Source: Dictyostelium discoideum
Taxonomy: Eukaryota
Length of the DNA stretch: 64,000 bases
Direction of reading: 5' to 3'
Assembly (NCBI GenBank): GCA_000004695.1
Contig: CM000151.3
Span: 1,504,001-1,568,000 of the forward strand
A program made the translations under genes and the position numbers. Of this stretch, positions 1 to 64,000 are shown in pieces (positions within the stretch are counted from its first letter, which is position 1; every line of letters starts with the position of its first letter). The notes under the pieces were generated by a model that saw only the letters and a list, made by a program, of their open reading frames with translations, made no database searches and had not been told where the DNA came from.

Positions 1-125
1 AATAAATAGTTTTAATTACCCTTCTCTTTCAATTTGACATTCAATATAGGTGATATTTTTTGGTAAATTCTCGAAAACTGAATTTACAATTGGTTCAGCT
101 AGAATAACCATTATTAGTAAAGTTT

Positions 126-159
<34 letters not shown>

Positions 160-196
160 GATAATGATAATGATAATGATAATGATAATGATAATG

Positions 197-227
<31 letters not shown>

Positions 228-469
228 AAATAATAATAATAACAATAATAAAAAATAATAATAATAACAATAATAAAAAATAATAATAATAAAAAAAATA
301 AAAAAATAAACTTACAAACTTGACAATCTCTGCACCATAATGAGCAAGTGGTTTTATCGATACTTGAAATAAATTGAACAAAAACAGTTTCATTAGATTT
401 TAATGAATCTTGCAAAGTTTTATCAAAACCATCTGCGTTTGTAACAACGATTTTATTAACTAAACCCAT
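1..469 (-). CDS. Partial thioredoxin-like protein, TXNDC17/TRP14 (DUF953) family. Exon 1 is about 316..469 (ATG at 469..467). The intron is about 99..315. Exon 2 is about 21..98, followed by a further GTAATT donor, so the 3' end of the gene lies outside the window.
   Basis: The exon-1 translation MGLVNKIVVTNADGFDKTLQDSLKSNETVFVQFISSIDKTTCSLWCRDCQV ends at a GTAAGT donor. Exon 2 gives SEPIVNSVFENLPKNITYIECQIEREG. Together these read ...SLWCRDCQVSEPIV...IECQIEREG, matching the TXNDC17 pattern ...SWCPDCVQAEPVV...IYCQVGE (the WCxDC active site). Phase 1 is conserved across the intron. Confidence 0.6.
125..232. repeat. (ATAATG)n hexanucleotide microsatellite, about 17-18 units, followed by an (AATAAT)/A-rich tail. 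It lies inside the intron of the TXNDC17-like gene.
   Basis: Direct reading shows ataatgataatgataatg... continuously from about 125 to 226. Confidence 0.9.
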
Positions 470-499
470 TTTAGTGTGCGTATTAAATTAAAAAAATTG

Positions 500-533
<34 letters not shown>

Positions 534-2527
534 GTGGTTTTTTTCATTTTTTTTTTTTATCAAATTAAATGAAAAAAAAAATCTGAAAAAAAAATAAAAA
601 TAAAAAATAAAAAATAAAAATAAAAATAAAAAATAAAAATAAAAATTAAAATAAAAAAAAAAAAATCAGATCACGATGGTGAAATTATTTTTGGGAAATT
701 AAAATTCTATGTATGTTTATATTCTGTTTAAAAAAAGTGTAAAAAAATAAATAATTGTTAAACAAATTTAAAAAAATAGTATTGAATAATCTTATTTTAA
801 AGATAAAAATAAAATTAATAATAAAAAAAAAAAAACAAAAAAATTTTCATTGGTTTAAATTATTTAAAAAAAAAAAAAAATAGAGGGATTTTTATTTTTT
901 TTTAAAAAAAAAAGAGGAAAAAAAAAAAAAAAAAAAAAAAAAAAGAAAAATTAAAAATTAAAAATTAAAATAATAATCTTTTTCCAAAATTGGTCATTTT
1001 AAAATTTGAAATCTAGATAAAATATTGATATGTTTTTGAAGTTGATCCACCAATTTGGAAAATTTTTAAAAAAATCTATAGAAAAGGCATTAATAAATAG
1101 TTTGTATATTAAATAAAGTTTCTGAAATAATAATTATTAATTATGGTAATTTTAAAGTTTGAAAGATTTTTTTTAACTGTTCATTTTTTAAAAAAATTTT
1201 TACTTTTATCTTCTTACTATTTATATTTTGATTCTTATTTTTTTTAAAATAATAATAATAATAATAATAATATTAATTTTAATTTTTTCATTTTAAAAAT
1301 AAAATATTTATTTTTAAATTAAAAAGGAATTGTGGGCATCACAATTAGTATAATTAAAAAAATAAATATATTTTTTATATATGTGAAATTAATTTTAATT
1401 GGATACCAAATACTTCTTCAATAACTCAAACATTGGCAATAAGTAGTAATAATTATAAAATTATTAAAATCAAAAGCCAACAAACGATTATGTTTATTTA
1501 AAATAAATCTGATAAAAAAAAAAAAAAATACTTTTTTTTTTTTTTTTTTTTTTTATTTATTAAAATAAATATATTATTTTATTAATTTTTATATTTTGAA
1601 TTTTAATTTAAAATAGTAAAGCCAAACAAAAAAAAAAAAAAAAAAAACAAAAATAAAATATAACAAAAAAAAAATAAAATAAAAAAAAAATAAAATAAAA
1701 ACACCATATCCATCAATATTATCTAAATTTAAACCACACACATAAAAACACAAACAAAAATTAAATTAATAAAATCCACACAAACTAACAAATAGGGAGA
1801 GACATTTTTTTTTTATTTTATTTTTTTTTTATTTATATATATATATATATATAAATATTATTTTTAATGTGATGACTTATAATAATGATGATGATTATTT
1901 AATTATTATTTTTAATGGTGATTTTATATAATTATAGATAATATATATGTGGTGTTGTTTTTGTTGTTGTTTTCAATTTTTTTAAAATTTAATAAAATAA
2001 TAATTGAATAAACGTGGGTACAATGAATTAAAATAATTTTTACTAATGAATTGTATATATGTGTCGCATAGAGAGATATAAAAAAATGAGGTTGATATTG
2101 TTGGTCGTTTAAATAAGGGTAAATGTGGGGGGTGATAGTGGTGGTGTTTGATTTTATACATTTTAAAAAAATAAAATTATAATATTGGTATCTCTTTATA
2201 TTTTATCCATATAGGGGAATGGATTGATACAAATTTATTATTACTTTTTTCTTTTTTTTACAAACAATCCTTTTTTTAATTTATTTTATTTTTTATTTTT
2301 TTTAAATAAAATAAAAAAAGAAAAAAAAAAAAAAAAAAATTTTGTCTTTTAAAAAAATAATAATAATTCAATTACTATAAATTCAATTTATTTGTTTTTC
2401 TTTAATTGTATAAAATTTAATTAAATATAAAGAGTTTTTATTTTTTTTATTTAATTTAATTTTTAATTTTTTTTTTTTATATATTTTTTTTTCATAAAAA
2501 AAAAAAAAGGTATATCCAAACAGTTGC

Positions 2528-2561
<34 letters not shown>

Positions 2562-2876
2562 TATTATTATTTTTTAGTTAATACACATTCCAAATTCAAT
2601 TAATCAAGTTGATATTTTTTTTATTAAAAAAAAAAAGAAGTTGAACCCCCTATCATATAATTATTGTTATTTTCATATTATATTTATCTTAATTTCAAAA
2701 ACCACATTTTCAAAAAAAAAATACCCACTACACACTACACTGTCATATATTCACACCGCTAAACTAATAAAATTATACACATACAAAAACTCACACAATT
2801 TAAAGTCACACACACCACAAATAATTTATAAATATAAAAAAAAACAATTAAGTTTATTAATAAAAATAAACTCTAG

Positions 2877-2924
<48 letters not shown>

Positions 2925-3097
2925 ATATAAAAGTTTTTTTTTTTTTTTAATTATTAATTTCAAAAAATATTAAACCATTTTGTAATATAAAATCCATCTT
3001 AAAAAAAAAAAAAACTTTTTTTTTCAAAACAAAATTTTTCTAAACATTTTTTAAAAATAAAATAATTAAAAAAAATAAATTAATAAATAAAATAAAA

Positions 3098-3186
3098 ATG
3101 ACAATCATAAGTAAGTTTTTAATTTATTTAATTATTTTTAAACAAAAAATTTCTATAAATATTTCAAATTTACTAATCAAAAAATC

Positions 3187-3217
<31 letters not shown>

Positions 3218-3467
3218 ATAATTTTTATTAGATAATATTTCTACATTTGGATCAAAAAATAATATGGCAAATGCAACTCAAAAAATTGATTTCCAAAATA
3301 CAACAAATCAATTAAATACATCAAATAATATTTCAAATTCATTACAATCCAGTGCTAAAATCAATACAACATGTGATAATTCTTGTAGTCAAAATGATAT
3401 AATCATAGGTGGATACAAACTACCAAAAAGTAGTGAATTACCATATGATTGCACAATTTGTTGAAAA
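3098..3467 (+). CDS. Small hypothetical two-exon gene: exon 1 3098..3110 (ATG ACA ATC ATA A), intron 3111..3231 (GTAAGT...TTAG), exon 2 3232..3467. It encodes an Asn/Ser/Thr-rich roughly 80-aa peptide with 5 Cys and no obvious signal peptide.
   Basis: ATG is followed immediately by a canonical GTAAGTTTTT donor. The acceptor tattag at 3230/3231 joins in frame (phase 1) to the 66-aa ORF 3264..3464. An A/C-rich block lies 250-400 bp upstream. Confidence 0.3.
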
Positions 3468-3845
3468 TAACAAAGTGCTCTCAACTTTAATATATAAATA
3501 TACTTTATTTTAAAATATTATTATAATTTATTAATAATAATATTTCAAATAAACAAAAATTTTTTAAAATTATAATAATATAATTAAAAAATACATATCG
3601 ATAAAAAAAAAAAAAAAAAATTTAAAAAAAAAAATAAAATAAATTAAAAAATTTAAAAAAAAAAAAAAAAAATATAATTTAATTATTTGTATTTTTTTGA
3701 AAATAAAAAATAACCCTTTTATATTTTTTATTTGTAAAAATATATATATATAAAACCCCCCCCTTTTTTATGGTAATTATTTACAAAATATTTATATATA
3801 TATTAATTATTTTTGAAATATTTTTTTTTTTATTTAATATTATTT

Positions 3846-4928
3846 TCAAAATAAAATTAATAAAATTAAAATTAAAGTTAAAGTCAATGATAATGAAATT
3901 AAATAATTTGAATTTGAATTTGATCTTTTTTGATTAGTTTTACGATTTGAACCACCATTATAGTTTGGATTTGCTGCATCTGGATTTACAAGGGAACCAA
4001 CATCAGTATCACATTTTAAAGATTTATAGTATGCTGATTTTCTTTGATCAAAATGTTCAGAAGCAAAGCAATTGTAACGATAACATTCCCAAATTGGATA
4101 ACAATCTTTACAAGTTAATGGTGAAACTGATGAACATCTTTTATCTTTCATACATTTTACAAATGAATTTATAGCTTGTAAACATCCATCATGTACCAAT
4201 GTAGTATTTGAACCCACACATTGTTTGTGACCGTCATTATTGCACATACAAACCCCAGTACCACAATCACCATCAACATAACACTCACTACCATATTTAT
4301 CATTACGTCTACAGATTTTATGTACTTTATCACACTCATCACCATTGAACACATCGCACAACTCTGGATTACCTCCACATGGGGTTGCGGTTTCTCTTGA
4401 ATATTTAGCAACACATTCATTCTTTTGGCAAATATGAGTGATTGGACACATTGAGTCACGGTCACATTGGTTACCTAGTACTACTGGTGAGCAGGTATTG
4501 GAATTCTCTTCACAATAATGGTTGAATGGACATTGAGAATCTGATGTACAATTACCATTATTAAGAACACATTTATAAAATTTGCATACTGATCCTTCAC
4601 CACATGTTCCACTATGACCCTCACCACAATCATCACCATTCTTTAAGTTTATATCACAAGTACCACTAATACATTTACCAATATTATTAAAAAACAATCC
4701 ACATTCTTCATCAGATTCACATGGATCACCAACTTGGACAATCTCTTGACATTTATTATTTTTACAAATATTTGGATATTCACAATCTGAACTTGATTGG
4801 CAATCTTCACCAATCTTTAATAAACTTATTAATGGACATTGTTCACTTCTTCCAAATATTTCACTATTACTTATACTAATCAAAAATATTAATGATATTA
4901 AAATTATTATTATTTTTATATTTTTCAT
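3846..4928 (-). CDS. Secreted Cys-rich (EGF-like/Cys-repeat) glycoprotein, 360 aa, single exon. It has an N-terminal signal peptide and a C-terminal hydrophobic tail consistent with a GPI-anchor signal.
   Basis: [22 protein letters not shown] is a signal peptide. About 50 Cys occur in repeated C-x-SD-x-x-C-P / C-G-x-x-x-C spacings. The C-terminus ...[23 protein letters not shown] is hydrophobic. Several N-x-S/T sites are present. Confidence 0.7.
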
Positions 4929-5484
4929 TTCTTTTTTTTTTTTTTTTGTTTAAATATTATTTGAACAAAGAAATAGAAAAAATAAAAAATTATATTTGTT
5001 GTTTTAAAAAAAAAAAAAAAATTAAACAAATATAAATAAAAATTATTTTAATTGTTGTTTAAATAATAAAAAATTAAACAAAAAAAAATAATAAAATAAA
5101 ATAAAACAAAGATGGAAAAAGGAATATTACTATTTTTTAAATTTTTATTTTAAAGTTTCAAATATATAAAGGTGATTTATTAAACCAATAATTTAACTAA
5201 CAAATATTTTAAAATGGTAAAAATACAAATAAATGGGGTACATTGTGTAATTTAATCAAATTTAAAATTAATTTTTTATAATATTATTAAAAAAAAAAAA
5301 AAAAAACCACACTTGTTTGTAGAATCTAGAAAATGTGGTCATCATACATCCTTTTTAAGTGAATTTCTATTAACAATTTATTAATTTATTGATATTTATT
5401 TGTTTTTTTTGTTTTTTTTCTATATACATCTGATTATCTTTTTTTTTTTTTTTTTTGTTTAATTAAATTAAACAATCAATTTTA

Positions 5485-5521
<37 letters not shown>

Positions 5522-5529
5522 ATAATATT

Positions 5530-8230
5530 TTAATATTGATTGGAATTATTTAAAACTTGAATCATTTTTTTAATTGTATTAAATTGAGATGATACTAAAG
5601 AGGTAGTTTGTAAATTAAATTTTGATCTAGCTGGGTATAACCAAGGTTTAATTACACTAATGAAAGAAGTTGTAGTTGGTCTAAGAATTGCTTCCCAATC
5701 TGGTTGTTGATTCTTTGGAATTGATGAAGTGATAGCAATATCAAGTGATAAAAATAAGCCTAATAATGTTGTAAATCCCAAAGCAGCTGAACCTCTTGAT
5801 AATGGCATAAAATTATACCAATAAAATGAAAGACATAAAATCAAATCACTAATTTCATCTAATAAAATTGATTCTTGATTCGATGGTGATGGTGATGGTG
5901 ATGATGATGATGATGATGATGAATTATCTATTAAATCTTCTTTAGAATTTATAATATTTTGATAAATAAAAACTTTATCAATTAATTGATCCCAAATAAT
6001 ATCTAATTCTTGAGAGTATTGTTCCCAACGATATGGTGTACTTGGTGTACGAATTGCAAATTCATAACCTTCTGGATGAATATATTGCAAAGTTAAACGA
6101 GTACCTTCCATAACTTTATTTTCATTTGACCTACTATAGCATGGAGTCACAACAAAGAAATCCTTTTTAATTAATTTATATAGATCTTTACAGGTGGTAG
6201 CAGATTCCAATTGATCTAGAATCGTTTGATTTGAAATTAAAGATGGATGTTGAATTGGTAAGAGTAATTTCATGATTTCAAATGATTTTTCAAACATTGG
6301 ATAATATCTTACCACCTTACATTGACCAGTGATAATTGGAGTATGTGAACCGAAACCCTCTTTAAACTGCTCTGGACTTAATAGATCACCCCACCAAACT
6401 GGATCATTTGGTTCAGAGATTTGACGCCACTTTACACCTATATCATAGAGATCTCTCCAACTAAATGTATGTTTCTTTGTTGAAACTGAACTACTTTTAC
6501 CATCCAATTGGAAAACGCTACTCTTTTTATTACCTGATAACCAAAGTTTTTTCAAAGTTTGTGCCATTTCAATCACTGATAGACCACATTGTAGTTTTTG
6601 TCTTGAATTTGTTAAGAAACCATCACAATTATATTGCAACATCTCTCCAATACGTTTTGCTTCTTTAAACAATGATAATTGTTCATTATTTAATTGATGA
6701 CAAATTTCAACATCAGCAACTGATTGATTAAAACTTGATTGTAATTGAAAGCCTAAACTAATACTATTGCAAGTTAATGAAGTATTTGGTATACGTTGAC
6801 ATTGAAATGTCTTTAAATAACAATTAATGAATCTATCAATGTTAAATGTTGATAAAGGTGTATTCAAATGATGATGAGTCCATAATGCTATCTCTCTTTG
6901 ATAAAAACAATTATGTAATGGATTAGTTTGTAAAATTTGGTCATAATCCGCTACTGCTTTTCTAAATGCACCAATACTTTGATTTACAATTCCACGGAAT
7001 TGACGTACATCAATGATTGATGATAATTCTTCACCACCACCACCACCACCACCACCACCACTATAATGATTACCAGTTTTAATATTACTACCACTACTAT
7101 TAGCACCACCACTACCATATAATTTTAAAAATAAATTCCAATCTTTAATTGCATCTAAATGACGACCTGAATTAAAGAATAATAAACCACGTAAATGTAA
7201 AGCGTTTGAATAATTTGGACAAATTTCCAATGCCTTTGTAAATGATTGATAGGATGGATCGAATTTACCAAGATCTTTCCAACATTGACCAATGTTTGTA
7301 TGTGAAGCCTCAAAGTATGGATCGATTCTTAAAGCCTCGGTGAATGCTTGATAGGCTTCCATTGGATATCCATTGACATTTAAACAAAGACCAATTCTAT
7401 TCCAAGCCAATTTATGTGATGGTTCAATCGAGGTAACCTTTTTAAAATCTTTTAATGCTCTTTCATAATTTCTCATTTGATAATGAAGTAAACCACGATT
7501 ATAATAAATATCATAATCATCCTCCTTATCGAATGCAACCGCTTGATTAAAATCTTCCAATGCTTCTTGCTCCATTGATTTTGCAACCTTTGATTGACCT
7601 CTACGCTTGTATGCATCGGAACTTGTATTATCCAACTCAATGGCTCTAGAGAAATCATTGATTGCTTCATTCAATTGGCCAAGGAATGCATTTGACGTAC
7701 CTCTACCCAAATACAATGATGGTACCAATGGGTTGTTATCAATTATCATTGTAAACAACTCAATTGCCTCTTCATATTGACCAGCATTAACAAATGTATT
7801 ACCTTGTGATATCAATGTTGCAATATTCTCTGTTGATAATTGTTCTAATAATTTATTTAATTCTTCCATTGAATCAGATTTAACAATAATTCCCCCCTCC
7901 TCCCCCTCTTCCTCTTCATCCTCTTCCTCCTCCCCAATATTATTACCATCTCCTTGTATATGTTGTTTTTGATGAATCTCTGATAATGATAAAGGTGGTG
8001 ACGATAATAAATCATCAATCATCTCTTGTTGTTCTTGTAAAAATTGTTGTTGTTGTTCTTGATAAATTAACATTTGCTGTTCTTGTAAAAATTGTTGCTG
8101 TTGTTGCTGTTGTTCTCTTATTGTCATTGTGTGGAATTGTTGCTGTGATTGTTGTGATAAATAAGGTGGTGGTGATGTTGAAATAAATATTGATGATGTT
8201 GTTGTAGTTTTTGGTGAAGAAATTGAAATA

Positions 8231-8265
<35 letters not shown>

Positions 8266-8862
8266 ATTATTAATATTACTATTAATATTATTATCATCAC
8301 CATCATCATTATCATCAATTGTAACTGATAAATAACCCCATGAATTATTTGCTTTTTTTCTTAAACTATTAACCAATTCAATATCATAATTTGATAATTG
8401 TTTTAAAGCTTTTGCTTTTCTTAATAATGCAATTTTATTATTTGGTTCTTTACATAAAATAACTTCACAATCTTTTATACAATGTTTATATAATTCTAAT
8501 TTATAATTACATGTTGCTCTATTACTAAAATTTTAGTAGGAGGAGGAAATAATAATAATAATAAAAAAAAAAAAAAAAAAAAAAAAAAAGTCAATAAATA
8601 ATTATTTTTTTTTTTTTTTTTTTCCATGAAAAAATTCCATTTTTAAAATTTAATAAATAAAATTAAAAAAATAAAAAAATAAAAAAAATTATTTTTTTAC
8701 ATACCACAATGCAATGATATCATTTGTATTTAATTCTATTAATTTATTTAGTATGTTCATACATTCCACATATTTTTCATTATTATAATATTCAATAGAT
8801 TGAATTTGATATTGATAAATATTTTCACTTTTAATATTTATTGGTGGGCTATTATTAATCAT
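5530..8862 (-). CDS. Tetratricopeptide (TPR) repeat protein, about 1050 aa. Exon 1 is 8705..8862 (true ATG at 8862..8860), the intron is about 8525..8704 (GTATGT...TTTTAG), and exon 2 is 5530..8524.
   Basis: The 948-aa ORF contains at least 8 TPR units (...AIELFTMIIDNNPLVPSLYLGRGTSNAFLGQLNEAINDFSRAIELD..., AYKRRGQ..., YYNRGLLHYQMRNYERALKDFKKV..., AWNRIGLCL...). The tool's 'M' at 8376 is a TTG (Leu) codon. The reading frame stays open upstream to the acceptor at 8524/8525. The upstream exon encodes MINNSPPINIKSENIYQYQIQSIEYYNNEKYVECMNILNKLIELNTNDIIAL and joins in phase 2 (TG|T = Cys). A poly-Q/N and acidic low-complexity N-terminal region is present. Confidence 0.7.
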
Positions 8863-9318
8863 TTTTTTTTTTTTCTAAATTATTTTTATATTTTTACATG
8901 TAAATTATTTTATTTAAAATTATTTTATTTTATAATTATTTATTATTATTTTATTTTTTGTATTTAATTTTATTTTTTTTATTTTTTATTTTAATAACCT
9001 CCAAATAGAAATAAATAAGAGAAAGTAATAATAAATTTGATGAGTTTAAAAAAAATGAATGAATGAAAAAAAGAAATAAAAAAAACACAAAAAAAAAAAA
9101 ATAAAAAAAAAAACATAAAAAAAAAATAAAAAAAAAAACACACACATTATTATTTTATTTTTTATTTTTTATTTTTTTTGTTATTTTTTATTTTTTTTTT
9201 TTTTTTCTACATACACTCCCAAAAAAAAAAAAAAAAAAAAAAAAACAACACTTTTAACACACACTGTGGTCATTTTTTTGATCCGATAATAGCTAAATTT
9301 AGTGGATGTTATTTGGGG

Positions 9319-9358
<40 letters not shown>

Positions 9359-9507
9359 AAATTAAATTTATTATTTTTCCAAATGTAACTATTATTATTA
9401 TTATTATTATTATTATTCTTGTATTTTTAATATAAATAAAAATAAAAAATAAAATATATTTTTATTTTTTTATTATTTATTATTATTATTATTATTATTT
9501 TTTTTTT

Positions 9508-10588
9508 TTAATTAATTTTTACAACTGTTCTAACTGATTTTTCATTAACTAACCATTCTTTTTCAATATCTTTTAAGTCAATTATTTTAATGTCAACTTT
9601 TAATTTACCTTGTTTGGCTAAAAGTAAAAGTTCATTCAAATGCTCTTTGTAATAGGTATGCATTTGGGTTGCAGGGAAACTACCTAAACCCGAGCCAAGG
9701 ATGGAGATTGCAGTACTTCTCAAGGCAGCGGATGGGAGGTTAATTGAGCTACCAGCCATTTCACCAACACTGACGATCTTGGTTACGTGGTATTGTTTTT
9801 GTGCGACAATGGACTTGATGATCATCTCTGTTGGCTGGCCCCATAAATAATCCAAAACGATGTCGATTGGCTGTTTGTCCAATATCTGCTTCATCTGTGC
9901 TGCTACACCCTCTTCAGAATTCAACACCAAAATCTCGTCGACCCCATAGTCAGCTTGGAGTTTCTTTAAGGCCTCTTCGTTTCTACCTGCTGCAATTACC
10001 TTTGAGGCACCACGAATTTTTGCGATTTGGACAGCCACTGAACCAGTTACACCGGTTGCACCATTCACCAATACCACATCACCCTTCTTAATCTCTGCTC
10101 TGAATAACAATGCCATGTCTGAGCCTAACAATGTGTTTGGTAGTGCTGCAGCAATGTATGGATCGACGTCATTTGATAATGGGGCATATTTACCTTTCTC
10201 AACCAAGGATTTCTCTGCAATCATACCATCACCAAAACAATAAACTAATTGACCATCCTCAAGTCTACCAACACCATCAATACCAACTGCTGTTGGGAAT
10301 TTAGTATATTTCATATAATGTCTTCCACTTACTCTTCCACGATCCAATTGTTTAATAGTTGATGCAATCATTGATACTTTAACAAAATCACCATGTTCTT
10401 TTGGTTCTGGGAATTCATCATATTTTGGTGATGTACCAATTTCATATAATACTTTTTTTTTAAAAAATAAAAAAAAATAAAAATAAAAATAAAAAAAAAA
10501 AAGATAAATAATTAGTATATCTGAAAAATCTAAAAATAAAAAAATAAAAAAATAATTATTATTTACCTGCTGCTTTCATTGTTGACAT
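9508..10588 (-). CDS. Medium-chain dehydrogenase/reductase (zinc-binding ADH / quinone oxidoreductase, zeta-crystallin-like), about 324 aa. Exon 1 is 10567..10588 (MSTMKAA), the intron is about 10461..10566 (GTAAAT...AAAAAG), and exon 2 is 9508..10460.
   Basis: The Rossmann motif VLVNGATGVTGSVAVQIAKIRGA is present. The N-terminal beta-strand region VLYEIGTSPKYDEFPEPKEHGDFVKV is typical of the MDR family. A 22-nt first exon ATGTCAACAATGAAAGCAGCAG plus GTAAAT donor restores the canonical MKAAVL... start in phase 1. Confidence 0.75.
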
Positions 10589-10603
10589 TTTTTTTAAATA
10601 TAT

Positions 10604-10634
<31 letters not shown>

Positions 10635-11030
10635 TTTCTTTTTTTTTAATTTATTATTACTTTTATTGTTTTTATTGAAAATGAAAATTTTATTTTTTTT
10701 AATTTTAATTTATCCAAAAAAAAAAAAAAAAATGAAATTAAAAAAAAAAAAATTAAAAAAAATAAAATAAAATAAAATTTAGTTGCGAAGTCATAGTGCA
10801 AAAATTTCAGAGTTGATTCAAGAATATTCAGGAGCGATCCTTATTCTGAAAAAGTCTTTTTTTTTATGGGATCCAAATATTTAAAAAAATTATTTTTATT
10901 TTTTTTTTTTATTTTATTTTTTTTTTTTTTATTTATTTTATACTAAATTGGTTTTTATAGTTTTCATCAAAAAAAAAATTTTAATTTTAATTTTTTTTTT
11001 TATAATGGTATATAAATAGCTATTATTTTT

Positions 11031-11071
<41 letters not shown>

Positions 11072-11536
11072 TAAAAAAATCATAAAGTGTAAATGATTGG
11101 TGAAAAGGCATTTCAAAACCGGTTCTTTTTTTGAAATTTCTTTTTTCTCTTTTGCTGGAAAAAAAAAAAAATAAAAATAAAAAAAAAATAAAATTTTTTT
11201 TTTAATATTTTTTTTTTTTTTTTTTTGTTTTTTTTTTTTTTTTTTTGTTTTTTTATTTATATGTTATAAAATTTAATTTATTAAGTTTCTTTTTTTTTTT
11301 TTTTTTATTTTAAAATTACAGCTCACACACAAACACACCACTTGATATTTTAACTTGATATTTTTATTTTTTTTTTTATTTTTTCTTTTTTTTTAAAAAA
11401 ATTTTCTAATTTTTTAAGTTTTTCAATTATTAAATAAAACAATATAAATACACAACTACTTTTTATAAAAATACAATACAAATATAACATACAACAAATA
11501 TAAATAAATAAATAAATAAATAAAATATAATATAAA

Positions 11537-14014
11537 ATGAAACAATCCATATCAAATTATCAATTAGCAAATATGGCATCACCATTCCCAACCAAAGGAC
11601 CATTATATAATTTATCAGGAAAATATAAAGATCTAAGTTTTAATCAAGTACACGAAAATGATGAAGCTAGAATTGTTATTGTAAGTTTATCATTATTATA
11701 TTTATTTTTTAAAAAATTATTAATTTTTTTTTTTTTTTAAAAAAATTAGTTAAATGAACCATCATTACCACAATGGATGGGTAGTATTCATCCAAATGGT
11801 TCATTATATGAAGAACCATTAGATTTATCAAAAGCAAAAGAAGAACATAAATTATTTAGAGAATTATTAGAGAAAGAAGGTTGTACAGTATTTACAGTTA
11901 GAGAGATATTGACAGGTAGTTATGATCAAACAAAGTCTGAGGATATTCAACATCGTGTGAAATTGGAGGATTTCGCATTCAATTCCATGCATTATGAATT
12001 GGATTCACAACAGAATGTTCAAGAGTTATCAACAGAGGATAAACTTTTAATTTCTGATCAATATAAAAAGAAATGTATCGAATGTATGAGTAATGAACAA
12101 TTGGTAGAGGTTATATTGACTAGACCAACCATACGTTTAAGAAAGAGTGAACGTGATACAGAGTTACTCTCTACAGAATATTCATTCAAGCCATTGGTTA
12201 ATTTAATCTTTCAAAGGGATCAACAAATTACCACTGCCGCTGGTATCGTGTTGGCTAGTCTAAGCTCACCAATTCGTGCACCCGAAGTGCAAGTCATGAA
12301 ATTGTGTTTCGAGATACTCGGTCTCCCAATCGTCGGTGAAATCCCCGAGCCTGGCAAATTGGAGGGTGGTGACTTTTACCCAGTGGGCAGAGACCTCTCG
12401 CTCATTGGTGTTGGTCTTAGAAGTAACTTTTACTCTGTTCAGTATATGATGGAAAACGATCTATTCGGGACAACTCGTGTGGCTGTGGTAAAGGATTATT
12501 TCGACCAAAATCAACAACGTATGCATTTGGACACCGTTTGCAATATCATTGATGAGCGTGTTATGTTGATCTTGGAGGATATCTGTGGCGAGGATTCCCC
12601 AATTCGTCGTTTGGTCGATGAGTATACTCGTGATGACGAGGGTAATTATCATTTGACAAGAAATGATGTAGAGTATTCTCAATACTTGAAAGAGGAAGGA
12701 TTCGATTTAATCTATGCTTCAAATCAAAATCAAAAAGATTATGGTTGCAATGGTTTAAACATTGGTAACGGTAAATTCATCGTTGTGGATAGAGCCACCG
12801 CTAAAACCATCGCTCGTTCAACCAAAACCAATAGTCAATTGTTATTTGTAGATTTCCGTACAGTCACTAAAATGTATGGTTCAGTACATTGTTGTTCTCA
12901 AGTAGTATCAAGATTCGATCGTCCAAGACCAGGTGGTTCATTACAACATTCACCATCAAGTGATAAATTATCACCACAAATAATTCGCCGTAATAGTAGG
13001 GACAGCAGCAGCGGTAGTGGTAGTGATCAAGATGAAGATGGTTCTGATAAATTTTTAATGATTTCACCAACTGATTTCGTAAAGGATAGAATTGGTATGA
13101 ATGCAAGTTTAATTCGTCAACAAAGACAATTGATTTTACAAGATTATTCAAAACTTCATAAACTTTTAGTAGATGCTGGTGTACGTGTACATTTATTCTG
13201 TCATGAACCATATCATCGTACTGATAAAGCTGTTTTCGTTGCAGACTGGTTTTCAACACATGATAGAGATGAAATTAAATCAACTGAAAAGAATACCTTG
13301 GTACTTTATCCACTCTCAAATCAATCAAGAAGAAGAGAAAGAAGAGCTGATATCCTTAAATTTGGTTTCCTTCCAAAGTATACTCGTGTTTTAGATTTTA
13401 CCCCATGTGAACAAGGTAAATTAGAATACAATGAAACAACAATTGAACAATTTATTAAAGATAGTAGTAGTTTAGATGAATCATCATCACCATCAATTAA
13501 TGGAGATGATGGTTACTTTATTGATTTTAGTGAAATCGTTTTAGATAGAGAACATAGATTAGCATATTGTTCTACAAAGAATGATCGTCAATCAAAATTC
13601 ATCGACCTTTGGGCAAGTGCTTTAGGTTATAAAGTCATTAAAATCAATTCAAAAGAGGCAGCAAATAAATTCATTTTCATTGGTTCTAAATTTGCTCTCT
13701 TTTGTCCAAATGCTTTAAGTTCAAAAGAACAATCAGAAGAGGTAATTCAAGCTTTACAAACTACCTCTGCTAAAAAAGTCATTGAAATCACTGAAGAACA
13801 AATGAATAATTCTTGCGCAAAGATTATTCAAGTTAAAGGTAATCAAAAAACTCATCTCTTAATGTCCGATAAAGTAATGAACTCTTTTACTTCTAATCAA
13901 TTAACTGAATTAAAATCCTATGTTGATCAATTATTACATGCCGATATGTCAAATTTAGAAAATATGGGTGCTCATAATGATGGTATGATTAGTATGTTGG
14001 GTAGATTAGTTTAA
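11537..14014 (+). CDS. Arginine deiminase-like / amidinotransferase (GME) superfamily protein, about 802 aa. Exon 1 is 11537..11680, the intron is 11681..11749 (GTAAGT...ATTAG), and exon 2 is 11750..14014.
   Basis: The motifs KLEGGDFYPVG, MHLDTVCNII and a C-terminal catalytic-Cys motif GSVHCCSQVV match the ADI/DDAH/amidinotransferase fold (E-G-G-D, HLDT-F, H-C near the C-terminus of the domain). Exon 1 (MKQSISNYQLANMASPFPTKGPLYNLSGKYKDLSFNQVHENDEARIVI) joins in phase 0 to LNEPSLPQWMGSIHPNG.... The C-terminal ~350 aa has an unassigned fold. Confidence 0.65.
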
Positions 14015-14513
14015 ATTAAAAAATAATAATAATAAATCAAAATCAAAATCAAAATCAATCAAAATCAAAATCGAAATCAAAAATTATTAAAATAATAACT
14101 ATAATAATAATGAAAGTAATAATATTTTATAAAAATAAAAATAATTATAATGTTATAAAAAAAAAAAATAAAAAAAAAATATCTTTTTTTGGTAAAATTT
14201 TTTTTCTTTTTTTTTTTAATTTAAAATAATAATAATAATATTAATAATAATAAAATAATAAACAAAAATAGAAATAAGTAAATAAAAAAAAAAAAAAAAA
14301 AAAAAATTAAATAAATCATTCTGTGTGTGTGTATGTGTGTGTGTTTTTTTTATTTTATTATTTATTTTTTATTTTTATTTTTATTATTTTTTTTTTCCTT
14401 TTTTTTTTTTCCTTTTTTTTTTATTATCATTTATTTTTTCAAACAAAATTAAACACATCACACAACAAAAAAAAAAAAAGTTTATTTTCAAATTAAAACA
14501 AATAATTAAAAGA

Positions 14514-15610
14514 ATGACAGAAGATTATATAAGATTATTTAGTCAAACTGCAATTGCAGATTTAGATAAAAATACAATGGTATCAATAAAGAAATCAGAA
14601 GATGTTGAGAAATTGTTAAGTGTATTATATGAAAATTCTTTATCAAGTTTACCAGTTATTGATGGGGAAGGAAAGAGAGTTATTGGATTCGTTGATACAA
14701 ATGATGTTTTATCATTATTGGCCAAACTTAAATTATCAAGTGATTCAAGTGATGATGATATTCGTTTATATTCAATTGGTTTCTTGAATTCAAATGTTAA
14801 TAATATAATGGATGAAAAAAAGAAAGATCAATTCGTAGTAGTATTAGAAGAGCAAAGTTTATTTGAAGTTTTAAAACTTTATGCAAATGGTGTACATAGA
14901 TTAGCATTGTTGACGGTTTTCTCGGATATTGAAAATATAGTTTCTCAATCGAATGTTATCAAATTTTTAAATAATAATCTATCGGTTTTAGGTCAATTGG
15001 GTGATACTACAATTGGTAGTAGTTTAATTAAGCCTTTCTTACCATCAAAAGAATCTTTAATTACTACAAAATCATCAACATTAACAATAGATTCTTTTAA
15101 AATTATGAATACTCATAAATGTTCTGCAATTCCAGTTTTAGAAGATTCAACAAATAAAATCATTGGTACATTAAGTGTTAATGATTTATATGGCATTAAT
15201 CAATCAACAATTAAATTATTATTAAATCCAACTGGTGAATTTATTAATTTAGATAATTCAAAAATTAAATCAAATAAAAATGTAATTAATAATAAAATAA
15301 ATAATAATAATAATAATAATAAGATTATTTAAAAAATATTAACATTATATTTTTTTAATTATATATGTAGAAACCTAATCATCAAATAGTTTTAAAACTT
15401 AATAATACATTTAAAGAAGCAATTCAAATTATATCAAATAATAAAGTTCATAGAATTTGGATTGTTGATGATAATAATATTCCAATATCATTAATATCAT
15501 TAACTGATATTTGCAAAATTATTGTAGAAGCTCCTTATCTACTTGAAGATCAACAAACTAATAATAACCAAAGAAATAGCGATAATTCAACTACAAACCA
15601 AAATAAATAA
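14514..15610 (+). CDS. CBS-domain pair protein, about 335 aa. Exon 1 is 14514..15281, the intron is 15282..15370 (GTAATT...TGTAG), and exon 2 is 15371..15610.
   Basis: The true ATG at 14514 (MTEDYIRLFSQ...) is in frame with the tool ORF 14325..15332, whose poly-F prefix is untranslated leader. CBS-like segments: ...LSSLPVIDGEGKRVIGFVDTNDVLSLL..., ...CSAIPVLEDSTNKIIGTLSVNDLY.... Exon 2 (...KVHRIWIVDDNNIPISLISLTDICKIIVEAP...) reads stop-free for 80 codons after a phase-0 GTAATT donor at 15282. Confidence 0.6.
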
Positions 15611-15823
15611 AATATAATAAAATAAAAAATAATAATAAAATAAATAAATAAATAAAATAGAAATATAAATATAAATATAAATATAAATTAAAACAAATTA
15701 GGTTTTATTTTTTTTTTTAATGTTCTTATTTATTTATTTATTTATTTATTTTTAAAAATAAGATAATATTATTTAATATTATTATATGTTTGTGTATTTT
15801 TAATAATACAATTATATAATATA

Positions 15824-15854
<31 letters not shown>

Positions 15855-16066
15855 TGAATTTGAAATATATATATAAGAGTATTTAAACACCATTATATAT
15901 AATTACATCCCTTCCCTTCTTTTTTTCTTTTTTCCTTTTTTTTTTTTTCTTTTTTCTTTTCTTCTTTTTCTTTTTTTCTTCATGTTCATTTTCTTTTAAA
16001 AGGAGAAGGTTGTTGAAATAGTTTTTATTATTGTTGTTCTTATCTACTATTTTATATGGTTTAATG

Positions 16067-16570
16067 TTAGAATGATAATTCATCATTCTCTTTAGTTTGT
16101 AAACCTAATTGCACAGAGGTGAGTTTAAATTTTAATCTAATTTCACTTAGTGTATTCATTATATTTTCATCATTAAAATCTAAATGATAATCTTCTAATA
16201 ATTTGGTTAATTTCTCTAAATTTTGAATTCCTCTATTTGAATAAAAAAAAAAAAAAAAAGTTAGTGTAAATTAAAAAAAAAAGAGACAGACTATTACTAT
16301 ATACAATAAACTTTACCTAACAGAGAATTTTAAATTATTTTTATTATTGTTATTATTATTATTATTATTATTATTTATAGATACTAAATGATTCCAAACT
16401 GTTACACATGATTGATAATAACCAATTTCTTGACCTAATTCAATACCCTTTTCAAATCCTAATTGATAACCTTCAACATAACCTAATCTTTTACCATCAT
16501 CAATACCTTGTTCTTTTGATGAAATATATGCATCTGATTCTACTGATAATAATTGATCAAATTCTTTCAT
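16067..16570 (-). CDS. LTO1/ORAOV1-like Yae1-domain protein, about 139 aa. Exon 1 is 16317..16570, the intron is about 16233..16316 (GTAAAG...AAATAG), and exon 2 is 16067..16232.
   Basis: The Yae1 deca-GxxxG-like motif ...GKRLGYVEGYQLGFEKGIELGQEIGYYQSC... is present. The ORF ends in poly-N then FSV-R at a GTAAAG donor. The downstream exon reads stop-free for 55 codons (RGIQNLEKLTKLLEDYHLDFNDENIMNTLSEIRLKFKLTSVQLGLQTKENDELSF*). Confidence 0.5.
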
Positions 16571-16759
16571 TTTTTTTTTACTTATTTTTGGAGTTTTAAA
16601 TAATGAAAAAAAAAAAAAAAAAAAAATTTAAAAAAATCCCTCGTTTTTTTTTTTTTTACTTTTTTTTTTTTTATTTTTTTTTTTTTTTATTAAATAATCT
16701 TTACCACAAAATTTATAAATCTTTTTTTTTTTTTTATTTATTTTTTTAAAAAAAAAAAG

Positions 16760-17299
16760 ATGGAATCAATAAAGAGTAATAATAAAGGTACATGTTGGTT
16801 TGATTGGGATGAATGGAAGAATATTTATAATAAATTATATTCAACAGATGAAAATGAACAAAGAAAAGCAATAAAGAGATTATCAGCATGGAGAAGTAGA
16901 AATAAATTACCAATATCAATTGAAGTTACAGGATATTTTGTAGAATTAAATTTAAATAGAAATTGTAGATCACAAAATGAATTAGAATTAGGGTTATCAA
17001 TGGCAATATCACGTATGGTAAATGGATTTGTTGATTCAACACGTGATATCTTAAAATTAAATAAAATCAATATGTTTAAGAAAGCAAATGAAATTAATTT
17101 ACCAACTATGTTTGTTGATATTAGACATGAATCAAGTCATGGTAAATTACCACATTTACAATTACTAAAACCAATTTCAATCACTGCTTTAGATTGGTTA
17201 AATGATTACTATTGGAAACCACAATTAACTCATTTACATTCACATTTTCAAAAAATTCGTTCATTTTTAAATATTTATAAAATCCAATCAGAGTTTGTA

Positions 17300-17330
<31 letters not shown>

Positions 17331-18810
17331 TTAAAAAATAATTTAATAAAAATATTAATATTAATTAATATTTTTAAATAAATAAATATAGAGAAGATAA
17401 TGGATTTATAAGGTATATTGAAGAATCAATGGAATTATTTAATGATATTAGTTCAGATATTTTAGGTAATATAATGATACCAATTTTAATTGATGAAGAT
17501 TATTTAATTTCAAATGAATTTTTACCACAAACAAATTCATATGCACATATTCCAAGTCAATTGAAAAAAATATATCAACCACTTCTTCAATTCCTTCATT
17601 CGAAATATCCTCATTTCTTAATTATTATTCTTTATCTTTTAATTGATAGAATTTGTAAATTTAAATTTTTACCACCACAATCAAAAAAACAAAAATCAAC
17701 TCCAATTCCATTAAATGATAATCAAGTATGTATTAATTTAATTTAATTTAGTAGTAATAATAATAATTATAATAATTATAATTTATCAATAATATTGATT
17801 ATTAATCATTTTAATTTTATTTTTTATAAAAGATTATTGAAAGTAAAATTTCATTAATGACACATTGGACATTATATTTTTTACAAGAATTTAATATTAC
17901 AGTTAAAAAACAAGAAGGTTTAGTTAATTATAAAATCGATTTACCATATAGACATATATTAGAGAAATGTATTGAAAATATTCATTCAAAATATTGTCAA
18001 AAGATTTTAAATGTTGCAATGAAGAAAAATTTAGATGGAAGTAAAAGAGTATATACAACAGCAACAAATAAAAAAAAGAATAAATTAAATTCAGCAACTA
18101 TTTCAAATTTGGACTCAACTGATTTAGATTTAGATCCTGATGAAAAAATAAATGATTCTGGTGAACCTCAAATAAACTATTCAGTCGATCAAGTTTTATC
18201 AAATTTAAATAGTAATAATAATAGTAGTGATATTAAAAATTTATCAACATCAACTTCAACTTCAAAATCAACAAAGTGGAAATTGCAAAATCAATGGATT
18301 TCCTCACCAATTGGTGTATTACCACCTCCAAATGATCAAAATTCTTCAACTTTTGATTTGTTGGATGACTTGGATGATAATTTAGATCTTGGTAATTTCG
18401 TTGAAGTTTCTTCAGTAGATTATACCACTAAAGATCCATCATTACACAATAGTCAATCTTTATTTTCAAAAATTAAAAATATATATCCAAATTTAAATAA
18501 GAATTCAATCATAAGAAAAGAATTTGTAAATGAAATTAAAAATGAAAAAGAAAATGAAAAAGAAAAAGAAAATAAAAATGAAAAAGAAAATAAAAATGAA
18601 AATGAAAATGAAAAGAATAAAGATGAAAATGAAAACAACAAAGATGAAAATGAAAAGAATGAAGAAGATGATGATGTAATTGAAATACCCCAACCAATTT
18701 TAAAAAAACAAAAAACCTCAACAACTTCAAGTGTTCCAAAAAAAAACCAACAAAAAGGAAAAACAAAAGGAAAAAGTAATGCTTTAGATGACTTTTTATT
18801 TTGGAAATAA
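16760..18810 (+). CDS. LAS1/LAS1L-like nucleolar HEPN endoribonuclease homolog, about 615 aa. Exon 1 is 16760..17292, exon 2 is about 17392..17725, and exon 3 is 17833..18810. The C-terminus is Asn/Lys/Glu-rich.
   Basis: The N-terminus WFDWDEWKNIYNKLYSTDENEQRKAIKRLSAWRSRNKLPISIEVTGYFVEL matches the conserved Las1 block (W..EW..V...L.......A...I.AWRSR..LP.AVE.TA). The RHESSHG motif matches the Las1 RHxxTH HEPN catalytic motif. The three tool ORFs (16760, 17429, 17857) join through GTTTGT...ATATAG (phase 2) and GTATGT...AAAAG (phase 0) introns. Confidence 0.55.
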
Positions 18811-18911
18811 ATAAATAAATAAAAATAAAAAGGATTTGATCTTTTTTGTTTTAATATTACATTTATTATTATTTTATATTATTTATTTTTTTTTTTATTT
18901 TTTTTTTTTAA

Positions 18912-20243
18912 TTAAAATAATCTTGGATCATTTTTTCTTTCCCAAACAGGGTAACGATTACGATTACAATTATAAAACCATGGTAAAATAGCGACTTCTT
19001 TTTTAAAGAAATCATCCATTGTGCTAATATCTTGAATTTTATAAGCGTGGTCAGATTTTGTTTCTAATAAACGAAGTTCTAATTTTTGAATATTTCCATT
19101 TTGAATGTCATCTGAAAAATTTTTAACATGAGTTTCATTTTTGATACCACATTCAGTACATGATAAATATTTCACCATTTGGAATGGTAAATAACCATAA
19201 TGAGTCATATGCATTCCACCCAGCATATAGTGACCCGAAGTACCACGATTTCTAGATGGTGCTTTAGTTGTTGATTTTGCTCTTTTCAATGTATAAAAAG
19301 TCGGATCACCAAGTGTATATGGATTATTTGGTACTGAATAAAAAGGTTTAAAAACTTGATTAATTGGACCATACGGGAACCAAATACCAATATCAACAAT
19401 ATCAACACTTTTTCTAAATTGGCAATTCTTTAAATAATGTAAATTAATTCTTGCACTGATTTCATCGGTATCGCCAAACCCAATAATATCATCATCACCA
19501 TATTGGTTTGTTCTCTCATTCCAGTATAAAAACTTTTGCCAACGACGAGTTTCCTGATAACTTTCTGCATCGAATAAACCTTTACCATTCTCTTCATCAG
19601 TATCATCTAAAATTAAATGTACAACTTTATCTTGAAATTTAATGAAACGATCTTGAAATTTAACATGTTCCCAAATCAATGGTTTTTTCATTTTATGATA
19701 ATGTGTTACTGTTGATTCGAGAATAAAGAAATGGTCAATAACATCATATAATTCATTTAAATGAACTTCTAAAACATCAATATCGAAACCAATTTGTACC
19801 ATGTGTCCGATTTTAACAGGTTTATCACGTTTACCTGAGAATACTCTTGGATATTTCCCACAAACAGAATTATTAATAATTGGTAAAGGTTCAGGTTTAC
19901 ATGATTCATTAATTGGCACTAATGGCGGTTCAATTAAATAGTTTGATAATGTTAAAATCAACATTTGTGAATATTTATCTGTATTTTCAGTTTTACCAGT
20001 TCTTGCTGCTGCTTTAAAATCCTCCCATGGGAAATTATTCATGTCCTGTGTAAAATTCTTTCCTCTAAATTCATAATCTATATTATAATTTGATACTTGT
20101 TGTTTGTTATTTGATAAGTGATATATATTTTCTGTTTGGTAAACTTTTATAGATTGAGATAGATTTGGTAACAAATAAATCGTGTAGGTCGCCACAAAAA
20201 TTAGACCAATTAAAACAACAATCCTTGCAATTGTGTTGTTCAT
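18912..20243 (-). CDS. Glycosyltransferase family 17 (GnT-III / MGAT3-like beta-1,4-GlcNAc transferase) type-II membrane protein, paralog 1, 443 aa, single exon.
   Basis: N-terminal TM anchor MNNTIARIVVLIGLIFVATYTIYLL. The catalytic region aligns to the MGAT3 blocks: FDIDVLEVHLNELYDVIDHFFILESTVTHYHKMKKPLIW matches DLLDVRFHELGDVVDAFVVCESNFTAYGEPRPLKF, and DDIIGFGDTDEISARINLHYLKNCQ matches DDVFIIDDADEIPARDGVLFLKLYDG. The C-terminus ...WFYNCNRNRYPVWERKNDPRLF is conserved. Confidence 0.8.
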   Translation of the reverse strand: MNNTIARIVVLIGLIFVATYTIYLLPNLSQSIKVYQTENIYHLSNNKQQVSNYNIDYEFRGKNFTQDMNNFPWEDFKAAARTGKTENTDKYSQMLILTLSNYLIEPPLVPINESCKPEPLPIINNSVCGKYPRVFSGKRDKPVKIGHMVQIGFDIDVLEVHLNELYDVIDHFFILESTVTHYHKMKKPLIWEHVKFQDRFIKFQDKVVHLILDDTDEENGKGLFDAESYQETRRWQKFLYWNERTNQYGDDDIIGFGDTDEISARINLHYLKNCQFRKSVDIVDIGIWFPYGPINQVFKPFYSVPNNPYTLGDPTFYTLKRAKSTTKAPSRNRGTSGHYMLGGMHMTHYGYLPFQMVKYLSCTECGIKNETHVKNFSDDIQNGNIQKLELRLLETKSDHAYKIQDISTMDDFFKKEVAILPWFYNCNRNRYPVWERKNDPRLF

Positions 20244-20937
20244 TATATTTTTTTTTTTTTTTTTTCTTTTTATTTTTATTTTTTTTTTTTTTTTTTCATA
20301 AAAAATAATTAAAATTTAAAAAAAATGCTATTTATATATATATATATAGATACCGAGATTTTTAAAAAACCAAAAATTTTACCACACTAAAACAATCGGA
20401 CTATTTCCAATTTTTTTTATTTATTTAATTTTTTAAATGATTAAAAAAAATTTTTTTTCCAATTTGCAAGAAAAACATTCACACTAAATTTCATAAAACA
20501 AAAAAACACTTTTTTTTTTTCTTTTTTTTTTTCTTTTTTTTTTTTATTTCTCCTTCAACTATTCACCAAAAAAAAAAAAAAAAACAAATTAAAAATCCAA
20601 AATATCTTGATGATGAGGGGGAATTTTTTTTTTTTTTTTCTTTTTTTTTTTTTATGAAATTCAAAAAAAAAAAAATAAATAAAAAATAAAAAATCGAACG
20701 AGTTCTTTGAAAACTGGTCCAAGTGTCTTTTGAAAGTGACTTTAAAATTCGAAAGGGTGGTTTTCACCAAGAGGCATTCAAAAATTATTGCTATTGTTTT
20801 TTTTTTTTTTTTTTCAAACCATTTCATACATCTTAAACGATTGTTGTTTTTTTTTTATCAAACCATTTCATACATCTTAAACGATTATTGTTTTTTTTTT
20901 ATTTTTTTTTATTTTTTATTTATTTATTTATTATATT

Positions 20938-22871
<1,934 letters not shown>

Positions 22872-22893
22872 TTTTTAAAAAATGGATCCTAAT

Positions 22894-22934
<41 letters not shown>

Positions 22935-23026
22935 AATAAGTTTTTTTTTTTTAATTATTATAATTAATATTTATAGTTTTGCATATATATATTATTCTGT
23001 ATTGACATTTACAAGAATTTCGCTTT

Positions 23027-23057
<31 letters not shown>

Positions 23058-23798
23058 TAAAATTATCCATATAAAAATATAAAAAAAATATAAAATATAA
23101 AAAAAAAACCTTTATGAAAAAAAAAGGTTAGAGGAAGTCCTAGATAAATAAAAAAAAAAAAAATTTCTGCGAAAGGAAGAAAAAAAATAAAAATAATAAT
23201 AATAAAAAAAAATTAAATTAAAAAGTAGTTAAAAATTTTGGTGCCAAAGGATGTACAAAAAATCCAAAATGTAAAGAACTCTTTTTTTAGATTTTTTTTT
23301 TTCCGTTTTTTTTATAAAATATTATTTTTTTTAATTATTTTTTTATTTTCGTGCATTAAAATTTTAATTCTTTTAATCGTGCATGCCTTGTCAGTCTGTC
23401 AAAAAAAAAATTTTTTTTTTTTTTTCGCCATGATGACATTTTAAAATTAAAAAAAAAAAAAAAAAGAAATTTGAATTGGAACTGGTAATTTGAAAAAAAT
23501 ATATATATTTTTTTTTTTACACATATATTCCCAAATTTATTTTATTTAGTTTTGTAAATGTAAAATTATATCTTTATTAACTAAAAAAATAATAATAATA
23601 ATAATAATAAATAAATTGAATTGAAACATTAAAAAAATTAAAAATTAATTATTCGCATAATGAAAAAAGAGGTTATGTGAAAATTTTGAAAAAAAAAAAA
23701 AATATCTGGTTCAAGTTGATTTTTTTTTTTGATTGAAAATTTGGTTATTTTTATTCTTTACTTTTAAAAATAAAAAAAGAAAAAGAATTTGTCAAATG

Positions 23799-23832
<34 letters not shown>

Positions 23833-24021
23833 ATATTTATTCTTTTTATTTTTCTCATTTTTCCACCTTTTTTTTTTTTTTAAAATCTTTTTTTTTTATT
23901 AATACACTATTTTGGTCATAATTTTTTTTTTTTATTTGAAAATTTAAAGAAAAATTAAAAAAAATTTAAAAAAAAAAAAAAATTAAATATAATTCTAAAA
24001 CTGTTGCTTGGATTTAAAATT

Positions 24022-25509
24022 TTAAAATAATCTTGGATCATTTTTTCTTTCCCAAACAGGGTAACGATTACGATTACAATTATAAAACCATGGTAAAATT
24101 GCGACTTCTTTTTTAAAGAAATCATCCATACTACTTAATTTTGAAATTTTATGAACATGATCAGATTTTGTTTTTCCTAGACGAAGTTCTAATTCTTGGA
24201 TTTTACCATTTAGAATATCATCTGAAAAATTTGTAATTTGATCCTCTCTTGTTATACCACATTCAGTACATGATAAATATTTCACCATTTGGAATGGTAA
24301 ATAACCATAATGAGACATATGCATTCCACCCAACATATAGTGACCTGAGGTACCACGATTTCTAGATGGTGGGTCAGATTTTGGTTTTGCTTTTGCCTTT
24401 TTCAATGTGTAATAAGTTGGATCACCGAGTGTGTATGGATTGCCTGGTACTGGGTAACCCGGTCTGAAGACTTGGTCAATTGGACCGTACGGGAACCAAA
24501 CGCCAATATCTACAGCATAGATATCTTTAATTTGACAATTCTTTAATAAATGTAAATTAATTCTTGCACTGATCTCATCGGTATCGCCAAACCCGATAAT
24601 GTCCTCATCACCATATAGATTCGTTCTTTTATTCCAGTCTAAGAATTTCTCCCAACGACGGGTTTCCTGATACCTTTCAGCATCAAACATATCTTTACCA
24701 TTCTCTTCATCAGTATCATCTAAAATCAAATGCACCACTTTATCTTGAAATTTAATGAAACGATCTTGAAATTTAACATGTTCCCAAATCAATGGTTTCA
24801 ACATCCTATGATAATGTGTTACTGTTGACTCTATTATAAAGAAATGATCTACAATATCGTATAACTCATTTAAATGAATTTCTAAAACATCAACATCGAA
24901 ACCAATTTGTACCAAGTGTCCGATTTTAACAGGTTTATCACGTTTACCTGAGAATACCTCTGGATATTTCCCACAAACATCATCACTAGGAGTTGGTAAT
25001 GGTTCAGGTTTACATGATTCATTAATTGGTACTAATGGTGGCTCAATCAAATATTTTGCTAATGTTAAAATCAACATTTGTGAATATTTATCTGTATTTT
25101 CAGTTTTACCAGTTCTTGCTGCTGCTTTAAATTCCTCCCATGGGAAGTTTTTCATATCAAGTGGGAAATCTCTTTCATGACCTAAATCTCCAACTATAAT
25201 TTTTTTTGTTTGTTCTGGTGTTGTTGTTAGTGCTGGTGTTGTTGTTGGTTTTGGTGTTTGAGTTTCTGTTGGAGTTTCTGTTGGAGTTTCTGTTGGAGTT
25301 TCTGTTGGAGTTTCTGTTGGTGTTTGGGTTTGTATTTGTGTTTGTGTTGGTGTTGGTGTATGAATTATATCTGTTTTTGAATAATTGTTTGTGGGTTGAC
25401 TGTAACTTGGTAATAAATATACAATAGATGCTAAAATAGTAATGCCAACTAAAACAAAAACCCACAGACGTGTACTGTTTAACATTTTTCTTTTCTTAAT
25501 ATTACACAA
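24022..25509 (-). CDS. GT17 (GnT-III-like) type-II membrane glycosyltransferase, paralog 2, about 487-495 aa, with a Pro/Thr-rich (PTETPTET...) mucin-like stem region.
   Basis: Shares the GT17 blocks with paralog 1 at over 80% identity. Stem TPTPTQTQIQTQTPTETPTETPTETPTETPTETQTPKPTTTPALTTTPEQT. TM MLNSTRLWVFVLVGITILASIVYLL. The true start may be the second Met (25485). Confidence 0.8.
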   Translation of the reverse strand: MCNIKKRKMLNSTRLWVFVLVGITILASIVYLLPSYSQPTNNYSKTDIIHTPTPTQTQIQTQTPTETPTETPTETPTETPTETQTPKPTTTPALTTTPEQTKKIIVGDLGHERDFPLDMKNFPWEEFKAAARTGKTENTDKYSQMLILTLAKYLIEPPLVPINESCKPEPLPTPSDDVCGKYPEVFSGKRDKPVKIGHLVQIGFDVDVLEIHLNELYDIVDHFFIIESTVTHYHRMLKPLIWEHVKFQDRFIKFQDKVVHLILDDTDEENGKDMFDAERYQETRRWEKFLDWNKRTNLYGDEDIIGFGDTDEISARINLHLLKNCQIKDIYAVDIGVWFPYGPIDQVFRPGYPVPGNPYTLGDPTYYTLKKAKAKPKSDPPSRNRGTSGHYMLGGMHMSHYGYLPFQMVKYLSCTECGITREDQITNFSDDILNGKIQELELRLGKTKSDHVHKISKLSSMDDFFKKEVAILPWFYNCNRNRYPVWERKNDPRLF

Positions 25510-25991
25510 TTTATAAAGTTTGTTTTTTTTTTTTTAATTTATTATTATTATTATATTATTATTATTATTATTATTATTTTAATATATACCTATTTATTTT
25601 TAATGAAATTATTTTTTATGTGAGAAATTTTAAACACTTTTTTTCAACCTTTTTTTCAAACTTTTTTTTATTTCGCCCAACTGTTTTTTTTTTTTTTGTG
25701 CACTGTAAATTTTGCCAAGTTGTCAAAAAAAAAAATCTGAAAAAAAAAAAAAAAAAAAAAATTAAATAAAAAAAACCTAAAACCAAATAATTAAAAAAAA
25801 AAAACTAAAAACAAGCACATTGGTTTTGGTTTATATATTTATTAGTTTTACATTTATTAGTTAACAAGTTTTGACAATTATTAATAATTTAACGCTTATT
25901 TCCAATTAAAAATTTTTTCTTTTTTTCTTTTTTTTTTTTTTTTTTTTTCTTTTCTTTTTTTTTTTTTATATTATTAGATTATTATTAAATT

Positions 25992-27455
25992 TTAAAATAA
26001 TCTTGGATCATTTTTTCTTTCCCAAACAGGGTAACGATTACGATTACAATTATAAAACCATGGTAAAATTGCAACTTCTTTTTTAAAGAAATCATCCATA
26101 TTACTTAATTTTGAAATTCTATTAGCATGATCAGATTTTGTTTCTAATAGACGAGATTCTAATTCTTGAATATTTCCTTTTCCAATATCACTTGAAAACA
26201 AGGTAATTTGATCCTCTCTTGTTATACCACATTCAGTACATGATAAATATTTAACCATTTGGAATGGTAAATAACCATAATGAGTCATGTGCATTCCACC
26301 CAACATATAGTAACCTGATTTACCACGATTTCTAGATGGTTTACCATTTTGAATTGCTCCTTTAATTGTGTAATAAGTTGGATCACCGAGTGTATATGAG
26401 TGACCTCTAACAGGGAAATCTGGATTGAAGACTTGGTCAATTGGGCCGTACGGGAACCAAATACCAATATCAATAGCATTGATGCCATCTCTAATTTGAC
26501 AATTCTTTAAATAATGTAAATTAATTCTTGCACTGATTTCATCGGTATCGCCAAATCCAATGACATCATTATCACTATATAGATTTGTTCTCTTATTCCA
26601 ATCTAAAAACTTTTGCCAACGACGGGTTTCCTGATACCCCTCTGCAGCGAATAAATCTTTACCATTCTCTTCATCAGTATCATCCAACACTAAATGCACC
26701 ACTTTATCTTGAAATTTAATGAAACGATCTTGAAATTTAACATGTTCCCAAATCAATGGTTTTTTCATCCTATGATAATGTGTTACTGTTGATTCGAGAA
26801 TGAAGAAATGATCTACAATATCGTATAGTTCATTTAAATGAACTTCTAAAACATCAATATCGAAACCAATTTGTACCATATGTGCAATTTTAACAGGTTT
26901 ATCACGTTTACCTGAGAATACCTCTGGATATTTCCCACAAACATCATCACTAGGAGTTGGTAATGGTTCAGGTTTACATGATTCATTAATTGGTACTAAT
27001 GGTGGTTCAATTAAATATTTTGCCAATGTTAAAATCAACATTTGTGAATATTTATCTGTATTTTCAGTTTTACCAGTTCTTGCTGCTGCTTTAAAATCTT
27101 CCCATGGGAATTTAACCATATCATGTTTGAAATTTCTTTCAGTTTCAAAATCTAATTCTCCAACTGAAAATTTCGATGGTGTTTGAGTTTGAGTTGGTGT
27201 TTGAGTTGGTGTTTGAGTTGGTGTTTGAGTTGGTGTTTGAGTTGGTGTTTGAGTTGGTGTTTGAGTTTGAGTTTGAGTTGGTGTATGAGTTTGAGTTTGA
27301 GTTGGAGTTGGTGAAATTGTAGGTTTTGGTGTATGATATACTGTTGGTTGTTGAACACCATTTATCGATTGAGCAAAATTTGGTAATAAAAATACTATCA
27401 TTGTCATAATTATTAGACTAATGAAGACTAAAATCCAAACACGTGCTTGGTTCAT
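25992..27455 (-). CDS. GT17 (GnT-III-like) type-II membrane glycosyltransferase, paralog 3, 487 aa, with a (TQTP)n stem.
   Basis: TM MNQARVWILVFISLIIMTMIVFLL. Stem PTQTQTHTPTQTQTQTPTQTPTQTPTQTPTQTPTQTPTQTQTP is encoded by a 12-bp tandem repeat (ggtgtttgagtt on the + strand, about 27175..27300). The catalytic blocks are the same as in paralog 1. Confidence 0.8.
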   Translation of the reverse strand: MNQARVWILVFISLIIMTMIVFLLPNFAQSINGVQQPTVYHTPKPTISPTPTQTQTHTPTQTQTQTPTQTPTQTPTQTPTQTPTQTPTQTQTPSKFSVGELDFETERNFKHDMVKFPWEDFKAAARTGKTENTDKYSQMLILTLAKYLIEPPLVPINESCKPEPLPTPSDDVCGKYPEVFSGKRDKPVKIAHMVQIGFDIDVLEVHLNELYDIVDHFFILESTVTHYHRMKKPLIWEHVKFQDRFIKFQDKVVHLVLDDTDEENGKDLFAAEGYQETRRWQKFLDWNKRTNLYSDNDVIGFGDTDEISARINLHYLKNCQIRDGINAIDIGIWFPYGPIDQVFNPDFPVRGHSYTLGDPTYYTIKGAIQNGKPSRNRGKSGYYMLGGMHMTHYGYLPFQMVKYLSCTECGITREDQITLFSSDIGKGNIQELESRLLETKSDHANRISKLSNMDDFFKKEVAILPWFYNCNRNRYPVWERKNDPRLF

Positions 27456-27798
27456 TTTTATTATTTTATAAAATTATTTTACACATATATATACATATAT
27501 TTTTTTATTCTATTTATGATTTACTAGCTTTTTTTTTTTTTTTTTTCCAGTCCAAAAATTAATTTGTTGGTTTTTTTAAAATTTGTGCAAGGTGGTTTGA
27601 AAATCAAAAATATTAGTGTGCGAATAGTGGGACCATTGATAAAAAAAAAAAAAAAAAAAAAAAATTTGTGAAAAAAAAAAAAAAAAAATTAAAAATAAAA
27701 AAAAAACTTTAAAAAAAAAAAATGAATAAAAAAAAAAAAATTAAACCAAATATCGATCTGTTGGGTGTGCTGACACAGTGTTTTGATAAATTCGTTGA

Positions 27799-27833
<35 letters not shown>

Positions 27834-27976
27834 AAAATTTAAAACAAGAAAAAAAAAAAAAAAAAAAAAATTAAAATTAAAAATAAAAAAAAAAAAAAAA
27901 ATAAATTAAAAATAACATTATTTTTATTTTTTATTTTTTATTTTTTTTTACTTTTAATAATCTTTTTTTTTTTTTT

Positions 27977-28046
27977 GGTGTCTCATTATTGTGTTATTTG
28001 GTGTTTCATAATTGTATTATTTGGTGTTTCATAATTGTACTATTTG
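27977..28046. repeat. Three tandem copies of a roughly 23-bp unit (tggtgtttcataattgtattatt) in the intergenic region between GT17 paralogs 3 and 4.
   Basis: gtgtctcattattgtgttatt tggtgtttcataattgtattatt tggtgtttcataattgtactatt, read directly from the sequence. Confidence 0.8.
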
Positions 28047-28107
28047 GTCCAAACACTAACAAAAAAGGAAAAAAAACAAAAAAAATGGGTCAAATCCTTT
28101 TGTTAAA

Positions 28108-28154
<47 letters not shown>

Positions 28155-28190
28155 GAGTTGTATTTTTATTTTATTAATTTTTATTAAATT

Positions 28191-29510
28191 TTAAAATAAT
28201 CTTGGATCATTTTTTCTTTCCCAAACAGGGTAACGATTACGATTACAATTATAAAACCATGGTAAAATTGCAACTTCTTTTTTAAAGAAATCATCCATAC
28301 TACTTAATTGACGAATTCTATGAGCATGATCAGATTTTGTTTCTAATAGACGAAGTTCTAATTTTTGAATATCACCTTTTCCAATATCATTTGAAAATAA
28401 GGTAATTTGATCCTCTCTTGTTATACCACATTCAGTACATGATAAATATTTCACCATTTGGAATGGTAAATAACCATAATGAGTCATATGCATTCCACCC
28501 AACATATAGTGACCTGAAGTACCACGATTTCTAGATGGTGCTTTAGTTGTTGATTTTGCTTTTTTTATTGTATAATAAGTTGGATCACCGAGTGTGTATG
28601 GATTACTTGGTACTGGGAAATCTGGATTGAAAACTTGATTAATTGGACCATATGGGAACCAAATACCAATATCAACCATATCAACACCTGATTTTAATTG
28701 ACAATTCTTTAATAAATGTAAATTAATTCTTGCACTGATTTCATCGGTATCGCCAAACCCGATAATATCCTCATCACTATATAGATTTGTTCTTTTATTC
28801 CAATCTAAAAACTTTTGCCAACGACGAGTTTCCTGATAACTTTCTGCATCGAATAAACCTTTACCATTCTCTTCATCAGTATCATCCAAAACTAAATGCA
28901 CCACTTTATCCTTGAATTTTAAAAATCTATCTTGAAATTTAACATGTTCCCAAATTAATGGTTTCAACATTTTATGATAATGTGTTACTGTTGACTCTAT
29001 TATAAAGAAATGGTCAACGACATCGTATAACTCATTTAAATGAATTTCTAAAACATCAACATCGAAACCAATTTGTACCATGTGTCCGATTTTAACAGGT
29101 TTATCACGTTTACCTGAAAACACTCTTGAATATTTTGATGTGCATACTGAATCGTCGATAGGTGGTAATGGTTCAGGTTGACATGATTCATCTATTGGTA
29201 CTAAAGGTGGTTCAATTAAGTAGGTTGATAATGTTAAAATCAACATTTGTGAATATTTATCTGTATTGTCTGTTTTACCAGTTCTTGCTGCTGCTTTAAA
29301 TTCTTCCCATGGGAAGTTATTCATATCATATGTAAAATTCTTTCCTTTTGCTTCATAATCTATATCTGCTATTGAAAATTTTGATTTAGGTCTATAATAA
29401 CTTATTCCACTACTATATACAATTTGATTTATGCTTGGAATAAAATATATCATTAAGGTTAATATACCTAAACCTATAAAAACTAATAACCAAATTCTAG
29501 TACGATTCAT
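28191..29510 (-). CDS. GT17 (GnT-III-like) type-II membrane glycosyltransferase, paralog 4, 439 aa, with no PT stem.
   Basis: TM MNRTRIWLLVFIGLGILTLMIYFI. The catalytic blocks and the C-terminus ...RYPVWERKNDPRLF are conserved. The first 20 bp of 3' flank are identical to those of the other three paralogs. Confidence 0.8.
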   Translation of the reverse strand: MNRTRIWLLVFIGLGILTLMIYFIPSINQIVYSSGISYYRPKSKFSIADIDYEAKGKNFTYDMNNFPWEEFKAAARTGKTDNTDKYSQMLILTLSTYLIEPPLVPIDESCQPEPLPPIDDSVCTSKYSRVFSGKRDKPVKIGHMVQIGFDVDVLEIHLNELYDVVDHFFIIESTVTHYHKMLKPLIWEHVKFQDRFLKFKDKVVHLVLDDTDEENGKGLFDAESYQETRRWQKFLDWNKRTNLYSDEDIIGFGDTDEISARINLHLLKNCQLKSGVDMVDIGIWFPYGPINQVFNPDFPVPSNPYTLGDPTYYTIKKAKSTTKAPSRNRGTSGHYMLGGMHMTHYGYLPFQMVKYLSCTECGITREDQITLFSNDIGKGDIQKLELRLLETKSDHAHRIRQLSSMDDFFKKEVAILPWFYNCNRNRYPVWERKNDPRLF

Positions 29511-29601
29511 ATTTATTTATTTATTTATTTATTACAATTATATATTTCATTAGTGTTCTATTAATTTAGATATTAATAAAAAAAAAAAAAAATTGGATTA
29601 G

Positions 29602-29646
<45 letters not shown>

Positions 29647-29816
29647 TCAACCGATCGACTATCCGAAATTAACCATTTTGTTTTTTCACACAAATAATTA
29701 CCAGATATTTTTAAAAAAAAGAAAAAGTTGGTATTAAAAAAAAAAAAAAAATAAAAAAAAAATTAAAATTAAAATTAAACAAAAATAAACCGTAAAAATT
29801 TAATACTGACGTAAAT

Positions 29817-29857
<41 letters not shown>

Positions 29858-29901
29858 TTTTAGTTTTCTAAAGAAAATTCAAATAAAAAAGACGTGTTCA
29901 A

Positions 29902-30360
29902 ATGAAAATTATTAATTATCAAGAGTGTCATCAAAAAGATCTTAAAAAACTTTCATATGAATGGTTAGAAAAATATGTTTCAATTGAACCAATCGATGAA
30001 GAGATGTTGAATAATCCAAAGAGTTTTATTTTAGATGGTGGTGGTCATATATTTATGGCACAACACGGTGAACATAATGAAACTGTAGGAACTGTCTCTT
30101 TAATACAAGTTGATGATAAAACTTTTGAATTAGCAAAATTAGCAGTCACTGAAAAATATCAAGGTTTAAAATTAGGTCAACATTTAATGGAACACTGTTT
30201 AAATGTTGCTAAACAACAAGGTGCAACTAAAGTTATTTTATATACAAATCAAAAATTAACAAAAGCAATTGGATTGTATAAAAAATTCGGATTCATTGAA
30301 ATACCATTAAATAATAATAAATATATAGAATCAGATTTAAAAATGGAATTATTATTTTAA
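29902..30360 (+). CDS. GNAT-family N-acetyltransferase, 152 aa, single exon.
   Basis: GNAT motif A ...LAVTEKYQGLKLGQHLMEHCLNVAKQQGATKVILYTN... (Q/R-x-x-G-x-G/A). Size and β-α pattern are typical. Clean ATG and stop with no intron signals. Confidence 0.75.
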   Translation: MKIINYQECHQKDLKKLSYEWLEKYVSIEPIDEEMLNNPKSFILDGGGHIFMAQHGEHNETVGTVSLIQVDDKTFELAKLAVTEKYQGLKLGQHLMEHCLNVAKQQGATKVILYTNQKLTKAIGLYKKFGFIEIPLNNNKYIESDLKMELLF

Positions 30361-30945
30361 ATTTATTTTATTAAAATATTATTATTTTTATTATTATTAA
30401 TATTATTCTTTTTTTTTTTTTCAAAAATTCTGCTTAACTTTTCTACAAACATTTGAATTTAGTGTGGTGCATGTCTGGATAAAAAAAAAAAAAATTTTCA
30501 AAAAAAAAAAAAAAGCGTTCCACAAGAACCACCCTTTTTTTTTTTTTGTCTTTTTTTCTCATATCAATTTTAACAATATCATTAGTTATTAAAATATGAT
30601 TTATAATTCTTTTTTTTTTTTTTTTTTGAAAAAAAAAATTCTCCAATCACAAATCTATAAATTATATTAATAAAAACCAAAAAAAAAAAAAAAAGTTCAA
30701 GCAAAGTGTGGTATGCAGGTAAAAATTTAAAAGAAAAAAAAAAAATTTAAAATCTTGCTTAACTTGTTTTTCTGAAAAAAAATATTTGCCAACCACAATT
30801 CCAAAAACATATTAATTTTTTACTACAAATCTATAAATTATATAAATAAAAAAAAAAAAAAAAAAAAAAGTATCCCCTCAAACAAAAACAATAATAATGA
30901 AAATAAAAAATTTAACCACCTAACACCATATTTCATATCATAAAA

Positions 30946-30991
30946 AAAATTAACACCCTCATTTACTAGTAAATGAGGGTGTTAATTTTTT
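30946..30991. repeat. Perfect palindrome (inverted repeat with no spacer) of about 44 bp: aaaattaacaccctcatttact|agtaaatgagggtgttaatttt, centred on ACTAGT.
   Basis: Read directly: the reverse complement of ttaacaccctcatttact is agtaaatgagggtgttaa, with the arms abutting. It sits in the intergenic region about 430 bp upstream of the PKS-A ATG. Confidence 0.9.
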
Positions 30992-31420
30992 TTATTTTAA
31001 ATCATCACAAAAACAAACCAAAAAAAATAATTTTACACCAAAAATAATAAAAAAGAATATTAATAATGAAAATAATAACCGCTAAATAATTAAATTTGTA
31101 TATAAATTGGTTTTGTTTTTTTTTTTAAATCATTATTTTATATATATATTTTCGCTTACTCAATAACCAGTATTTAAATATTGAAAAGTTTTAATAATTT
31201 ACACAGAAAAACTATCACCAATCAATAATAAAATCATTCGCATCAATTAAAGAATAAATTATAACATAACTTTTTTCTTTTTTTTTTTTTTTTATTTTTT
31301 AAAATATTTTTCATCCACACTCCATTTTCATCCACCAATTTCCATTTTTAAAAAAATAAAAGAAAATTTTCTGGAAGAATAAAACGCTAATAATTTTTTT
31401 TTTTTCTACATATATATATA

Positions 31421-34400
31421 ATGAATATTAAATTAAATAATAATGATCAATATAGTGACAGAGATGTTGCAATTATTGGTATTGGCTTTAGGTTACCAGG
31501 TAATAGTAATCGTGGAACAGAATTATGGCAAAATTTATTGAATGGATTTGATGGTATCGTTGAAACATCTGATAGATGGTCAGATTCTTTTAAAGATTTA
31601 GGTGAAATTCATTGTAAAGATGCCGGTTTAGTAGAGTTGGAGGATTGGGAGTCCTTTGATCCAATTCATTTTGGTATTAATCCTGCCGAAGCTAAACAAA
31701 TTGATCCACAACAAAAACTATTATTAAAATCAACATGGGAAGCTTTTGAAGATGCTGGAATTGATCCATTATCATTACGTGGTACATATACAAGTGTATT
31801 CGTTGGAGCATCTTCTTCTGATTATTCAACATCAATGGCAGAGAATTATGAAAAGCCAAACTTTAATGTTTTCAATTCAACAACTGGTAGTATTGCAAAT
31901 AGAATATCATATTGTTTTGATTTTCGAGGTCCATCATTAACTGTCGATACTGCATGTTCAAGTAAGTATTTCTTTTTTTTTTTTCTTTTTTAAAAAGGAA
32001 AGGGTCTAATATTTATATATATATATATTTTTTAAAAAAAAAGGTTCATTAAATGCATGTTTATTAGGTTACAAATCAATTATTGATGGCGAATGTAATT
32101 ATTCAATCGTATCGGGTTGTAATTTTATATTCAATCCAAATATTAGTAGAGGATTTACAACTATTAATATCATTGGTAAAAGTGGTAGATGTAAAGCATT
32201 CGATGAATCAGCTGATGGTTTTGTACGTGCCGAAGGTGTTGCAGTGTTAATATTAAAAAAGTTATCGATGGCAATCAATGATGGTGATCAAATTTATTCA
32301 ATCATTCGTGGTGGTAATTCAAATGTTGATGGTACATTAAATAAAGGTAATTTTATGAAACCATCAAAATCTGCACAATCAAATAATATCATTAAGGCAT
32401 TTGAATCAACAAATGGATCCATTGGACCATCTGATATTGATTTCTTTGAATTACATGGTACTGGTACACCAACAGGCGATCCGATTGAAGTAGAAGCAGT
32501 TTCAGATATTTTTAAGTCTGTCAAATCAAGTTCAAATCCATTATTAATTGGCTCAATTAAATCAAATATTGGTCATTTAGAACCAGCATCGGGTGTTGCA
32601 TCATTAATGAAAATTTGTTTAATGTTTAAACATCGTCAGTTTATTAAAAACATTCATTTTAATAAACCAAATGGTGACATTAAATTTGAAGAATGGAAAG
32701 TTAAAGTATGTACAGAGAATACACCATTCCCACAAAACAAACAAGTATCAATTGCAATCAATAGTTTTGGTATTACTGGTTCAAATGTTTGTTTGCTATT
32801 AAGTGAATATACAAACCAATCTAATGAGGCATCACCATCTACATCATCAACATTATCGCATCAAAATGATATTAAATATTTAATACCAATTTCAGCAAAT
32901 TCCAAAAAATCATTAGATGATATTAAAGAAGATTTAATTAATAATTCATCAGAATTATCAAAGAATTTACCATTTAAAGATTTTATTATAATCAAGTTTA
33001 TTCAAAATCAACAACATTAATCCAAAGATCAGTTATTTTTGCAAATGATTGGAATGATTTAAATTCAAATACTCAAATCATATCAACCAAAGGTAACATG
33101 TCTGGTAATATTGTAAAATCTGCAGGGGACGGTAATAACCAAAATGATCAAGATAATATTCTAGTGTATGTATTTTGTGGCCAAGGACCTCAATGGAATA
33201 AAATGGGCAATCAACTTTATAAAAATTCACCAAAATTCAAAGAAACAATGGATTTAATCGATTCAATACTTGAAAAACATTTTAAATACTCAATTCTATC
33301 AAAATTAAGATCAATCCAAGATGATGATAAAATTAGCATTAATGAACCAACAACGGCACAATCATCAATTTTAATGATTCAAATATCATTATTTGAATTA
33401 TATAAACATTGGGGTATTATACCAACAATCATCGTAGGTCATTCAATTGGTGAAATATCAGCAGCCTATTGTTCAGGTATGATTAACTTAGAAACAGCTT
33501 GTGAAATCATTTACAAAAGAAGTGTACTTCAAAAACAAACAGTTGGATTAGGTAAAATGTTAGCAATTGGATTAAATGAAAAACAATTTAAAGATCAATT
33601 TTCATCATCATTAAAATATTCAAATATCGAAATTTGTTGTTACAATTCACCATCATCAATTGTTGTTTGTGGTGATGAAATTGAATTAGAAAAAATATCA
33701 AATTCATTAAAAGAAAAACAAATATTTTCATTTTTATTAGGATCACCATCACCATACCATTCATCAAAACAAGAATTAATTAATGATCAGGTTTTAGAAT
33801 CAACCAGTAATATTAAATCAAACAAACCAAACATTCCAATATTTAGTACAGTAACAGGTGAATTATTCGAACTTGACCAAGACAATCAATTCAATTCTCA
33901 ATATATTTATGATAATATAAGAAATGCAGTATTATTTGAAAAAGCAATTGAAAACATTTTCAAATACATTGAAACAAATAATCTTGGTAAAAATATTCAA
34001 TTTTTAGAATTATCACCTCATCCAACATTATCACATTATTTAAAAGAGATGATAGCAGTAACAACGACAACAACATCAGATTACTTTCAACAACAATCAA
34101 TATCAGTTCTATCATCATTAACAAGAAATAAAAAGAATCAAAATCAAAATCAACAAAATGAAATGAATCAAATATTAAAATCAATTTCAGAATTATATTG
34201 TAATGGTTTTAATAATGTTAATTTTAAAAGTCAATTAAATGAACCAAGCAGAAATGAAACTATTGAATTTAAAAAAGCATCTTATTATTTACCACATTAT
34301 AAATTTGATGATGGAATTTATTTCACTCAATCACAATCATCATCAAATTATAAAAAGAATGGTTTTTCAACTAATCAATTAGGTATTCGTAATGAACAAT

Positions 34401-37400
34401 CACCATTTATATCATATACATCATTAATTGATATTGCAGAAGAACCATTTAGATTTTTAAAAGGTCACGCAGCAAAAGGTAAAGCATTATTTCCAGGTTG
34501 TGGTTATATTGATAATGTTTTAAGAGCATTCCCAAATAAAGATTTAACAATTAACAGTATGGAATTTAAATCACCATTACAACTATTTGAAGGAGTTAAA
34601 CAATGTTTAACCACAAACATTTATTCAAGTGGTAAAAATGAATACAGAGTTGTATTCAATTATAAAGATAATAAAACTGGTAAATGGATATTATCTGCCT
34701 ATGGTAGATTTACAATAAACAAACATAGTAGTGGTAGTAGTGGTAATATTAGTCAACCTAAAAAAGTTGATATTAATAAATATATTGAAAAATGCAATTA
34801 TACAAAAATTACAAAAAAAGATATTTATGAAGGTGTTAAATTAAAATTACAATTACATTTAACAGGACCATTCCAAATTATTGAAGAGGCATCATATGGT
34901 GACAGTCGTGGATTCTATAAAGTATCATTAAAGGATCCAATATCGAGTTATGACAATCAATTATTTTTAAATGTTTGTATACTTGATGCTTGTTTTCATT
35001 CAATGGCAACGGGTAAAGATAATCAAAATTTAACATTATTCGATAAGGTAGTGAATGGTCAGTTCTATTTCGATAATATTCCAAAATCAGCAATAGAAAG
35101 AGAACAATACCAATATTTATATTGTTATTCTAGATTAATTGCTCAAGTTGGTGATTCACTTTTCGCTAAAATTGTATTAATGTTACCAGATGGAACTGTA
35201 CTATTTAAAACACCATGTGCAGTTTACACTGAAATTAATTCAACAAATAATCAATATAAATTAGAATATCCAAATAATAATTTATATTCAATTGAAAAGC
35301 AATTAATTGATTCTCAATTAAACTCACCATTAATTCAATTTAATCAAATTATTAATTCTTTAGAAAATAATAATAATAATACATACCAATCATTAATTTT
35401 ATTTTATTTATATTCAATTATTAAAAATAATAATAATAATGATTTAACATTAGAAATAATAAATGAAAGTTCAACCGATCAATTAGTTAAAAGTTATTTT
35501 AAAATTAGTGATGATGAAAATGATATAGGAATAATTAATTTATTAAAATCAATATTTGAAATTTTAAAATCAAATATTAATACTTTATTCAAATGTAACA
35601 ATAGTGAAGTAAATAATAAATTAGAAATTAATCAAAAAGATAGTGAAACAATTAATGAATTGATCAAGTTTTTAGTGAATAATAATAAAGAACAACAAGA
35701 ACAACAATTATATACTCCTTATATAAAACAAAATGATATTATTAAAGATATTATAACAAATTCAGTTAAACCAATTTTAAATGAAAAAATTAAATTTAGA
35801 ATATTAGAGATTGGTTGTGGTATTGGTTTATTATCAGAAATCATTATCAATCAAATAAATTTATTATTTAAAGAGAATCCATTATCAGAAATTAGTATCG
35901 AATTCACTTATTCAGATTCAACATTTATACAAGCTGTTAAAGATAAAATTCAACAAATGATTCCAGAATCAACATTATTATCATTTAAAACTTTATTTAA
36001 TACAATTAATGTAAATGAAGATTTATTAGATCAAAATTTCAAACCATCTTATTATGATATTATTATTGTTAATGGTGTTAATTATTTAAATAAAGATAAA
36101 CAACTCAATTCAACAATCAACAATATTAATCAAATTTTAATTTCAAATGGTTATTTAATTATAATGGATACACATTATAAATCAAAAGTAGTCGATAAAC
36201 AAATTGAATTATATGAACAATGGTTATCATTTAATTTTAAATCAAAAAACAACAACAATAATAATAGTTTAACAAATGAACAATGGAATAATTTATTAGT
36301 TAATAAATTAAAATTTAAAGAATTCATATCAACATCATATGAACCATATTTATTAATTGTTCAAAAACCAACAATTGATGAAATCGTATTATCGACTCCA
36401 CAAAATATATCAAAGTTAATATCATCATATGATCAAATTATTAAATTTGATTCAAATTTAGGTCACAAAGATAATATAATTTCAGATATGCTAAACGATG
36501 GTAGTTTTGGTCTTTTAAGAATTACATCAATTGAAGAATTTGAAAAACATGTTGAAGCAAATCCATTGACAGATAGTTCGTTAATTCTTTTCTTTAGTTC
36601 AGTTAACGATTTAAATGAAATTAATTTTAATGAAATTACATTTGAATATATTAAAATCAACCAACATTTATTAAAAACCAAATGTAAATGTAAACATATA
36701 TTAGTTTCAAAGAATTCTCAAACATCTGCTGACGATGAAAATACATGTTCAAACTATTTAGGTACTTCAGTAATTGGTGCATTTAAATACTTTACCGAAT
36801 TTATAGATTTAAATATTTATGCAATTGATTATGGTTCAGATATTTATGAAATTAATTTAAATGATTTAATACTTCATAATGAATTAACAAATCCTTTAAA
36901 ACATATACAAAGAGAATATATTATAAGAGATAATAAAATATATTATGAATTTATAAAGTTAGAATCAAATATTAAAATGAAATATAAATCAAATTCATTC
37001 ATTCAAGATACAAATCAATTAGTATCAAAGATTGTTCCTCAAACATTAGAATTTAAATTATTAGCAAAAAGAGAATTAAAAGAAGATGAAGTCGAAGTTA
37101 AGGTTTTAGCAAGTGGTATTAATTTTAAAGACAATTTAATCTATCGTGGTTTAGTACCAAAAGAAGCAACAAATGAAATAGGTGACTCAACTGATCCACA
37201 AATTGGTTTCGAATGTTCAGGTATTATCACTAGAATTGGTAAAAAAGTAAATAAATTTAAAATTGGTGATTCAGTATTAGGTACTTGTTTTCATACAATG
37301 GCATCACATGTAAATTCAAATCAAGACAGATTTGTATTAAAACCAGATTGTTTATCATATGTCGAAGCTGCTTCAATTCCATTGGTTTATATCACATCAT

Positions 37401-40400
37401 ATTATTCATTATTGGTTCAAGGTGGTCTAAATTTAGAAAGAAATGATGAAGAGACTGTTTTAATTCATTCAGGTACAGGTGGTATAGGTTTAGCAGCAAT
37501 TGAAATATTAAAAGCAATTGGATTTAAATCATTATTATTCGTTACAGTTGGTTCAAAAGAAAAAGAACAATTTTTAAGAGATAGATATGGTTCATTTATA
37601 ACTGAAATTTATTCAACTAGAAACATTGACTATGTTAAAGATATAAAAAAGAAAATTAAAGAAATTAAAAAAGGTAAAGGTAAATTACTCACTCAATATG
37701 GTACATTATCATATGGAGTTGATTTAATTTTAAATACTTTATCAATTGAATTTATGGAATCAAATTTTTTACTTTTAAATCAAGGTGGTCGTATCGTTGA
37801 TTTATCAATCACCCATTTATCAACAACTGAAACAACTGATTATAATAAATTTAAATATTTCGTTGGTTATTCAACTGTTGAAGTAGTATCATTAGGTTTC
37901 TCAAAAGTTAAAGACTCACTTCAAATTGTTGTCAATATGATTAAAGATGGAAAATTAAAATTATTACCAATTATTGAATATCCAGTTAGTGAAATTAAAA
38001 ATGCAGTAGAGTATATTAGTGAAAGAAAACATATTGGTAAAATCGTTGTAAATTTTCAAACTACAAAAGATTTAGTACAAGATATAATTATTAAATCAAA
38101 TAATTCATTTGAAAATAATTATCTATTCCAATCACCTCAATACAATTTAAATAATACAACATTTGGTAATACTATATTAATTACTGGTCAAAAAGGATTA
38201 TCATTAACAATTATTAAATGGATATTATATTATTATCCAAATCAAGATAATAATACCAATAATAGTTTTATTAAAGATATAATAGTTTTATCAAAATCAA
38301 CAATTAATTATGAATTAGAAATTGAAATTGGAAGAGCAAGAAAAAAAGGATTAAAAACAAATATTCATTTTAAACAAGTTGATATTTCAAACAAAAATCA
38401 ATTATTCGAATCAATTGATGAATTATATAAATCAAATAAAGAATTAAAACCAATTGAAACTATATTCCATAATGCATTCGTACCAGTACAATCAGAACCT
38501 GAAGATATTGATTTACAACAATTAGTTGATTCACATGGTGCAAAAATAATTGGCGCAACCAATTTATATGATTATATTACATCAAAAGCTATGGTATTAA
38601 AGAACTATATAATTTCAGCATCAGCAACTTCTATAATGGGTTCAACAAGACAATGTGGTTATTGTTGTGCAAATGCAGTAATTGATTCATTCTCGAAATA
38701 TTTAAGAAGAAAAGGAATTCAATGTTTTTCACTAAAATATTCTCCAATTGAACAAAGTGGATATGTTGCAAGAAATGAATCTGTTGAAAAGCTATTAGCT
38801 TCAACTGGTTTAAATTCAATTTCAATTGGTACAGTTTTAGGTTCAATCGATTTAGCATTACAAAATCAAGATCAACTTAATAATAAATGTATTGTAGGTT
38901 TTGATTTCAAATTATTTTCTAAAAGACCAAATCATCTTCGATATATATTAGATTTCTACACCAATCAATATCAATCAAATAATGATGAATCTAATGATAA
39001 TGACGAATTTTCAATCAAAGATCAAATTTTAAACAAATTTTCAGAGTTATTACAAATTGAAGTTTCAAAGATTAATTTAGATATTAAAATGGTCGACTAT
39101 GGATTAGATTCATTAACAGTTGTAAATTTAAAAACATACTTGGATCAACAATTTTCATTTGGTCCAAATGTTTTATCAATTTCTCAAATTCAAAAAATTA
39201 CAATTGATCAATTATTGAATATTGTAAAAAATGAATTAAATAAAAAATCGAATTATAAAAATAATAATAATAATAAGAAATCAAATCAAAATAAACACAA
39301 ACAAATAATAGGTTCAACAATTAAGTGGGAAAATGAAATAAAATTAGATGATTCAATAATAGTAGATTTAAATGAAGATCAAATTAAAAATTATGAAAAC
39401 AATATTAATAATGAAAATGAAAATATTGTATTATTAACAGATGCAACCAGTTTTATTGGTATTTATTTATTATATGATTTAATAATTTTAGGAAATTATA
39501 AAAATGTTTATTGTTTATTAAATAATAACAATTCAAAAGAAGAAGGATTTAAAACAATCATTCAACTATTAAAAGAATACAAATTATTTGATAAATTAAC
39601 AAATGATCAAATTAATAAAATTGAAATTGTATGTGGTCACTACTCAAAAGAACAGTTTGGAATATCAAATGAAGATTATAATAACTTATCAAATCAAGTT
39701 AATATTATTTTAAATTGTGCAACTGATAGAAATTTAAATAAAAAGTATGAAGAATTTAATGAACAATTAGAAGGTATAAACCAATTTGTTAAATTTTCAT
39801 TCAATAATAAAATTAAGAAATTATTTCATTTATCAGCAATCGGGGTATACCAAGAAGATCCAAATACTGATGATGATTATTATTTACCACCATTGGAATC
39901 AATTGATAATATTAAATCTGGATATTTACAAAATAGAATTGTTCAAGAATATCGTTTAAGAAATGCAAATAAAATTCATGGATTACCAATAATGATAATT
40001 AGATTACCATTTTTATTCTCTGATGATAGTACAGGTATTGGTAGAGATAATGATGTAATTATGCTATTATTACAATCATGTTATATAATGAATACATGGC
40101 CATCAGATTTAGAGAATCAATTATTAAATTTAATACCTGTAACATTTGCAAGCAAATCAATATCATCAATTATTTCATCATTAAATGTTTGGAATCAATG
40201 CAAATCATTATCACCAATTAATAATTTAATTACATTTAATTTAGTTACAAATCAAATTTGTTTAGGTACCATTATGAATCAATTATCAAATGATCTTGGT
40301 TGGCGTAAAATTTCAACATTACAATTCATTAAAAAATTAGATATTTATGATAATGAATCTTGTAAAACATTATCATCTTTTATAAATAAAAAACTTTTCT

Positions 40401-40549
40401 TTAGTTTCTTATCTGTTGATGGTCAGTATAATTTTAATCAAGTTGTCAAAAATGAATTAATTTCAAATAATATATTTAATGGTTATAATGTTGATAAAAA
40501 TTCAATAATCAAACATTTAAGTTATACTTTTAAAAAGAAAATATTTTAA
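31421..40549 (+). CDS. Highly reducing type I iterative polyketide synthase (PKS-A), about 3015 aa if one frameshift is corrected. Exon 1 is 31421..31961, the intron is 31962..32043 (GTAAGT...AAAAAG), and exon 2 is 32044..40549. Approximate domains: KS 31430..32900, AT 33170..34050 (GHSIGE), DH about 34250..35100 (HAAKGKALFPGCGY), cMT about 35700..36400 (LEIGCGIGLLSE), ER about 37050..38050 (LIHSGTGGIGLAAIE), KR about 38150..38900 (ILITGQKGLSL), ACP about 39030..39240 (DYGLDSLTVVNLK), and a C-terminal reductase-like NAD_binding_4 domain 39420..40549.
   Basis: KS N-terminus DVAIIGIGFRLPG and active site DTACSSSL are split by the intron in phase 1. All motifs were read from the translation. There is a 1-bp deletion relative to PKS-B at about 32985 (tttattat versus tttatttat). 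It shifts the frame from 0 (ORF 32244..33020) to 2 (ORF 33098..40549). Confidence 0.8.
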
Positions 40550-43500
40550 ATTAAATATTAATAAATATTATTAAAAAATAAAAAACAAACTTTAAAATGT
40601 TTAAAATATTATCCGTATCTTCATTTTTTTTTTTTTTTTGAATCAGATAATGCAATTGTTGCTTCTCCTTAAGATATTTGTTCTCATTTTATTTAAGAGT
40701 TTATAATTCGATAGGCCTTAATTTTTATACATCCTTAAGATGCTGTTTTTTTTTTTTTTGTCTTTAATTTATACATAATAAATTAAAAAAAAAAAAATTA
40801 AAAAAAATAATATATTCGAACTACACTGTTATCAGTCTAAAATAATCCAATTTCTAAACACAAAATATCATTTTGTGTGTGAGATTTTAAATAGATTTTT
40901 TTTTGGGTCGAAATGATAATAGTTTTTTTAAAAAAAAGGTGTTAAAAAAAAAGAATCCGTTTTTTTTGAAAAGATTTTTTTTTTTTAAAAAAAGGTGGTG
41001 TAAAAAAAAAAAGAATTTTTTATTTGTTTTATTGTAATATAATCTTTTTTGCAAATAAGATTTTTTTTTTTAAGAAAAAAAAAAAAGATTTTTCTGGTGA
41101 GGCAAACGTCAAAAAAATTACTTTCACTTTAATTATTAGTTAGTTTTTTTTTTTATATCTGCAAATTAAATAATCTTTTATCAAGTAACACTAATAATTG
41201 CACTTTTTTTAAATCTTCAAAAAAAAATTTTAATCTCTTTCAAAGATTAATAAACAATCACTTTTTATTGTAAGTGTCTTTTGAAAAAAAAAAAAAAAAA
41301 AAAAAAAGAAAAATCTATTTTCATTTAATAAAAAAATAAAATAATTTATTTTCATTCTATTAAACAAAAAAACTATTCTATTTTAAATATTATTATTAAT
41401 TAAATTTAATATTTATTTTTAATTAATTATTTGTTTTTTTTTTTTTCCCATATATATAATGGATATTAAATTAAAAAATAATGATAAATATAGTGACAGA
41501 GATGTTGCGATAATTGGTATTGGCTTTAGATTACCAGGTAATAGTAATCGTGGAACAGAATTATGGCAAAATTTATTGAATGGATTTGATGGTATCGTTG
41601 AAACATCTGATAGATGGTCAGATTCTTTTAAAGATTTAGGTGAAATTCATTGTAAAGATGCTGGTTTAGTAGAGTTGGAGGATTGGGAGTCCTTTGATCC
41701 AATTCATTTTGGTATTAATCCTGCCGAAGCTAAACAAATTGATCCACAACAAAAACTATTATTAAAATCAACATGGGAAGCTTTTGAAGATGCTGGAATT
41801 GATCCATTATCATTACGTGGTACATATACAAGTGTATTCGTTGGTGCATCTGCTTCTGATTACTCAACATCGATGCCAGAGAATTATGAAAAGCCAAACT
41901 TTAATGTTTTCAATTCAACAACTGGTAGTATTGCAAATAGAATATCATATTGTTTTGATTTTCGAGGTCCATCATTAACTGTCGATACTGCATGTTCAAG
42001 TAAGTATTTCTTTTTTTTTTTTCTTTTTTAAAAAGGAAAGGGTCTAATATTTATATATATATATATTTTTTAAAAAAAAAGGTTCATTAAATGCATGTTT
42101 ATTAGGTTACAAATCAATTATTAATGGAGAGTGTAATTATTCAATCGTATCAGGTTGTAATTTTATATTCAATCCCCATATTAGTAGAGGATTTACAACT
42201 ATTAATATCATTGGTAAAAGTGGTAGATGTAAAGCATTCGATGAATCAGCTGATGGTTTTGTACGTGCCGAAGGTGTTGCAGTGTTAATATTAAAAAAGT
42301 TATCAATGGCAATCAATGATGGTGATCAAATTTATTCAATCATTCGTGGTGGTAATTCAAATGTTGATGGTACATTAAATAAAGGTAATTTTATGAAACC
42401 ATCAAAATCTGCACAATCAAATAATATCATTAAAGCATTTGAATCAACAAATGGATCCATTCAACCATCCGATATTGATTTCTTTGAATTACATGGTACT
42501 GGTACACCAACAGGCGATCCGATTGAAGTAGAAGCAGTTTCAGATATTTTTAAGTCTGTCAAATTAAGTTCAAATCCATTATTAATTGGCTCAATTAAAT
42601 CAAATATTGGTCATTTAGAACCAGCATCGGGTGTTGCATCATTAATGAAAATTTGTTTAATGTTTAAACATCGTCAGTTTATTAAAAACATTCATTTTAA
42701 TAAACCAAATGGTGACATTAAATTTGAAGAATGGAAAGTTAAAGTAAGTACAGAGAATACACCATTCCCACAAAACAAACAAGTATCAATTGCAATCAAT
42801 AGTTTTGGTATTACTGGTTCAAATGTTTGTTTGCTATTAAGTGAATATACAAACCAATCTAATGACGCACTTACCATAACATCATCAACATCACCAACAT
42901 TATCAAATGATTTTAAATATTTAATACCAATTTCAGCAAATTCCAAAAAATCATTAGACGATATTAAAGAAGAGTTAATTAATAATTCATCAGAATTATC
43001 AAAGAATTTACCATTTAAAGATTTTATTTATAATCAAATTTATTCAAAATCAACAACATTAATCCAAAGATCAGTTATTTTTGCAAATGATTGGAATGAT
43101 TTAAATTCAAATACTCAAATCATATCAACCAAAGGTAACATGTCTGGCAATTTTGTAAAATCTGCCGAGGATGGTGGTAACCAAAATGATCAAAGCAATG
43201 ATAATATTCTTGTTTTTGTATTTTGTGGCCAAGGACCTCAATGGAATAAAATGGGCAATGAGCTTTATAAAAACTCACCAAAATTCAGAGAAACAATGGA
43301 TTTAATCGATTCAATTTTTGAAAAACATTTTAAATACTCAATTCTATCAAAATTAAGATCAATCCAAGATGATGATAAAATTAGCATTAATGAACCAACA
43401 ATGGCACAATCATCGATTTTAATGATTCAAATATCATTATTTGAATTATATAAACATTGGGGTATTATACCAACAATCATTATAGGTCATTCACTTGGTG

Positions 43501-44024
43501 AAATATCAGCAGCCTATTGTTCAGGTATGATTAACTTAGAAACAGCATGTGAAATCATTTACAAAAGAAGTACACTTCAAAAACAAACAGTTGGATTAGG
43601 TAAAATGTTAGCAATTGGATTAAATGAAAAACAATTTAAAGATCAATTTTCATCATCATCAAATGTTGAAATCGTTTGTTACAATTCACCATCATCAATT
43701 GTTGTTTGTGGTGATGGAATTGAATTAGAAAAAATATCAAATTCATTAAAAGAAAAACAAATATTTTCATTTTTATTAGAATCACCATCACCATACCATT
43801 CATCAAAACAAGAATTAATTAAAGATCAAGTTTTAGAATCAACCAATAATATTAAATCAAACAAACCAAACATTCCAATATTTAGCACAGTAACAGGTGA
43901 ATTATTCAAACTTGGCCAAGACAATCAATTTAATTCTCAATACATATATGAAAATACTAGAAATGCAGTATTATTTGAAAAAGCAATTGAAAACATTTTC
44001 AAATACATTGAAACAAATAATCTT

Positions 44025-44160
44025 GGTAAAAATATTCAATTGGTAAAAATATTCAATTGGTAAAAATATTCAATTGGTAAAAATATTCAATTGGTAAAAA
44101 TATTCAATTGGTAAAAATATTCAATTGGTAAAAATATTCAATTGGTAAAAATATTCAATA
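44025..44160. repeat. Tandem array of a 17-bp unit ggtaaaaatattcaatt: 7 perfect copies plus 1 terminal variant. It sits at the deletion/inversion junction inside PKS-B.
   Basis: Units begin at 44025, 44042, 44059, 44076, 44093, 44110, 44127 and 44144. The unit is present once in the intact paralog (PKS-A 34012..34028, ..cttggtaaaaatattcaatttttag..). Confidence 0.9.
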
Positions 44161-44693
44161 TTGTAAATTTACCATGTGCAGATAATATCCATTTACCAGT
44201 TTTATTATCTTTATAATTGAATACAACTCTATATTCATTTTTACCACTTGAATAAATGTTTGTGGTTAAACATTGTTTAATTCCTTCGATTAATTGTAAT
44301 GGTGATTTAAATTCCATACTATGAATTGTTAAATCTTGGTTTGGGAATGCTCTTAAAACATTATCAATATAACCACAACCTGGAAATAATGCTTTACCTT
44401 TTGCTGCGTGACCTTTTAAAAATCTAAATGGTTCTTCTGCAATATCAATATATGATGTATATGATATAAATGGTGATTGTTCATTACGAATACCAAGTTG
44501 ATTAGTTGAAAAACCATTCTTTTTATAATTAAATACCGATTGTGATTGAGTGAAATAAATTCCATCATCAAATTTATAATGTGGTAAATAATAAGATGCT
44601 TTTTTAAATTGAATAGTTTCATTTCTGCTTGGTTCATTTAATTGACTTTTAAAATTAACATTATTAAAATGACAATTTTCATATATGTATTGA
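44161..44693 (-). other. Inverted (minus-orientation) fragment of the PKS DH-domain coding sequence inside PKS-B.
   Basis: Reverse-complement translation gives ...NEPSRNETIQFKKASYYLPHYKFDDGIYFTQSQS..FRFLKGHAAKGKALFPGCGYIDNVLRAFPN.DLTI.SMEFKSPLQL.EG.KQCLTTNIYSSGKNEYRVVFNYKDNKTGKWILSAHGKFTI. It is collinear with PKS-A 34190..34715. Confidence 0.85.
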
Positions 44694-47600
44694 CAATTAT
44701 ATACTCCTTATATAAAACAAAATGATATTATTAAAGATATTATAACAAATTCAGTTAAACCAATTTTAAATGAAAAAATTAAATTTAGAATATTAGAGAT
44801 TGGTTGTGGTATTGGTTTATTATCAGAAATCATTATCAATCAAATAAATTTATTATTTAAAGAGAATCCATTATCAGAAATTAGTATCGAATTCACTTAT
44901 TCAGATTCAACATTTATACAAGCTGTTAAAGATAAAATTCAACAAATGATTCCAGAATCAACATTATTATCATTTAAAACTTTATTTAAAACTATTAATA
45001 TAAATGAAGATTTATTAGATCAAAATTTCAAACCATCTTATTATGATATTATTATTGTTAATGGTGTTAATTATTTAAATAAAGATAAACAACTCAATTC
45101 AACAATCAATAATATCAATCAAATTTTAATTTCAAATGGTTATTTAATTATAATGGATACACATTATAAATCAAAAGTAGTCGATAAACAAATTGAATTA
45201 TATGAACAATGGTTATCATTTAATTTCAAATCTAACAACAACAACAATAATGATAATTTAACAAATGAACAATGGAATAATTTATTAGTTAATAAATTAA
45301 AATTTAAAGAATTCATATCAACATCATATGAACCATATTTATTATTTGTTCAAAAACCAACGATTGATGAAATCGTATTATCAAGTCAACAAAAGATATC
45401 AAAGTTAATATCATCATATGATCAAATTATTAAATTTGATTCAAATTTAGGTCACAAAGATAATATAATTTCAGATATATTAAATGATGGTAGTTTTGGT
45501 GTTGTAAGAATTACATCAATTGAGCAATTTGAAAAACATGTTGAAACAAATCCATTGACAGATAACTCGTTAATTCTTTTCTTTAGTTCAGTTAACGATT
45601 TAAATGAAATTAATTTTAATCAAGTTACATTTGAATATATTAAAATCAATCAATATTTATTAAAGACCAAATGTAAATGTAAACATATATTAGTTTCAAA
45701 GAATTCTCAAACATCTGCTGACGATGAAAATACATGTTCGAATTATTTAGGTACTTCAGTAATTGGTGCATTTAAATACTTTTCAGAATATATTGATTTA
45801 AATATATATTCAATCGATTATGGTTCAGATATTTATGAAATTAATTTAAATGATTTAATACTTCATAATGAATTAACAAATCCTTTAAAACATATACAAA
45901 GAGAATATATTATAAGAGATAATAAAATATACTATGAACATTTAAAATTAGAATCAAATATTAAAATGAAATATAAATCAAATTCATTCATTAAAGATAC
46001 AAACAAATTAATGACAAAAGTTGAACCTCAAACATTAGAATTTAAATTATTAGCAAAAAGAGAATTAAAAGAAGATGAAGTCGAAGTTAGGGTTTTAGCA
46101 AGTGGTATTAATTTTAAAGACAATTTAACTTATCGTGGTTTAGTACCAAAAGAAGCAACAAATGAAATAGGTGATTCAACTGATCCACAAATTGGTTGGG
46201 AATGTTCAGGTATTATCACTAGAATTGGTAAAAAAGTAAATAAATTTAAAATTGGTGATTCAGTATTAGGTACTTGTTTTCATTCAGTAGCATCACATGT
46301 AATTACAAATCAAGATAGATTTGTATTAAAACCAGATTGTTTATCATATGTCGAAGCTGCTTCAATTCCATTGGTTTATATCACATCATATTATTCATTA
46401 TTGGTTCAAGGTAATTTGGATTTTGAGGGTGATGAAGAGACTGTTTTAATTCATTCAGGTACAGGTGGTATAGGTTTAGCAGCAATTGAAATATTAAAAG
46501 CAATTGGATTTAAATCATTATTATTCGTTACAGTTGGTTCAAAAGAAAAAGAACAATTTTTAAGAGATAGATATGGTTCATTTATAACTGAAATTTATTC
46601 AACTAGAAATACTGACTATGTTCAAGATATAAAAAAGAAAATTAAAGAAATTAAAAAAGGCAAAGGCAAATCACTCACTCAATATGGTACCTTATCATAT
46701 GGAGTTGATTTAATTTTAAATACTTTATCAATTGAATTTATGGAATCAAATTTTTTACTTTTAAATCAAGGTGGTCGTATCGTTGATTTATCAATCACCC
46801 ATTTATCAACAACTGAAACAACTGATTATAATAAATTTAAATATTTCATTGGTTATTCAACTGTTGAAGTTATGACACCAAGTTTCTCAAAAGTTAAAAA
46901 AACACTTCAAATTGTTGTCAATATGATTAAAGATGGAAAATTAAAATTATTACCAATTATTGAATATTCAGTTAGTGAAATTAAAAATGCAGTAGAGTAT
47001 ATTAGTGAAAGAAAACATATTGGTAAAATCGTTGTAAATTTTCAAACTACTGAAAATGTAGTACAAGATTCAATTATTAAATTAAATAATTCATTTGAAA
47101 ATAATTATCTATTCCAATCACCTCAATACAATTTAAATAATACAACATTTGGTAATACTATATTAATTACTGGTCAAAAAGGATTATCATTAACAATTAT
47201 TAAATGGATATTATATTATTATCCAAATCAAGATAATAATACCAATAATAGTTTTATTAAAGATATAATAGTTTTATCAAAATCAACAATTAATTATGAA
47301 TTAGAAATTGAAATTGGAAGAGCAAGAAAAAAAGGATTAAAAACAAATATTCATTTTAAACAAGTTGATATTTCAAACAAAAATCAATTATTCGAATCAA
47401 TTGATGAATTATATAAATCAAATAAAGAATTAAAACCAATTGAAACTATATTCCATAATGCATTCGTACCAGTACAATCAGAACCTGAAGATATTGATTT
47501 ACAACAAATTATTGATTCAAATAGTGCAAAAACAATTGGTGCAATCAATTTATATGATTATATTAGTTCAAAAGCTATGGTATTAAAGAATTATATAATT

Positions 47601-50600
47601 TCATCATCAATGGCATCTGTAATGGGTTCAACAAGACAATGTGGTTATTGTTGTGCAAATGCAGTAATTGATTCATTCTCGAAATATTTAAGAAGAAAAG
47701 GAATTCAATGTTTTTCATTAAAATATTCAATAATTGAACAAAGTGGATATGTCGCAAGAAATGAATCTGTTGAAAAGCTATTTACAACCACTGGTTTAAA
47801 TACTATTTCAATCGGTACAGTTTTAGGTTCAATCGATTTAGCATTACAAAATCAAGATCAACTTAATAATAAATGTATTGTAGGCTTTGATTTTCAACTA
47901 GTTTCTAAAAGATCAAATCATCTTCAATATAAATTAGATTTCTATACCAATCAATATCAATCAAATAATGATGAATCTAATGATAATGATGAATTTTCAA
48001 TCAAAGATCAAATTTTAAATAAATTTTCAGAGTTATTACAAATTGAAGTTTCAAAGATTAATTTAGATATTAAAATGGTCGATTATGGATTAGATTCATT
48101 AACAGTTGTAAATTTAAAAACATACTTGGATCAACAATTTGTAATCGGACCAAATGTTTTATCAATTTCTCAAATTCAAAAAATTACAATTAATCAGTTA
48201 ATTAATTTTGTAAAAAATGAATTAAATAAAAAATCAAATTATAAAAATAATAATAATAATTTAAATAAAAATAAGAAATCAAATCAAAATAAACAGAAAC
48301 AAATAATAGGTTCAACAATTAATTGGGAAAATGAAATAAAATTAGATGATTCAATAATAGGTTTAAATGGAAATCAAATAATTTTTAATAATGAAAATGA
48401 AAATATTGTATTATTAACAGATGCAACTAGTTTTATTGGTATTTATTTATTAAATGATTTAATAATTTTAGGAAATTATAAAAAAGTTTATTGTTTAATA
48501 AATAATAACAATTCAAAAGAAGAAGGATTTAAAACAATCATTCAACTATTAAAAGAATACAAATTATTTGATAAATTAACAAATGATCAAATTAATAGAA
48601 TTGAAATTGTATGTGGTCACTACTCAAAAGAACAATTTGGAATATCAAATGAAGACTATAATAACTTATCAAATCAAGTTAATATTATTTTAAATTGTAC
48701 AACTGATAGAAATTTAAATAAAAAGTATGAAGAATTTAATGAACAATTAGAAGGTATAAACCAATTTGTTAAATTTTCATTAAAAAATAAAATTAAGAAA
48801 TTAATTCATTTATCAGCAATTGGAGTTTATCAAGAAGATCCAAATACTGATGATGATTATTATTTACCACCATTGGAATCAATTGATAATATTAAATCTG
48901 GATATTTACAAAATAGAATTGTTCAAGAATATCGTTTAAGAAATGCAAATAAAATTCATGGATTACCAATAATGATAATAAGATTACCATTTTTATTCTC
49001 TGATAATAACACAGGTATTGGTAGAGATAATGATATTGTTATGCTATTATTACAATCTTGTTATCTAATGAATACATGGCCATCGGAATTAGAGAATCAA
49101 TTTTTAAATTTAGTACCGGTAACATTTGCGAGCAAATCGATATCATCAATAACCATATCTTCAAATGTTTGGAATCAATGTAAATCATTATCACCAATTA
49201 ATAATTTAATTACATTTAATTTAATTGTTGATCATATTTCTTTTGGTACCATTATGAACCAATTATCAAATGATCTTGGTTGGCGTAAAATTTCAACATT
49301 ACAATTCATTAAAAAATTAGATATTTATGATAATGAATCTTGTAAAACATTATCATCATTCATAAAGAATCAAAATTTCTTTAATAGTTTATCTATTGAT
49401 GGTCAGTATAATTTTAATCAAGCTATCAAAAATGAATTAATTTCAAAAAATATATTTAATGGTTATAATGTTGATAAAAATTCAATAATCAAACATTTAA
49501 GTTATACTTTTAAAAAGAAAATATTATAAACTAAATATAAAAAAATTAAAAAAACACAGTCAAAGGTTTGTGTTTTTTTATTTTTTATTAATTAAAATCA
49601 AGTTTTTTTTTTTTTTTTTTTTTCGCCATTTTTAAAATTTTTTTTTTCTTTCTTTTTTTTATTTATTTTCTTATTCTTTTAAATAGACACTGGAGAAGTT
49701 TTGTTTTTTTTTTGATGAATAAAAAAAAAAAAAATAAAAAATTTAAAAAAAAAAAACCATCATTGAAACTAAGGGTAAAAGTATTACTTTTAAATTCAAA
49801 ATAAAAAATAAAAATAATACCAAATAAAATAAAACCACAACCAAAAATAAAAAAAAAAAAAATTAAAAATTAATTTAATGAAATTTTGTAAAATTAAATT
49901 CGATAAATTAATTTTTAATTTTATATCTAATTCTAAACTTTAGATTTTTACCAAACCAGCATAACTCAATTTTATAAAATTCTTTATACTTTTTTTTTTT
50001 TTAAAAACTTCTCAAATATATTTTTTTTTTTATAATACCCATACCACTTCAGCACCTTGTGAATATATTTTTTTTTTCTAATAATATAAAAAAAATTTTA
50101 ACACATCCAAATTGATCAGTTTTCTCAAAATGGCTAAATTTTTGATCAAAAAAAAAAAAAAAAAAGCATTGGAGTATAGGTTGTTTGGTTACCCCTAAGT
50201 AAATTGGGTGAAAAAAAAAAAGTAGTTTGGTATTACTGAACACACAATGTTGTGTTTACATATAAATATATAATAAAAAAATAATAATTAAAAAAAAAAA
50301 TAATTAAAAAAAAAATAATTAAAAAAAAAATAATTAAAAAAAATTATATAATTGAAAAAAAAAAAAAAAAAGAACACCACACCCAAAATAATTTTCTTTC
50401 TTTTAAAAAAAAAAATTAATTATAAACAATAAATAAACATTAAGAGAAAGAAAATTAAAAAAAGAAAATAAATATCGCATCAGGGAAATCACCGATGCAA
50501 TTTTCGTCATCAAAACAATCAAAAAATAAATTTTTTAAAAAATTCACAAAAAAAAAAAATTTCAAAAACCAAAATTTTTTTTTTTTTTTTTTTTTTTTTA

Positions 50601-50644
50601 TTCATTATTTCAAACCTTAACAAAAGGAAAATCTTCACACCAAA

Positions 50645-51097
50645 ATGAATAAACTCGACATGGACGCATGTCAAATTTATGATCCTGAAGAGTTTGATGC
50701 ATGTAGGTGTGAAGAAATTTATTATAGTAGTAGTTCAAATGGTGATATTATTAATCCACAAGCAATCAGCGATCTAATCTTCAATGCTTTTCAAAATTTA
50801 GAAATTCATAATCCTGTGTGGGCAGAACGAGCTATTGAAATACTCAAAACAGTATATGAAGATACAAATAATTTTCTTTCTCGAAAAAATCTAGATTGTG
50901 GTAATGAATTTAAGGTTGCAATTACTAATCTAATACGTTGTCTCGAAATAAGGAAAAATTTAACCAGTTTTTTCGATTCATTGGATGATTTAATATCAAT
51001 ATTACAAGAGCTTGCTGAAGTACTCCCTCAAGATTATTGGGATTTTATAGATGCTATTGAAGGTGTTTTGATTGGCCTCTTTGAAATTCCAGATTAA
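50645..51097 (+). CDS. Hypothetical acidic protein, 150 aa, single exon, of unknown family. It has no signal peptide and no low-complexity run.
   Basis: Clean ORF MNKLDMDACQIYDPEEFDACRCEEIYY...EVLPQDYWDFIDAIEGVLIGLFEIPD. Its codon composition is less AT-skewed than the flanking intergenic DNA. No recognisable motifs. Confidence 0.5.
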   Translation: MNKLDMDACQIYDPEEFDACRCEEIYYSSSSNGDIINPQAISDLIFNAFQNLEIHNPVWAERAIEILKTVYEDTNNFLSRKNLDCGNEFKVAITNLIRCLEIRKNLTSFFDSLDDLISILQELAEVLPQDYWDFIDAIEGVLIGLFEIPD

Positions 51098-51164
51098 AAA
51101 CTGTTATTCACTCAAGATGTAACATAAATAGTTTAACTGTTTTTTTATTTTATATTAAAAATAA

Positions 51165-51270
<106 letters not shown>

Positions 51271-51449
51271 GAAAAAAATGAAAATAAAAATAGAATAATA
51301 ATAATAAAAATAAAAATAAAAATAAAAAAAATATTAAAAATTAAAATAAAAATAAAAATAAAAATAAAATAAAATTAAATTAAAACGGTTTAAGATTAAA
51401 AAGATTATTAACATATATGCTTTTTCTGTAAGATTATAATATATTTTAT

Positions 51450-53501
51450 TTAAATATTTTTTAAGTTATCATAAAGTGAATTAATAAAATTACCAGAACA
51501 TAATTTTAAATTATTATTTTTAATTAAATTTTCAAAACACAATTGATTTTCAATTATATTATAATTATTATAATATGTGTAAATTGTTGTTGATTTTGGT
51601 AATGGAAATTTAAATTTACACATAGCACTAAATAAAATTAAATGATTAATTGATGGTTTTAACCAATCACTTGATATTGTACCTTGAAAAGTTGGACCTA
51701 ATGATAAACAAGTTAAAGAATCTGGTAAATTTGGTAGATTTAATTGATTTAATGGTTGATTTAATTTTAAAGAACGTAATGAATTTGGAAATATTTTAAA
51801 ATCTATAACTTCTTGAATACCATAACCTAATTCAATATTTGTTAATGTATTTGGAAATATTACTCTACTAATTGGATGCTTAAAATGGTAATCAAATATT
51901 ATTGATTTTAAATTTTTCATATTCATAAATACTTTTGGTGTTAATTTTTCATTTTTATAACTTGAAAATTTAATTGATACAATTGATGTTGAAAAGTGAT
52001 CACATTCAAATTGATCTTTAAAATGACTCGTAATTGTTAACGATCTTAATGAGTTACATTTTATTAAACATTGATTATATGGACCTTCATATTGTGTTAA
52101 ATTTAATAATTGATTTGAAAATAGTGATGTTAAAGATTGTTCTTCTGATAAATGTATTTTTGAATGTTGAGGTTGTAATTCTGGTGAAACCAATTTTGGT
52201 TCTATAATTTTCAATGATTTAATTGAAGTTGGTAAATCATCATATTGTAATAAAAGTTTTTTAGTATATAATAAAACGTATGTTAATTCTAACGATTCAA
52301 GATTCTTTAAAAATGGTTTTAAATTTCTGAGTGATTGACTACAACTAATTGATAAATGTTTTAAAGTTGTCGGTATTGATTTAATGGGGGATTTAAAACA
52401 ATGTTCACCAAAAATTAAAGTTTCCAATGATGGCGGTAACTCATCAACTTCTAATTGATGATTGAATTTACAATCAATTGAAAATATTAATTCTTTTAAT
52501 GAGTTTGGAAGTGTAAATTTTTTAAATTTCTTATCAAATTCTCTACCAATATAAAGCTTTTCTAATTTATTTGTATTTAAAAAACAATAGTTATTTAAAG
52601 ATTTATTAAATGATTCACCAAATTTTAAAACTTTTAATTCTTTTGGTAATACATTCTTTCCAATTTCACAATTAAAATGATAACCAAATTCTAAAAAAGT
52701 AATTGATGATGGTAAACAACCTTCATTAATCTCTGTATTAAATGAATCACCAAATGTTAAACTTGTTAAACTATTTGGTAATAAACCCCTAAATAACTTT
52801 TCATTATAAAAATCTGCAAATAACAATTCTTTTAAATTATTTGGTAATTTTTTAATTTCACATTTATGATAATTACTATATCCACTTTTATTCTTTTGAC
52901 CAAAATCTAAATATCTTAATTTATTTGATGATTCATTAATACTACCATTACCACTACCATTGCCACTACCATTACCATTACCATTGCCACTACCATTACC
53001 ACTACCATTGCCACTACAATTACCACTACCACCTTCTAAAGATTGAATAAATGGTATAGTTTTAAAAGATAATTGATCATTTAAAATTAAAGATTTTATA
53101 TTTGAATGAATTGAATCATTTGAAAATGATGAATAAAATGAACCAACAAATTCTAGTGATGTTACTGAACGAGGTATGAACCCAGATTTAAAAATATTTG
53201 CTGATGGTCGATGTGAACTATTTTCAATTTCAACTGTATCAATATTCTCTGGTAATGATTCTAATATTGATAATACTCTTTGAAGATTATTTATATTTTT
53301 TTTACCACCAATAAAAAAATAAACCCTTTTCAAATACATTTTATATGGATAGTTTAACCAATATTGATATTCTTTATCTGTATTTATTTTGAAATCAACC
53401 CTATTAAAATTATTTAAAAAAATCATTTCCTTAAATATAAGATTTCTAATATATACATTTCTCCATAGTAAAAAAAATAAAAAATCATTATTATTTTCCA
53501 T
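51450..53501 (-). CDS. FNIP-repeat-containing protein, 683 aa, single exon, with an internal (GSGN)n low-complexity run.
   Basis: Repeated units of about 22 aa of the form LP.SL..L.FG..FN..I..G.LP (for example LPNSLTSLTFGDSFNTEINEGCLPSSITFLEFGYHFNCEIGKNVLPKELKVLKFGESFNKSL). The GSGNGSGNGSGNGNGNGSGNGSGNGS block is encoded at about 52920..53010. Confidence 0.75.
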   Translation of the reverse strand: MENNNDFLFFLLWRNVYIRNLIFKEMIFLNNFNRVDFKINTDKEYQYWLNYPYKMYLKRVYFFIGGKKNINNLQRVLSILESLPENIDTVEIENSSHRPSANIFKSGFIPRSVTSLEFVGSFYSSFSNDSIHSNIKSLILNDQLSFKTIPFIQSLEGGSGNCSGNGSGNGSGNGNGNGSGNGSGNGSINESSNKLRYLDFGQKNKSGYSNYHKCEIKKLPNNLKELLFADFYNEKLFRGLLPNSLTSLTFGDSFNTEINEGCLPSSITFLEFGYHFNCEIGKNVLPKELKVLKFGESFNKSLNNYCFLNTNKLEKLYIGREFDKKFKKFTLPNSLKELIFSIDCKFNHQLEVDELPPSLETLIFGEHCFKSPIKSIPTTLKHLSISCSQSLRNLKPFLKNLESLELTYVLLYTKKLLLQYDDLPTSIKSLKIIEPKLVSPELQPQHSKIHLSEEQSLTSLFSNQLLNLTQYEGPYNQCLIKCNSLRSLTITSHFKDQFECDHFSTSIVSIKFSSYKNEKLTPKVFMNMKNLKSIIFDYHFKHPISRVIFPNTLTNIELGYGIQEVIDFKIFPNSLRSLKLNQPLNQLNLPNLPDSLTCLSLGPTFQGTISSDWLKPSINHLILFSAMCKFKFPLPKSTTIYTYYNNYNIIENQLCFENLIKNNNLKLCSGNFINSLYDNLKNI

Positions 53502-53877
53502 AAATTTTTAGTTTTTTAAAATTTATTGTTAGAAAAAAAAAAAAAAAAAAAAAAGTATAAAAAATTGATTATAAAAATTTATTTTTAGAAAAAAAAAAAA
53601 AATGAAAAATAAAAAAAATAAAAAAAAAAACCAAAATAAAAATAAAAATAAAAATTAAAAAAGAGGTGGTTTTTTTACTTAAAAAATTAATAACGACGGT
53701 TACAAACTTGGTTTGTTTCAGATTTTTTTTTTTTTTTTTAGTTTTATTTTTATTTGTTGATTTATTTTTAGATATTTTTGTTTTTTATTTACTTAAAATT
53801 TTTTGACTTTGTATAAACCAGATATTTTTATTATTATTTTACAAATCAAAAAAAAAAATTTCTTCTTTTTTTTAACC

Positions 53878-55973
53878 CTATAAAATTTCGGTTAAAAAAA
53901 AAAAGATAAAAAAAAACAATTGGATAAATAAAAATAAAAAATATAAAAATAAAAAAAAAAATATTATTATTAATGTGCAATTATTATTAATATTTATTTT
54001 AATTTCTTTTTTTTTATCATAAATTGAATTAATAAAATTATCAGAGCATATTTTTAAATTATTATTTTCAATTAAATTTTCAAAATAAAATTGATTTTCA
54101 ATGACATTATAATTATTAAAAGATATGTAAATTGTTGTTGATTTTGGTAATGGAAATTGAAATTTACAATCAACACACAATAAAATTAAATGATTAATTG
54201 ATGGTTTTAACCAATCACTTGATATTGTACCTTTGAAATTTGAACCTAATGATAAACAAGTTAAAGAATCTGGTAGATTTGGTAACGTTAATTGATTAAA
54301 TTCAACCAATTTTAAAGAACGTAATGAATTTGGAAATATTTTAAAATCAATGATTTCTTTAATACCAAAACCAAATTCAATATTTGTTAATGTATTTGGA
54401 AATATTATCCCACCAATTTGTTGAATATAATAATGACTACTGAATATCACTGATTATAAATTCTTCATTTTTGTAAAAACCTTGGGGGTTAAATGTTCAA
54501 AGGCAAGGCTTAAAAATTCGATTGATTTAATTAATGACGAAAAGTGATCACATTGATAATGATTTGTGAAATGATTTGTTATCTTTAATGATCTTAATGA
54601 ATTTGATTTTTTTAAAAACAAGTTATATGGACCTTCATAATTTTTTAATTTTAATAATTTATTTGAAAATAGTGAGCTTAAAGATTGATCTTCCAACTGC
54701 ACCTGTTCTTGATTTGAATATGGATGCGACTGTGTTGAGACTAATCTCGGTTCAATTATTTAATGAAAATCAGTATCATTCAATATCCTTCTAACCAAAG
54801 GCACTAAAAATGATGTTAATTCTAATTTTTTAAGATTCTTTAAAAATGGTGATACATTCTCAATTGATTGACTACAATTTATTGATAAATATTTTAAAGA
54901 TATTGGCAAAGACTCAATTTCCGATTTAAAATATCGCTCACCAATAATTAAAGTCTTTAACGATGGAGGTAACACACCAACTTCCAATGGGTGATTGAAT
55001 TTACAGCCAATTGAAAATACCAACTCTTTTAATGATTTTGGGAATGTAAATTCGATAAACTCACCTTGATATTCTCTACCAAGATAAAGTTTCTTCAATT
55101 TATTTCTATTATAAAAACATTGTCTTGTACTTAAAGATTTATTGAATAGTTCACCAAATTTTAATATTTTTAATCTCTTTGGTAATACATTCTTCCCAAT
55201 TTCACAATTAAAATGGTATCCAAATTCTAAATAAGTGATTGACGATGGTAAACAACCTTCACCAATCTCTGTATTAAATGAATCACCAAATGTTAAACTT
55301 GTTAAACTTTTTGGTAGAAATACTTTACCTATCTCTTGATTGAAAAAGTTTGGTAATAACAATACTTTTAAATTTTGTGGTAACCTTTTAACTTCATATA
55401 TACTTTTTTTAAAACTATCTATACTTTTATTCTTTTTACCAAAATCCAAATACTGTAAATGACTACCACCACTACTACTACCACTACAATTGCCACCCTC
55501 TAGACATTCAATAAATGGTATAGTTTTAAAGATAATTGATCATTTAGAATTAAAGATTTTAAATTTGAATGAATTGAATTTTTTGAAAATGGTGAACTAA
55601 ATGAACCAATTAATTCTAGTGATGTTACTGAACGAGGTATGAAGCCAGGATTAAATATATTACATATAGGTATTATTGAATTTGTTTCAATTTCAACTGT
55701 ATCAATATTCTCTGGTAATGATAATAATGTCAATATCAATCTTTGAAGATCAAAAATTCTAAGACCTTGAAAACTAATAAAGAACCTGACCCTTTTCAAA
55801 TAAATTTTATATTTATAATCTAACCAATATTGATATTCTTCATTTGTATTTATTTTGAAATTAACTTTTCTAAATATACTAAATAATTTCAATTCATTGA
55901 TTATAACTTTTCTTAAAACTATATTTCTCCAAATTGAAAAAAATAATTTATCATTATAATTTTCTAAATTCAT
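53878..55973 (-). pseudogene. Decayed tandem paralog of the FNIP-repeat gene. Its coding capacity is split into 4 ORFs by at least one frameshift and two in-frame stops.
   Basis: ORF 55500..55973 (frame 2) matches the N-terminus of the intact paralog (..FFSIWRNIVLRKVIINE..KINTNEEYQYWLDYKYKIYLKRVRFF..LPENIDTVEIE..). ORFs 54760..55449, 54454..54702 and 53878..54450 (all frame 0, separated by stops) match its middle and C-terminus (..IFPNSLRSLKL..LPNLPDSLTCLSLG..ISSDWLKPSINHLIL..). Confidence 0.65.
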
Positions 55974-56254
55974 TTTTTATTAATTATGTATATAAAAAAA
56001 ATAAAAAAAATAAAAAAAATTTGAAAATGAATTTTATGAAAAACCAACCTGAAAATTGATGAGAAATAAAAAAAAAAGCATGGAAATAAAAAACTAAATT
56101 TTTAATAAACCTTTTATTTTATTTTTTTTTTTTTTTCTTTTTATTTTTTTATTTATGATTTATAAATAAAAAAAAAAAATGAAGTTTTATTTAGATTTAT
56201 AGTTATTTTTTTTTTTATTTTTTTTTTTTGTTTGTAATTATTAATGTTAATGGT

Positions 56255-56298
<44 letters not shown>

Positions 56299-56307
56299 TT
56301 TTTTTTT

Positions 56308-56472
56308 TTATTGATGTAATATTGTAGTTTTGTAAGATGGTGGAATTGCAGAAGATTCAGAGGAAGACTCTTCATCAGATTCACTATTTGATGATGAGTA
56401 AGAAGATGAGGAAGAATAATTATTATATTCATCATGTTTTAATATTAATGGTGAGTTAATATTATTATGGTA

Positions 56473-56511
<39 letters not shown>

Positions 56512-57020
56512 ATTATTTTTATTTGATTTTACAAGATGATTAAATGAAGCAGATGTTAATAATGAATATTGAGATGAATATCTATTATTTTGAGGTTGCT
56601 GTTGTTGTGGATCACTTAATAATAAAGCTCTCTTCTTTTTCATTTTTCTTAACCTAAACATCATTAAAACTGTTGGTAAAATTTCAGTCATAAAGAAATA
56701 AGCCAATTCAAATTCCCAACCCAAATTAAATGATGTTGTACCAGACTGATTTGGATCATTAATCGATTCACGAATACTGTACAATGTGATAATCGATCTA
56801 ATACAAAAACAAACTGTACAAATACTACCAACAACTGCTGCTCTAATCGCCTCTGGTGGTGATTGTAATATACCTTTTCTTTTTCTTCCATTATTATTAA
56901 TTAATAAATGATGACCTTTATTATTATTACCACTACTACTTATACCACCACTTATATTTATTTTATTATTATTATTAATTTCATTATTATTATTACCATT
57001 CGGTATTATTATATTATTAC

Positions 57021-57078
<58 letters not shown>

Positions 57079-57852
57079 ATTATTACTATTTATAATTTTA
57101 TTATGTTTATCTAATTTTTTAAATGATACAAATAATAAGATACCATAAATTAAGAAACCAAATCCTGCAACTAAAAACAATCCACTAATTATACCTTCAA
57201 TGATTTGATCTAATAATAATCTTCTATCTTCAGTTTTACCCCATATTGTTAAGGTTACAATCCAACCAACCAAAGCTAAAACCATTATCGTTGTGAATAC
57301 CACTACTCTTGGTATCCAAATATTCCAAAAATCTTTTGCCGTTGTAAATGGTTGAGAGAATCTTGAATATAATTCCATCCAAAATAATAATAAACAACCA
57401 TATCCTACAAACAATAACATACTTGATACCTCATACCAAATAAGAACAATATCATAGTTATTAATCTTTTGTGATGAAAAAAAGAATCCACTTCTTACTA
57501 AATAAATTTAAAAAAGAAAATAAAAAAATAATAAAAAAAAAAGTTAATAAATTGTTATTATTTTTATTTATTTCTTTATTTATTTCTTTATTTTTGAAAT
57601 ATATTTACCTAACATTGTAACAGCAATGATAAAATGAAAAATAAGTTTTGGTTTTAAATTTTTTGCACCATTTCTACTATATATGAGTATTCTAATTAAT
57701 TGGAATAATGCCCATAAGAATAGTAATCCATCTATAATTCCTAAAATATAATATAAATTTATATTGTATCCATTAATATCATCATCACTGTTACCGCTAC
57801 CACTACCACTACTACTCTTAAGTTTTAACCTAAGAAATGATTCAACCAACAT
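56308..57852 (-). CDS. Seven-pass transmembrane protein, about 477 aa, possibly THH1/TOM1/TOM3 (DUF1084)-like. Exon 1 is 57609..57852, the intron is about 57498..57608 (GTAAAT...TATTTAG), and exon 2 is 56308..57497.
   Basis: Seven hydrophobic segments (LYYILGIIDGLLFLWALFQLI, LIFHFIIAVTML, MLLFVGYGCLLLFWMELY, VVVFTTIMVLALVGWIVTLTIW, IISGLFLVAGFGFLIYGILLFV, IRAAVVGSICTVCFCIRSIITLY, LAYFFMTEILPTVLMMF). A poly-Asn loop is present. The two tool ORFs join in phase 1 (..AVTMLG|gtaaat...ag|TAAGAAGTGG = ..VRSGFFFSSQKINNYDIVLIWYEVSSMLLFVGYG). The family assignment is tentative. Confidence 0.55.
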
Positions 57853-58469
57853 ATTTAACTATTCTATTCCCTATTACAACTACTATAAATATAACTATAA
57901 TTGATTATTATAATTATTTTATAGTAGTGTTTTATTTATTTTATTTATTTTATTTTATTTTTATTTTATTTTATTATTCTTTATTTTATTTTATTTTAAT
58001 CAAAAAAAAAAAAAAAAAATAATTAAGATGGGTAGTAGGGAAATGAATTAATTTACAAATAAAAAAAAAAATAATGATGGGTGTGGAAAAATAAAAAAAA
58101 AAATAAAAAAATAAAAAATTAAAAAAAAAAAATAAAAAAAAAATGAAAATTTTGGAAACCGTTGCCTGTCACATAACAGGATAAAAAAAAAAAAAAAATA
58201 AAAAAAAAAAAATAAAAATAATAAAAATAATAAAAATAATAAAATTATAACAAAAAATCAATAAATGGACTAAAATGGAATAAAAACAAAAATAAAAATA
58301 AAAATAAAAAATTTTTAAATGATATTAATTGGAAACTCAATGTTTTGTTTTCAAAAGATAATTAAATGTGAAAATGAAAAAAAAAAAAAATGGGTTGGGA
58401 TTTTATCTTAATAAAAAAATATTTTTTTTGGCTTTTTTTTTTTTTTTTTTTTTTTTTTGGATTTTTTTA

Positions 58470-58500
<31 letters not shown>

Positions 58501-58524
58501 TTTATAATTTTTTTAATTTTTTTT

Positions 58525-58559
<35 letters not shown>

Positions 58560-58719
58560 CATCACTATTTATTGCCTATATCTTTAGCTTTTGTTGCTTT
58601 TGTTGTATTTATATTGTACCCTTTCAAACTTTTTTTTGTTTTTAATAGAATAAAAAAAACCATATTATTTTTATTACCGATAAATATATATAAATATAAA
58701 AAAATAATAATAATATAAA

Positions 58720-59332
58720 ATGGCCTCAAATCAAGAACTCGTTCAAATCGCCACAAACTTTTTATTAAATGCACCACCATGCGAATTTATGGAAGTTGTT
58801 TCAGGTAAGAATTTAATTTAATTTATTTGGAATCAACAATGAACAACGAAAACATATTCGTCTCATAGATAGGATTTTTTTTTTTTTTTTATATTTATTA
58901 GGTGACAGTGTGTGGTGTGTTTAGTTTTTTTTTTTTTTTTCCTTACAATCAAATTCTTAATTCTTAAATATTAAAATAATTTTATTTTATTTATTTTTGT
59001 TTTAAAAACAGATGTTCGTGCTCTCCTTCCAAGTGAATCATTATTAAATGCCTCAGCTGGTTCAACATTCAGAGAATACAATACATCACAAATGGTTAGT
59101 GTACAAACATCAAAAGGTTCAGCTTTAATTACCAAAGAAGGTGAAATTAGCAACAACGAATATTTAGATCCAAAGAATAAACAAGTTATTACTTATGATC
59201 ATATTAAACAAGTATGTTTTTAATTATTTTAGGGAAAAAAAAAAAAAAAAACATACCATACCATACTAACATAAAATTTATAATTTATTCAATTTTTACC
59301 AAAACAAAACTTTTCAATTAATGATCAATTTA

Positions 59333-59375
<43 letters not shown>

Positions 59376-59802
59376 CAAATCTTTGTTTTTGTTAATAATT
59401 TAATAGGAAGTCACTGGTGAACGTTCAGCATCAGGTGAAATTGAACAAGATATTGAACAATACAGAGCAGCATTTGATGAAGAAGCAACCAAATATTGTA
59501 ATGAATATTATCCAAATGGTGTAAGTGCCGTTTATGGTACCAAAGTATCAGAAGGTATTAAAATTACCGTTTGTATCTCTACCTGCATATACAAACCAAA
59601 CGCTTTCTACTCTGGTAGATGGAGATCAGTTTGGACCTGTACTTTCAAACCAGGTAGTGGTAATGTAACCTCAAATGGTAAAGTTCAAGTTAATGTTCAT
59701 TACTTTGAAGATGGTAATGTTCAATTAAACACTGTCACTCAAAAACAAACTACTTCACCATCTGCTGTAAGTTTTATATTCATATATATATATTTTTGAA
59801 TT

Positions 59803-59833
<31 letters not shown>

Positions 59834-60080
59834 CAAATAGTTACTAATTAATTTTTATATTTATTTTTTAAAACTTTAGGATGCACAATCAACTGCAGTC
59901 AATGCATTTAAAGCAATTGGTAAAGCTGAACTTAACCTCCACACCGCACTTGATAACAATTACTCCACTATGGGTGATACCACATTCAAAGCCCTTAGAC
60001 GTGCTCTTCCAATCAATCGTACCAAAATCAACTGGCAAAAAGTCAAAAACTTCAAAATTGCCAATGAACTCAATAAATAA
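58720..60080 (+). CDS. acpA: F-actin capping protein alpha subunit (CapZ alpha; Dictyostelium cap34), 281 aa. The four exons are 58720..58804, 59012..59211, 59407..59766 and 59880..60080.
   Basis: MASNQELVQIATNFLLNAPPCEFMEVVS|DVRALLPSESLLNASAGSTFREYNTSQ... matches CapZ-alpha ..[26 protein letters not shown]... The C-terminus ..GKAELNLHTALDNNYSTMGDTTFKALRRALPINRTKINWQKV.NFKIANEL matches the conserved CapZ-alpha tentacle. The introns are GTAAGA..ACAG, GTATGT..AATAG and GTAAGT..TTTAG with consistent phases (1, 0, 0). Confidence 0.85.
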
Positions 60081-60449
60081 ATTTAAAACTAATTCACTCT
60101 TGTTCACCAATTCTATATTAATATCTTGTCACACGTAAAATAAAAAATAAAAAATAAATAAAAATAAAATAAATAAAAATAATTATTTATTTATTTACAA
60201 TTAAAAAAAAAAAAAAAAAAAAAAAAAACCAAAGTTTAAAAGAAGAATTGATTGTTAACTTTATAATTAAATTCCAATTATTGATTTTATTAAAAATAGT
60301 AAAAAAAAAAAAAAAAAAAAAAGTTTTCCAGTTTTTTTGTTTAATTAAACAACAAAAAATTAAAAATCCCAAATTAACATAAAACTAGATTTATTTTTAA
60401 TGAGTGAATTTATAATTATAAATTATATATTTATTTATTGTAGAAACAA

Positions 60450-63400
60450 TTAACGTTTACTTAAACCATCTAAAAATTTTTTCTCTTTTTTCTTCTTTCT
60501 ATAAAGGAAAGAAGCCAAACCAGCTAAACAAACTGTGGCACCAGCACCAATAGAAAGTCCAGTGGCAAGTTTCCAATTTGCTTTATCATCTGATTCGCAA
60601 TCACCTGTTTTTTTATTTTCAACATTCAAAAGCATTCCAAAATCTTTATAAAAAAAAATAAATAAAAAAAAAAAATAAAAATTAATATATAATGATAAAT
60701 TAGAGGGGGAGAGGGGTTTAATAGATAAATACCTGGGTCAATAATTGATTGTTTTGAAAAGTATGGAACTGAAATACCAATAATTGAAGTTTTTTTATTT
60801 GAGCTATATGATAAATCTTCGATGTTGGCAGTGATTGGAGTGGTGGAATCCAATTCAGCCAAAGATACAAATCTTGCAACCATGCCAGATTCAGAGTTTT
60901 CAGTTGTACTCCAAAGGTGTTGATTATAGGTGGTAGTAACAGAGTTACTGATTGAACATTTTTCAACATCTTCATTTTTAACGATTGTATCTGTTTGAAC
61001 GACAACTCTTAATGAACTTAATTTTGAACGGAATGGCCATTTCATTGTTTTAAATGATAGTTTTAATGATTCTGCTGGAATAATGAATGAACTTGATGCA
61101 AATGTAATGTTTCTAGATTTTTCAAAGTATTCAAAAGTTGCTTCTAAATATGATTTATTTTCCAATGTAATATTGAATATCCATTGATTTGGAGCATTTG
61201 AACTACCATTCCATTTTGCATTTGATAATGGGAATGAAGTTTCTTCAATTATTGCATTATTAAAATCCAATTCTTCAATTCTAACAATTGTAATTTTATA
61301 ACCAAACCCATCATTATCACCATTGTTATCAACATCGATTGAAGGGGTTTCTGGATTGGTTGGTGGGAATTTTGGAATAATTCCACCTGATGTTTCATTA
61401 CAAGAAATACCAGTGAATCCATCTGCGCACTTACAACCAAATGATGTACATATACCTTTACCACTGTCTGAATTACAATCACCTGGACAACTACCAGATT
61501 CTAATGTTGAATAGGTGAAATAATAATCATTTGCAACTGGTAAACCATCAACAACCAAATCTATTATATTAGTATAGACTTTTGATGTTGACTCCAATTC
61601 ACATGTTAATTCAGAATGAGACTTGATTTCAACATTACTACAATGTTTATTACCAATATTAAGTGTTGCCATAGATTTTGATCCAATACCAAAGTTTGAA
61701 CCAGATACAGTTAAAATACCACCACTTGCATAAACTTTGGATGCTGATGAAATAATTGGATTTGCATAGGTTAAATACATCAAGTCAGTGTTTGTTACTG
61801 ATTCATTTAATAATCTAATATAATTGAAGCTACCTGAACCTTCTCCAATTGTACATATTATTTGATCACTTGATAATGGTTGTGAGATTGGACAATCAAC
61901 TGAATTAATTATTAATTGAACTGAACCTAAAGTTGGGAAGTTTCTACCTTTAATTGTAATTAAACCACCAATGGTTGATGGACTATTTAAATATTCAATA
62001 ACAAATGGTGCACCTGAAAAATTGAATGGTTCTGATAGAATATCGTTTGCCTCAACTAAAACTTTCCCAATTACTTCTTTACCTTCTCTAGTTGAACATT
62101 CTGCATATGTATCATTACCATTTAAATATTGACAAACCATCATCTCTTCTCCAATAGTAATAGTTGTTGCGAATTCTACAAAATGTAAACCTTCAACAAT
62201 GAATACATTGGATCTTGATGGTTTTTGATAAAAGTTTGTGATGATTGGTTTTGGTTCACATGTAAATTGTGATGAATGTGAGTAATCGCTTGGGCTACAT
62301 TGACAAATATAACTACCATTTCTATTTTCACAAACTGTATTTAAACCGCATTCATTCAATTCCTTTGATGAACATTCATCAATATCTTCACAATAGGTAC
62401 CATTATTTGAAAATCCATCAATAGATGGGCAGACACATAAGTATGAACCAACAGTATTTTGACAAGAAGTAAATTCACCAAAACATTTGTTATCTTGGGT
62501 TTCGCATTCATTAATATCATCACAGGATAAACCATTTAAATTATAACCTGGATCACATGAGCATTCAAAACTACCAATTGAATTTTTACAATTTTGTTGG
62601 CATCCACCATTTTTACCATCTAAACATTCATCAATATCCTCACAATAGGTACCATTATTTGAAAATCCATTGGATGGGCAAACACATAAATAAGAGCCAG
62701 CAGTATTTTGACAAGAAGTAAACTCTCCAACACATTTATTATCACCTGTTTGGCATTCATTAATATCATCACAAGAGAAACCATTTACATTATAACCTGG
62801 TTGACATGAACAATCAAAGCTACCAATTGAATTTTTACATATTTGACTACATCCACCATTATTACCATCTAAACACTCATCAATATCTTCACAGTAGGTA
62901 CCATTATTTGAATATCCATTAGATGGACAAACACATAAATATGAACCATTTGTATTTTGACAAGAAGTATACTCTCCAACACATTTATTATCTCCTGTTT
63001 GGCATTCATTAATATCTTGACAAGAGAAACCATTTGAAATATAACCTGGATCACATGAGCATTCAAAACTGCCAATTGAATTTTTACAATTTTGTTGGCA
63101 TCCACCATTTTTACCATCTTGACATTCATTAATATCATCACAAGAGAAACCATTCAAACTATAACCTGGCATACATGAACAACTAAAACCACCAATTGAA
63201 TTTGTACAATTATGTTGACATCCACCATTTTTACCATCTAAACATTCGTTAACATCATCACAAGAAAAATCATCATTTGAGGATTTAATATAACCAGTTG
63301 GACATTTACATGAATATGAACCAATTGAATTTTCACAAATTGATGGTGAATTACATTTATTGGAACCATCTAAACATTCATTTTGATCTTGACAAGAGAA

Positions 63401-64000
63401 TCTATCTTGTGGAGGATTAATAAAACCTGATGGGCATTTACAGTTATAGCTGCCAATTGAATTATCACAAACTGCGAGGCTAGAACCATTACATTTATGA
63501 GTATTTAAGCTGCATTCATCAATATCCAAACAAGAAGCTCCATTCTTTGAATAGCCACTTTGACAAGAGCATTCAAAACCTCCTGGATTATTTGTACATA
63601 TTTGACTACATCCACCTTTATTAACCAAACATTCATCTACATCGATACATGATAACCCATCGGTACTCTTTATATATCCCGCTGGACAATTACAATTGTA
63701 ACCACCTTGAGTATTTGCACAGGTAGCTGGTGAAACACACTTTTGAGCTCCAGTTGCACATTCATCAACATCTATATAGGATATTATTTCAAAAAATATT
63801 AGAGTCAAACTCTATTTTATAAAAAACAAATAAATAAAAAAAACTAATCAATACTACTTACCAGTGCAACCTTTTTTGTCTGAATTGAGTGTATAACCTG
63901 TGTCGCAGCTACAGGTGGATGAACCAAATGTATTGGTACATATTTGAGCACAACCTCCATTGGAAGTAGCACATTCATCGATATCGATACATGATAATCC
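60450..64000 (-). CDS. The 3' part of a large extracellular-matrix/adhesion-type protein, with about 14 calcium-binding EGF modules (DxDEC/DINEC...C.C..GY) followed by IPT/TIG-like β-domains, a single TM, and a short K-rich cytoplasmic tail. Exons seen: over 64000 down to about 63863, about 63771 down to 60733, and about 60643 down to 60450. The 5' end lies outside the window.
   Basis: cbEGF repeats [12 protein letters not shown]...[60 protein letters not shown], and others. Introns GTAAGT...TATATAG (phase 1) near 63772..63862 and GTATTT...ATAAAG near 60644..60732. The last exon encodes [64 protein letters not shown]. Confidence 0.7.

Follow-up and report, generated by a model that had tools for sequence, protein, structure and literature searches.

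Introduction

The window analysed here is a stretch of 64,000 nucleotides of Dictyostelium discoideum AX4 chromosome 2, and it contains two neighbouring polyketide synthase (PKS) copies on the plus strand, which we call PKS-A and PKS-B. An initial annotation, made from the letters of the window, had proposed that PKS-A carries a 1-bp deletion relative to PKS-B in the KS-AT linker, that this is either a sequencing error or a sign that PKS-A is non-functional as well, and that, if the deletion is real, neither copy encodes a full-length synthase. The question raised by this locus is whether the missing base is a lesion of the gene or a fault of the reference sequence. The window was identified as AX4 by ORFs identical to XP_645232.1, XP_645233.1, XP_645228.1 and XP_645221.1; the four AX4 proteins identical to window ORFs are DDB_G0272420, DDB_G0272276, DDB_G0272170 and a GNAT acetyltransferase.

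Results and Discussion

Gene structure and predicted domains of PKS-A

PKS-A begins directly downstream of an acetyltransferase gene, which served as an anchor for finding the orthologous loci, and its parts in the window are the following.

29902..30360, plus strand: GCN5-related N-acetyltransferase gene, directly upstream of PKS-A
31421..31961, plus strand: PKS-A exon 1, from the ATG to the first base of a split Ser codon (DTACSS/S)
31962..32043, plus strand: PKS-A intron, 82 nt, GTAAGT...AG, 13% GC
32044..32985, plus strand: PKS-A exon 2 up to the frameshift, rest of KS and the KS C-terminal extension, frame 0
32982..32990, plus strand: frameshift site at codon 494/495, TTTATTATA in AX4 and TTTATTTATA in PKS-B and all orthologs
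32986..40549, plus strand: remainder of PKS-A in the -1 frame, with AT, DH motif, cMT, ER, KR, ACP and terminal reductase, natural stop at 40547-40549
33018..33020, plus strand: premature TAA in frame 0, after the out-of-frame tail ending in KDFIIIKFIQNQQH

The frame runs on across the intron, giving DTACSSSLNA, and an equivalent intron is present in PKS-B (42000..42081) and, as gaps of 82-90 nt, in the orthologs. When the intron was removed and one T was inserted, the sequence gave 3015 codons with no internal stop, just as the initial annotation had expected of a single added base.

In this corrected protein the order is KS-AT-DH-cMT-ER-KR-ACP-terminal reductase. The KS was located at residues 14-386 (Pfam ketoacyl-synt 1.4e-68; Ketoacyl-synt_C 1.2e-27) with the motifs DTACSSS at residue 176, HGTGT at 318 and SNIGH at 354, and the AT at 555-885 (Acyl_transf_1 1.3e-45) with GQGPQW at residue 560 and GHSIGE at 646. 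The DH was recognised by the motif HAAKGKALFP at residue 989, without a Pfam hit, and the cMT by a weak Pfam methyltransferase match at 1430-1581. Pfam also placed the ER at 1861-2183 (ADH_N/ADH_zinc_N_2), the KR at 2257-2417, the ACP at 2497-2590 (ACP_SdgA_C, with GLDSL at 2534) and a terminal reductase at 2645-2887 (NAD_binding_4). The continuous KS-AT-DH-cMT-ER-KR-ACP series of the initial annotation is thus obtained after one added T, with the DH by motif, and it has to be extended by the C-terminal reductase, which had been left out. From its sequence PKS-A is predicted to be a full-length, maintained gene of 3015 codons with one intron for an iterative highly reducing type I polyketide synthase.

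The frameshift site

In the deposited sequence PKS-A lacks one T at window position 32986, where it reads GATTTTA-TTATAATC and PKS-B reads GATTTTATTTATAATC; the AX4 letters of 32980-33004 are gattttattataatcaagtttattc. The PKS-B string quoted in the initial annotation occurs once in the window, at 43020-43045 (0 occurrences expected by chance). Global alignment of the collinear blocks of the two copies gave a single 1-bp gap, at A 32986 and B 43027, and this is the sole frame-changing difference within these blocks. The remaining unpaired gaps are 3, 6, 9 or 12 bp long, and the few gaps of 1, 2, 4 and 11 bp stand in adjacent pairs, either cancelling each other or summing to a multiple of three.

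The split of the ORF was also found as described, with a frame 0 ORF at 32244..33020 ending in the TAA at 33018 and a second ORF at 33098..40549 (2483 aa), the downstream frame having a TAA at 32975 and being open from 32978. Read as deposited and spliced, PKS-A would stop after codon 505 with the tail KDFIIIKFIQNQQH, that is, the product would be cut after the KS plus 11 out-of-frame codons. Codon 494/495 comes after the KS C-terminal extension of Pfam (389-484) and before the AT (555-885), which places the site in the KS-AT linker. In this segment, residues that are invariant across dictyostelid paralogs (38-48% identical) stand both before the site (F35, F38) and after it (Q42, K46, L50, Q52, I56, W61), which argues that the ancestral gene was read through the site in one frame. 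One detail of the earlier description had to be dropped, namely that the base is missing from a T-run, since the run is just T3 within TTTATTTAT.

The site in other assemblies

Orthologous loci were fetched by means of the neighbouring genes from the assemblies that PRJNA1300491 produced in 2025 from Nanopore and Illumina data (PMC12745789). Over about 41 kb the assembly GCA_054883475.1 shares 99.6-99.8% identity with the window, and the differences are almost all in the lengths of intergenic homopolymers. Its sequence at the site is TTTATTTAT, with the T in place, and the gene is called as a protein of 3015 aa. Bases specific to PKS-A are retained on both sides of the site, a G 11 bp downstream and a T 53 bp upstream; the corresponding markers of the window are CAAGTT at 32993-32998 and GATTTA at 32931-32936. 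An origin of the T of this assembly by gene conversion or by mis-polishing from PKS-B was rejected, since these PKS-A-specific markers flank the site. We infer by elimination within PRJNA1300491 that this assembly represents AX2-214. Its WGS accession prefix, consecutive with those of the other new assemblies, ties it to that project, in which the D. discoideum isolates CR116C and OT3A are diverged from AX4 and only AX2-214 is not so described (PMC12745789).

In two diverged D. discoideum assemblies, about 95% identical here, the T is likewise present and the gene models are intact (3037 aa and 3032 aa). A PKS remnant of the sister species D. cf. discoideum reads FKDFIYNQIYSK, in frame and with the T, and PKS-B of the window itself carries the T at 43027. 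The lesion of PKS-A was thus not reproduced in GCA_054883475.1, in the two wild isolates or in the sister species, and among the assemblies examined the T gap is private to the AX4 reference. The KS and the AT, which lie in different frames in deposited AX4, are in the same frame in the three other D. discoideum assemblies.

When the corrected PKS-A was compared with the two wild orthologs (2433 and 2036 codons), dS was about 0.10 and dN/dS was 0.20 and 0.24. Indels occur in multiples of three throughout these alignments, no stops were found, and the catalytic motifs are all kept in the corrected protein. Against these two orthologs no relaxed constraint, in the form of a dN/dS nearing 1 or of extra stops and frameshifts, was seen. 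The low dN/dS, the multiple-of-three indels and the lack of stops show that PKS-A is not an old pseudogene, and that its lesion is either extremely young or not real. Outside AX4, PKS-A is intact and constrained.

Error in the reference or mutation in AX4

The gap most likely reflects an error of the reference or else a change that AX4 alone carries, and is an ordinary matter. The two alternatives of the initial annotation hold up, and the T in a near-identical assembly and in the relatives, together with the purifying selection, narrows the choice between them. In our view the T was probably lost through a Sanger base-calling or assembly error, with no biological lesion behind it. The Sanger-era AX4 chromosome 2 reference would have dropped one T of TTTATTTAT by base calling or in assembly, and the tandem paralog, 95% identical, would have complicated the assembly of the region. 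Over the coding sequence of PKS-A, only four positions distinguish AX4 from the presumed AX2 assembly.

32863: A in AX4, C in presumed AX2, Gln/Pro
32986: no base in AX4, T in presumed AX2, frameshift
36244: A in AX4, C in presumed AX2, synonymous, Ser
38256: C in AX4, A in presumed AX2, Thr/Asn codon, mirrored at PKS-B 47242

At 32863, 32986 and 36244 the wild strains side with the presumed AX2 and AX4 is the odd one out. Both of the AX4-private substitutions, 32863 and 36244, are changes of C to A beside an A-run, and they are likely to be further base-call errors of the reference. Nuclear mutations have been measured to arise at 2.9e-11 per site per generation (PMC3466296); at this rate the probability of at least two spontaneous substitutions in 9 kb is about 3e-4 even at 1e5 generations. 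With so low a mutation rate, several AX4-private differences in one gene make reference errors the more economical reading. The presumed AX2 assembly is itself not error-free, as seen from its pattern against AX4 at 38256 and 47242. Around this C/A difference PKS-A and PKS-B are 100% identical over 201 bp, and the same change at both paralogous positions points to a systematic error or to gene conversion in one of the assemblies. A literature search found no published error rate for the AX4 reference; the remark that errors exist in the reference is found in the literature.

A real and very recent deletion, which arose in the AX3/AX4 lineage after its split from AX2 and made AX4 a null for this PKS, is the main competitor, and we regard it as unlikely. 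The gap does stand in the deposited AX4 sequence, and the otherwise perfect ORF with its low dN/dS is what a very young lesion would look like. The T3 is no classic error-prone homopolymer, and real mutations clustered locally could account for the three differences private to AX4, which lie within 3.4 kb. The AX3 strain came out of a chemical mutagenesis, and this could have raised the local mutation density. However, nitrosoguanidine typically gives G:C to A:T transitions, and the changes seen here are C to A transversions and a 1-bp loss. The two further AX4-private changes in the same 9-kb coding sequence, moreover, are far above what the measured spontaneous rate would give. The lack of an AX4 protein model at the locus speaks for a real deletion as well as for a reference error, and it fits a treatment as pseudogene by the curators (PMC9618038; PMC3188802 Table S6, in all rows but row 12). 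No record was identical to the 2483-aa ORF, to the truncated spliced product of 505 aa or to any of five versions of the frame 0 ORF with alternative starts, which means just that such products have not been deposited. Short queries across the site, used in homolog searches, retrieved no near-identical fragments among hits of at most about 1.75 times their own length.

According to a further reading, PKS-A would be an old, decaying pseudogene like PKS-B, the frameshift being one sign of a long-standing loss of function. The instability of the locus speaks for it, as PKS-B is rearranged, the D. cf. discoideum copy is heavily deleted and PKS remnants occur in the wild strains. Nevertheless, PKS-A has a single disruption in its 3015 codons in a genome of 78% AT, and its dN/dS of 0.20-0.24, its indels in multiples of three only, its complete catalytic motifs and its intact state in three other D. 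discoideum assemblies leave this reading very improbable and effectively refuted.

Least credible of all, to the point of being negligible, is a bypass of the frame change in AX4, in which an unannotated intron or a programmed -1 ribosomal frameshift would still yield the full-length protein: 58 formal frame-restoring GT..AG pairs exist around the site, but none of the 58 has the GTAAGT donor of the real intron of the gene, their GC content is coding-like (23-28% vs 13% in the real intron), each is only 32 nt long or removes at least 65 codons conserved in frame in orthologs and paralogs, no slippery heptamer X XXY YYZ was seen by eye in the 40-nt rescue window 32978-33017, and the relatives encode the region in one frame. 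With all 58 pairs enumerated and none of them credible, intron rescue was rejected, as was programmed -1 frameshifting on account of the heptamer search and the single frame in the relatives. The earlier statement that no GT..AG intron candidate spans the site holds for credible candidates and not for formal ones.

PKS-B and the structure of the locus

PKS-B consists of two blocks collinear with PKS-A, which are separated by a repeat and an inversion.

41459..44041, plus strand: PKS-B 5' block, exon 1 41459..41999, intron 42000..42081, KS to most of AT, collinear with A 31421..34002
44023..44159, plus strand: perfect 17-bp tandem repeat in 8 copies, TTGGTAAAAATATTCAA, at the inversion breakpoint, disrupting the frame
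44159..44669, minus strand: inverted segment of about 0.5 kb, reverse complement of A 34207..34717
44693..49529, plus strand: PKS-B 3' block, cMT/ER/KR/ACP/R, collinear with A 35704..40549, with an open 1527-codon ORF at 44946..49529

The segment corresponding to A 34718..35703 (about 1 kb) is deleted from PKS-B. The lesion of PKS-B is reproduced in the independent assembly, with the same repeat, inversion and split models. There the same 8 repeat copies were found (L006 3381..3516), PKS-A and the orthologs having a single copy, and the PKS-B of the presumed AX2 is represented by split gene models of 840 aa, 213 aa (minus strand, the inverted segment) and 1527 aa. The 1527-aa ORFs of the presumed AX2 and of AX4 are identical except for a single residue, encoded at 47242. 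PKS-B is a real pseudogene: the claim that it is broken was borne out by the repeat, the inversion and the deletion, all of them reproduced in the second assembly. The retained blocks contain 0 stops and have an omega of 0.30-0.39 against PKS-A, which suggests that the rearrangement is fairly recent. The broader conclusion that neither PKS copy is full-length holds for PKS-B; as regards PKS-A, the T in the other assemblies and the purifying selection confine it at most to the AX4 strain or reference, and it does not extend to the species.

The 17-bp repeat TTGGTAAAAATATTCAA is derived from coding sequence (LGKNIQ) and coincides exactly with the left breakpoint of the inversion in PKS-B. It may be the footprint of the rearrangement mechanism.

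The PKS locus is structurally polymorphic across the D. discoideum isolates and D. cf. discoideum. The diverged isolates have short PKS remnants between the acetyltransferase gene and the intact PKS (L004 10977..12075; L005 10868..12648), and these are either a 5' end fused to a 3' end or a 3' end only. The D. cf. discoideum locus (L001 9291..14666) has a single PKS copy with an inverted exon-1 fragment and internal deletions of about 3 kb.

Relation to known polyketide synthases

From their chromosomal position between DDB_G0271xxx and DDB_G0272859, we take PKS-A and PKS-B to be probably pks11 and pks12. The PKS family of AX4 has been described as 40 genes plus five pseudogenes with interrupted ORFs (PMC9618038), the count of 40 genes being that of Zucko et al. 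2007 in the passages of PMC3188802 and PMC12745789 that cite it. The locus is missing from all rows but row 12 of the published list of 40 AX4 PKS genes, and these rows have no entry of the size or neighbourhood of PKS-A (PMC3188802 Table S6). By elimination from these rows of Table S6, PKS-A and PKS-B appear to be two of the five catalogued pseudogenes.

PKS-A resembles the iterative type I PKSs of the same organism in its KS-AT-DH-cMT-ER-KR-ACP(-R) architecture and its length of about 3000 aa, and highly similar tandem paralogs such as PKS-A and PKS-B are typical according to descriptions of the pks family. Nothing categorical separates PKS-A from the known pks family of D. discoideum; what is added is that its lesion is one base without a counterpart in the second assembly of a laboratory strain or in the wild isolates. 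The domain order and motifs of PKS-A also match those of fungal highly reducing PKSs with C-terminal reductive release (ACP_SdgA_C plus NAD_binding_4), and its ACP matches a model built on the highly reducing PKS SdgA, whereas the dictyostelid PKSs form a clade of their own in the literature.

PKS-A is also like the cases in which a single-base error of a reference, or an indel private to a strain, appears as a pseudogene: one base is missing from a constrained ORF. As in the reference-error cases, independent assemblies of the strain itself or of a sibling strain lack the lesion, and other isolated base differences are private to the older Sanger reference, the error itself being probable in the case of PKS-A. 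The finding is already known in kind; what is added here is small, namely that the defect of PKS-A is a single base and private to the AX4 reference.

Consequences for annotation

The pseudogene status of PKS-A may be a reference artefact or specific to AX4. The locus is treated as dead in AX4; it is intact and under selection in the presumed AX2-214 and in wild D. discoideum. Since PKS-A is intact and selected elsewhere, it should be counted among the potentially functional PKS genes of D. discoideum. Transcriptomic or knockout surveys based on AX4 may miss it. Should the missing T be real and fixed in AX3/AX4, which seems doubtful, AX4 would be null and AX2-214 intact in one functional highly reducing PKS, these being the laboratory backgrounds of D. 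discoideum in widest use. The two strains would then be a natural knockout pair for finding the product of the enzyme, and a ready-made difference in secondary metabolism between AX4 and AX2. The finding on PKS-A matters mainly for annotation and has no broader conceptual consequence.

Neighbouring genes

Upstream of the PKS pair four Glyco_transf_17-like paralogs, 86-88% identical to one another, stand in tandem on the minus strand between 18912 and 29510.

18912..20243, minus strand: Glyco_transf_17-like paralog
24022..25509, minus strand: Glyco_transf_17-like paralog
25992..27455, minus strand: Glyco_transf_17-like paralog
28191..29510, minus strand: Glyco_transf_17-like paralog

This glycosyltransferase-like array is followed by the GNAT acetyltransferase gene that adjoins the PKS pair. 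Downstream of PKS-B, on the side of the minus-strand gene, secondary BLAST hits revealed two direct paralogous segments, 51433..52913 and 53983..55452, which are about 80-83% identical.

Follow-up and report, generated by a model that had tools for sequence, protein, structure and literature searches.

A degenerate but selectively maintained thioester-reductase-like domain behind the ACP of a Dictyostelium discoideum polyketide synthase

The window, a stretch of 64,000 nucleotides from chromosome 2 of Dictyostelium discoideum AX4, bears a polyketide synthase (PKS) gene and a rearranged duplicate of it (Table 1). Copy 1 encodes a highly reducing type I iterative PKS with the architecture KS-AT-DH-MT-ER-KR-ACP-TR-like, whose upstream exons encode the ketosynthase, as seen from the DTACSS, HGTGT, and NIGH motifs and from an alignment to the KS region of the Dictyostelium purpureum homologue. 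The catalytic motifs of KS, AT, DH, MT, ER, KR, and ACP are all intact. On the ORF 33098-40546, Pfam returns only families of AT, DH, MT, ER, KR, ACP, and NAD_binding_4, and neither a condensation nor an AMP-binding domain. The KR glycine motif is unusual (TGQKGLS); TGQxG is present in all dictyostelid PKSs compared, and it was hence not taken to signal that reducing functions are being lost in general. Neither exact look-ups of both long ORFs nor literature searches for neighbouring DDB_G identifiers yielded a gene name. Judging by the chromosome-ordered pks numbering and the five missing numbers pks4, 11, 12, 20, and 43, the two copies might be pks11 and pks12.

In the AX4 reference, copy 1 lacks a single T, which shifts the frame between KS and AT and, if left uncorrected, leads to a stop at codon 506. 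With this T restored, the spliced gene encodes 3015 amino acids without an internal stop, which is the length of the gene model in L004—an independent D. discoideum assembly that is 99.9% identical and carries the T, as do all three sequences aligned here (copy 2, L001, and L003). Copy 2 is partly inverted and partly deleted, and its split into gene models of 840, 213 (minus strand), and 1527 aa recurs in the independent assembly L007. The earlier note on this DNA had assigned the terminal domain to both PKS copies, and it does occur in both; the two copies are, however, not equivalent intact genes.

Table 1. Features of the two PKS copies; positions are counted from the first nucleotide of the window
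Feature	Position	Strand	Evidence or remark
PKS copy 1	31421..40549	+	Pfam domains, tblastn to D. purpureum homologue P0004, splice reconstruction
Exon 1, copy 1	31421-31961	+	
Intron, copy 1	31962-32043	+	
Exon 2, copy 1	32044-40549	+	
One-base deletion (missing T), copy 1	32985..32986	+	Alignment with copy 2, L001, and L003; frame translations
ACP phosphopantetheine attachment motif LDSL, copy 1	39104..39115	+	Pfam ACP_SdgA_C, PP-binding
TR-like (NAD_binding_4) domain, copy 1	39422..40549	+	Pfam, phmmer, AF2, Foldseek
Dinucleotide-binding loop TDATSFIG, copy 1	39437..39460	+	Canonical TGxTGFxG
End of β2, CLLN, copy 1	39512..39523	+	Canonical CLVR; 2'-phosphate basic residue is Asn
GH for GD, copy 1	39635..39640	+	Adenine-contacting Asp of β3-α3 loop is His
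LSAIG, copy 1	39830..39844	+	Triad Thr/Ser is Ala; canonical S-T or S-S
YLQNR for YxxSK, copy 1	39923..39937	+	Ser/Thr replaced by Asn and Lys by Arg; Tyr retained
PKS copy 2, rearranged duplicate	41434..49554	+	blastn
Copy 2, part 1	41434-44041		Match to copy 1 31394-34002 (blastn)
Copy 2, inverted part	44159-44669		Inverted copy of 34207-34717 (blastn)
Copy 2, deleted part			Equivalent of 34718-35703 absent (blastn)
Copy 2, last part	44693-49554		Match to copy 1 35704-40578 (blastn)
TR-like domain, copy 2	48402..49529	+	Same degenerate motifs as copy 1
TDATSFIG, copy 2	48417-48440	+	
CLIN, copy 2	48492-48503	+	
GH, copy 2	48615-48620	+	
LSAIG, copy 2	48810-48824	+	
YLQNR, copy 2	48903-48917	+	

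Behind the ACP—whose DSL serine, expected at about 39100, lies in the LDSL motif of Table 1—both copies carry a domain of ~375 aa, which in copy 1 corresponds to aa 2109-2483 of the ORF 33098-40549. It lies where the earlier note had placed it, with the codon frame starting at 39422 rather than 39420. As this note had proposed, the domain is of the NAD_binding_4 type: the Pfam profile PF07993 is matched over its full length (1-258/258) in both copies, with E-values of 1e-30 in copy 1 and 4.4e-32 in copy 2 and with scores of 107.2 and 111.7 bits for the two copies at a cut-off of 20.1 bits. The best solved relatives found by phmmer are the thioester-reductase (TR) domains of MxaA (4u7w, E=8e-19) and CpkC, and alignments to the R domains of Mtb NRPSs were obtained as well. 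A Rossmann subdomain reaches to ~40177 and is followed by a C-terminal subdomain. The AF2 model of the copy 1 domain (pLDDT 86.9, pTM 0.89) superimposes by Foldseek over its whole length, ~385 columns, on MxaA (4w4t) and CpkC (8v1x) with TM scores of 0.77-0.79. The domain thus truly descends from terminal TR domains of the extended SDR type, and its TR fold is predicted, with confidence, to be intact despite the degenerate motifs.

The residues that serve cofactor binding and catalysis present a different picture. Residue counts were taken over 154-156 related domain instances within a 162-row alignment, and phmmer pairs the window domain with MxaA as TDATSFIG to TGATGFLG and SGYLQNRIVQE to GGYAQSKWVAE, which bears out the two degenerate motifs that had been read from the sequence before. 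In the dinucleotide-binding loop, the first Gly is replaced by Asp and the second by Ser—each of them Gly in 153/154 comparators—while the third (domain position 27) is kept. Three further losses had escaped the earlier note. At position 48, where CLVRS pairs with CLLNN, Asn takes the place of an Arg found in 149/154 comparators; in R domains, the basic residue that specifies NADPH is an Arg ~20 residues past the third Gly, which contacts the 2'-phosphate (PMC5826065). The Asp of the β3-α3 loop, which contacts adenine in R domains (PMC5826065), is changed from GD to GH, and the triad Thr—Thr/Ser in 152/155 comparators—is Ala, as seen from the pairing of YVSTVSV with HLSAIGV. Within YxxSK, the Tyr (155/156) persists, and the Lys (153/156) has become an Arg that is found in 0/156 comparators, so that the triad reads Ala-Tyr-Arg. 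Altogether, 23 of the 30 positions conserved to at least 85% among 156 related domains are kept, among them the third Gly as well as hydrophobic residues of the core and structural Gly/Pro, and seven are changed. The changed set includes both Gly replacements, Arg to Asn, and Lys to Arg, each at a position 97-99% conserved in the comparators; Thr/Ser to Ala, Asp to His, and the Ser of YxxSK to Asn come in addition. Judged from these counts, the motif losses are far beyond chance. Intact motifs did not emerge on careful alignment either, since, with four solved R domains as with the 162-row alignment, the canonical sites are taken by D, S, N, H, A, N, and R. Of the features that mark a functional TR, the PF07993 match and the two-subdomain layout after the carrier are present, and the Gly loop, the 2'-phosphate Arg, and the triad are absent.

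The degenerate states occur in every copy recovered from the AX4, ACTFIT, ACTFIW, and ACTFIY assemblies and from D. dimigraforme, which keeps GD at the adenine Asp; the ACTFIR fragment spans just the ...LQNR end and carries the Arg there too. Between species, the altered motifs TDAxSFxG and YLQNR are themselves conserved. The nearest homologue outside the species complex, D. purpureum XP_003291883 (49% identical), has canonical motifs, as do the other dictyostelid TR clusters sampled by an exhaustive representative search. Within this sample, the comparison with other dictyostelid PKS C-termini that the earlier note suggested confines the degeneracy to the D. discoideum complex. Single departures exist: an otherwise canonical relative (P0091) has TD in its loop, and another D. 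discoideum TR (P0002) differs only by a Ser-Ala at the triad position. A word-indexed protein search for D. discoideum TRs, with the single domain or with an 11-sequence profile, returned almost only bacterial matches and two fragments.

Such a pattern might reflect decay, with the domain a remnant devoid of function in a disappearing gene family. The locus is unstable, with an inverted and deleted copy 2 and a frameshifted copy 1 in the AX4 reference; ACTFIY has only one internally deleted copy and one fragment, and ACTFIW and ACTFIR carry frameshifted R fragments. The dN/dS between copies 1 and 2 is comparatively high as well (0.37-0.38), although this is a weak test of constraint, as copy 2 is a broken gene, and the comparison of orthologues was used instead. 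Between D. discoideum and D. dimigraforme (dS ~0.4), dN/dS amounts to 0.218 for the R domain, 0.20 for its Rossmann part, and 0.206 for KS-ACP, with the R-domain value below those of MT, KR, and ACP. The TR-like domain is under purifying selection as strong as that on the rest of the synthase. Orthologues with open frames of 2500-2785 codons exist in four other genomes, and D. discoideum ACTFIT and ACTFIW, D. dimigraforme, and D. citrinum have an uninterrupted frame; the AX4 frameshift is absent from the independent assembly. The TR-like domain itself can be read through in copy 1, copy 2, L004, L006, and L007 and is disrupted only in fragments in L001, L003, and L008; the marks of a pseudogene—frame disruption within the domain and a dN/dS near 1—are hence not seen. 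Purifying selection, together with the confident TR fold and the retained fold positions, therefore argues that the domain is not a decaying relic, and we regard decay as very improbable.

What preceded this constraint appears to have been a burst of change. Tajima relative-rate tests of the R domain against the D. purpureum homologue give 64 versus 21, 46 versus 24, and 38 versus 24 unique changes, whereas KS and AT are symmetric, so that the acceleration is specific to the R domain.

Strong purifying selection on the Rossmann half would also be shown by an active enzyme, and the domain could still release the chain reductively, from an Ala-Tyr-Arg site that departs from the canonical one and with a changed use of the cofactor, e.g., NADH usage or a reshaped phosphate loop. 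Tyr, E190, R208, and S152 are retained, the altered motifs are stable between species, TD occurs in P0091, and an Arg can partly stand in for the Lys. A switch from NADPH to NADH would, moreover, need the loss of the 2'-phosphate Arg. Among coccidian TRs, with their Asn/Glu-Tyr-Lys/Arg triads, TgTR (N-Y-K) is an active reductase that works with NADH only (bioRxiv 10.1101/2023.05.23.541938); by this precedent, an atypical triad together with the loss of the Arg could therefore mean a cofactor switch and not a loss. Yet, both leading loop glycines are gone, and the replacement of either one drastically lowers the activity of the homologous R domain of NcCAR (PMC5826065). Substitutions of Y and K to Ala inactivate the homologous R-domain enzyme, and T690A and Y863F cause a drastic activity drop in AtCAR (PMC5826065). 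No acidic residue ends β2 in the window domain (CLLNNNN), unlike in usual NADH-preferring SDRs. In a Rossmann fold, charge repulsion would also be expected from an Asp that sits in the turn beside the pyrophosphate. Finally, the Lys, the Thr, the adenine Asp, and the Ser of YxxSK are altered all together. Taken as a whole, this makes an active reductase unlikely.

The earlier note had offered two readings—a non-canonical reductive release domain or a catalytically dead structural domain—and these are still the two live ones, with the seven functional replacements letting the evidence lean to the second. "Dead", however, needs a qualification, as the TR fold is confidently predicted and dN/dS is 0.22 against 0.21 for the synthase. 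We consider it probable that the tail is a pseudo-reductase, incompetent in redox chemistry but maintained by selection. Within the D. discoideum species complex, the TR domain has lost its NAD(P)H-binding and proton-relaying residues, which most likely leaves it redox-incompetent. The homology, the fold, the substitutions with their conservation, and the selective constraint are shown, whereas the loss of cofactor binding and of reduction, like the nature of the role that is left, is inferred. That the domain is folded and kept by purifying selection implies that it still serves a purpose beside the ACP other than redox chemistry. This role might be to dock or constrain the ACP, to gate or template off-loading, or to perform a hydrolytic or other cofactor-independent release step in the pocket of the retained Tyr. 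In that case, the polyketide would be set free without a two- or four-electron reduction, as an acid or derivative and not as an aldehyde or alcohol.

Release without reduction would agree with about half of the D. discoideum PKSs having no release domain. The absence of a TE that the earlier note pointed out is normal for this family and does not set the window PKS apart. Of the 40 D. discoideum PKSs, only 21 carry any domain behind the ACP, namely 2 chalcone synthases and 19 putative TRs (PMC12828403). A neighbouring enzyme acting in trans was rejected, as Pfam found no thioesterase or hydrolase on ten neighbouring ORFs in the window; among the PKSs that end with the ACP, Pks5 is drawn as KS-AT-DH-MT-ER-KR-ACP with no release domain (PMC9618038).

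In a further explanation, the domain would have turned to a new kind of catalysis in chain release that needs no cofactor, such as hydrolysis, lactonisation/cyclisation, or acyl transfer; this would parallel the fungal R* domains but have arisen independently. The intact predicted fold and purifying selection alongside the loss of redox motifs fit such a role, and a domain-specific burst relative to the D. purpureum homologue, now followed by constraint, is the pattern expected of a functional shift; the neighbouring ORFs scanned in the window also include no thioesterase or hydrolase. Release by an R fold without NAD(P)H is also known, from CpaS R* (PMC3202784) and DKC domains (PMC7421883). 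The motif pattern is, however, opposite to that of CpaS R*, an NRPS module for an aminoacyl substrate is missing, no candidate new catalytic residues were found, and a purely structural or ACP-docking role fits the same data. We thus hold a new catalytic role to be quite unlikely. Equally improbable in our view is its most specific form, in which an amoebal highly reducing PKS has independently turned a TR into a cofactor-free release or product-shaping catalyst with the retained Tyr and the new Arg in a remodelled pocket; if true, the R fold would have been repurposed a second time, separately in evolution from the fungal R* Dieckmann cyclases and with a purely polyketide substrate.

Chain release decides the final product of a polyketide synthase, and products are known for very few of the 40 D. 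discoideum PKSs. The 19 tails were held to be, in all likelihood, thioester reductases of a monomeric kind in a study that aligned KS-ACP regions only and did not examine TR motifs (PMC12828403). A strong NAD_binding_4 match alone does not justify the label "reductive release", and aldehyde or alcohol release should not be predicted for the window PKS. The canonical D. purpureum homologue and the degenerate orthologues of the D. discoideum complex further provide a natural experiment on the role of a non-reducing TR fold.

Among known systems, the TR/R domains of PKSs and NRPSs such as MxaA (4U7W/4W4T) and CpkC (8V1X) share with the window domain the profile, the two-subdomain fold, the place after the carrier, the Tyr, and most of the residues that determine the fold. 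In contrast to these, it lacks the first two Gly, the 2'-phosphate Arg, the adenine Asp, the Thr/Ser, and the Lys, and therefore fails the functional signature of the NAD_binding_4 family. Atypical SDRs (NmrA/HSCARG-like) retain a Rossmann-fold scaffold minus the catalytic residues in a nonenzymatic or regulatory role, as the window domain might. As a rule, however, NAD(P)(H) binding persists in these free-standing proteins, and the likeness is one at the superfamily level. Closer in origin are the TRs of D. discoideum PKSs such as Pks21, with a homologous domain in the same organism and the same KS-AT-DH-MT-ER-KR-ACP-TR architecture; Pks21 and the sampled dictyostelid TR clusters keep TGxTGFLG, CLxR, GD/GN, S-S/T, and YxxSK, whereas the window domain does not. 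Coccidian TRs such as TgTR of TgPKS2 likewise stand at the end of a type I PKS from a protist and depart from the canonical triad, in some cases by a change of Lys to Arg. The comparison with TgTR concerns the triad; the window domain has, in addition, lost both loop glycines and the Asp. A precedent for repurposing is given by the fungal R*/DKC domains of CpaS and equisetin synthetase, redox-incompetent Dieckmann cyclases of the R fold that release their product without NAD(P)H. In CpaS R*, the catalytic Tyr is replaced by Leu and the GxxG/SxxG motif is kept (PMC3202784). The window domain, from a different eukaryotic lineage, instead keeps the Tyr and loses the Gly motif, the Arg, and the Lys, and its PKS has no NRPS module (C-A-T) that would give a β-ketoacyl-aminoacyl thioester. 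Neither hallmark of R*/DKC—a replaced Tyr with the Gly motif kept, and a preceding NRPS module—is hence seen in the window domain, which shares with these cyclases the R fold and, probably, the redox incompetence.

Two type I iterative PKS genes stand in tandem in the window, and the TR-like domain forms the 3' end of the first. It lies after the ACP, as the earlier note had it, but its codon frame begins two bases later than the 39420 given there. The proposed NAD_binding_4 match is full-length in both copies: copy 1 covers profile positions 1-258/258 (E=1e-30, 107 bits, cut-off 20.1 bits) and copy 2 reaches E=4.4e-32. Among all PDB sequences, phmmer retrieved the terminal R domain of MxaA (8e-19), the R domains of a Streptomyces coelicolor PKS (1e-13) and an M. 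tuberculosis NRPS (2e-10), and also carboxylic acid reductases. An AlphaFold2 model, built from a 31-sequence alignment, is a confident R fold (mean pLDDT 86.9, pTM 0.89) with the alternating β/α Rossmann pattern and a helical C-terminal subdomain. In Foldseek against the PDB, the top matches, both aligned over the whole length, are the R domain of MxaA (TM 0.77) and the thioreductase of CpkC (TM 0.79). Hence, the scaffold is predicted to be intact—and what the modelled domain is missing is the chemistry.

Features of the PKS locus and its surroundings (window positions unless a related locus is named)
Feature	Position	Strand	Remark
Arginine deiminase ORF	11777-14014	+	745 aa; PF02274, E=4e-54; C-terminal part eukaryotic DDAH-like PF19420, E=6e-35
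Four paralogous ORFs	18912-20243, 24022-25509, 25992-27455, 28191-29510	-	upstream of PKS
GNAT acetyltransferase ORF	29902-30360	+	immediately 5' of PKS
Missing T, copy 1	32985/32986		between KS and AT
ORF of copy 1	33098-40549	+	2483 codons; AT, DH, MT, ER, KR, ACP, then NAD_binding_4
KR N-terminus	~38170	+	LITGQKGLSL
ACP LDSL motif, copy 1	39104-39115	+	
TR-like domain start, copy 1	39422	+	codon boundary; reads NIVLLTDATS...
Copy 2	41434-49554	+	retains 1527-codon open ER-KR-ACP-TR frame
Inversion in copy 2	44159-44669		511 bp
ORF of copy 2	44946-49529	+	
XP_645232 (DDB_G0272170)			exact match to ORF flanking PKS genes
XP_645233, GNAT acetyltransferase			exact match, just upstream of PKS genes
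XP_645239 (DDB_G0272164)			exact match, just downstream of PKS genes
Fragments or deleted copies, D. discoideum complex	L001 10051-11831; L003 7702-16034; L008 11009-11979		related loci
TR domain P0002	L002 10181-11326		D. discoideum chromosome 2
Broken TR fragment 3' of P0002	L002 11705-12061		in-frame stop

The motifs do not turn out intact on careful alignment, since both phmmer and the multiple alignment keep the changed residues in the canonical columns. TDATSFIG stands for the Gly-rich loop TGATGFLG against the solved R domains, and SGYLQNRIVQE pairs with GGYAQSKWVAE, as the earlier note had described; two further losses appear where HLSAIGV pairs with YVSTVSV and CLLNN with CLVRS. Frequencies come from HMMER, run exhaustively on 1.84 billion cluster representatives; the best 150 of 3924 relatives gave 156 domain instances, the gene's own lineage being left out. 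Thirty positions are conserved in at least 85% of these comparators. The window domain keeps 23—core hydrophobic residues, structural Gly/Pro, S152, Y182, E190 and R208—and alters seven, four of which are cofactor or catalytic residues conserved at 97-99%.

Cofactor and catalytic positions in the comparators and in the window domain
Position	Comparators	Window
Loop first Gly	Gly 153/154	Asp
Loop second Gly	Gly 153/154	Ser
Loop third Gly	Gly 154/154	Gly, kept
Arg at end of β2 (CLVR)	Arg 149/154	Asn
Asp of GD	Asp 128/156	His
Triad Thr/Ser	Thr/Ser 152/155	Ala
Catalytic Tyr	Tyr 155/156	Tyr, kept
Ser/Thr of YxxSK	Ser/Thr 150/156	Asn
Lys of YxxSK	Lys 153/156, Arg 0	Arg

In homologous R domains, activity falls drastically when either of the first two loop glycines is replaced; NcCAR is inactive once Y or K becomes Ala, and AtCAR is crippled by T690A and Y863F and killed by K867A (PMC5826065). 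NADPH is specified by a basic residue, the Arg about 20 residues past the third Gly, and the Asp of the β3-α3 loop contacts the adenine (PMC5826065). Between the non-canonical and the catalytically dead domain that the earlier note had left side by side, we lean toward the latter: the domain would no longer bind NAD(P)H productively, and the thioester would not be reduced. The main alternative, a still-active non-canonical reductase, finds some precedent in coccidian TRs with N/E-Y-K/R triads, of which TgTR, from TgPKS2, works with NADH (bioRxiv 10.1101/2023.05.23.541938)—a switch that loss of the 2'-phosphate Arg would suit. However, both loop glycines are lost, and we consider this reading unlikely.

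Deviations of this kind were also seen singly. One relative, P0091, carries a TDATGFVG loop in an otherwise canonical TR domain, and in another, P0108, Leu stands in for Tyr and Ala for Lys (R*-like); isolated departures thus turn up sporadically elsewhere. In P0002 the triad Thr position reads Ser-Ala, but the Gly loop, Arg, Asp and Lys are all retained.

The terminal domain is the sole part of the synthase departing from its relatives. Motifs are present for KS (DTACSS, HGTGT, NIGH), AT (GHSIGE), DH (HxxxGxxxxP), MT (LEIGCGIG), ER (GTGGIG), KR (Y..AN) and ACP (DSL). The nucleotide-binding motif of the KR reads TGQxG[ILV] in place of the bacterial TGGxGxLG; this form is common to all seven dictyostelid PKSs aligned and is therefore a family trait, which rules it out as a defect of copy 1.

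The degenerate domain is constrained as much as the working enzyme parts. Between intact orthologues of D. discoideum (an independent assembly) and D. dimigraforme (Nei-Gojobori, dS ~0.4), dN/dS is 0.218 for the R-like domain and 0.20 for its Rossmann half, against 0.206 for KS-ACP as a whole (AT 0.20, DH 0.19, KR 0.30, ACP 0.32, MT 0.39). A probably dead domain need not, hence, be a decayed one: pure decay is contradicted by this ratio and highly improbable. D. dimigraforme carries LLTDAASFVG, CITN, HLSAVGV and SGYLQNRIVQE with GD still there, and all other copies or fragments recovered show D/S(G), N, A and ...QNR wherever those positions are covered.

The degenerate motifs are peculiar to this lineage, as the comparison with sampled dictyostelid PKS C-termini proposed earlier brought out. 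Canonical motifs occur in D. discoideum Pks21 and in representatives from D. firmibasis, D. cf. discoideum, Acytostelium and Polysphondylium. The nearest homologue outside the complex, D. purpureum XP_003291883 (2966 aa; identity 49% in the R-like domain, 78% in KS), is fully canonical (LLTGATGFFG, QISTVSV, YNQSK). Tajima relative-rate comparisons with four outgroups put the window lineage in excess in the R domain (64 vs 21, 46 vs 24, 38 vs 24, 33 vs 25); KS and AT are symmetric, the excess being limited to the R domain. These sequences point to a burst of R-domain change once the lineage had parted from the D. purpureum-type homologue, and to constraint that then returned.

The PKS locus itself is clearly unstable. 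Copy 2 differs from copy 1 by the inversion and a ~1 kb deletion in the DH region; it is a real rearranged duplicate, since an independent AX4-like strain assembly (GCA_054883475.1) has the same split into three gene models, and is probably non-functional. In copy 1, one T present in copy 2 and two other genomes is missing, which breaks the frame with a stop at codon 506. The T is present in the independent AX4-like D. discoideum assembly, whose identity is 99.9% over 10.5 kb; with the base restored, the CDS comprises two exons and 3015 aa without stops, equal in length to that assembly's gene model. The frameshift is therefore probably either an error of the reference or a lesion private to AX4. 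At the syntenic position, ACTFIW, ACTFIR and ACTFIZ (genomes of the complex or relatives), D. citrinum and D. dimigraforme each have a gene model of 3020-3150 aa, with long open frames confirmed in ACTFIW, D. citrinum and D. dimigraforme. Upstream of this model lie frameshifted fragments, ACP-R in ACTFIW and KS and R in ACTFIR; all that ACTFIY has is a copy with an internal deletion and an R fragment. That the locus differs in each D. discoideum-complex genome indicates rapid birth-and-death turnover of the array.

The window is extremely AT-rich (GC ~22%), and five ORFs beside the PKS genes match D. discoideum AX4 chromosome 2 proteins exactly. The four minus-strand paralogues—whose counterparts in related loci, from which the family is read, are mostly Pfam Glyco_transf_17—and the GNAT ORF keep their order in all related genomes examined. 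Pfam found no thioesterase-like gene in the window among ten neighbouring ORFs.

The domain probably survives through some other task beside the ACP. Candidates are controlling the carrier, structurally or through docking, gating release, or releasing the chain in a step that needs no cofactor, and the polyketide would then leave the synthase unreduced. Such a product would be unremarkable in this family, because only 21 of 40 DdPKSs bear a domain after the ACP—a chalcone synthase in two and a "most likely" thioester reductase in 19 (PMC12828403); the published drawing of Pks5, which has been characterised, shows none (PMC9618038). C-terminal TR domains of D. discoideum PKSs were thus already known, the alignment in that survey covering the KS-ACP regions only and all 19 being taken as probable reductases (PMC12828403). 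No discussion of degenerate motifs in this gene was found in the literature searched. New is a TR domain that is under selection yet, judged from sequence, probably redox-dead, within a highly reducing PKS of an amoeba. It calls for caution in PKS product prediction and, of moderate interest to PKS enzymologists, can be set against the canonical D. purpureum homologue as a natural comparison. Had the domain gained a new catalytic function that needs no cofactor, it would resemble the fungal R* Dieckmann cyclases, but the window PKS has no NRPS module, and we regard such a gain as quite unlikely. Fungal R* (CpaS, PMC3202784) keeps the Gly motif and has lost the Tyr, whereas the window domain is the reverse.

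Follow-up and report, generated by a model that had tools for sequence, protein, structure and literature searches.

A deletion-inversion lesion in the DH region of one of two tandem polyketide synthase genes of Dictyostelium discoideum

A tandem pair of PKS genes

The window analyzed here, a 64,000-nt stretch of Dictyostelium discoideum DNA, contains two polyketide synthase (PKS) genes on the forward strand, copy A at 31421..40549 and copy B at 41459..49529. BLASTN of B against A and self-BLAST of the window identify them as head-to-tail duplicates, as the preliminary description had proposed, with limits slightly wider than the 20 bp upstream of the ATG and the stop codon given there: similarity starts 25-27 bp 5' of the ATG and ends 25-29 bp 3' of the stop. 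An open reading frame beyond the pair, at 50645..51097, is 100% identical to DDB_G0272164 of strain AX4 and places the locus on D. discoideum chromosome 2.

From open reading frames, the gene model, and Pfam matches, copy A and the ancestral form of copy B are classified as highly reducing iterative type I PKSs with the predicted order KS-AT-DH-cMT-ER-KR-ACP-R. The KS is matched by ketoacyl-synt (E=1.4e-68) and Ketoacyl-synt_C (E=1.2e-27), and its motifs DTACSS (with the active-site Cys), HGTGT, and N-x-GH are present in the translations of both copies. The AT is matched by Acyl_transf_1 (E=1.3e-45), its GHSxG motif reading GHSIGE in A and GHSLGE in B. In copy A (H989), and likewise in the orthologues at loci L005-L008, the DH double-hotdog with its HxxxGxxxxP motif occupies a collinear position, after the AT and ahead of the cMT. 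Downstream, copy A and the 3' frame of copy B match Methyltransf_23 (weakly), ADH_N/ADH_zinc_N_2, KR, ACP_SdgA_C/PP-binding, and NAD_binding_4. As the nucleotide-binding motif of the R domain reads TDATSFIG in all copies instead of the canonical TGxxGxxG, the activity of this domain is uncertain.

Copy A has a single intron (31962..32043) and, in the window, lacks one base at 32985 that is present in copy B and in a second, AX2-type assembly. With this base restored it encodes 3015 aa, the length of the intact product annotated in the AX2-type assembly (locus L002, KAM9951787.1). Copy A may be misreported as frameshifted in the AX4 reference. Among the records searched, AX4 protein models comprise an obsolete-looking 2448-aa UniParc model of copy A and none of copy B.

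Both copies belong to the D. discoideum iterative type I PKS family of about 40 to 45 genes; they are large, single-module, tandem paralogues whose only intron is short and interrupts the KS active-site region. The literature searched does not mention the neighboring DDB_G02721xx identifiers, and neither copy could be linked to a named pks gene; pks11 and pks12 may be the unnamed chromosome 2 pseudogenes. The same Pfam domain order, including the C-terminal ACP_SdgA_C and NAD_binding_4, is found in fungal highly reducing PKSs that end in a reductase release domain, although those enzymes are of fungal origin, whereas copies A and B are amoebozoan. Lineage-specific expansion is known for the Dictyostelium PKS family (PMC3188802), and five D. 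discoideum members, regarded as pseudogenes, are reported to contain interrupting stop codons (PMC9618038).

Structure of copy B

Alignment to copy A divides copy B into three blocks with plus, minus, and plus orientation, which bears out the deletion and inversion of the DH region first noted for this gene. The 5' block (41434..44041, forward strand; 96.1% identical to A 31394..34002) contains the complete KS and AT. It is followed by the N-terminal half of the DH in reverse orientation (44159..44669, minus strand; 511 bp, 95.7% identical to A 34717..34207, E=0), and by a second forward block with cMT-ER-KR-ACP-R (44693..49554; 94.7% identical to A 35704..40578). A minus-strand diagonal had been expected at 44161..44693, corresponding to a reversed piece of 533 bp; the diagonal and the reversed piece are indeed present, but they span the 511 bp at 44159..44669, the remainder being a 23-nt non-collinear insert at 44670..44692. 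Similarly, two segments of A are absent from B as described, with boundaries at 34003..34206 (204 bp) and 34718..35703 (986 bp), 1190 bp in total, rather than at about 34030..34190 and 34715..35705. The forward sequence was thought to resume inside the cMT domain; it instead restarts at the N-terminal edge of that domain, with about 35 codons separating the restart from cMT motif I (ILEIGCGIG) farther downstream.

The reading frames follow these blocks. From the ATG at 41459, and with the intron at 42000..42081 removed, the 5' frame encodes 840 aa ending ...NLGKNIQLVKIFNW* at a stop codon in 44061..44063, in agreement with the earlier reading of a KS-AT-only frame that stops inside the junction. 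This translation retains DTACSS, HGTGT, and GHSLG and is identical to KAM9951788.1, annotated in the AX2-type assembly. The inverted piece corresponds to approximately aa 902-1072, including the HxxxGxxxxP active-site motif, and lies in a minus-strand open frame (44141..44707) whose translation matches PKS_DH_N (E=1.8e-5). With the C-terminal half of the DH deleted and the N-terminal half on the minus strand only, copy B is left with no collinear DH. The 3' frame runs uninterrupted for 1611 codons, beginning at 44694 and closed by a stop codon at 49527..49529, and its first ATG, at 44946, opens a 1527-aa frame that appears as a separate product, KAM9951789.1, in the AX2-type assembly.

Two features at the junctions, both of which bear on the mechanism, had been overlooked in the preliminary description. 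The left junction is occupied by a forward-strand tandem array of 8.1 copies of the 17-bp unit TTGGTAAAAATATTCAA (44023..44159; TRF, 100% matches, score 274). The unit is the final 17 bp ahead of the breakpoint, so that the seven extra copies add 119 bp. Its length is not divisible by 3, and a change of reading frame in the second unit therefore gives rise to the stop codon at 44061..44063. The unit is single copy in A and in the intact orthologues at L005-L008, and among the loci compared a tandem dimer of it is found in L002 and L004 only, both from the AX2-type assembly.

At the right junction, k-mer search and side-by-side comparison of sequences identify the 23-nt insert as TGACAATTTTCATATATGTATTG, of which the part from 44675 onward, together with the first base of the resumed sequence (44675..44693, 19 nt), is identical to B 43937..43955 (TCAATACATATATGAAAAT, forward strand) read in reverse complement. 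This template, situated 86-104 bp 5' of the left breakpoint, is specific to B, as copy A and a wild orthologue read TCAATATATTTATGA(T/A)AAT; the 19-nt stretch carries two B-specific variants. In an empirical null, a match of at least 19 nt was reached by 9 of 2000 random 23-mers (p ~0.005). The 8-nt motif TGACAATT is directly repeated at 44670 and 44690, and the insert is likewise confined to L002 and L004 among the loci compared. In the sequence still present in B, overlap at the junctions amounts to 1 nt at 44159 (array and inverted block) and 1 nt at 44693 (insert and resumption), with an imperfect GAGAATTA/GACAATTA match, GA(G/C)AATTA.

Authenticity, lineage, and age of the lesion

Near-identical repeat reads, or a small misoriented contig, could in principle produce a false inversion and false deletions, and some features of the locus invite this reading: the inverted block, at 511 bp, is about one Sanger read long, copies A and B are 95-96% identical, and between the window and the newer assembly copy A shows a 1-bp indel and length differences at several homopolymers. 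The locus was compared with loci L002 and L004 of GCA_054883475.1 (locus tags ACTFIT), from a project of Nanopore and Illumina de novo assembly (PMC12745789). This assembly most likely represents AX2-214, on the basis of 99.7% identity and the strain list in PMC12745789. It is collinear with 21357..50551 of the window at 99.68% identity and matches it base for base between 42010 and 47242, with the same junctions, the 17-mer present exactly eight times, and an identical 23-nt insert. In addition, the inverted piece differs from A by about 4% and agrees with B at lineage-informative sites, which argues that it is B's own DH and not misplaced reads of A, and the window contains no runs of N. Because an independent de novo long-read assembly has identical junctions, the assembly artefact that the preliminary description had left as one option is refuted; we consider such an origin scarcely credible, and at the level of sequence the lesion in copy B can be taken as confirmed. 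AX2 and AX4 both descend from NC4, however, so that the structure itself is proven by the second assembly but its occurrence in nature is not.

Intact relatives of copy B place the lesion within a lineage. Two wild isolates of D. discoideum, as well as a cryptic sister species, have both tandem PKS genes intact (~3015-3035 aa), and loci L006-L008 each hold two intact tandem genes with the DH in forward orientation. In their 90% cluster, the B fragments are accompanied by intact proteins from ACTFIR, ACTFIW, and ACTFIZ (3014, 3018, and 3013 aa), and the inverted DH of B is 95.9-97.4% identical to the forward DH of the wild B-orthologues. In a neighbor-joining tree, AX4 copy B groups with the downstream wild copies and AX4 copy A with the upstream ones. 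As both copies are intact in wild isolates and the sister species, the A/B duplication is old and the lesion itself is specific to the NC4 laboratory lineage, comprising AX4 and the AX2-type assembly. The other earlier option, a recent structural mutation, is thus borne out by identical junctions in ACTFIT and by an intact, collinear orthologue in three other genomes. Separately, in D. cf. discoideum ACTFIY (locus L001), a related single copy has undergone several distinct deletions and contains a short inverted stretch of 107 bp.

Substitutions along the B branch bear on the age of the break. The B-derived codon changes comprise 31 synonymous and 20 non-synonymous (omega ~0.16), a pattern that departs from neutrality (p=2e-10) and does not differ from that of the intact wild orthologues (24 synonymous and 12 non-synonymous; Fisher p=0.65). 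By a rough mixture estimate, a neutral period would account for about 5% of the B branch, and for about 19% at most. No secondary stops or frameshifts occur within any of the three retained blocks, and relaxed selection, as omega approaching 1 or secondary lesions, is not seen in B. As the substitutions of B are still constrained, the break can be interpreted as recent, with the qualification that constraint is equally expected from continued function of the fragments.

Origin and consequences of the rearrangement

It is highly probable, in our view, that copy B is a young, non-processed pseudogene of the NC4 lineage, putatively formed by one replication-type template-switching event. The three junctions and the array fall within 44023..44693, all breakpoints lie inside about 1.8 kb of ancestral sequence, both inverted pieces share one orientation, and the 19-nt part of the insert agrees with neighboring B sequence down to its two B-specific variants. 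We infer from this arrangement a single FoSTeS/MMBIR-like origin, in which synthesis would have run to the end of the AT and post-AT linker and stuttered there, copying the final 17 nt seven extra times. A jump of about 0.7 kb forward to the opposite strand would then have led to backward copying of 511 nt of the N-terminal half of the DH, and a jump back, to the opposite strand at a position some 90 bp 5' of the first breakpoint, would have added 19 nt before a return to the original template just ahead of cMT. On balance, copy B has lost segments of 204 bp and 986 bp, carries 511 bp in inverted orientation, and has gained 119 and 23 bp.

FoSTeS/MMBIR rearrangements, ascribed to replication fork stalling and template switching or to microhomology-mediated break-induced replication, are mainly described in human genomic disorders, yeast, and bacteria. 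Like copy B, they show several breakpoints in cis within less than 2 kb, deletions interspersed with inverted segments, and short templated insertions from the nearby opposite strand followed by return to the template. Copy B differs from them in its minimal junction microhomology (1 nt and an imperfect 8-mer, against the 2-15 nt sought at each switch), in its scale of hundreds of base pairs, and in its perfect eightfold 17-bp array, which is not a standard hallmark and could be a later minisatellite expansion.

The insert, copied from flanking sequence and bracketed by the 8-nt TGACAATT, also resembles products of polymerase-theta end joining, and templated short inserts with such direct repeats are typical of microhomology-mediated end joining as well. 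It could be imagined that double-strand-break end joining first produced an inversion or a deletion together with the insert, and that the second deletion and the 17-mer expansion came later, when the gene was already dead. Slippage expands tandem arrays independently of rearrangements, and the deletions and inverted bit at L001 indicate that multi-step decay occurs at this locus; judged by the sequence alone, one event and several in succession would look alike. Polymerase-theta end joining alone, however, does not account for the 511-bp inverted block and the 119-bp array. A neutral phase is almost absent from the substitutions of B, so that several independent events would have had little time to occur; the array is free of mismatches (100% identity) and begins exactly at the breakpoint; and the junctions lie within about 1.8 kb, with both foreign pieces being inverted copies of nearby B sequence. 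Such stepwise decay is accordingly rated as rather unlikely, and a single template-switching event remains the preferred reading.

Loss of function of copy B is suggested by the comparison of intact relatives (A, 3015 aa; B-orthologues, 3014, 3018, and 3013 aa) with a gene carrying a frameshift and stop at 44061..44063, an inverted DH half, and 1190 bp of deletions. The expected outcome would be a KS-AT-only product of 840 aa, a non-functional DH, and a cMT-ER-KR-ACP-R remnant without its own upstream start. A split synthase, in which the KS-AT part (840 aa) and the cMT-ER-KR-ACP-R part (1527 aa) make up a DH-less PKS, either between themselves or in combination with copy A, would fit the intact catalytic motifs of all retained blocks, the lack of secondary disabling mutations in them, the low omega, and the calling of both halves as genes by ab initio annotation. 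That annotation is purely predictive, however, and a very recent lesion predicts the same pattern. Nothing points to a promoter for the 3' half, which is preceded by a 0.9-kb scrambled segment; the 840-aa product terminates in frameshifted residues; iterative type I PKSs need covalent linkage and a dimer architecture; and the literature searched offers no support for such a split enzyme in dictyostelids. We regard a functional split synthase as very improbable, and there is at best a slim chance that the halves are expressed and act in trans, on each other or with A, to give a DH-less or hybrid polyketide of the laboratory lineage that wild strains would not make.

Copy B is best described as a young and otherwise ordinary pseudogene whose breakpoints are unusually informative, and not as a new kind of system. 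The inversion, array, and templated insert, and the absence of this lesion from wild isolates, are not described in the literature searched. For natural-product mining and knock-outs, it matters which copy is alive, as the widely used strains AX2 and AX4 are without a PKS that is intact in wild isolates. The locus also provides a clean case, open to dating, of a complex rearrangement on a small scale, with deletion, inversion, templated insertion, and a newborn tandem array, and the undamaged ancestral state in sister genomes makes it useful for the study of template-switching mutagenesis in an extremely A+T-rich eukaryote. There is also a faint possibility that, together with the second small inversion and deletion lesion at L001, it marks a recurrent template-switching process typical of a 78% A+T genome.

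Architecture of the pair and anatomy of the lesion

The window (about 22% G+C) carries two large iterative type I polyketide synthase (PKS) genes on the plus strand, copy A (31421..40549) and its rearranged tandem paralogue, copy B (41459..49529), with ORF 50645..51097, identical (100%) to DDB_G0272164 of D. discoideum AX4, beyond B. A single 82-bp intron lies within the KS active-site codons, and frame-corrected A matches the Pfam domains KS, KS-C, KAsynt_C_assoc, AT, ER (ADH_N/ADH_zinc_N_2), KR, ACP (ACP_SdgA_C) and a terminal NAD_binding_4 reductase, together with weak PKS_DH_N and methyltransferase matches. The usual thioester reductase motif is TGxxGxxG. In the reductase domain of these genes (about 39.3 kb in A and 48.3 kb in B), TDATSFIG stands in its place at protein A residues 2645-2653; every orthologue has it, as do both A and B, and release by this domain could therefore be atypical or inactive. 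As the similarity between the copies begins 25-27 bp upstream of the ATG and ends 25-29 bp past the stop codon (40579-41433 compared with the sequence upstream of 31393), A and B today share essentially no promoter or terminator sequence.

The preliminary description of B, as a tandem copy with an inversion and deletions in the DH region and a KS-AT-only 5' frame, agrees with three BLASTN blocks, each seen again in the self-comparison of the window, and with the translated frames; the layout was right, while the positions were tens of bases off. B 41434-44041 corresponds to A 31394-34002 on the plus strand (96.1%), B 44159-44669 to A 34717-34207 on the minus strand (95.7%, 511 bp), and B 44693-49554 to A 35704-40578 on the plus strand (94.7%). 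Two stretches of A have no counterpart in B, namely 34003..34206 (204 bp; post-AT linker, aa about 834-902) and 34718..35703 (986 bp; C-terminal half of DH and linker, aa about 1073-1401). The minus strand of the inverted block encodes an unbroken N-terminal half of DH, including HxxxGxxxxP. The spliced 5' frame of B encodes 840 aa and ends in NLGKNIQLVKIFNW before a stop at 44061..44063, and its 3' frame runs from 44694 to 49529 without interruption.

Both junctions carry added sequence that was absent from that description. At the left junction (44023..44159), the 17-mer that ends at the break, TTGGTAAAAATATTCAA, forms a perfect tandem array of 8.1 units (TRF, 100% matches); A and every intact orthologue hold one copy of this 17-mer, and the premature stop of B falls in the third unit of the array. 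The right junction includes 23 non-collinear nucleotides (44670..44692), bracketed by two copies of TGACAATT in direct orientation. Positions 44675..44693 are the exact reverse complement of B 43937..43955, a segment located 86-104 bp ahead of the left breakpoint, and include two substitutions by which B differs from both A and the wild orthologue. As an empirical null, 2000 random 23-mers were taken from the PKS region, of which only 9 matched over at least 19 nt within 1.1 kb.

Reality, lineage and age of the rearrangement

An assembly artefact had been raised as an alternative. It is contradicted by locus L002 of GCA_054883475.1 (locus tags ACTFIT), which was reached through a 3015-aa protein clustering with A. 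The ACTFIT project is described as a set of de novo Nanopore and Illumina assemblies that covers nine wild isolates besides AX2-214 (PMC12745789). We take ACTFIT to be AX2-214 by inference, as no other laboratory strain of the project is near-identical. L002 is collinear with window positions 21357..50551 at 99.68%, the differences being mostly intergenic homopolymer lengths with none between 42010 and 47242, and it holds exactly 8 copies of the 17-mer. Among the eight loci compared, the tandem 17-mer and the insert motif occur in the AX2-type loci L002 and L004 only. L002 is annotated with an 840-aa KS-AT gene, a minus-strand gene across the inverted DH and a 1527-aa gene, the product of which differs by one residue from that of the window (47242 C/A). 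Since the same junction structure is present in this independent assembly, the rearrangement of B is real in the NC4-derived lineage; as AX2 and AX4 share the ancestor NC4, L002 says nothing on the spread of the allele in nature. An origin of the inverted block from the DH of A, through gene conversion or misassembly, was also considered and rejected, as its lineage-informative sites are largely B-type and its identity is 95.9-97.4% to wild B-orthologues against 95.7% to A.

Orthologues of B were located via a protein cluster listing; a homology search with the 840-aa KS-AT query gave mostly bacterial PKSs and no true orthologues. The 90% cluster unites the B fragments with intact proteins of 3014 aa (ACTFIR) and 3018 aa (ACTFIW) from wild D. 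discoideum isolates and of 3013 aa from D. cf. discoideum ACTFIZ. In each of the loci L005-L008, two PKS genes stand intact in tandem. The upstream gene encodes 3037/3032/3020 aa, and the downstream gene, which adjoins the DDB_G0272164 region as B does, encodes 3014/3018/3013 aa. All of these genes are collinear with A across 9.2 kb, and the inverted block of B maps onto them in reverse. In a neighbor-joining (NJ) tree of the 3' 4.8 kb of the PKS copies, AX4 B joins the downstream copies of the wild strains at 2.7-2.8% divergence, and AX4 A the upstream ones at 3.6-3.8%. The intact tandem pairs and this grouping show an old duplication and a lesion confined to the laboratory lineage; a recent duplication was rejected because separate A and B clades are common to the wild isolates in the tree.

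The two copies of ACTFIZ cluster together in the same tree. They are 3.5% apart (L008 256-9424 and 10001-19148) and 4.7-7.0% from the D. discoideum A or B clade, which suggests concerted evolution or independent duplication.

With codon changes polarised by the A clade and a neutral N/S of 4.04, B shows an omega of about 0.16 for the time after it parted from the wild B-orthologues, from 31 synonymous and 20 non-synonymous changes. These counts are far from neutrality (p=2e-10) and do not differ from those of the intact wild B copies (24 synonymous, 12 non-synonymous; Fisher p=0.65). By a rough two-phase estimate, neutral time makes up about 5% of the B branch, with an upper bound of about 19%, and the three retained blocks contain no stop or frameshift. 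The constrained substitutions, the short neutral phase and the unbroken blocks together show that the break is recent, in line with the earlier suspicion of a recent structural mutation. A seeming relaxation of selection on A, based on a first three-taxon count (57 synonymous, 99 non-synonymous), mostly dissolves with proper orthologues, with which the AX4 A-derived changes give an omega of about 0.21 (30 synonymous, 26 non-synonymous).

Probable template switching, and gene conversion

In replication-based template switching (FoSTeS/MMBIR), synthesis changes several times between neighbouring templates on either strand, leaves a short templated insert and goes back to the template it started on. 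The lesion of B matches this pattern and most likely arose in this way, in what may have been a single event. Synthesis of the top strand would have run forward to an ancestral position X, repeated the last 17 nt before X seven more times, copied the opposite strand backwards for 511 nt from a start about 0.7 kb ahead, added four or five nucleotides without an assigned source, taken 19 nt from the opposite strand from a start about 90 bp before X, and resumed forward 1.7 kb downstream of X. We place only moderate weight on the single-event model because the junctions show weak microhomology, with one shared nucleotide each at 44159 and 44693 besides an imperfect GAGAATTA/GACAATTA match. Stepwise end joining followed by later slippage is kept as a rival to single-event template switching.

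In AX4, A and B are homogenised across about 35704-36334, a stretch that adjoins the right breakpoint on its 3' side, as well as elsewhere; near-identical patches lie at A 35704-36334, 31886-32636 and 38136-38386 and their B equivalents. Identity is 100% over the first 137 bp beyond the right breakpoint and 98-98.6% elsewhere. Within these patches, A and B have in common a mixture of A-type and B-type states when compared with the wild strains, a pattern that indicates ongoing bidirectional gene conversion in the AX4 lineage. The A-like tract at the right breakpoint was therefore rejected as proof of repair from A: the copies are homogenised both ways there and elsewhere, and as a deletion inside a homogenised tract would look alike, the tract alone does not tie A to the repair event.

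Functional state and surrounding duplications

The predicted product from the B promoter is KS-AT followed by nine frameshifted residues (NIQ still read in the original frame and LVKIFNW out of it). B has no sense-orientation DH, and its cMT-ER-KR-ACP-R frame has no start upstream of 44946. The simplest reading is a dead gene. That the fragments work as a split enzyme is highly improbable; intact motifs and a low omega are equally expected of a very young pseudogene.

At 32985, A lacks one T (ATTTTATTATAA, compared with ATTTTATTTATAA in B and L002), which divides its frame into 31421../32244..33020 and 33098..40549; in L002, A is intact (3015 aa). Either the reference has a sequencing error here or AX4 has undergone a specific and very recent frameshift; the A-derived substitutions of AX4 still look constrained. 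If the frameshift is true, AX4 would be without any intact copy of the pair.

D. discoideum is reported to have about 40-45 PKS genes, including five pseudogenes with interrupting stop codons (PMC9618038), in a family that underwent lineage-specific expansion (PMC3188802). The literature searched yielded no names for A or B and no mention of the neighbouring DDB_G02721xx identifiers. The protein collection yielded no exact match for ORFs 44946..49529 and 51450..53501. It contains no AX4-annotation model of B, and A appears in it only as a 2448-aa UniParc model starting past the frameshift; the missing B model and the short A model would each fit a pseudogene call in the reference. The finding is not a new kind of system; it adds a well-resolved new case to two known classes, tandem-paralogue pseudogenes and complex rearrangements of the template-switch type.

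Another altered PKS locus is found in a further genome, that of the cryptic sister species D. cf. discoideum ACTFIY (L001, GCA_054859205.1), where the syntenic position holds a single, heavily deleted and decayed copy. Its similarity switches between A-like and B-like, as expected of an unequal-crossover fusion, and internal deletions at 10345/10350 and 11935/11938 correspond to A 34548-37174 and 38791-39413. A 107-bp inverted piece (7713-7819) spans the exon1/intron boundary beside a 5' deletion that also removes the acetyltransferase gene. The PKS locus has thus undergone a small inversion with deletion twice, independently.

Local duplications are abundant across the region. Just upstream of the PKS pair, four paralogous minus-strand genes (18862-20243, 24017-25509, 25963-27455 and 28163-29510; mutual DNA identity about 86-88%) form a dispersed tandem array, with Glyco_transf_17 (PF04724) recorded for two of them in the AX2-type annotation. 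A minus-strand tandem pair at 51433-53554 and 53983-56017 shows about 80% mutual identity, and the orthologous loci carry an FNIP-repeat (PF05725) gene at this site. At the 3' end of the window (62371-63471), a large EGF-repeat gene contains internal repeats with a 250-bp period.

Follow-up and report, generated by a model that had tools for sequence, protein, structure and literature searches.

[quoted passage not shown] The birth of minisatellites by replication slippage, or by serial replication slippage, is likewise a recognised process. Complex rearrangements of the FoSTeS/MMBIR kind have been described (PMC8421209, PMC13065848), as have the iterative templated insertions of polymerase-theta-type end joining in C. 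elegans, Drosophila, plants and mammals (PMC4032859, PMC5068794, PMC12426944) and, in yeast, the foldback-primed short templated inverted duplications that form at double-strand breaks (PMC11724301). In dictyostelids, polyketide synthase (PKS) genes are known for their rapid turnover (PMC3188802). Here we describe a Dictyostelium PKS gene, PKS-B, a recently killed copy that was probably lost through one compound mutation at the end of its AT domain, most likely made by a polymerase that switched templates serially at a replication fork that had stalled or broken.

Anatomy of the paralog pair

The window, as we call the whole 64-kb stretch analysed here, is AT-rich amoebozoan DNA with two tandem type I PKS paralogs on the + strand, PKS-A and PKS-B (Table 1). 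According to Pfam the domain order of PKS-A is KS-AT-DH-MT-ER-KR-ACP-reductase, and the one-frame KS-AT-DH-MT-ER-KR-ACP(-R) order of the Dictyostelium type I iterative PKS is displayed by PKS-A and the orthologues and is lost in PKS-B. An earlier inspection of these letters without database searches (the sequence-only reading) had taken PKS-A to be intact; in the window, however, it carries a frameshifting 1-nt deletion at ~32986 (GATTTTATTATAATC, versus GATTTTATTTATAATC in PKS-B, in the AX2-type assembly L004 and in L003, a divergent isolate deposited as D. discoideum under GCA_054859385.1, ACTFIR), which splits the frame into 32244-33020 and 33098-40549. In the AX2-type annotation the deletion is missing and PKS-A is an intact 3015-aa protein, so that the window shows either a frameshift confined to AX4 or an error in the reference. 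Positions 38256 of PKS-A and 47242 of PKS-B are homologous and lie in the sequence AAGATAATAATA[C]CAATAATAG; the window has C at each of them where the AX2-type assembly has A, a parallel difference that reflects either gene conversion or a systematic sequencing error of one technology.

The PKS neighbourhood is a field of local duplications, in which the flanking genes too form sets of tandem paralogs. Upstream of PKS-A, at 24022-29510, lie three Glyco_transf_17-like ORFs that are ~86-88% identical to the copies in L001 (D. cf. discoideum, GCA_054859205.1), and downstream of PKS-B, at 51450-56017, two FNIP-repeat genes are ~80% identical to each other. Between PKS-B and these genes, the 150-aa product of an ORF (50645-51097) matches DDB_G0272164 of D. 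discoideum AX4 without a difference, and the window is accordingly AX4 DNA, presumably of chromosome 2. Further along, a large ORF on the minus strand includes 6.3 repeats of a 120-bp unit (62505-63273, 64% matches), and the neighbouring gene model in a second assembly of the same lineage, L002, contains many EGF_CA/cEGF domains.

Table 1. Features of the PKS-A and PKS-B genes, in coordinates of the window
Feature	Position	Strand	Details
PKS-A	~31394-40578	+	
Single progenitor-type 17-mer in PKS-A	33986-34002	+	Codes GKNIQF within ..LGKNIQFLELSPHP.., near AT domain end
PKS-A segment without counterpart in PKS-B (array-inversion gap)	34003-34206	+	204 bp; 196 bp in L003 (2124-2319)
PKS-A segment without counterpart in PKS-B (DH C-terminal part and linker)	34718-35703	+	986 bp; 1003 bp in L003 (2828-3830)
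PKS-B	~41434-49554	+	
PKS-B 5' collinear part, as far as array: KS, KS-AT linker and most of AT	41434-44022	+	blastn, Pfam
Filler template TCAATACATATATGAAAAT	43937-43955	+	68-86 bp upstream of array
17-bp tandem array	44023-44159	+	TRF: period 17, 8.1 copies, 100% matches, score 274
Premature stop TAA	44061-44063	+	In third repeat unit, ...LGKNIQLVKIFNW then stop; ends ORF 42282-44063
Inverted 511-bp fragment, N-terminal part of DH (dehydratase) domain	44159-44669	-	blastn
23-nt junction filler TGACAATTTTCATATATGTATTG	44670-44692	+	Between inverted fragment and resumed collinearity at 44693
PKS-B 3' collinear part (MT-ER-KR-ACP-reductase)	44693-49554	+	blastn to PKS-A 35704-40578, 94.7%; Pfam

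The anatomy of PKS-B is established by alignment to its paralog. Positions 41434-44041 match PKS-A 31394-34002 in the same orientation (96.1%, blastn), and by Pfam this part encodes KS-C, KAsynt_C_assoc and an Acyl_transf_1 domain that stops at profile position 256/319. There the array intervenes, after which 44159-44669 matches PKS-A 34717-34207 on the minus strand (95.7%) and L003 2827-2320 (95.9%). The minus-strand frame of this inverted fragment is open over 170 codons, contains an HxxxGxxxxP motif, and matches Pfam PKS_DH_N with E = 2.5e-5 and 24.6 bits, just under the 27-bit cut-off. The 3' part that follows has an open frame of 1611 codons (44694-49526). Exact-product look-ups for the 1527-aa downstream ORF and a 59-aa inverted ORF returned no match, and in a protein search none of the matches listed exceeded ~1035 aa or was near-identical to the query. 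In coordinates of PKS-A the breakpoints fall at 34002/34003, 34206/34207, 34717/34718 and 35703/35704; the sequence-only reading had put two of them at about 34190 and 35705. Relative to PKS-A the net change is thus a deletion-inversion-deletion with 119 bp of repeat and 23 bp of filler added, in which the orientation of one segment is changed and three or four junctions are clustered within 44023-44693. The inverted piece diverges from PKS-A to the same degree as its flanks, and is therefore PKS-B's own DNA. With its AT truncated, its DH half inverted and half deleted, and a stop at 44061, PKS-B is, as judged from its sequence, a pseudogene.

The array itself stands out in the window. The 17-mer GGTAAAAATATTCAATT has nine matches, where 0.47 are expected and where none of 100 shuffles reached nine; one lies in PKS-A, and those in PKS-B comprise seven perfect copies at 44025-44143 and a further one matching at 16/17 positions at 44144-44160. 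In the phase TTGGTAAAAATATTCAA the array consists of 8 perfect units at 44023-44158, the interval 44025-44160 of the sequence-only reading being the other phase. That reading had correctly seen the 17-mer once in PKS-A, coding LGKNIQF, and eight times in tandem in PKS-B, although it placed the PKS-A copy at 34012-34028, 26 nt away from its position in Table 1. The seven extra copies amount to 119 bp and shift the reading frame. Among the tandem arrays in the 64 kb this is the only perfect one of a complex unit, the remaining long-period arrays being in-frame coding repeats or A/T low complexity.

In PKS-A, L001 and L003 the progenitor reads C-TT-GGTAAAAATATTCAA-TT-TTTAG, with a TT dinucleotide on both sides of the unit, and the combination of perfect head-to-tail copies with a single-copy, TT-flanked progenitor is that of a minisatellite born by slippage. 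Single-strand folding indicates some hairpin potential for the array (z = -2.8) and no signal for the single-copy progenitor (z = -0.3). A scan of metagenomes for two adjoining repeat units found none.

Ancestral state and age of the lesion

The Dictyostelium assemblies compared are presumably the ten Nanopore+Illumina genomes of PMC12745789, and the wild-isolate identities behind ACTFIR, ACTFIW and ACTFIZ are likewise presumed. At the position of PKS-B, L003 has an intact 3014-aa PKS, which is closer to PKS-B (96.4-96.8% identity) than to PKS-A (93.5%) and is therefore the orthologue of PKS-B; it is collinear with PKS-A throughout and contains one 17-mer, at 2107-2123. The same position is occupied by intact gene models in L005 (ACTFIW, 3018 aa) and L006 (ACTFIZ, 3013 aa), the state of the latter being taken from its gene table only, and L005 is collinear across the right breakpoint. 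The decayed PKS of L001 runs collinear through the left breakpoint, again with one 17-mer, so that both relatives sequenced across the array site (L003 and L001, 2/2) are single-copy and uninverted. This establishes the ancestral state, from which it follows that array, inversion and deletions alike are derived features peculiar to the lineage that led to NC4.

The decay of the L001 gene is independent of that of PKS-B, and there is a small inversion there too. In L001, a cryptic sister species, the locus (9291-14666 and 17211-17611) comprises one decayed PKS, with deletions corresponding to PKS-A 34547 to 37175 and 38790 to 39414 and with a 107-bp inverted piece at the 5' end, the reverse complement of window 31862-31968, as well as a 400-bp relic of a second PKS copy.

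L002 (GCA_054883475.1) is an independent Nanopore+Illumina assembly from the same lineage as the window, probably of the axenic strain AX2-214. Over 20.5 kb it differs from the window almost only in homopolymer lengths, apart from one SNP in PKS-B, and it carries the identical 8 units, inversion and filler; from 42012 to 47241 the two agree throughout. AX2 and AX3/AX4 trace back separately to NC4, a wild isolate, and on this basis the lesion would be older than laboratory culture and the copy number would have stayed at 8 in both. The count of copies that the sequence-only reading had proposed as a check therefore gives 8 in both assemblies of the lineage and no slippage polymorphism, a result that says little because the only two lines carrying the array are closely related and share a recent ancestor. 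The only substantial non-homopolymer disagreement between the window and the AX2-type assembly lies at 56236-56280, where TAATTATTAATGTTAATGGTAA stands against TTATTATTATTGTTATTGTT in L002 (15589-15620) together with a T-run length difference, which may be a genuine difference between strains or a local error of assembly.

Apart from the lesion the gene is unblemished, with no other stop or frameshift in the 170 inverted and 1611 downstream codons, and dN/dS against PKS-A is 0.37 in the inverted and 0.39 in the downstream codons. A three-way alignment of PKS-A, PKS-B and L003 assigns 27 synonymous and 20 non-synonymous changes to the PKS-B lineage and 57 and 27, respectively, to the intact L003 lineage, which, with a neutral non-synonymous/synonymous ratio of ~4.1 from site counts, gives an omega of ~0.18 for the former and ~0.115 for the latter. 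The lack of any other disabling mutation and the purifying selection that acted for nearly all the time since the split establish that the lesion is recent.

One short block departs from this phylogeny. The 13-nt block at 44525-44540 (minus strand) reads ATCGGTATTTAAT in PKS-B, ATCGGTATTAAAT in L001 (~11714) and ATCATCATCAAAT in both PKS-A (~34338) and L003 (~2450), a pattern at odds with the overall orthology of PKS-B and L003, which points to gene conversion among the paralogs or to lineage sorting.

Junctions and the route to the rearrangement

At the left junction, ..ATTCAAT|ATTGTAAATTTACC, the last array copy fuses into the inverted DH fragment, as the sequence-only reading had it. The two abut within 1 nt, at most one base (T, 44159) is common to both sides, and the join creates the palindrome CAATATTG. 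At the corresponding edge of the inverted fragment PKS-A has TTTATTG and L003 TTAGTTG, so the ancestral state of PKS-B is uncertain here and the junction is ambiguous by 1-3 nt.

On the right, the inverted sequence can be aligned as far as ..ATTATTAAAA (44669), after which the filler follows. Positions 44675-44693 (ATTTTCATATATGTATTGA), identified by k-mer search, are an exact 19/19 reverse complement of 43937-43955, and with two or fewer mismatches this 19-mer occurs in the window only at the template and filler sites, where 0.05 occurrences are expected. PKS-A, L001 and L003 read ATATATTTATG at the template and PKS-B reads ATACATATATG; the two PKS-B-only substitutions responsible (43943 and 43946; ACATATATG in PKS-B versus ATATTTATG in PKS-A, L001 and L003) are both copied in the filler, at 44684 and 44687. 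Altogether the filler agrees with the template at 5/5 diagnostic positions that separate it from PKS-A, L001, L003 and a similar native sequence, and the templated origin of the 19-mer is thereby established. In addition, TGACAATT, the first 8 nt of the filler (44670-44677), recurs at 44691-44698 across the final joint. Read in this way, the far junction is a patchwork of short templated pieces. The sequence-only reading had instead seen there a microhomology, 'caatta', shared with both partners; the actual overlap is 0-3 nt with the 23-nt filler in between, CAATT belonging to the downstream partner and the ACAAT of the inverted partner lying 5 nt past its alignable end.

Two other accounts of the filler were considered and rejected. 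As a remnant of native sequence it would correspond to the similar L003 2897-2918, in the region deleted from PKS-B, which differs at the diagnostic positions; and extending the inverted fragment through ACAAT to PKS-A ~34194 needs a 3-nt deletion plus substitutions, so that the filler was judged more parsimonious.

The substitutions at 43943 and 43946 create an 8-bp palindrome, CATATATG, within the 19-nt template, and two changes in 19 nt are more than the roughly 1% of PKS-B-specific divergence predicts. Over the 250 bp that precede the array there are 6 PKS-B-specific changes against ~2.5 expected, a weak excess. Hypermutation near the junctions was rejected, and the dense cluster of five changes in 7 nt at 44531-44537 is common to L001 and hence old. 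In L003, 2016-2037 and 2897-2918 form an imperfect inverted repeat (19/22), whose first arm is the site of the filler template and whose second lies in the region deleted from PKS-B, 70 nt past the inverted fragment; with 226 inverted pairs in 2 kb, this repeat may have guided the template switch or may be there by chance.

The microhomology at the successive joints is short throughout: TT (2 nt) for the re-copying of the 17-mer, 1 nt (T) between array and inversion, none between the inversion and the bases TGACA, at most 3 nt (ATT) between TGACA and the 19-mer, and 1 nt (A) between the 19-mer and the downstream sequence, where there is also an imperfect 7-nt match, A-N-AATTA.

Expressed in coordinates of L003, template switching could have produced this structure in five steps. 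The new strand would have copied the gene forward up to ..ATTCAATT (2123) and then re-copied its last 17 nt seven more times, re-priming each time on the flanking TT. It would next have jumped ~700 bp ahead to the opposite strand and copied 511 bp backwards (2827 to 2320), then skipped ~280 bp further back, still on that strand, to copy the 19 nt from upstream of the array (2037 to 2019), with the five bases TGACA in between having no assigned template. Lastly it would have returned to the original strand 1.8 kb downstream, resuming normal copying at 3831. Within 1.8 kb, two strand switches, one same-strand skip and seven re-primings over short distances would thus account for the deletion-inversion-deletion, the templated insertions at both joints, the frameshift and the stop in the third repeat.

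Template switching is favoured because ligation of two ends cannot make a 19-nt inverted copy or iterated 17-mers. The sequence-only reading had likewise argued for template switching or slippage over simple NHEJ, a proposal that the 19-nt inverted copy strengthens, even though some of its details were wrong or incomplete. Most likely the pathway was of the FoSTeS/MMBIR type, or a similar iterative synthesis in alternative end joining, flavours that are inseparable here, and for both there are published parallels in templated insertions linked to MMBIR (PMC8421209) and in iterative, patchwork insertions copied from the flanks of breaks (PMC12426944). We infer both the identity of the polymerase or pathway and the origin of all parts in one event. 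The end of the array within 1 nt of the junction, in the sole such array in 64 kb, links the array to the junction; among the genomes compared there is no intermediate allele, either array without inversion or inversion without array, so that a single event is no more than likely. More tentatively, the array may record a polymerase that stalled, re-primed seven times on 2-nt homology and escaped by switching strands, in one serial event; in that case, PKS paralogs of dictyostelids could regularly be lost through events of this kind. In the related isolate L001 the same gene has a small inversion and deletions of independent origin.

It is rather doubtful that PKS-B instead has two histories, in which a segment freed by two double-strand breaks was resected, flipped and end-joined and the array arose separately by slippage or unequal exchange, either earlier, as a fragile site that then broke at its edge, or later, once the gene was dead. 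Eight perfect units followed by the inverted fragment, as seen in the phase TTGGTAAAAATATTCAA, fit any order of events, whether the array preceded the inversion, formed along with it or came afterwards. NHEJ typically leaves 0-1 nt of microhomology at its junctions, as here, and Ku/DNA-PKcs-dependent cNHEJ exists in D. discoideum (PMC8701014); the TT..TT flanks permit a first duplication by simple slippage, and the hairpin potential of the formed array, absent from the progenitor, could stall forks. Plain NHEJ, however, leaves unexplained how 19 nt from ~720 bp away came to be copied exactly and in inverted orientation, and an independent array within 1 nt of the junction would be very improbable when no other such array exists in the 64 kb. 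The array alone already frameshifts the gene, so two rare disabling events would have had to strike an otherwise unblemished gene, and 8/8 units are identical, with the same copy number in both assemblies. Inverted-repeat recombination and the action of a site-specific recombinase were rejected as further routes to the inverted segment, since no inverted repeat pairs the breakpoints in the ancestral-type sequence and the flanks were lost (196-204 and 986-1003 bp).

Far less probable is that the array has a function, each of its units carrying a splice-donor-like GTAAAA, so that the region would be spliced out or the locus would make separate KS-AT and MT-ER-KR-ACP-R proteins. Both flanking ORFs are open, omega in the PKS-B lineage is low, and automatic annotation calls three separate genes at the locus, but the recency of the lesion explains the low omega equally well, the AT domain is cut within its profile, half of DH is inverted and half deleted, and the relatives keep one intact gene of 3013-3018 aa. 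An assembly or cloning artefact, arising from a chimeric read or from a repeat whose copies were collapsed or multiplied, is hardly credible, since, although short tandem repeats and AT-rich DNA are difficult to assemble and homopolymer lengths often differ between the assemblies, the independent L002 assembly, made with different technologies, has the same array, inversion and filler, and an inverted piece as diverged from PKS-A as its flanks cannot be a misplaced PKS-A read.

Significance and relation to known systems

Considering what PKS-B adds, it offers, in an amoebozoan, a finely resolved natural case of what is probably a compound mutation by template switching, where sister isolates make the junctions readable to the nucleotide, and it shows the very recent loss, in the standard laboratory lineage, of a member of the fast-turning-over Dictyostelium PKS family. 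A limited literature search found no description of the PKS-B pseudogene or of such events in Dictyostelium. The case also carries a warning, in that the reference strain is without a PKS that its wild relatives keep, and the sister copy in AX4 may be frameshifted too. For the typing of wild isolates, diagnostic k-mers are available for the unit-unit joint (ATTCAATTGGTAAAA), the array/inversion joint (TTCAATATTGTAAATTTACC), the two filler joints (ATTAAAATGACAATTTTCAT and GTATTGACAATTATATAC) and the ancestral state (ATTCAATTTTTAGAATT). The current understanding of mutation mechanisms is left unchanged.

The likeness to FoSTeS/MMBIR lies in breakpoints clustered within 2 kb in cis and in both orientations, in deletions that flank an inversion, and in a short templated insertion from nearby sequence together with small duplications at the junctions. 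It differs in that the switches of PKS-B used only 0-3 nt of microhomology, that there is no junction-proximal shower of point mutations, that the duplication at the junction runs to seven iterations, an unusually high number, and that the host is an amoebozoan. As in polymerase-theta-type end joining, the insert is a patchwork, direct and inverted, copied from within ~100 bp of a break end, and the 8-nt direct repeat and the seven 17-nt re-copies resemble cycles of annealing, extension and dissociation primed on 1-3 nt. Unlike in that pathway, the 19-nt template lies beside the left break while its copy lies at the right junction, and the 511-bp inverted segment is longer than the usual TMEJ fillers.

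With the yeast foldback events PKS-B shares an insert in the size class of about 5-34 bp that is inverted relative to a nearby template, whereas in yeast the copied sequence is on the same strand and directly adjoins the 3' end, and here the template is ~720 bp from the insertion site and, in the ancestor, ~1.8 kb from the downstream partner. Like a minisatellite born by slippage, the array is perfect, head-to-tail and built on a unit bounded in its progenitor by a TT direct repeat; unlike one, it is welded to an inversion junction and shows no copy-number difference between the two assemblies. Deletion-inversion-deletion with templated insertions at the junctions is a recognised class of complex rearrangement, of which PKS-B is a new example, and what is less usual in it is the seven iterations of the junctional copy and the exact ancestral sequence supplied by sister isolates.
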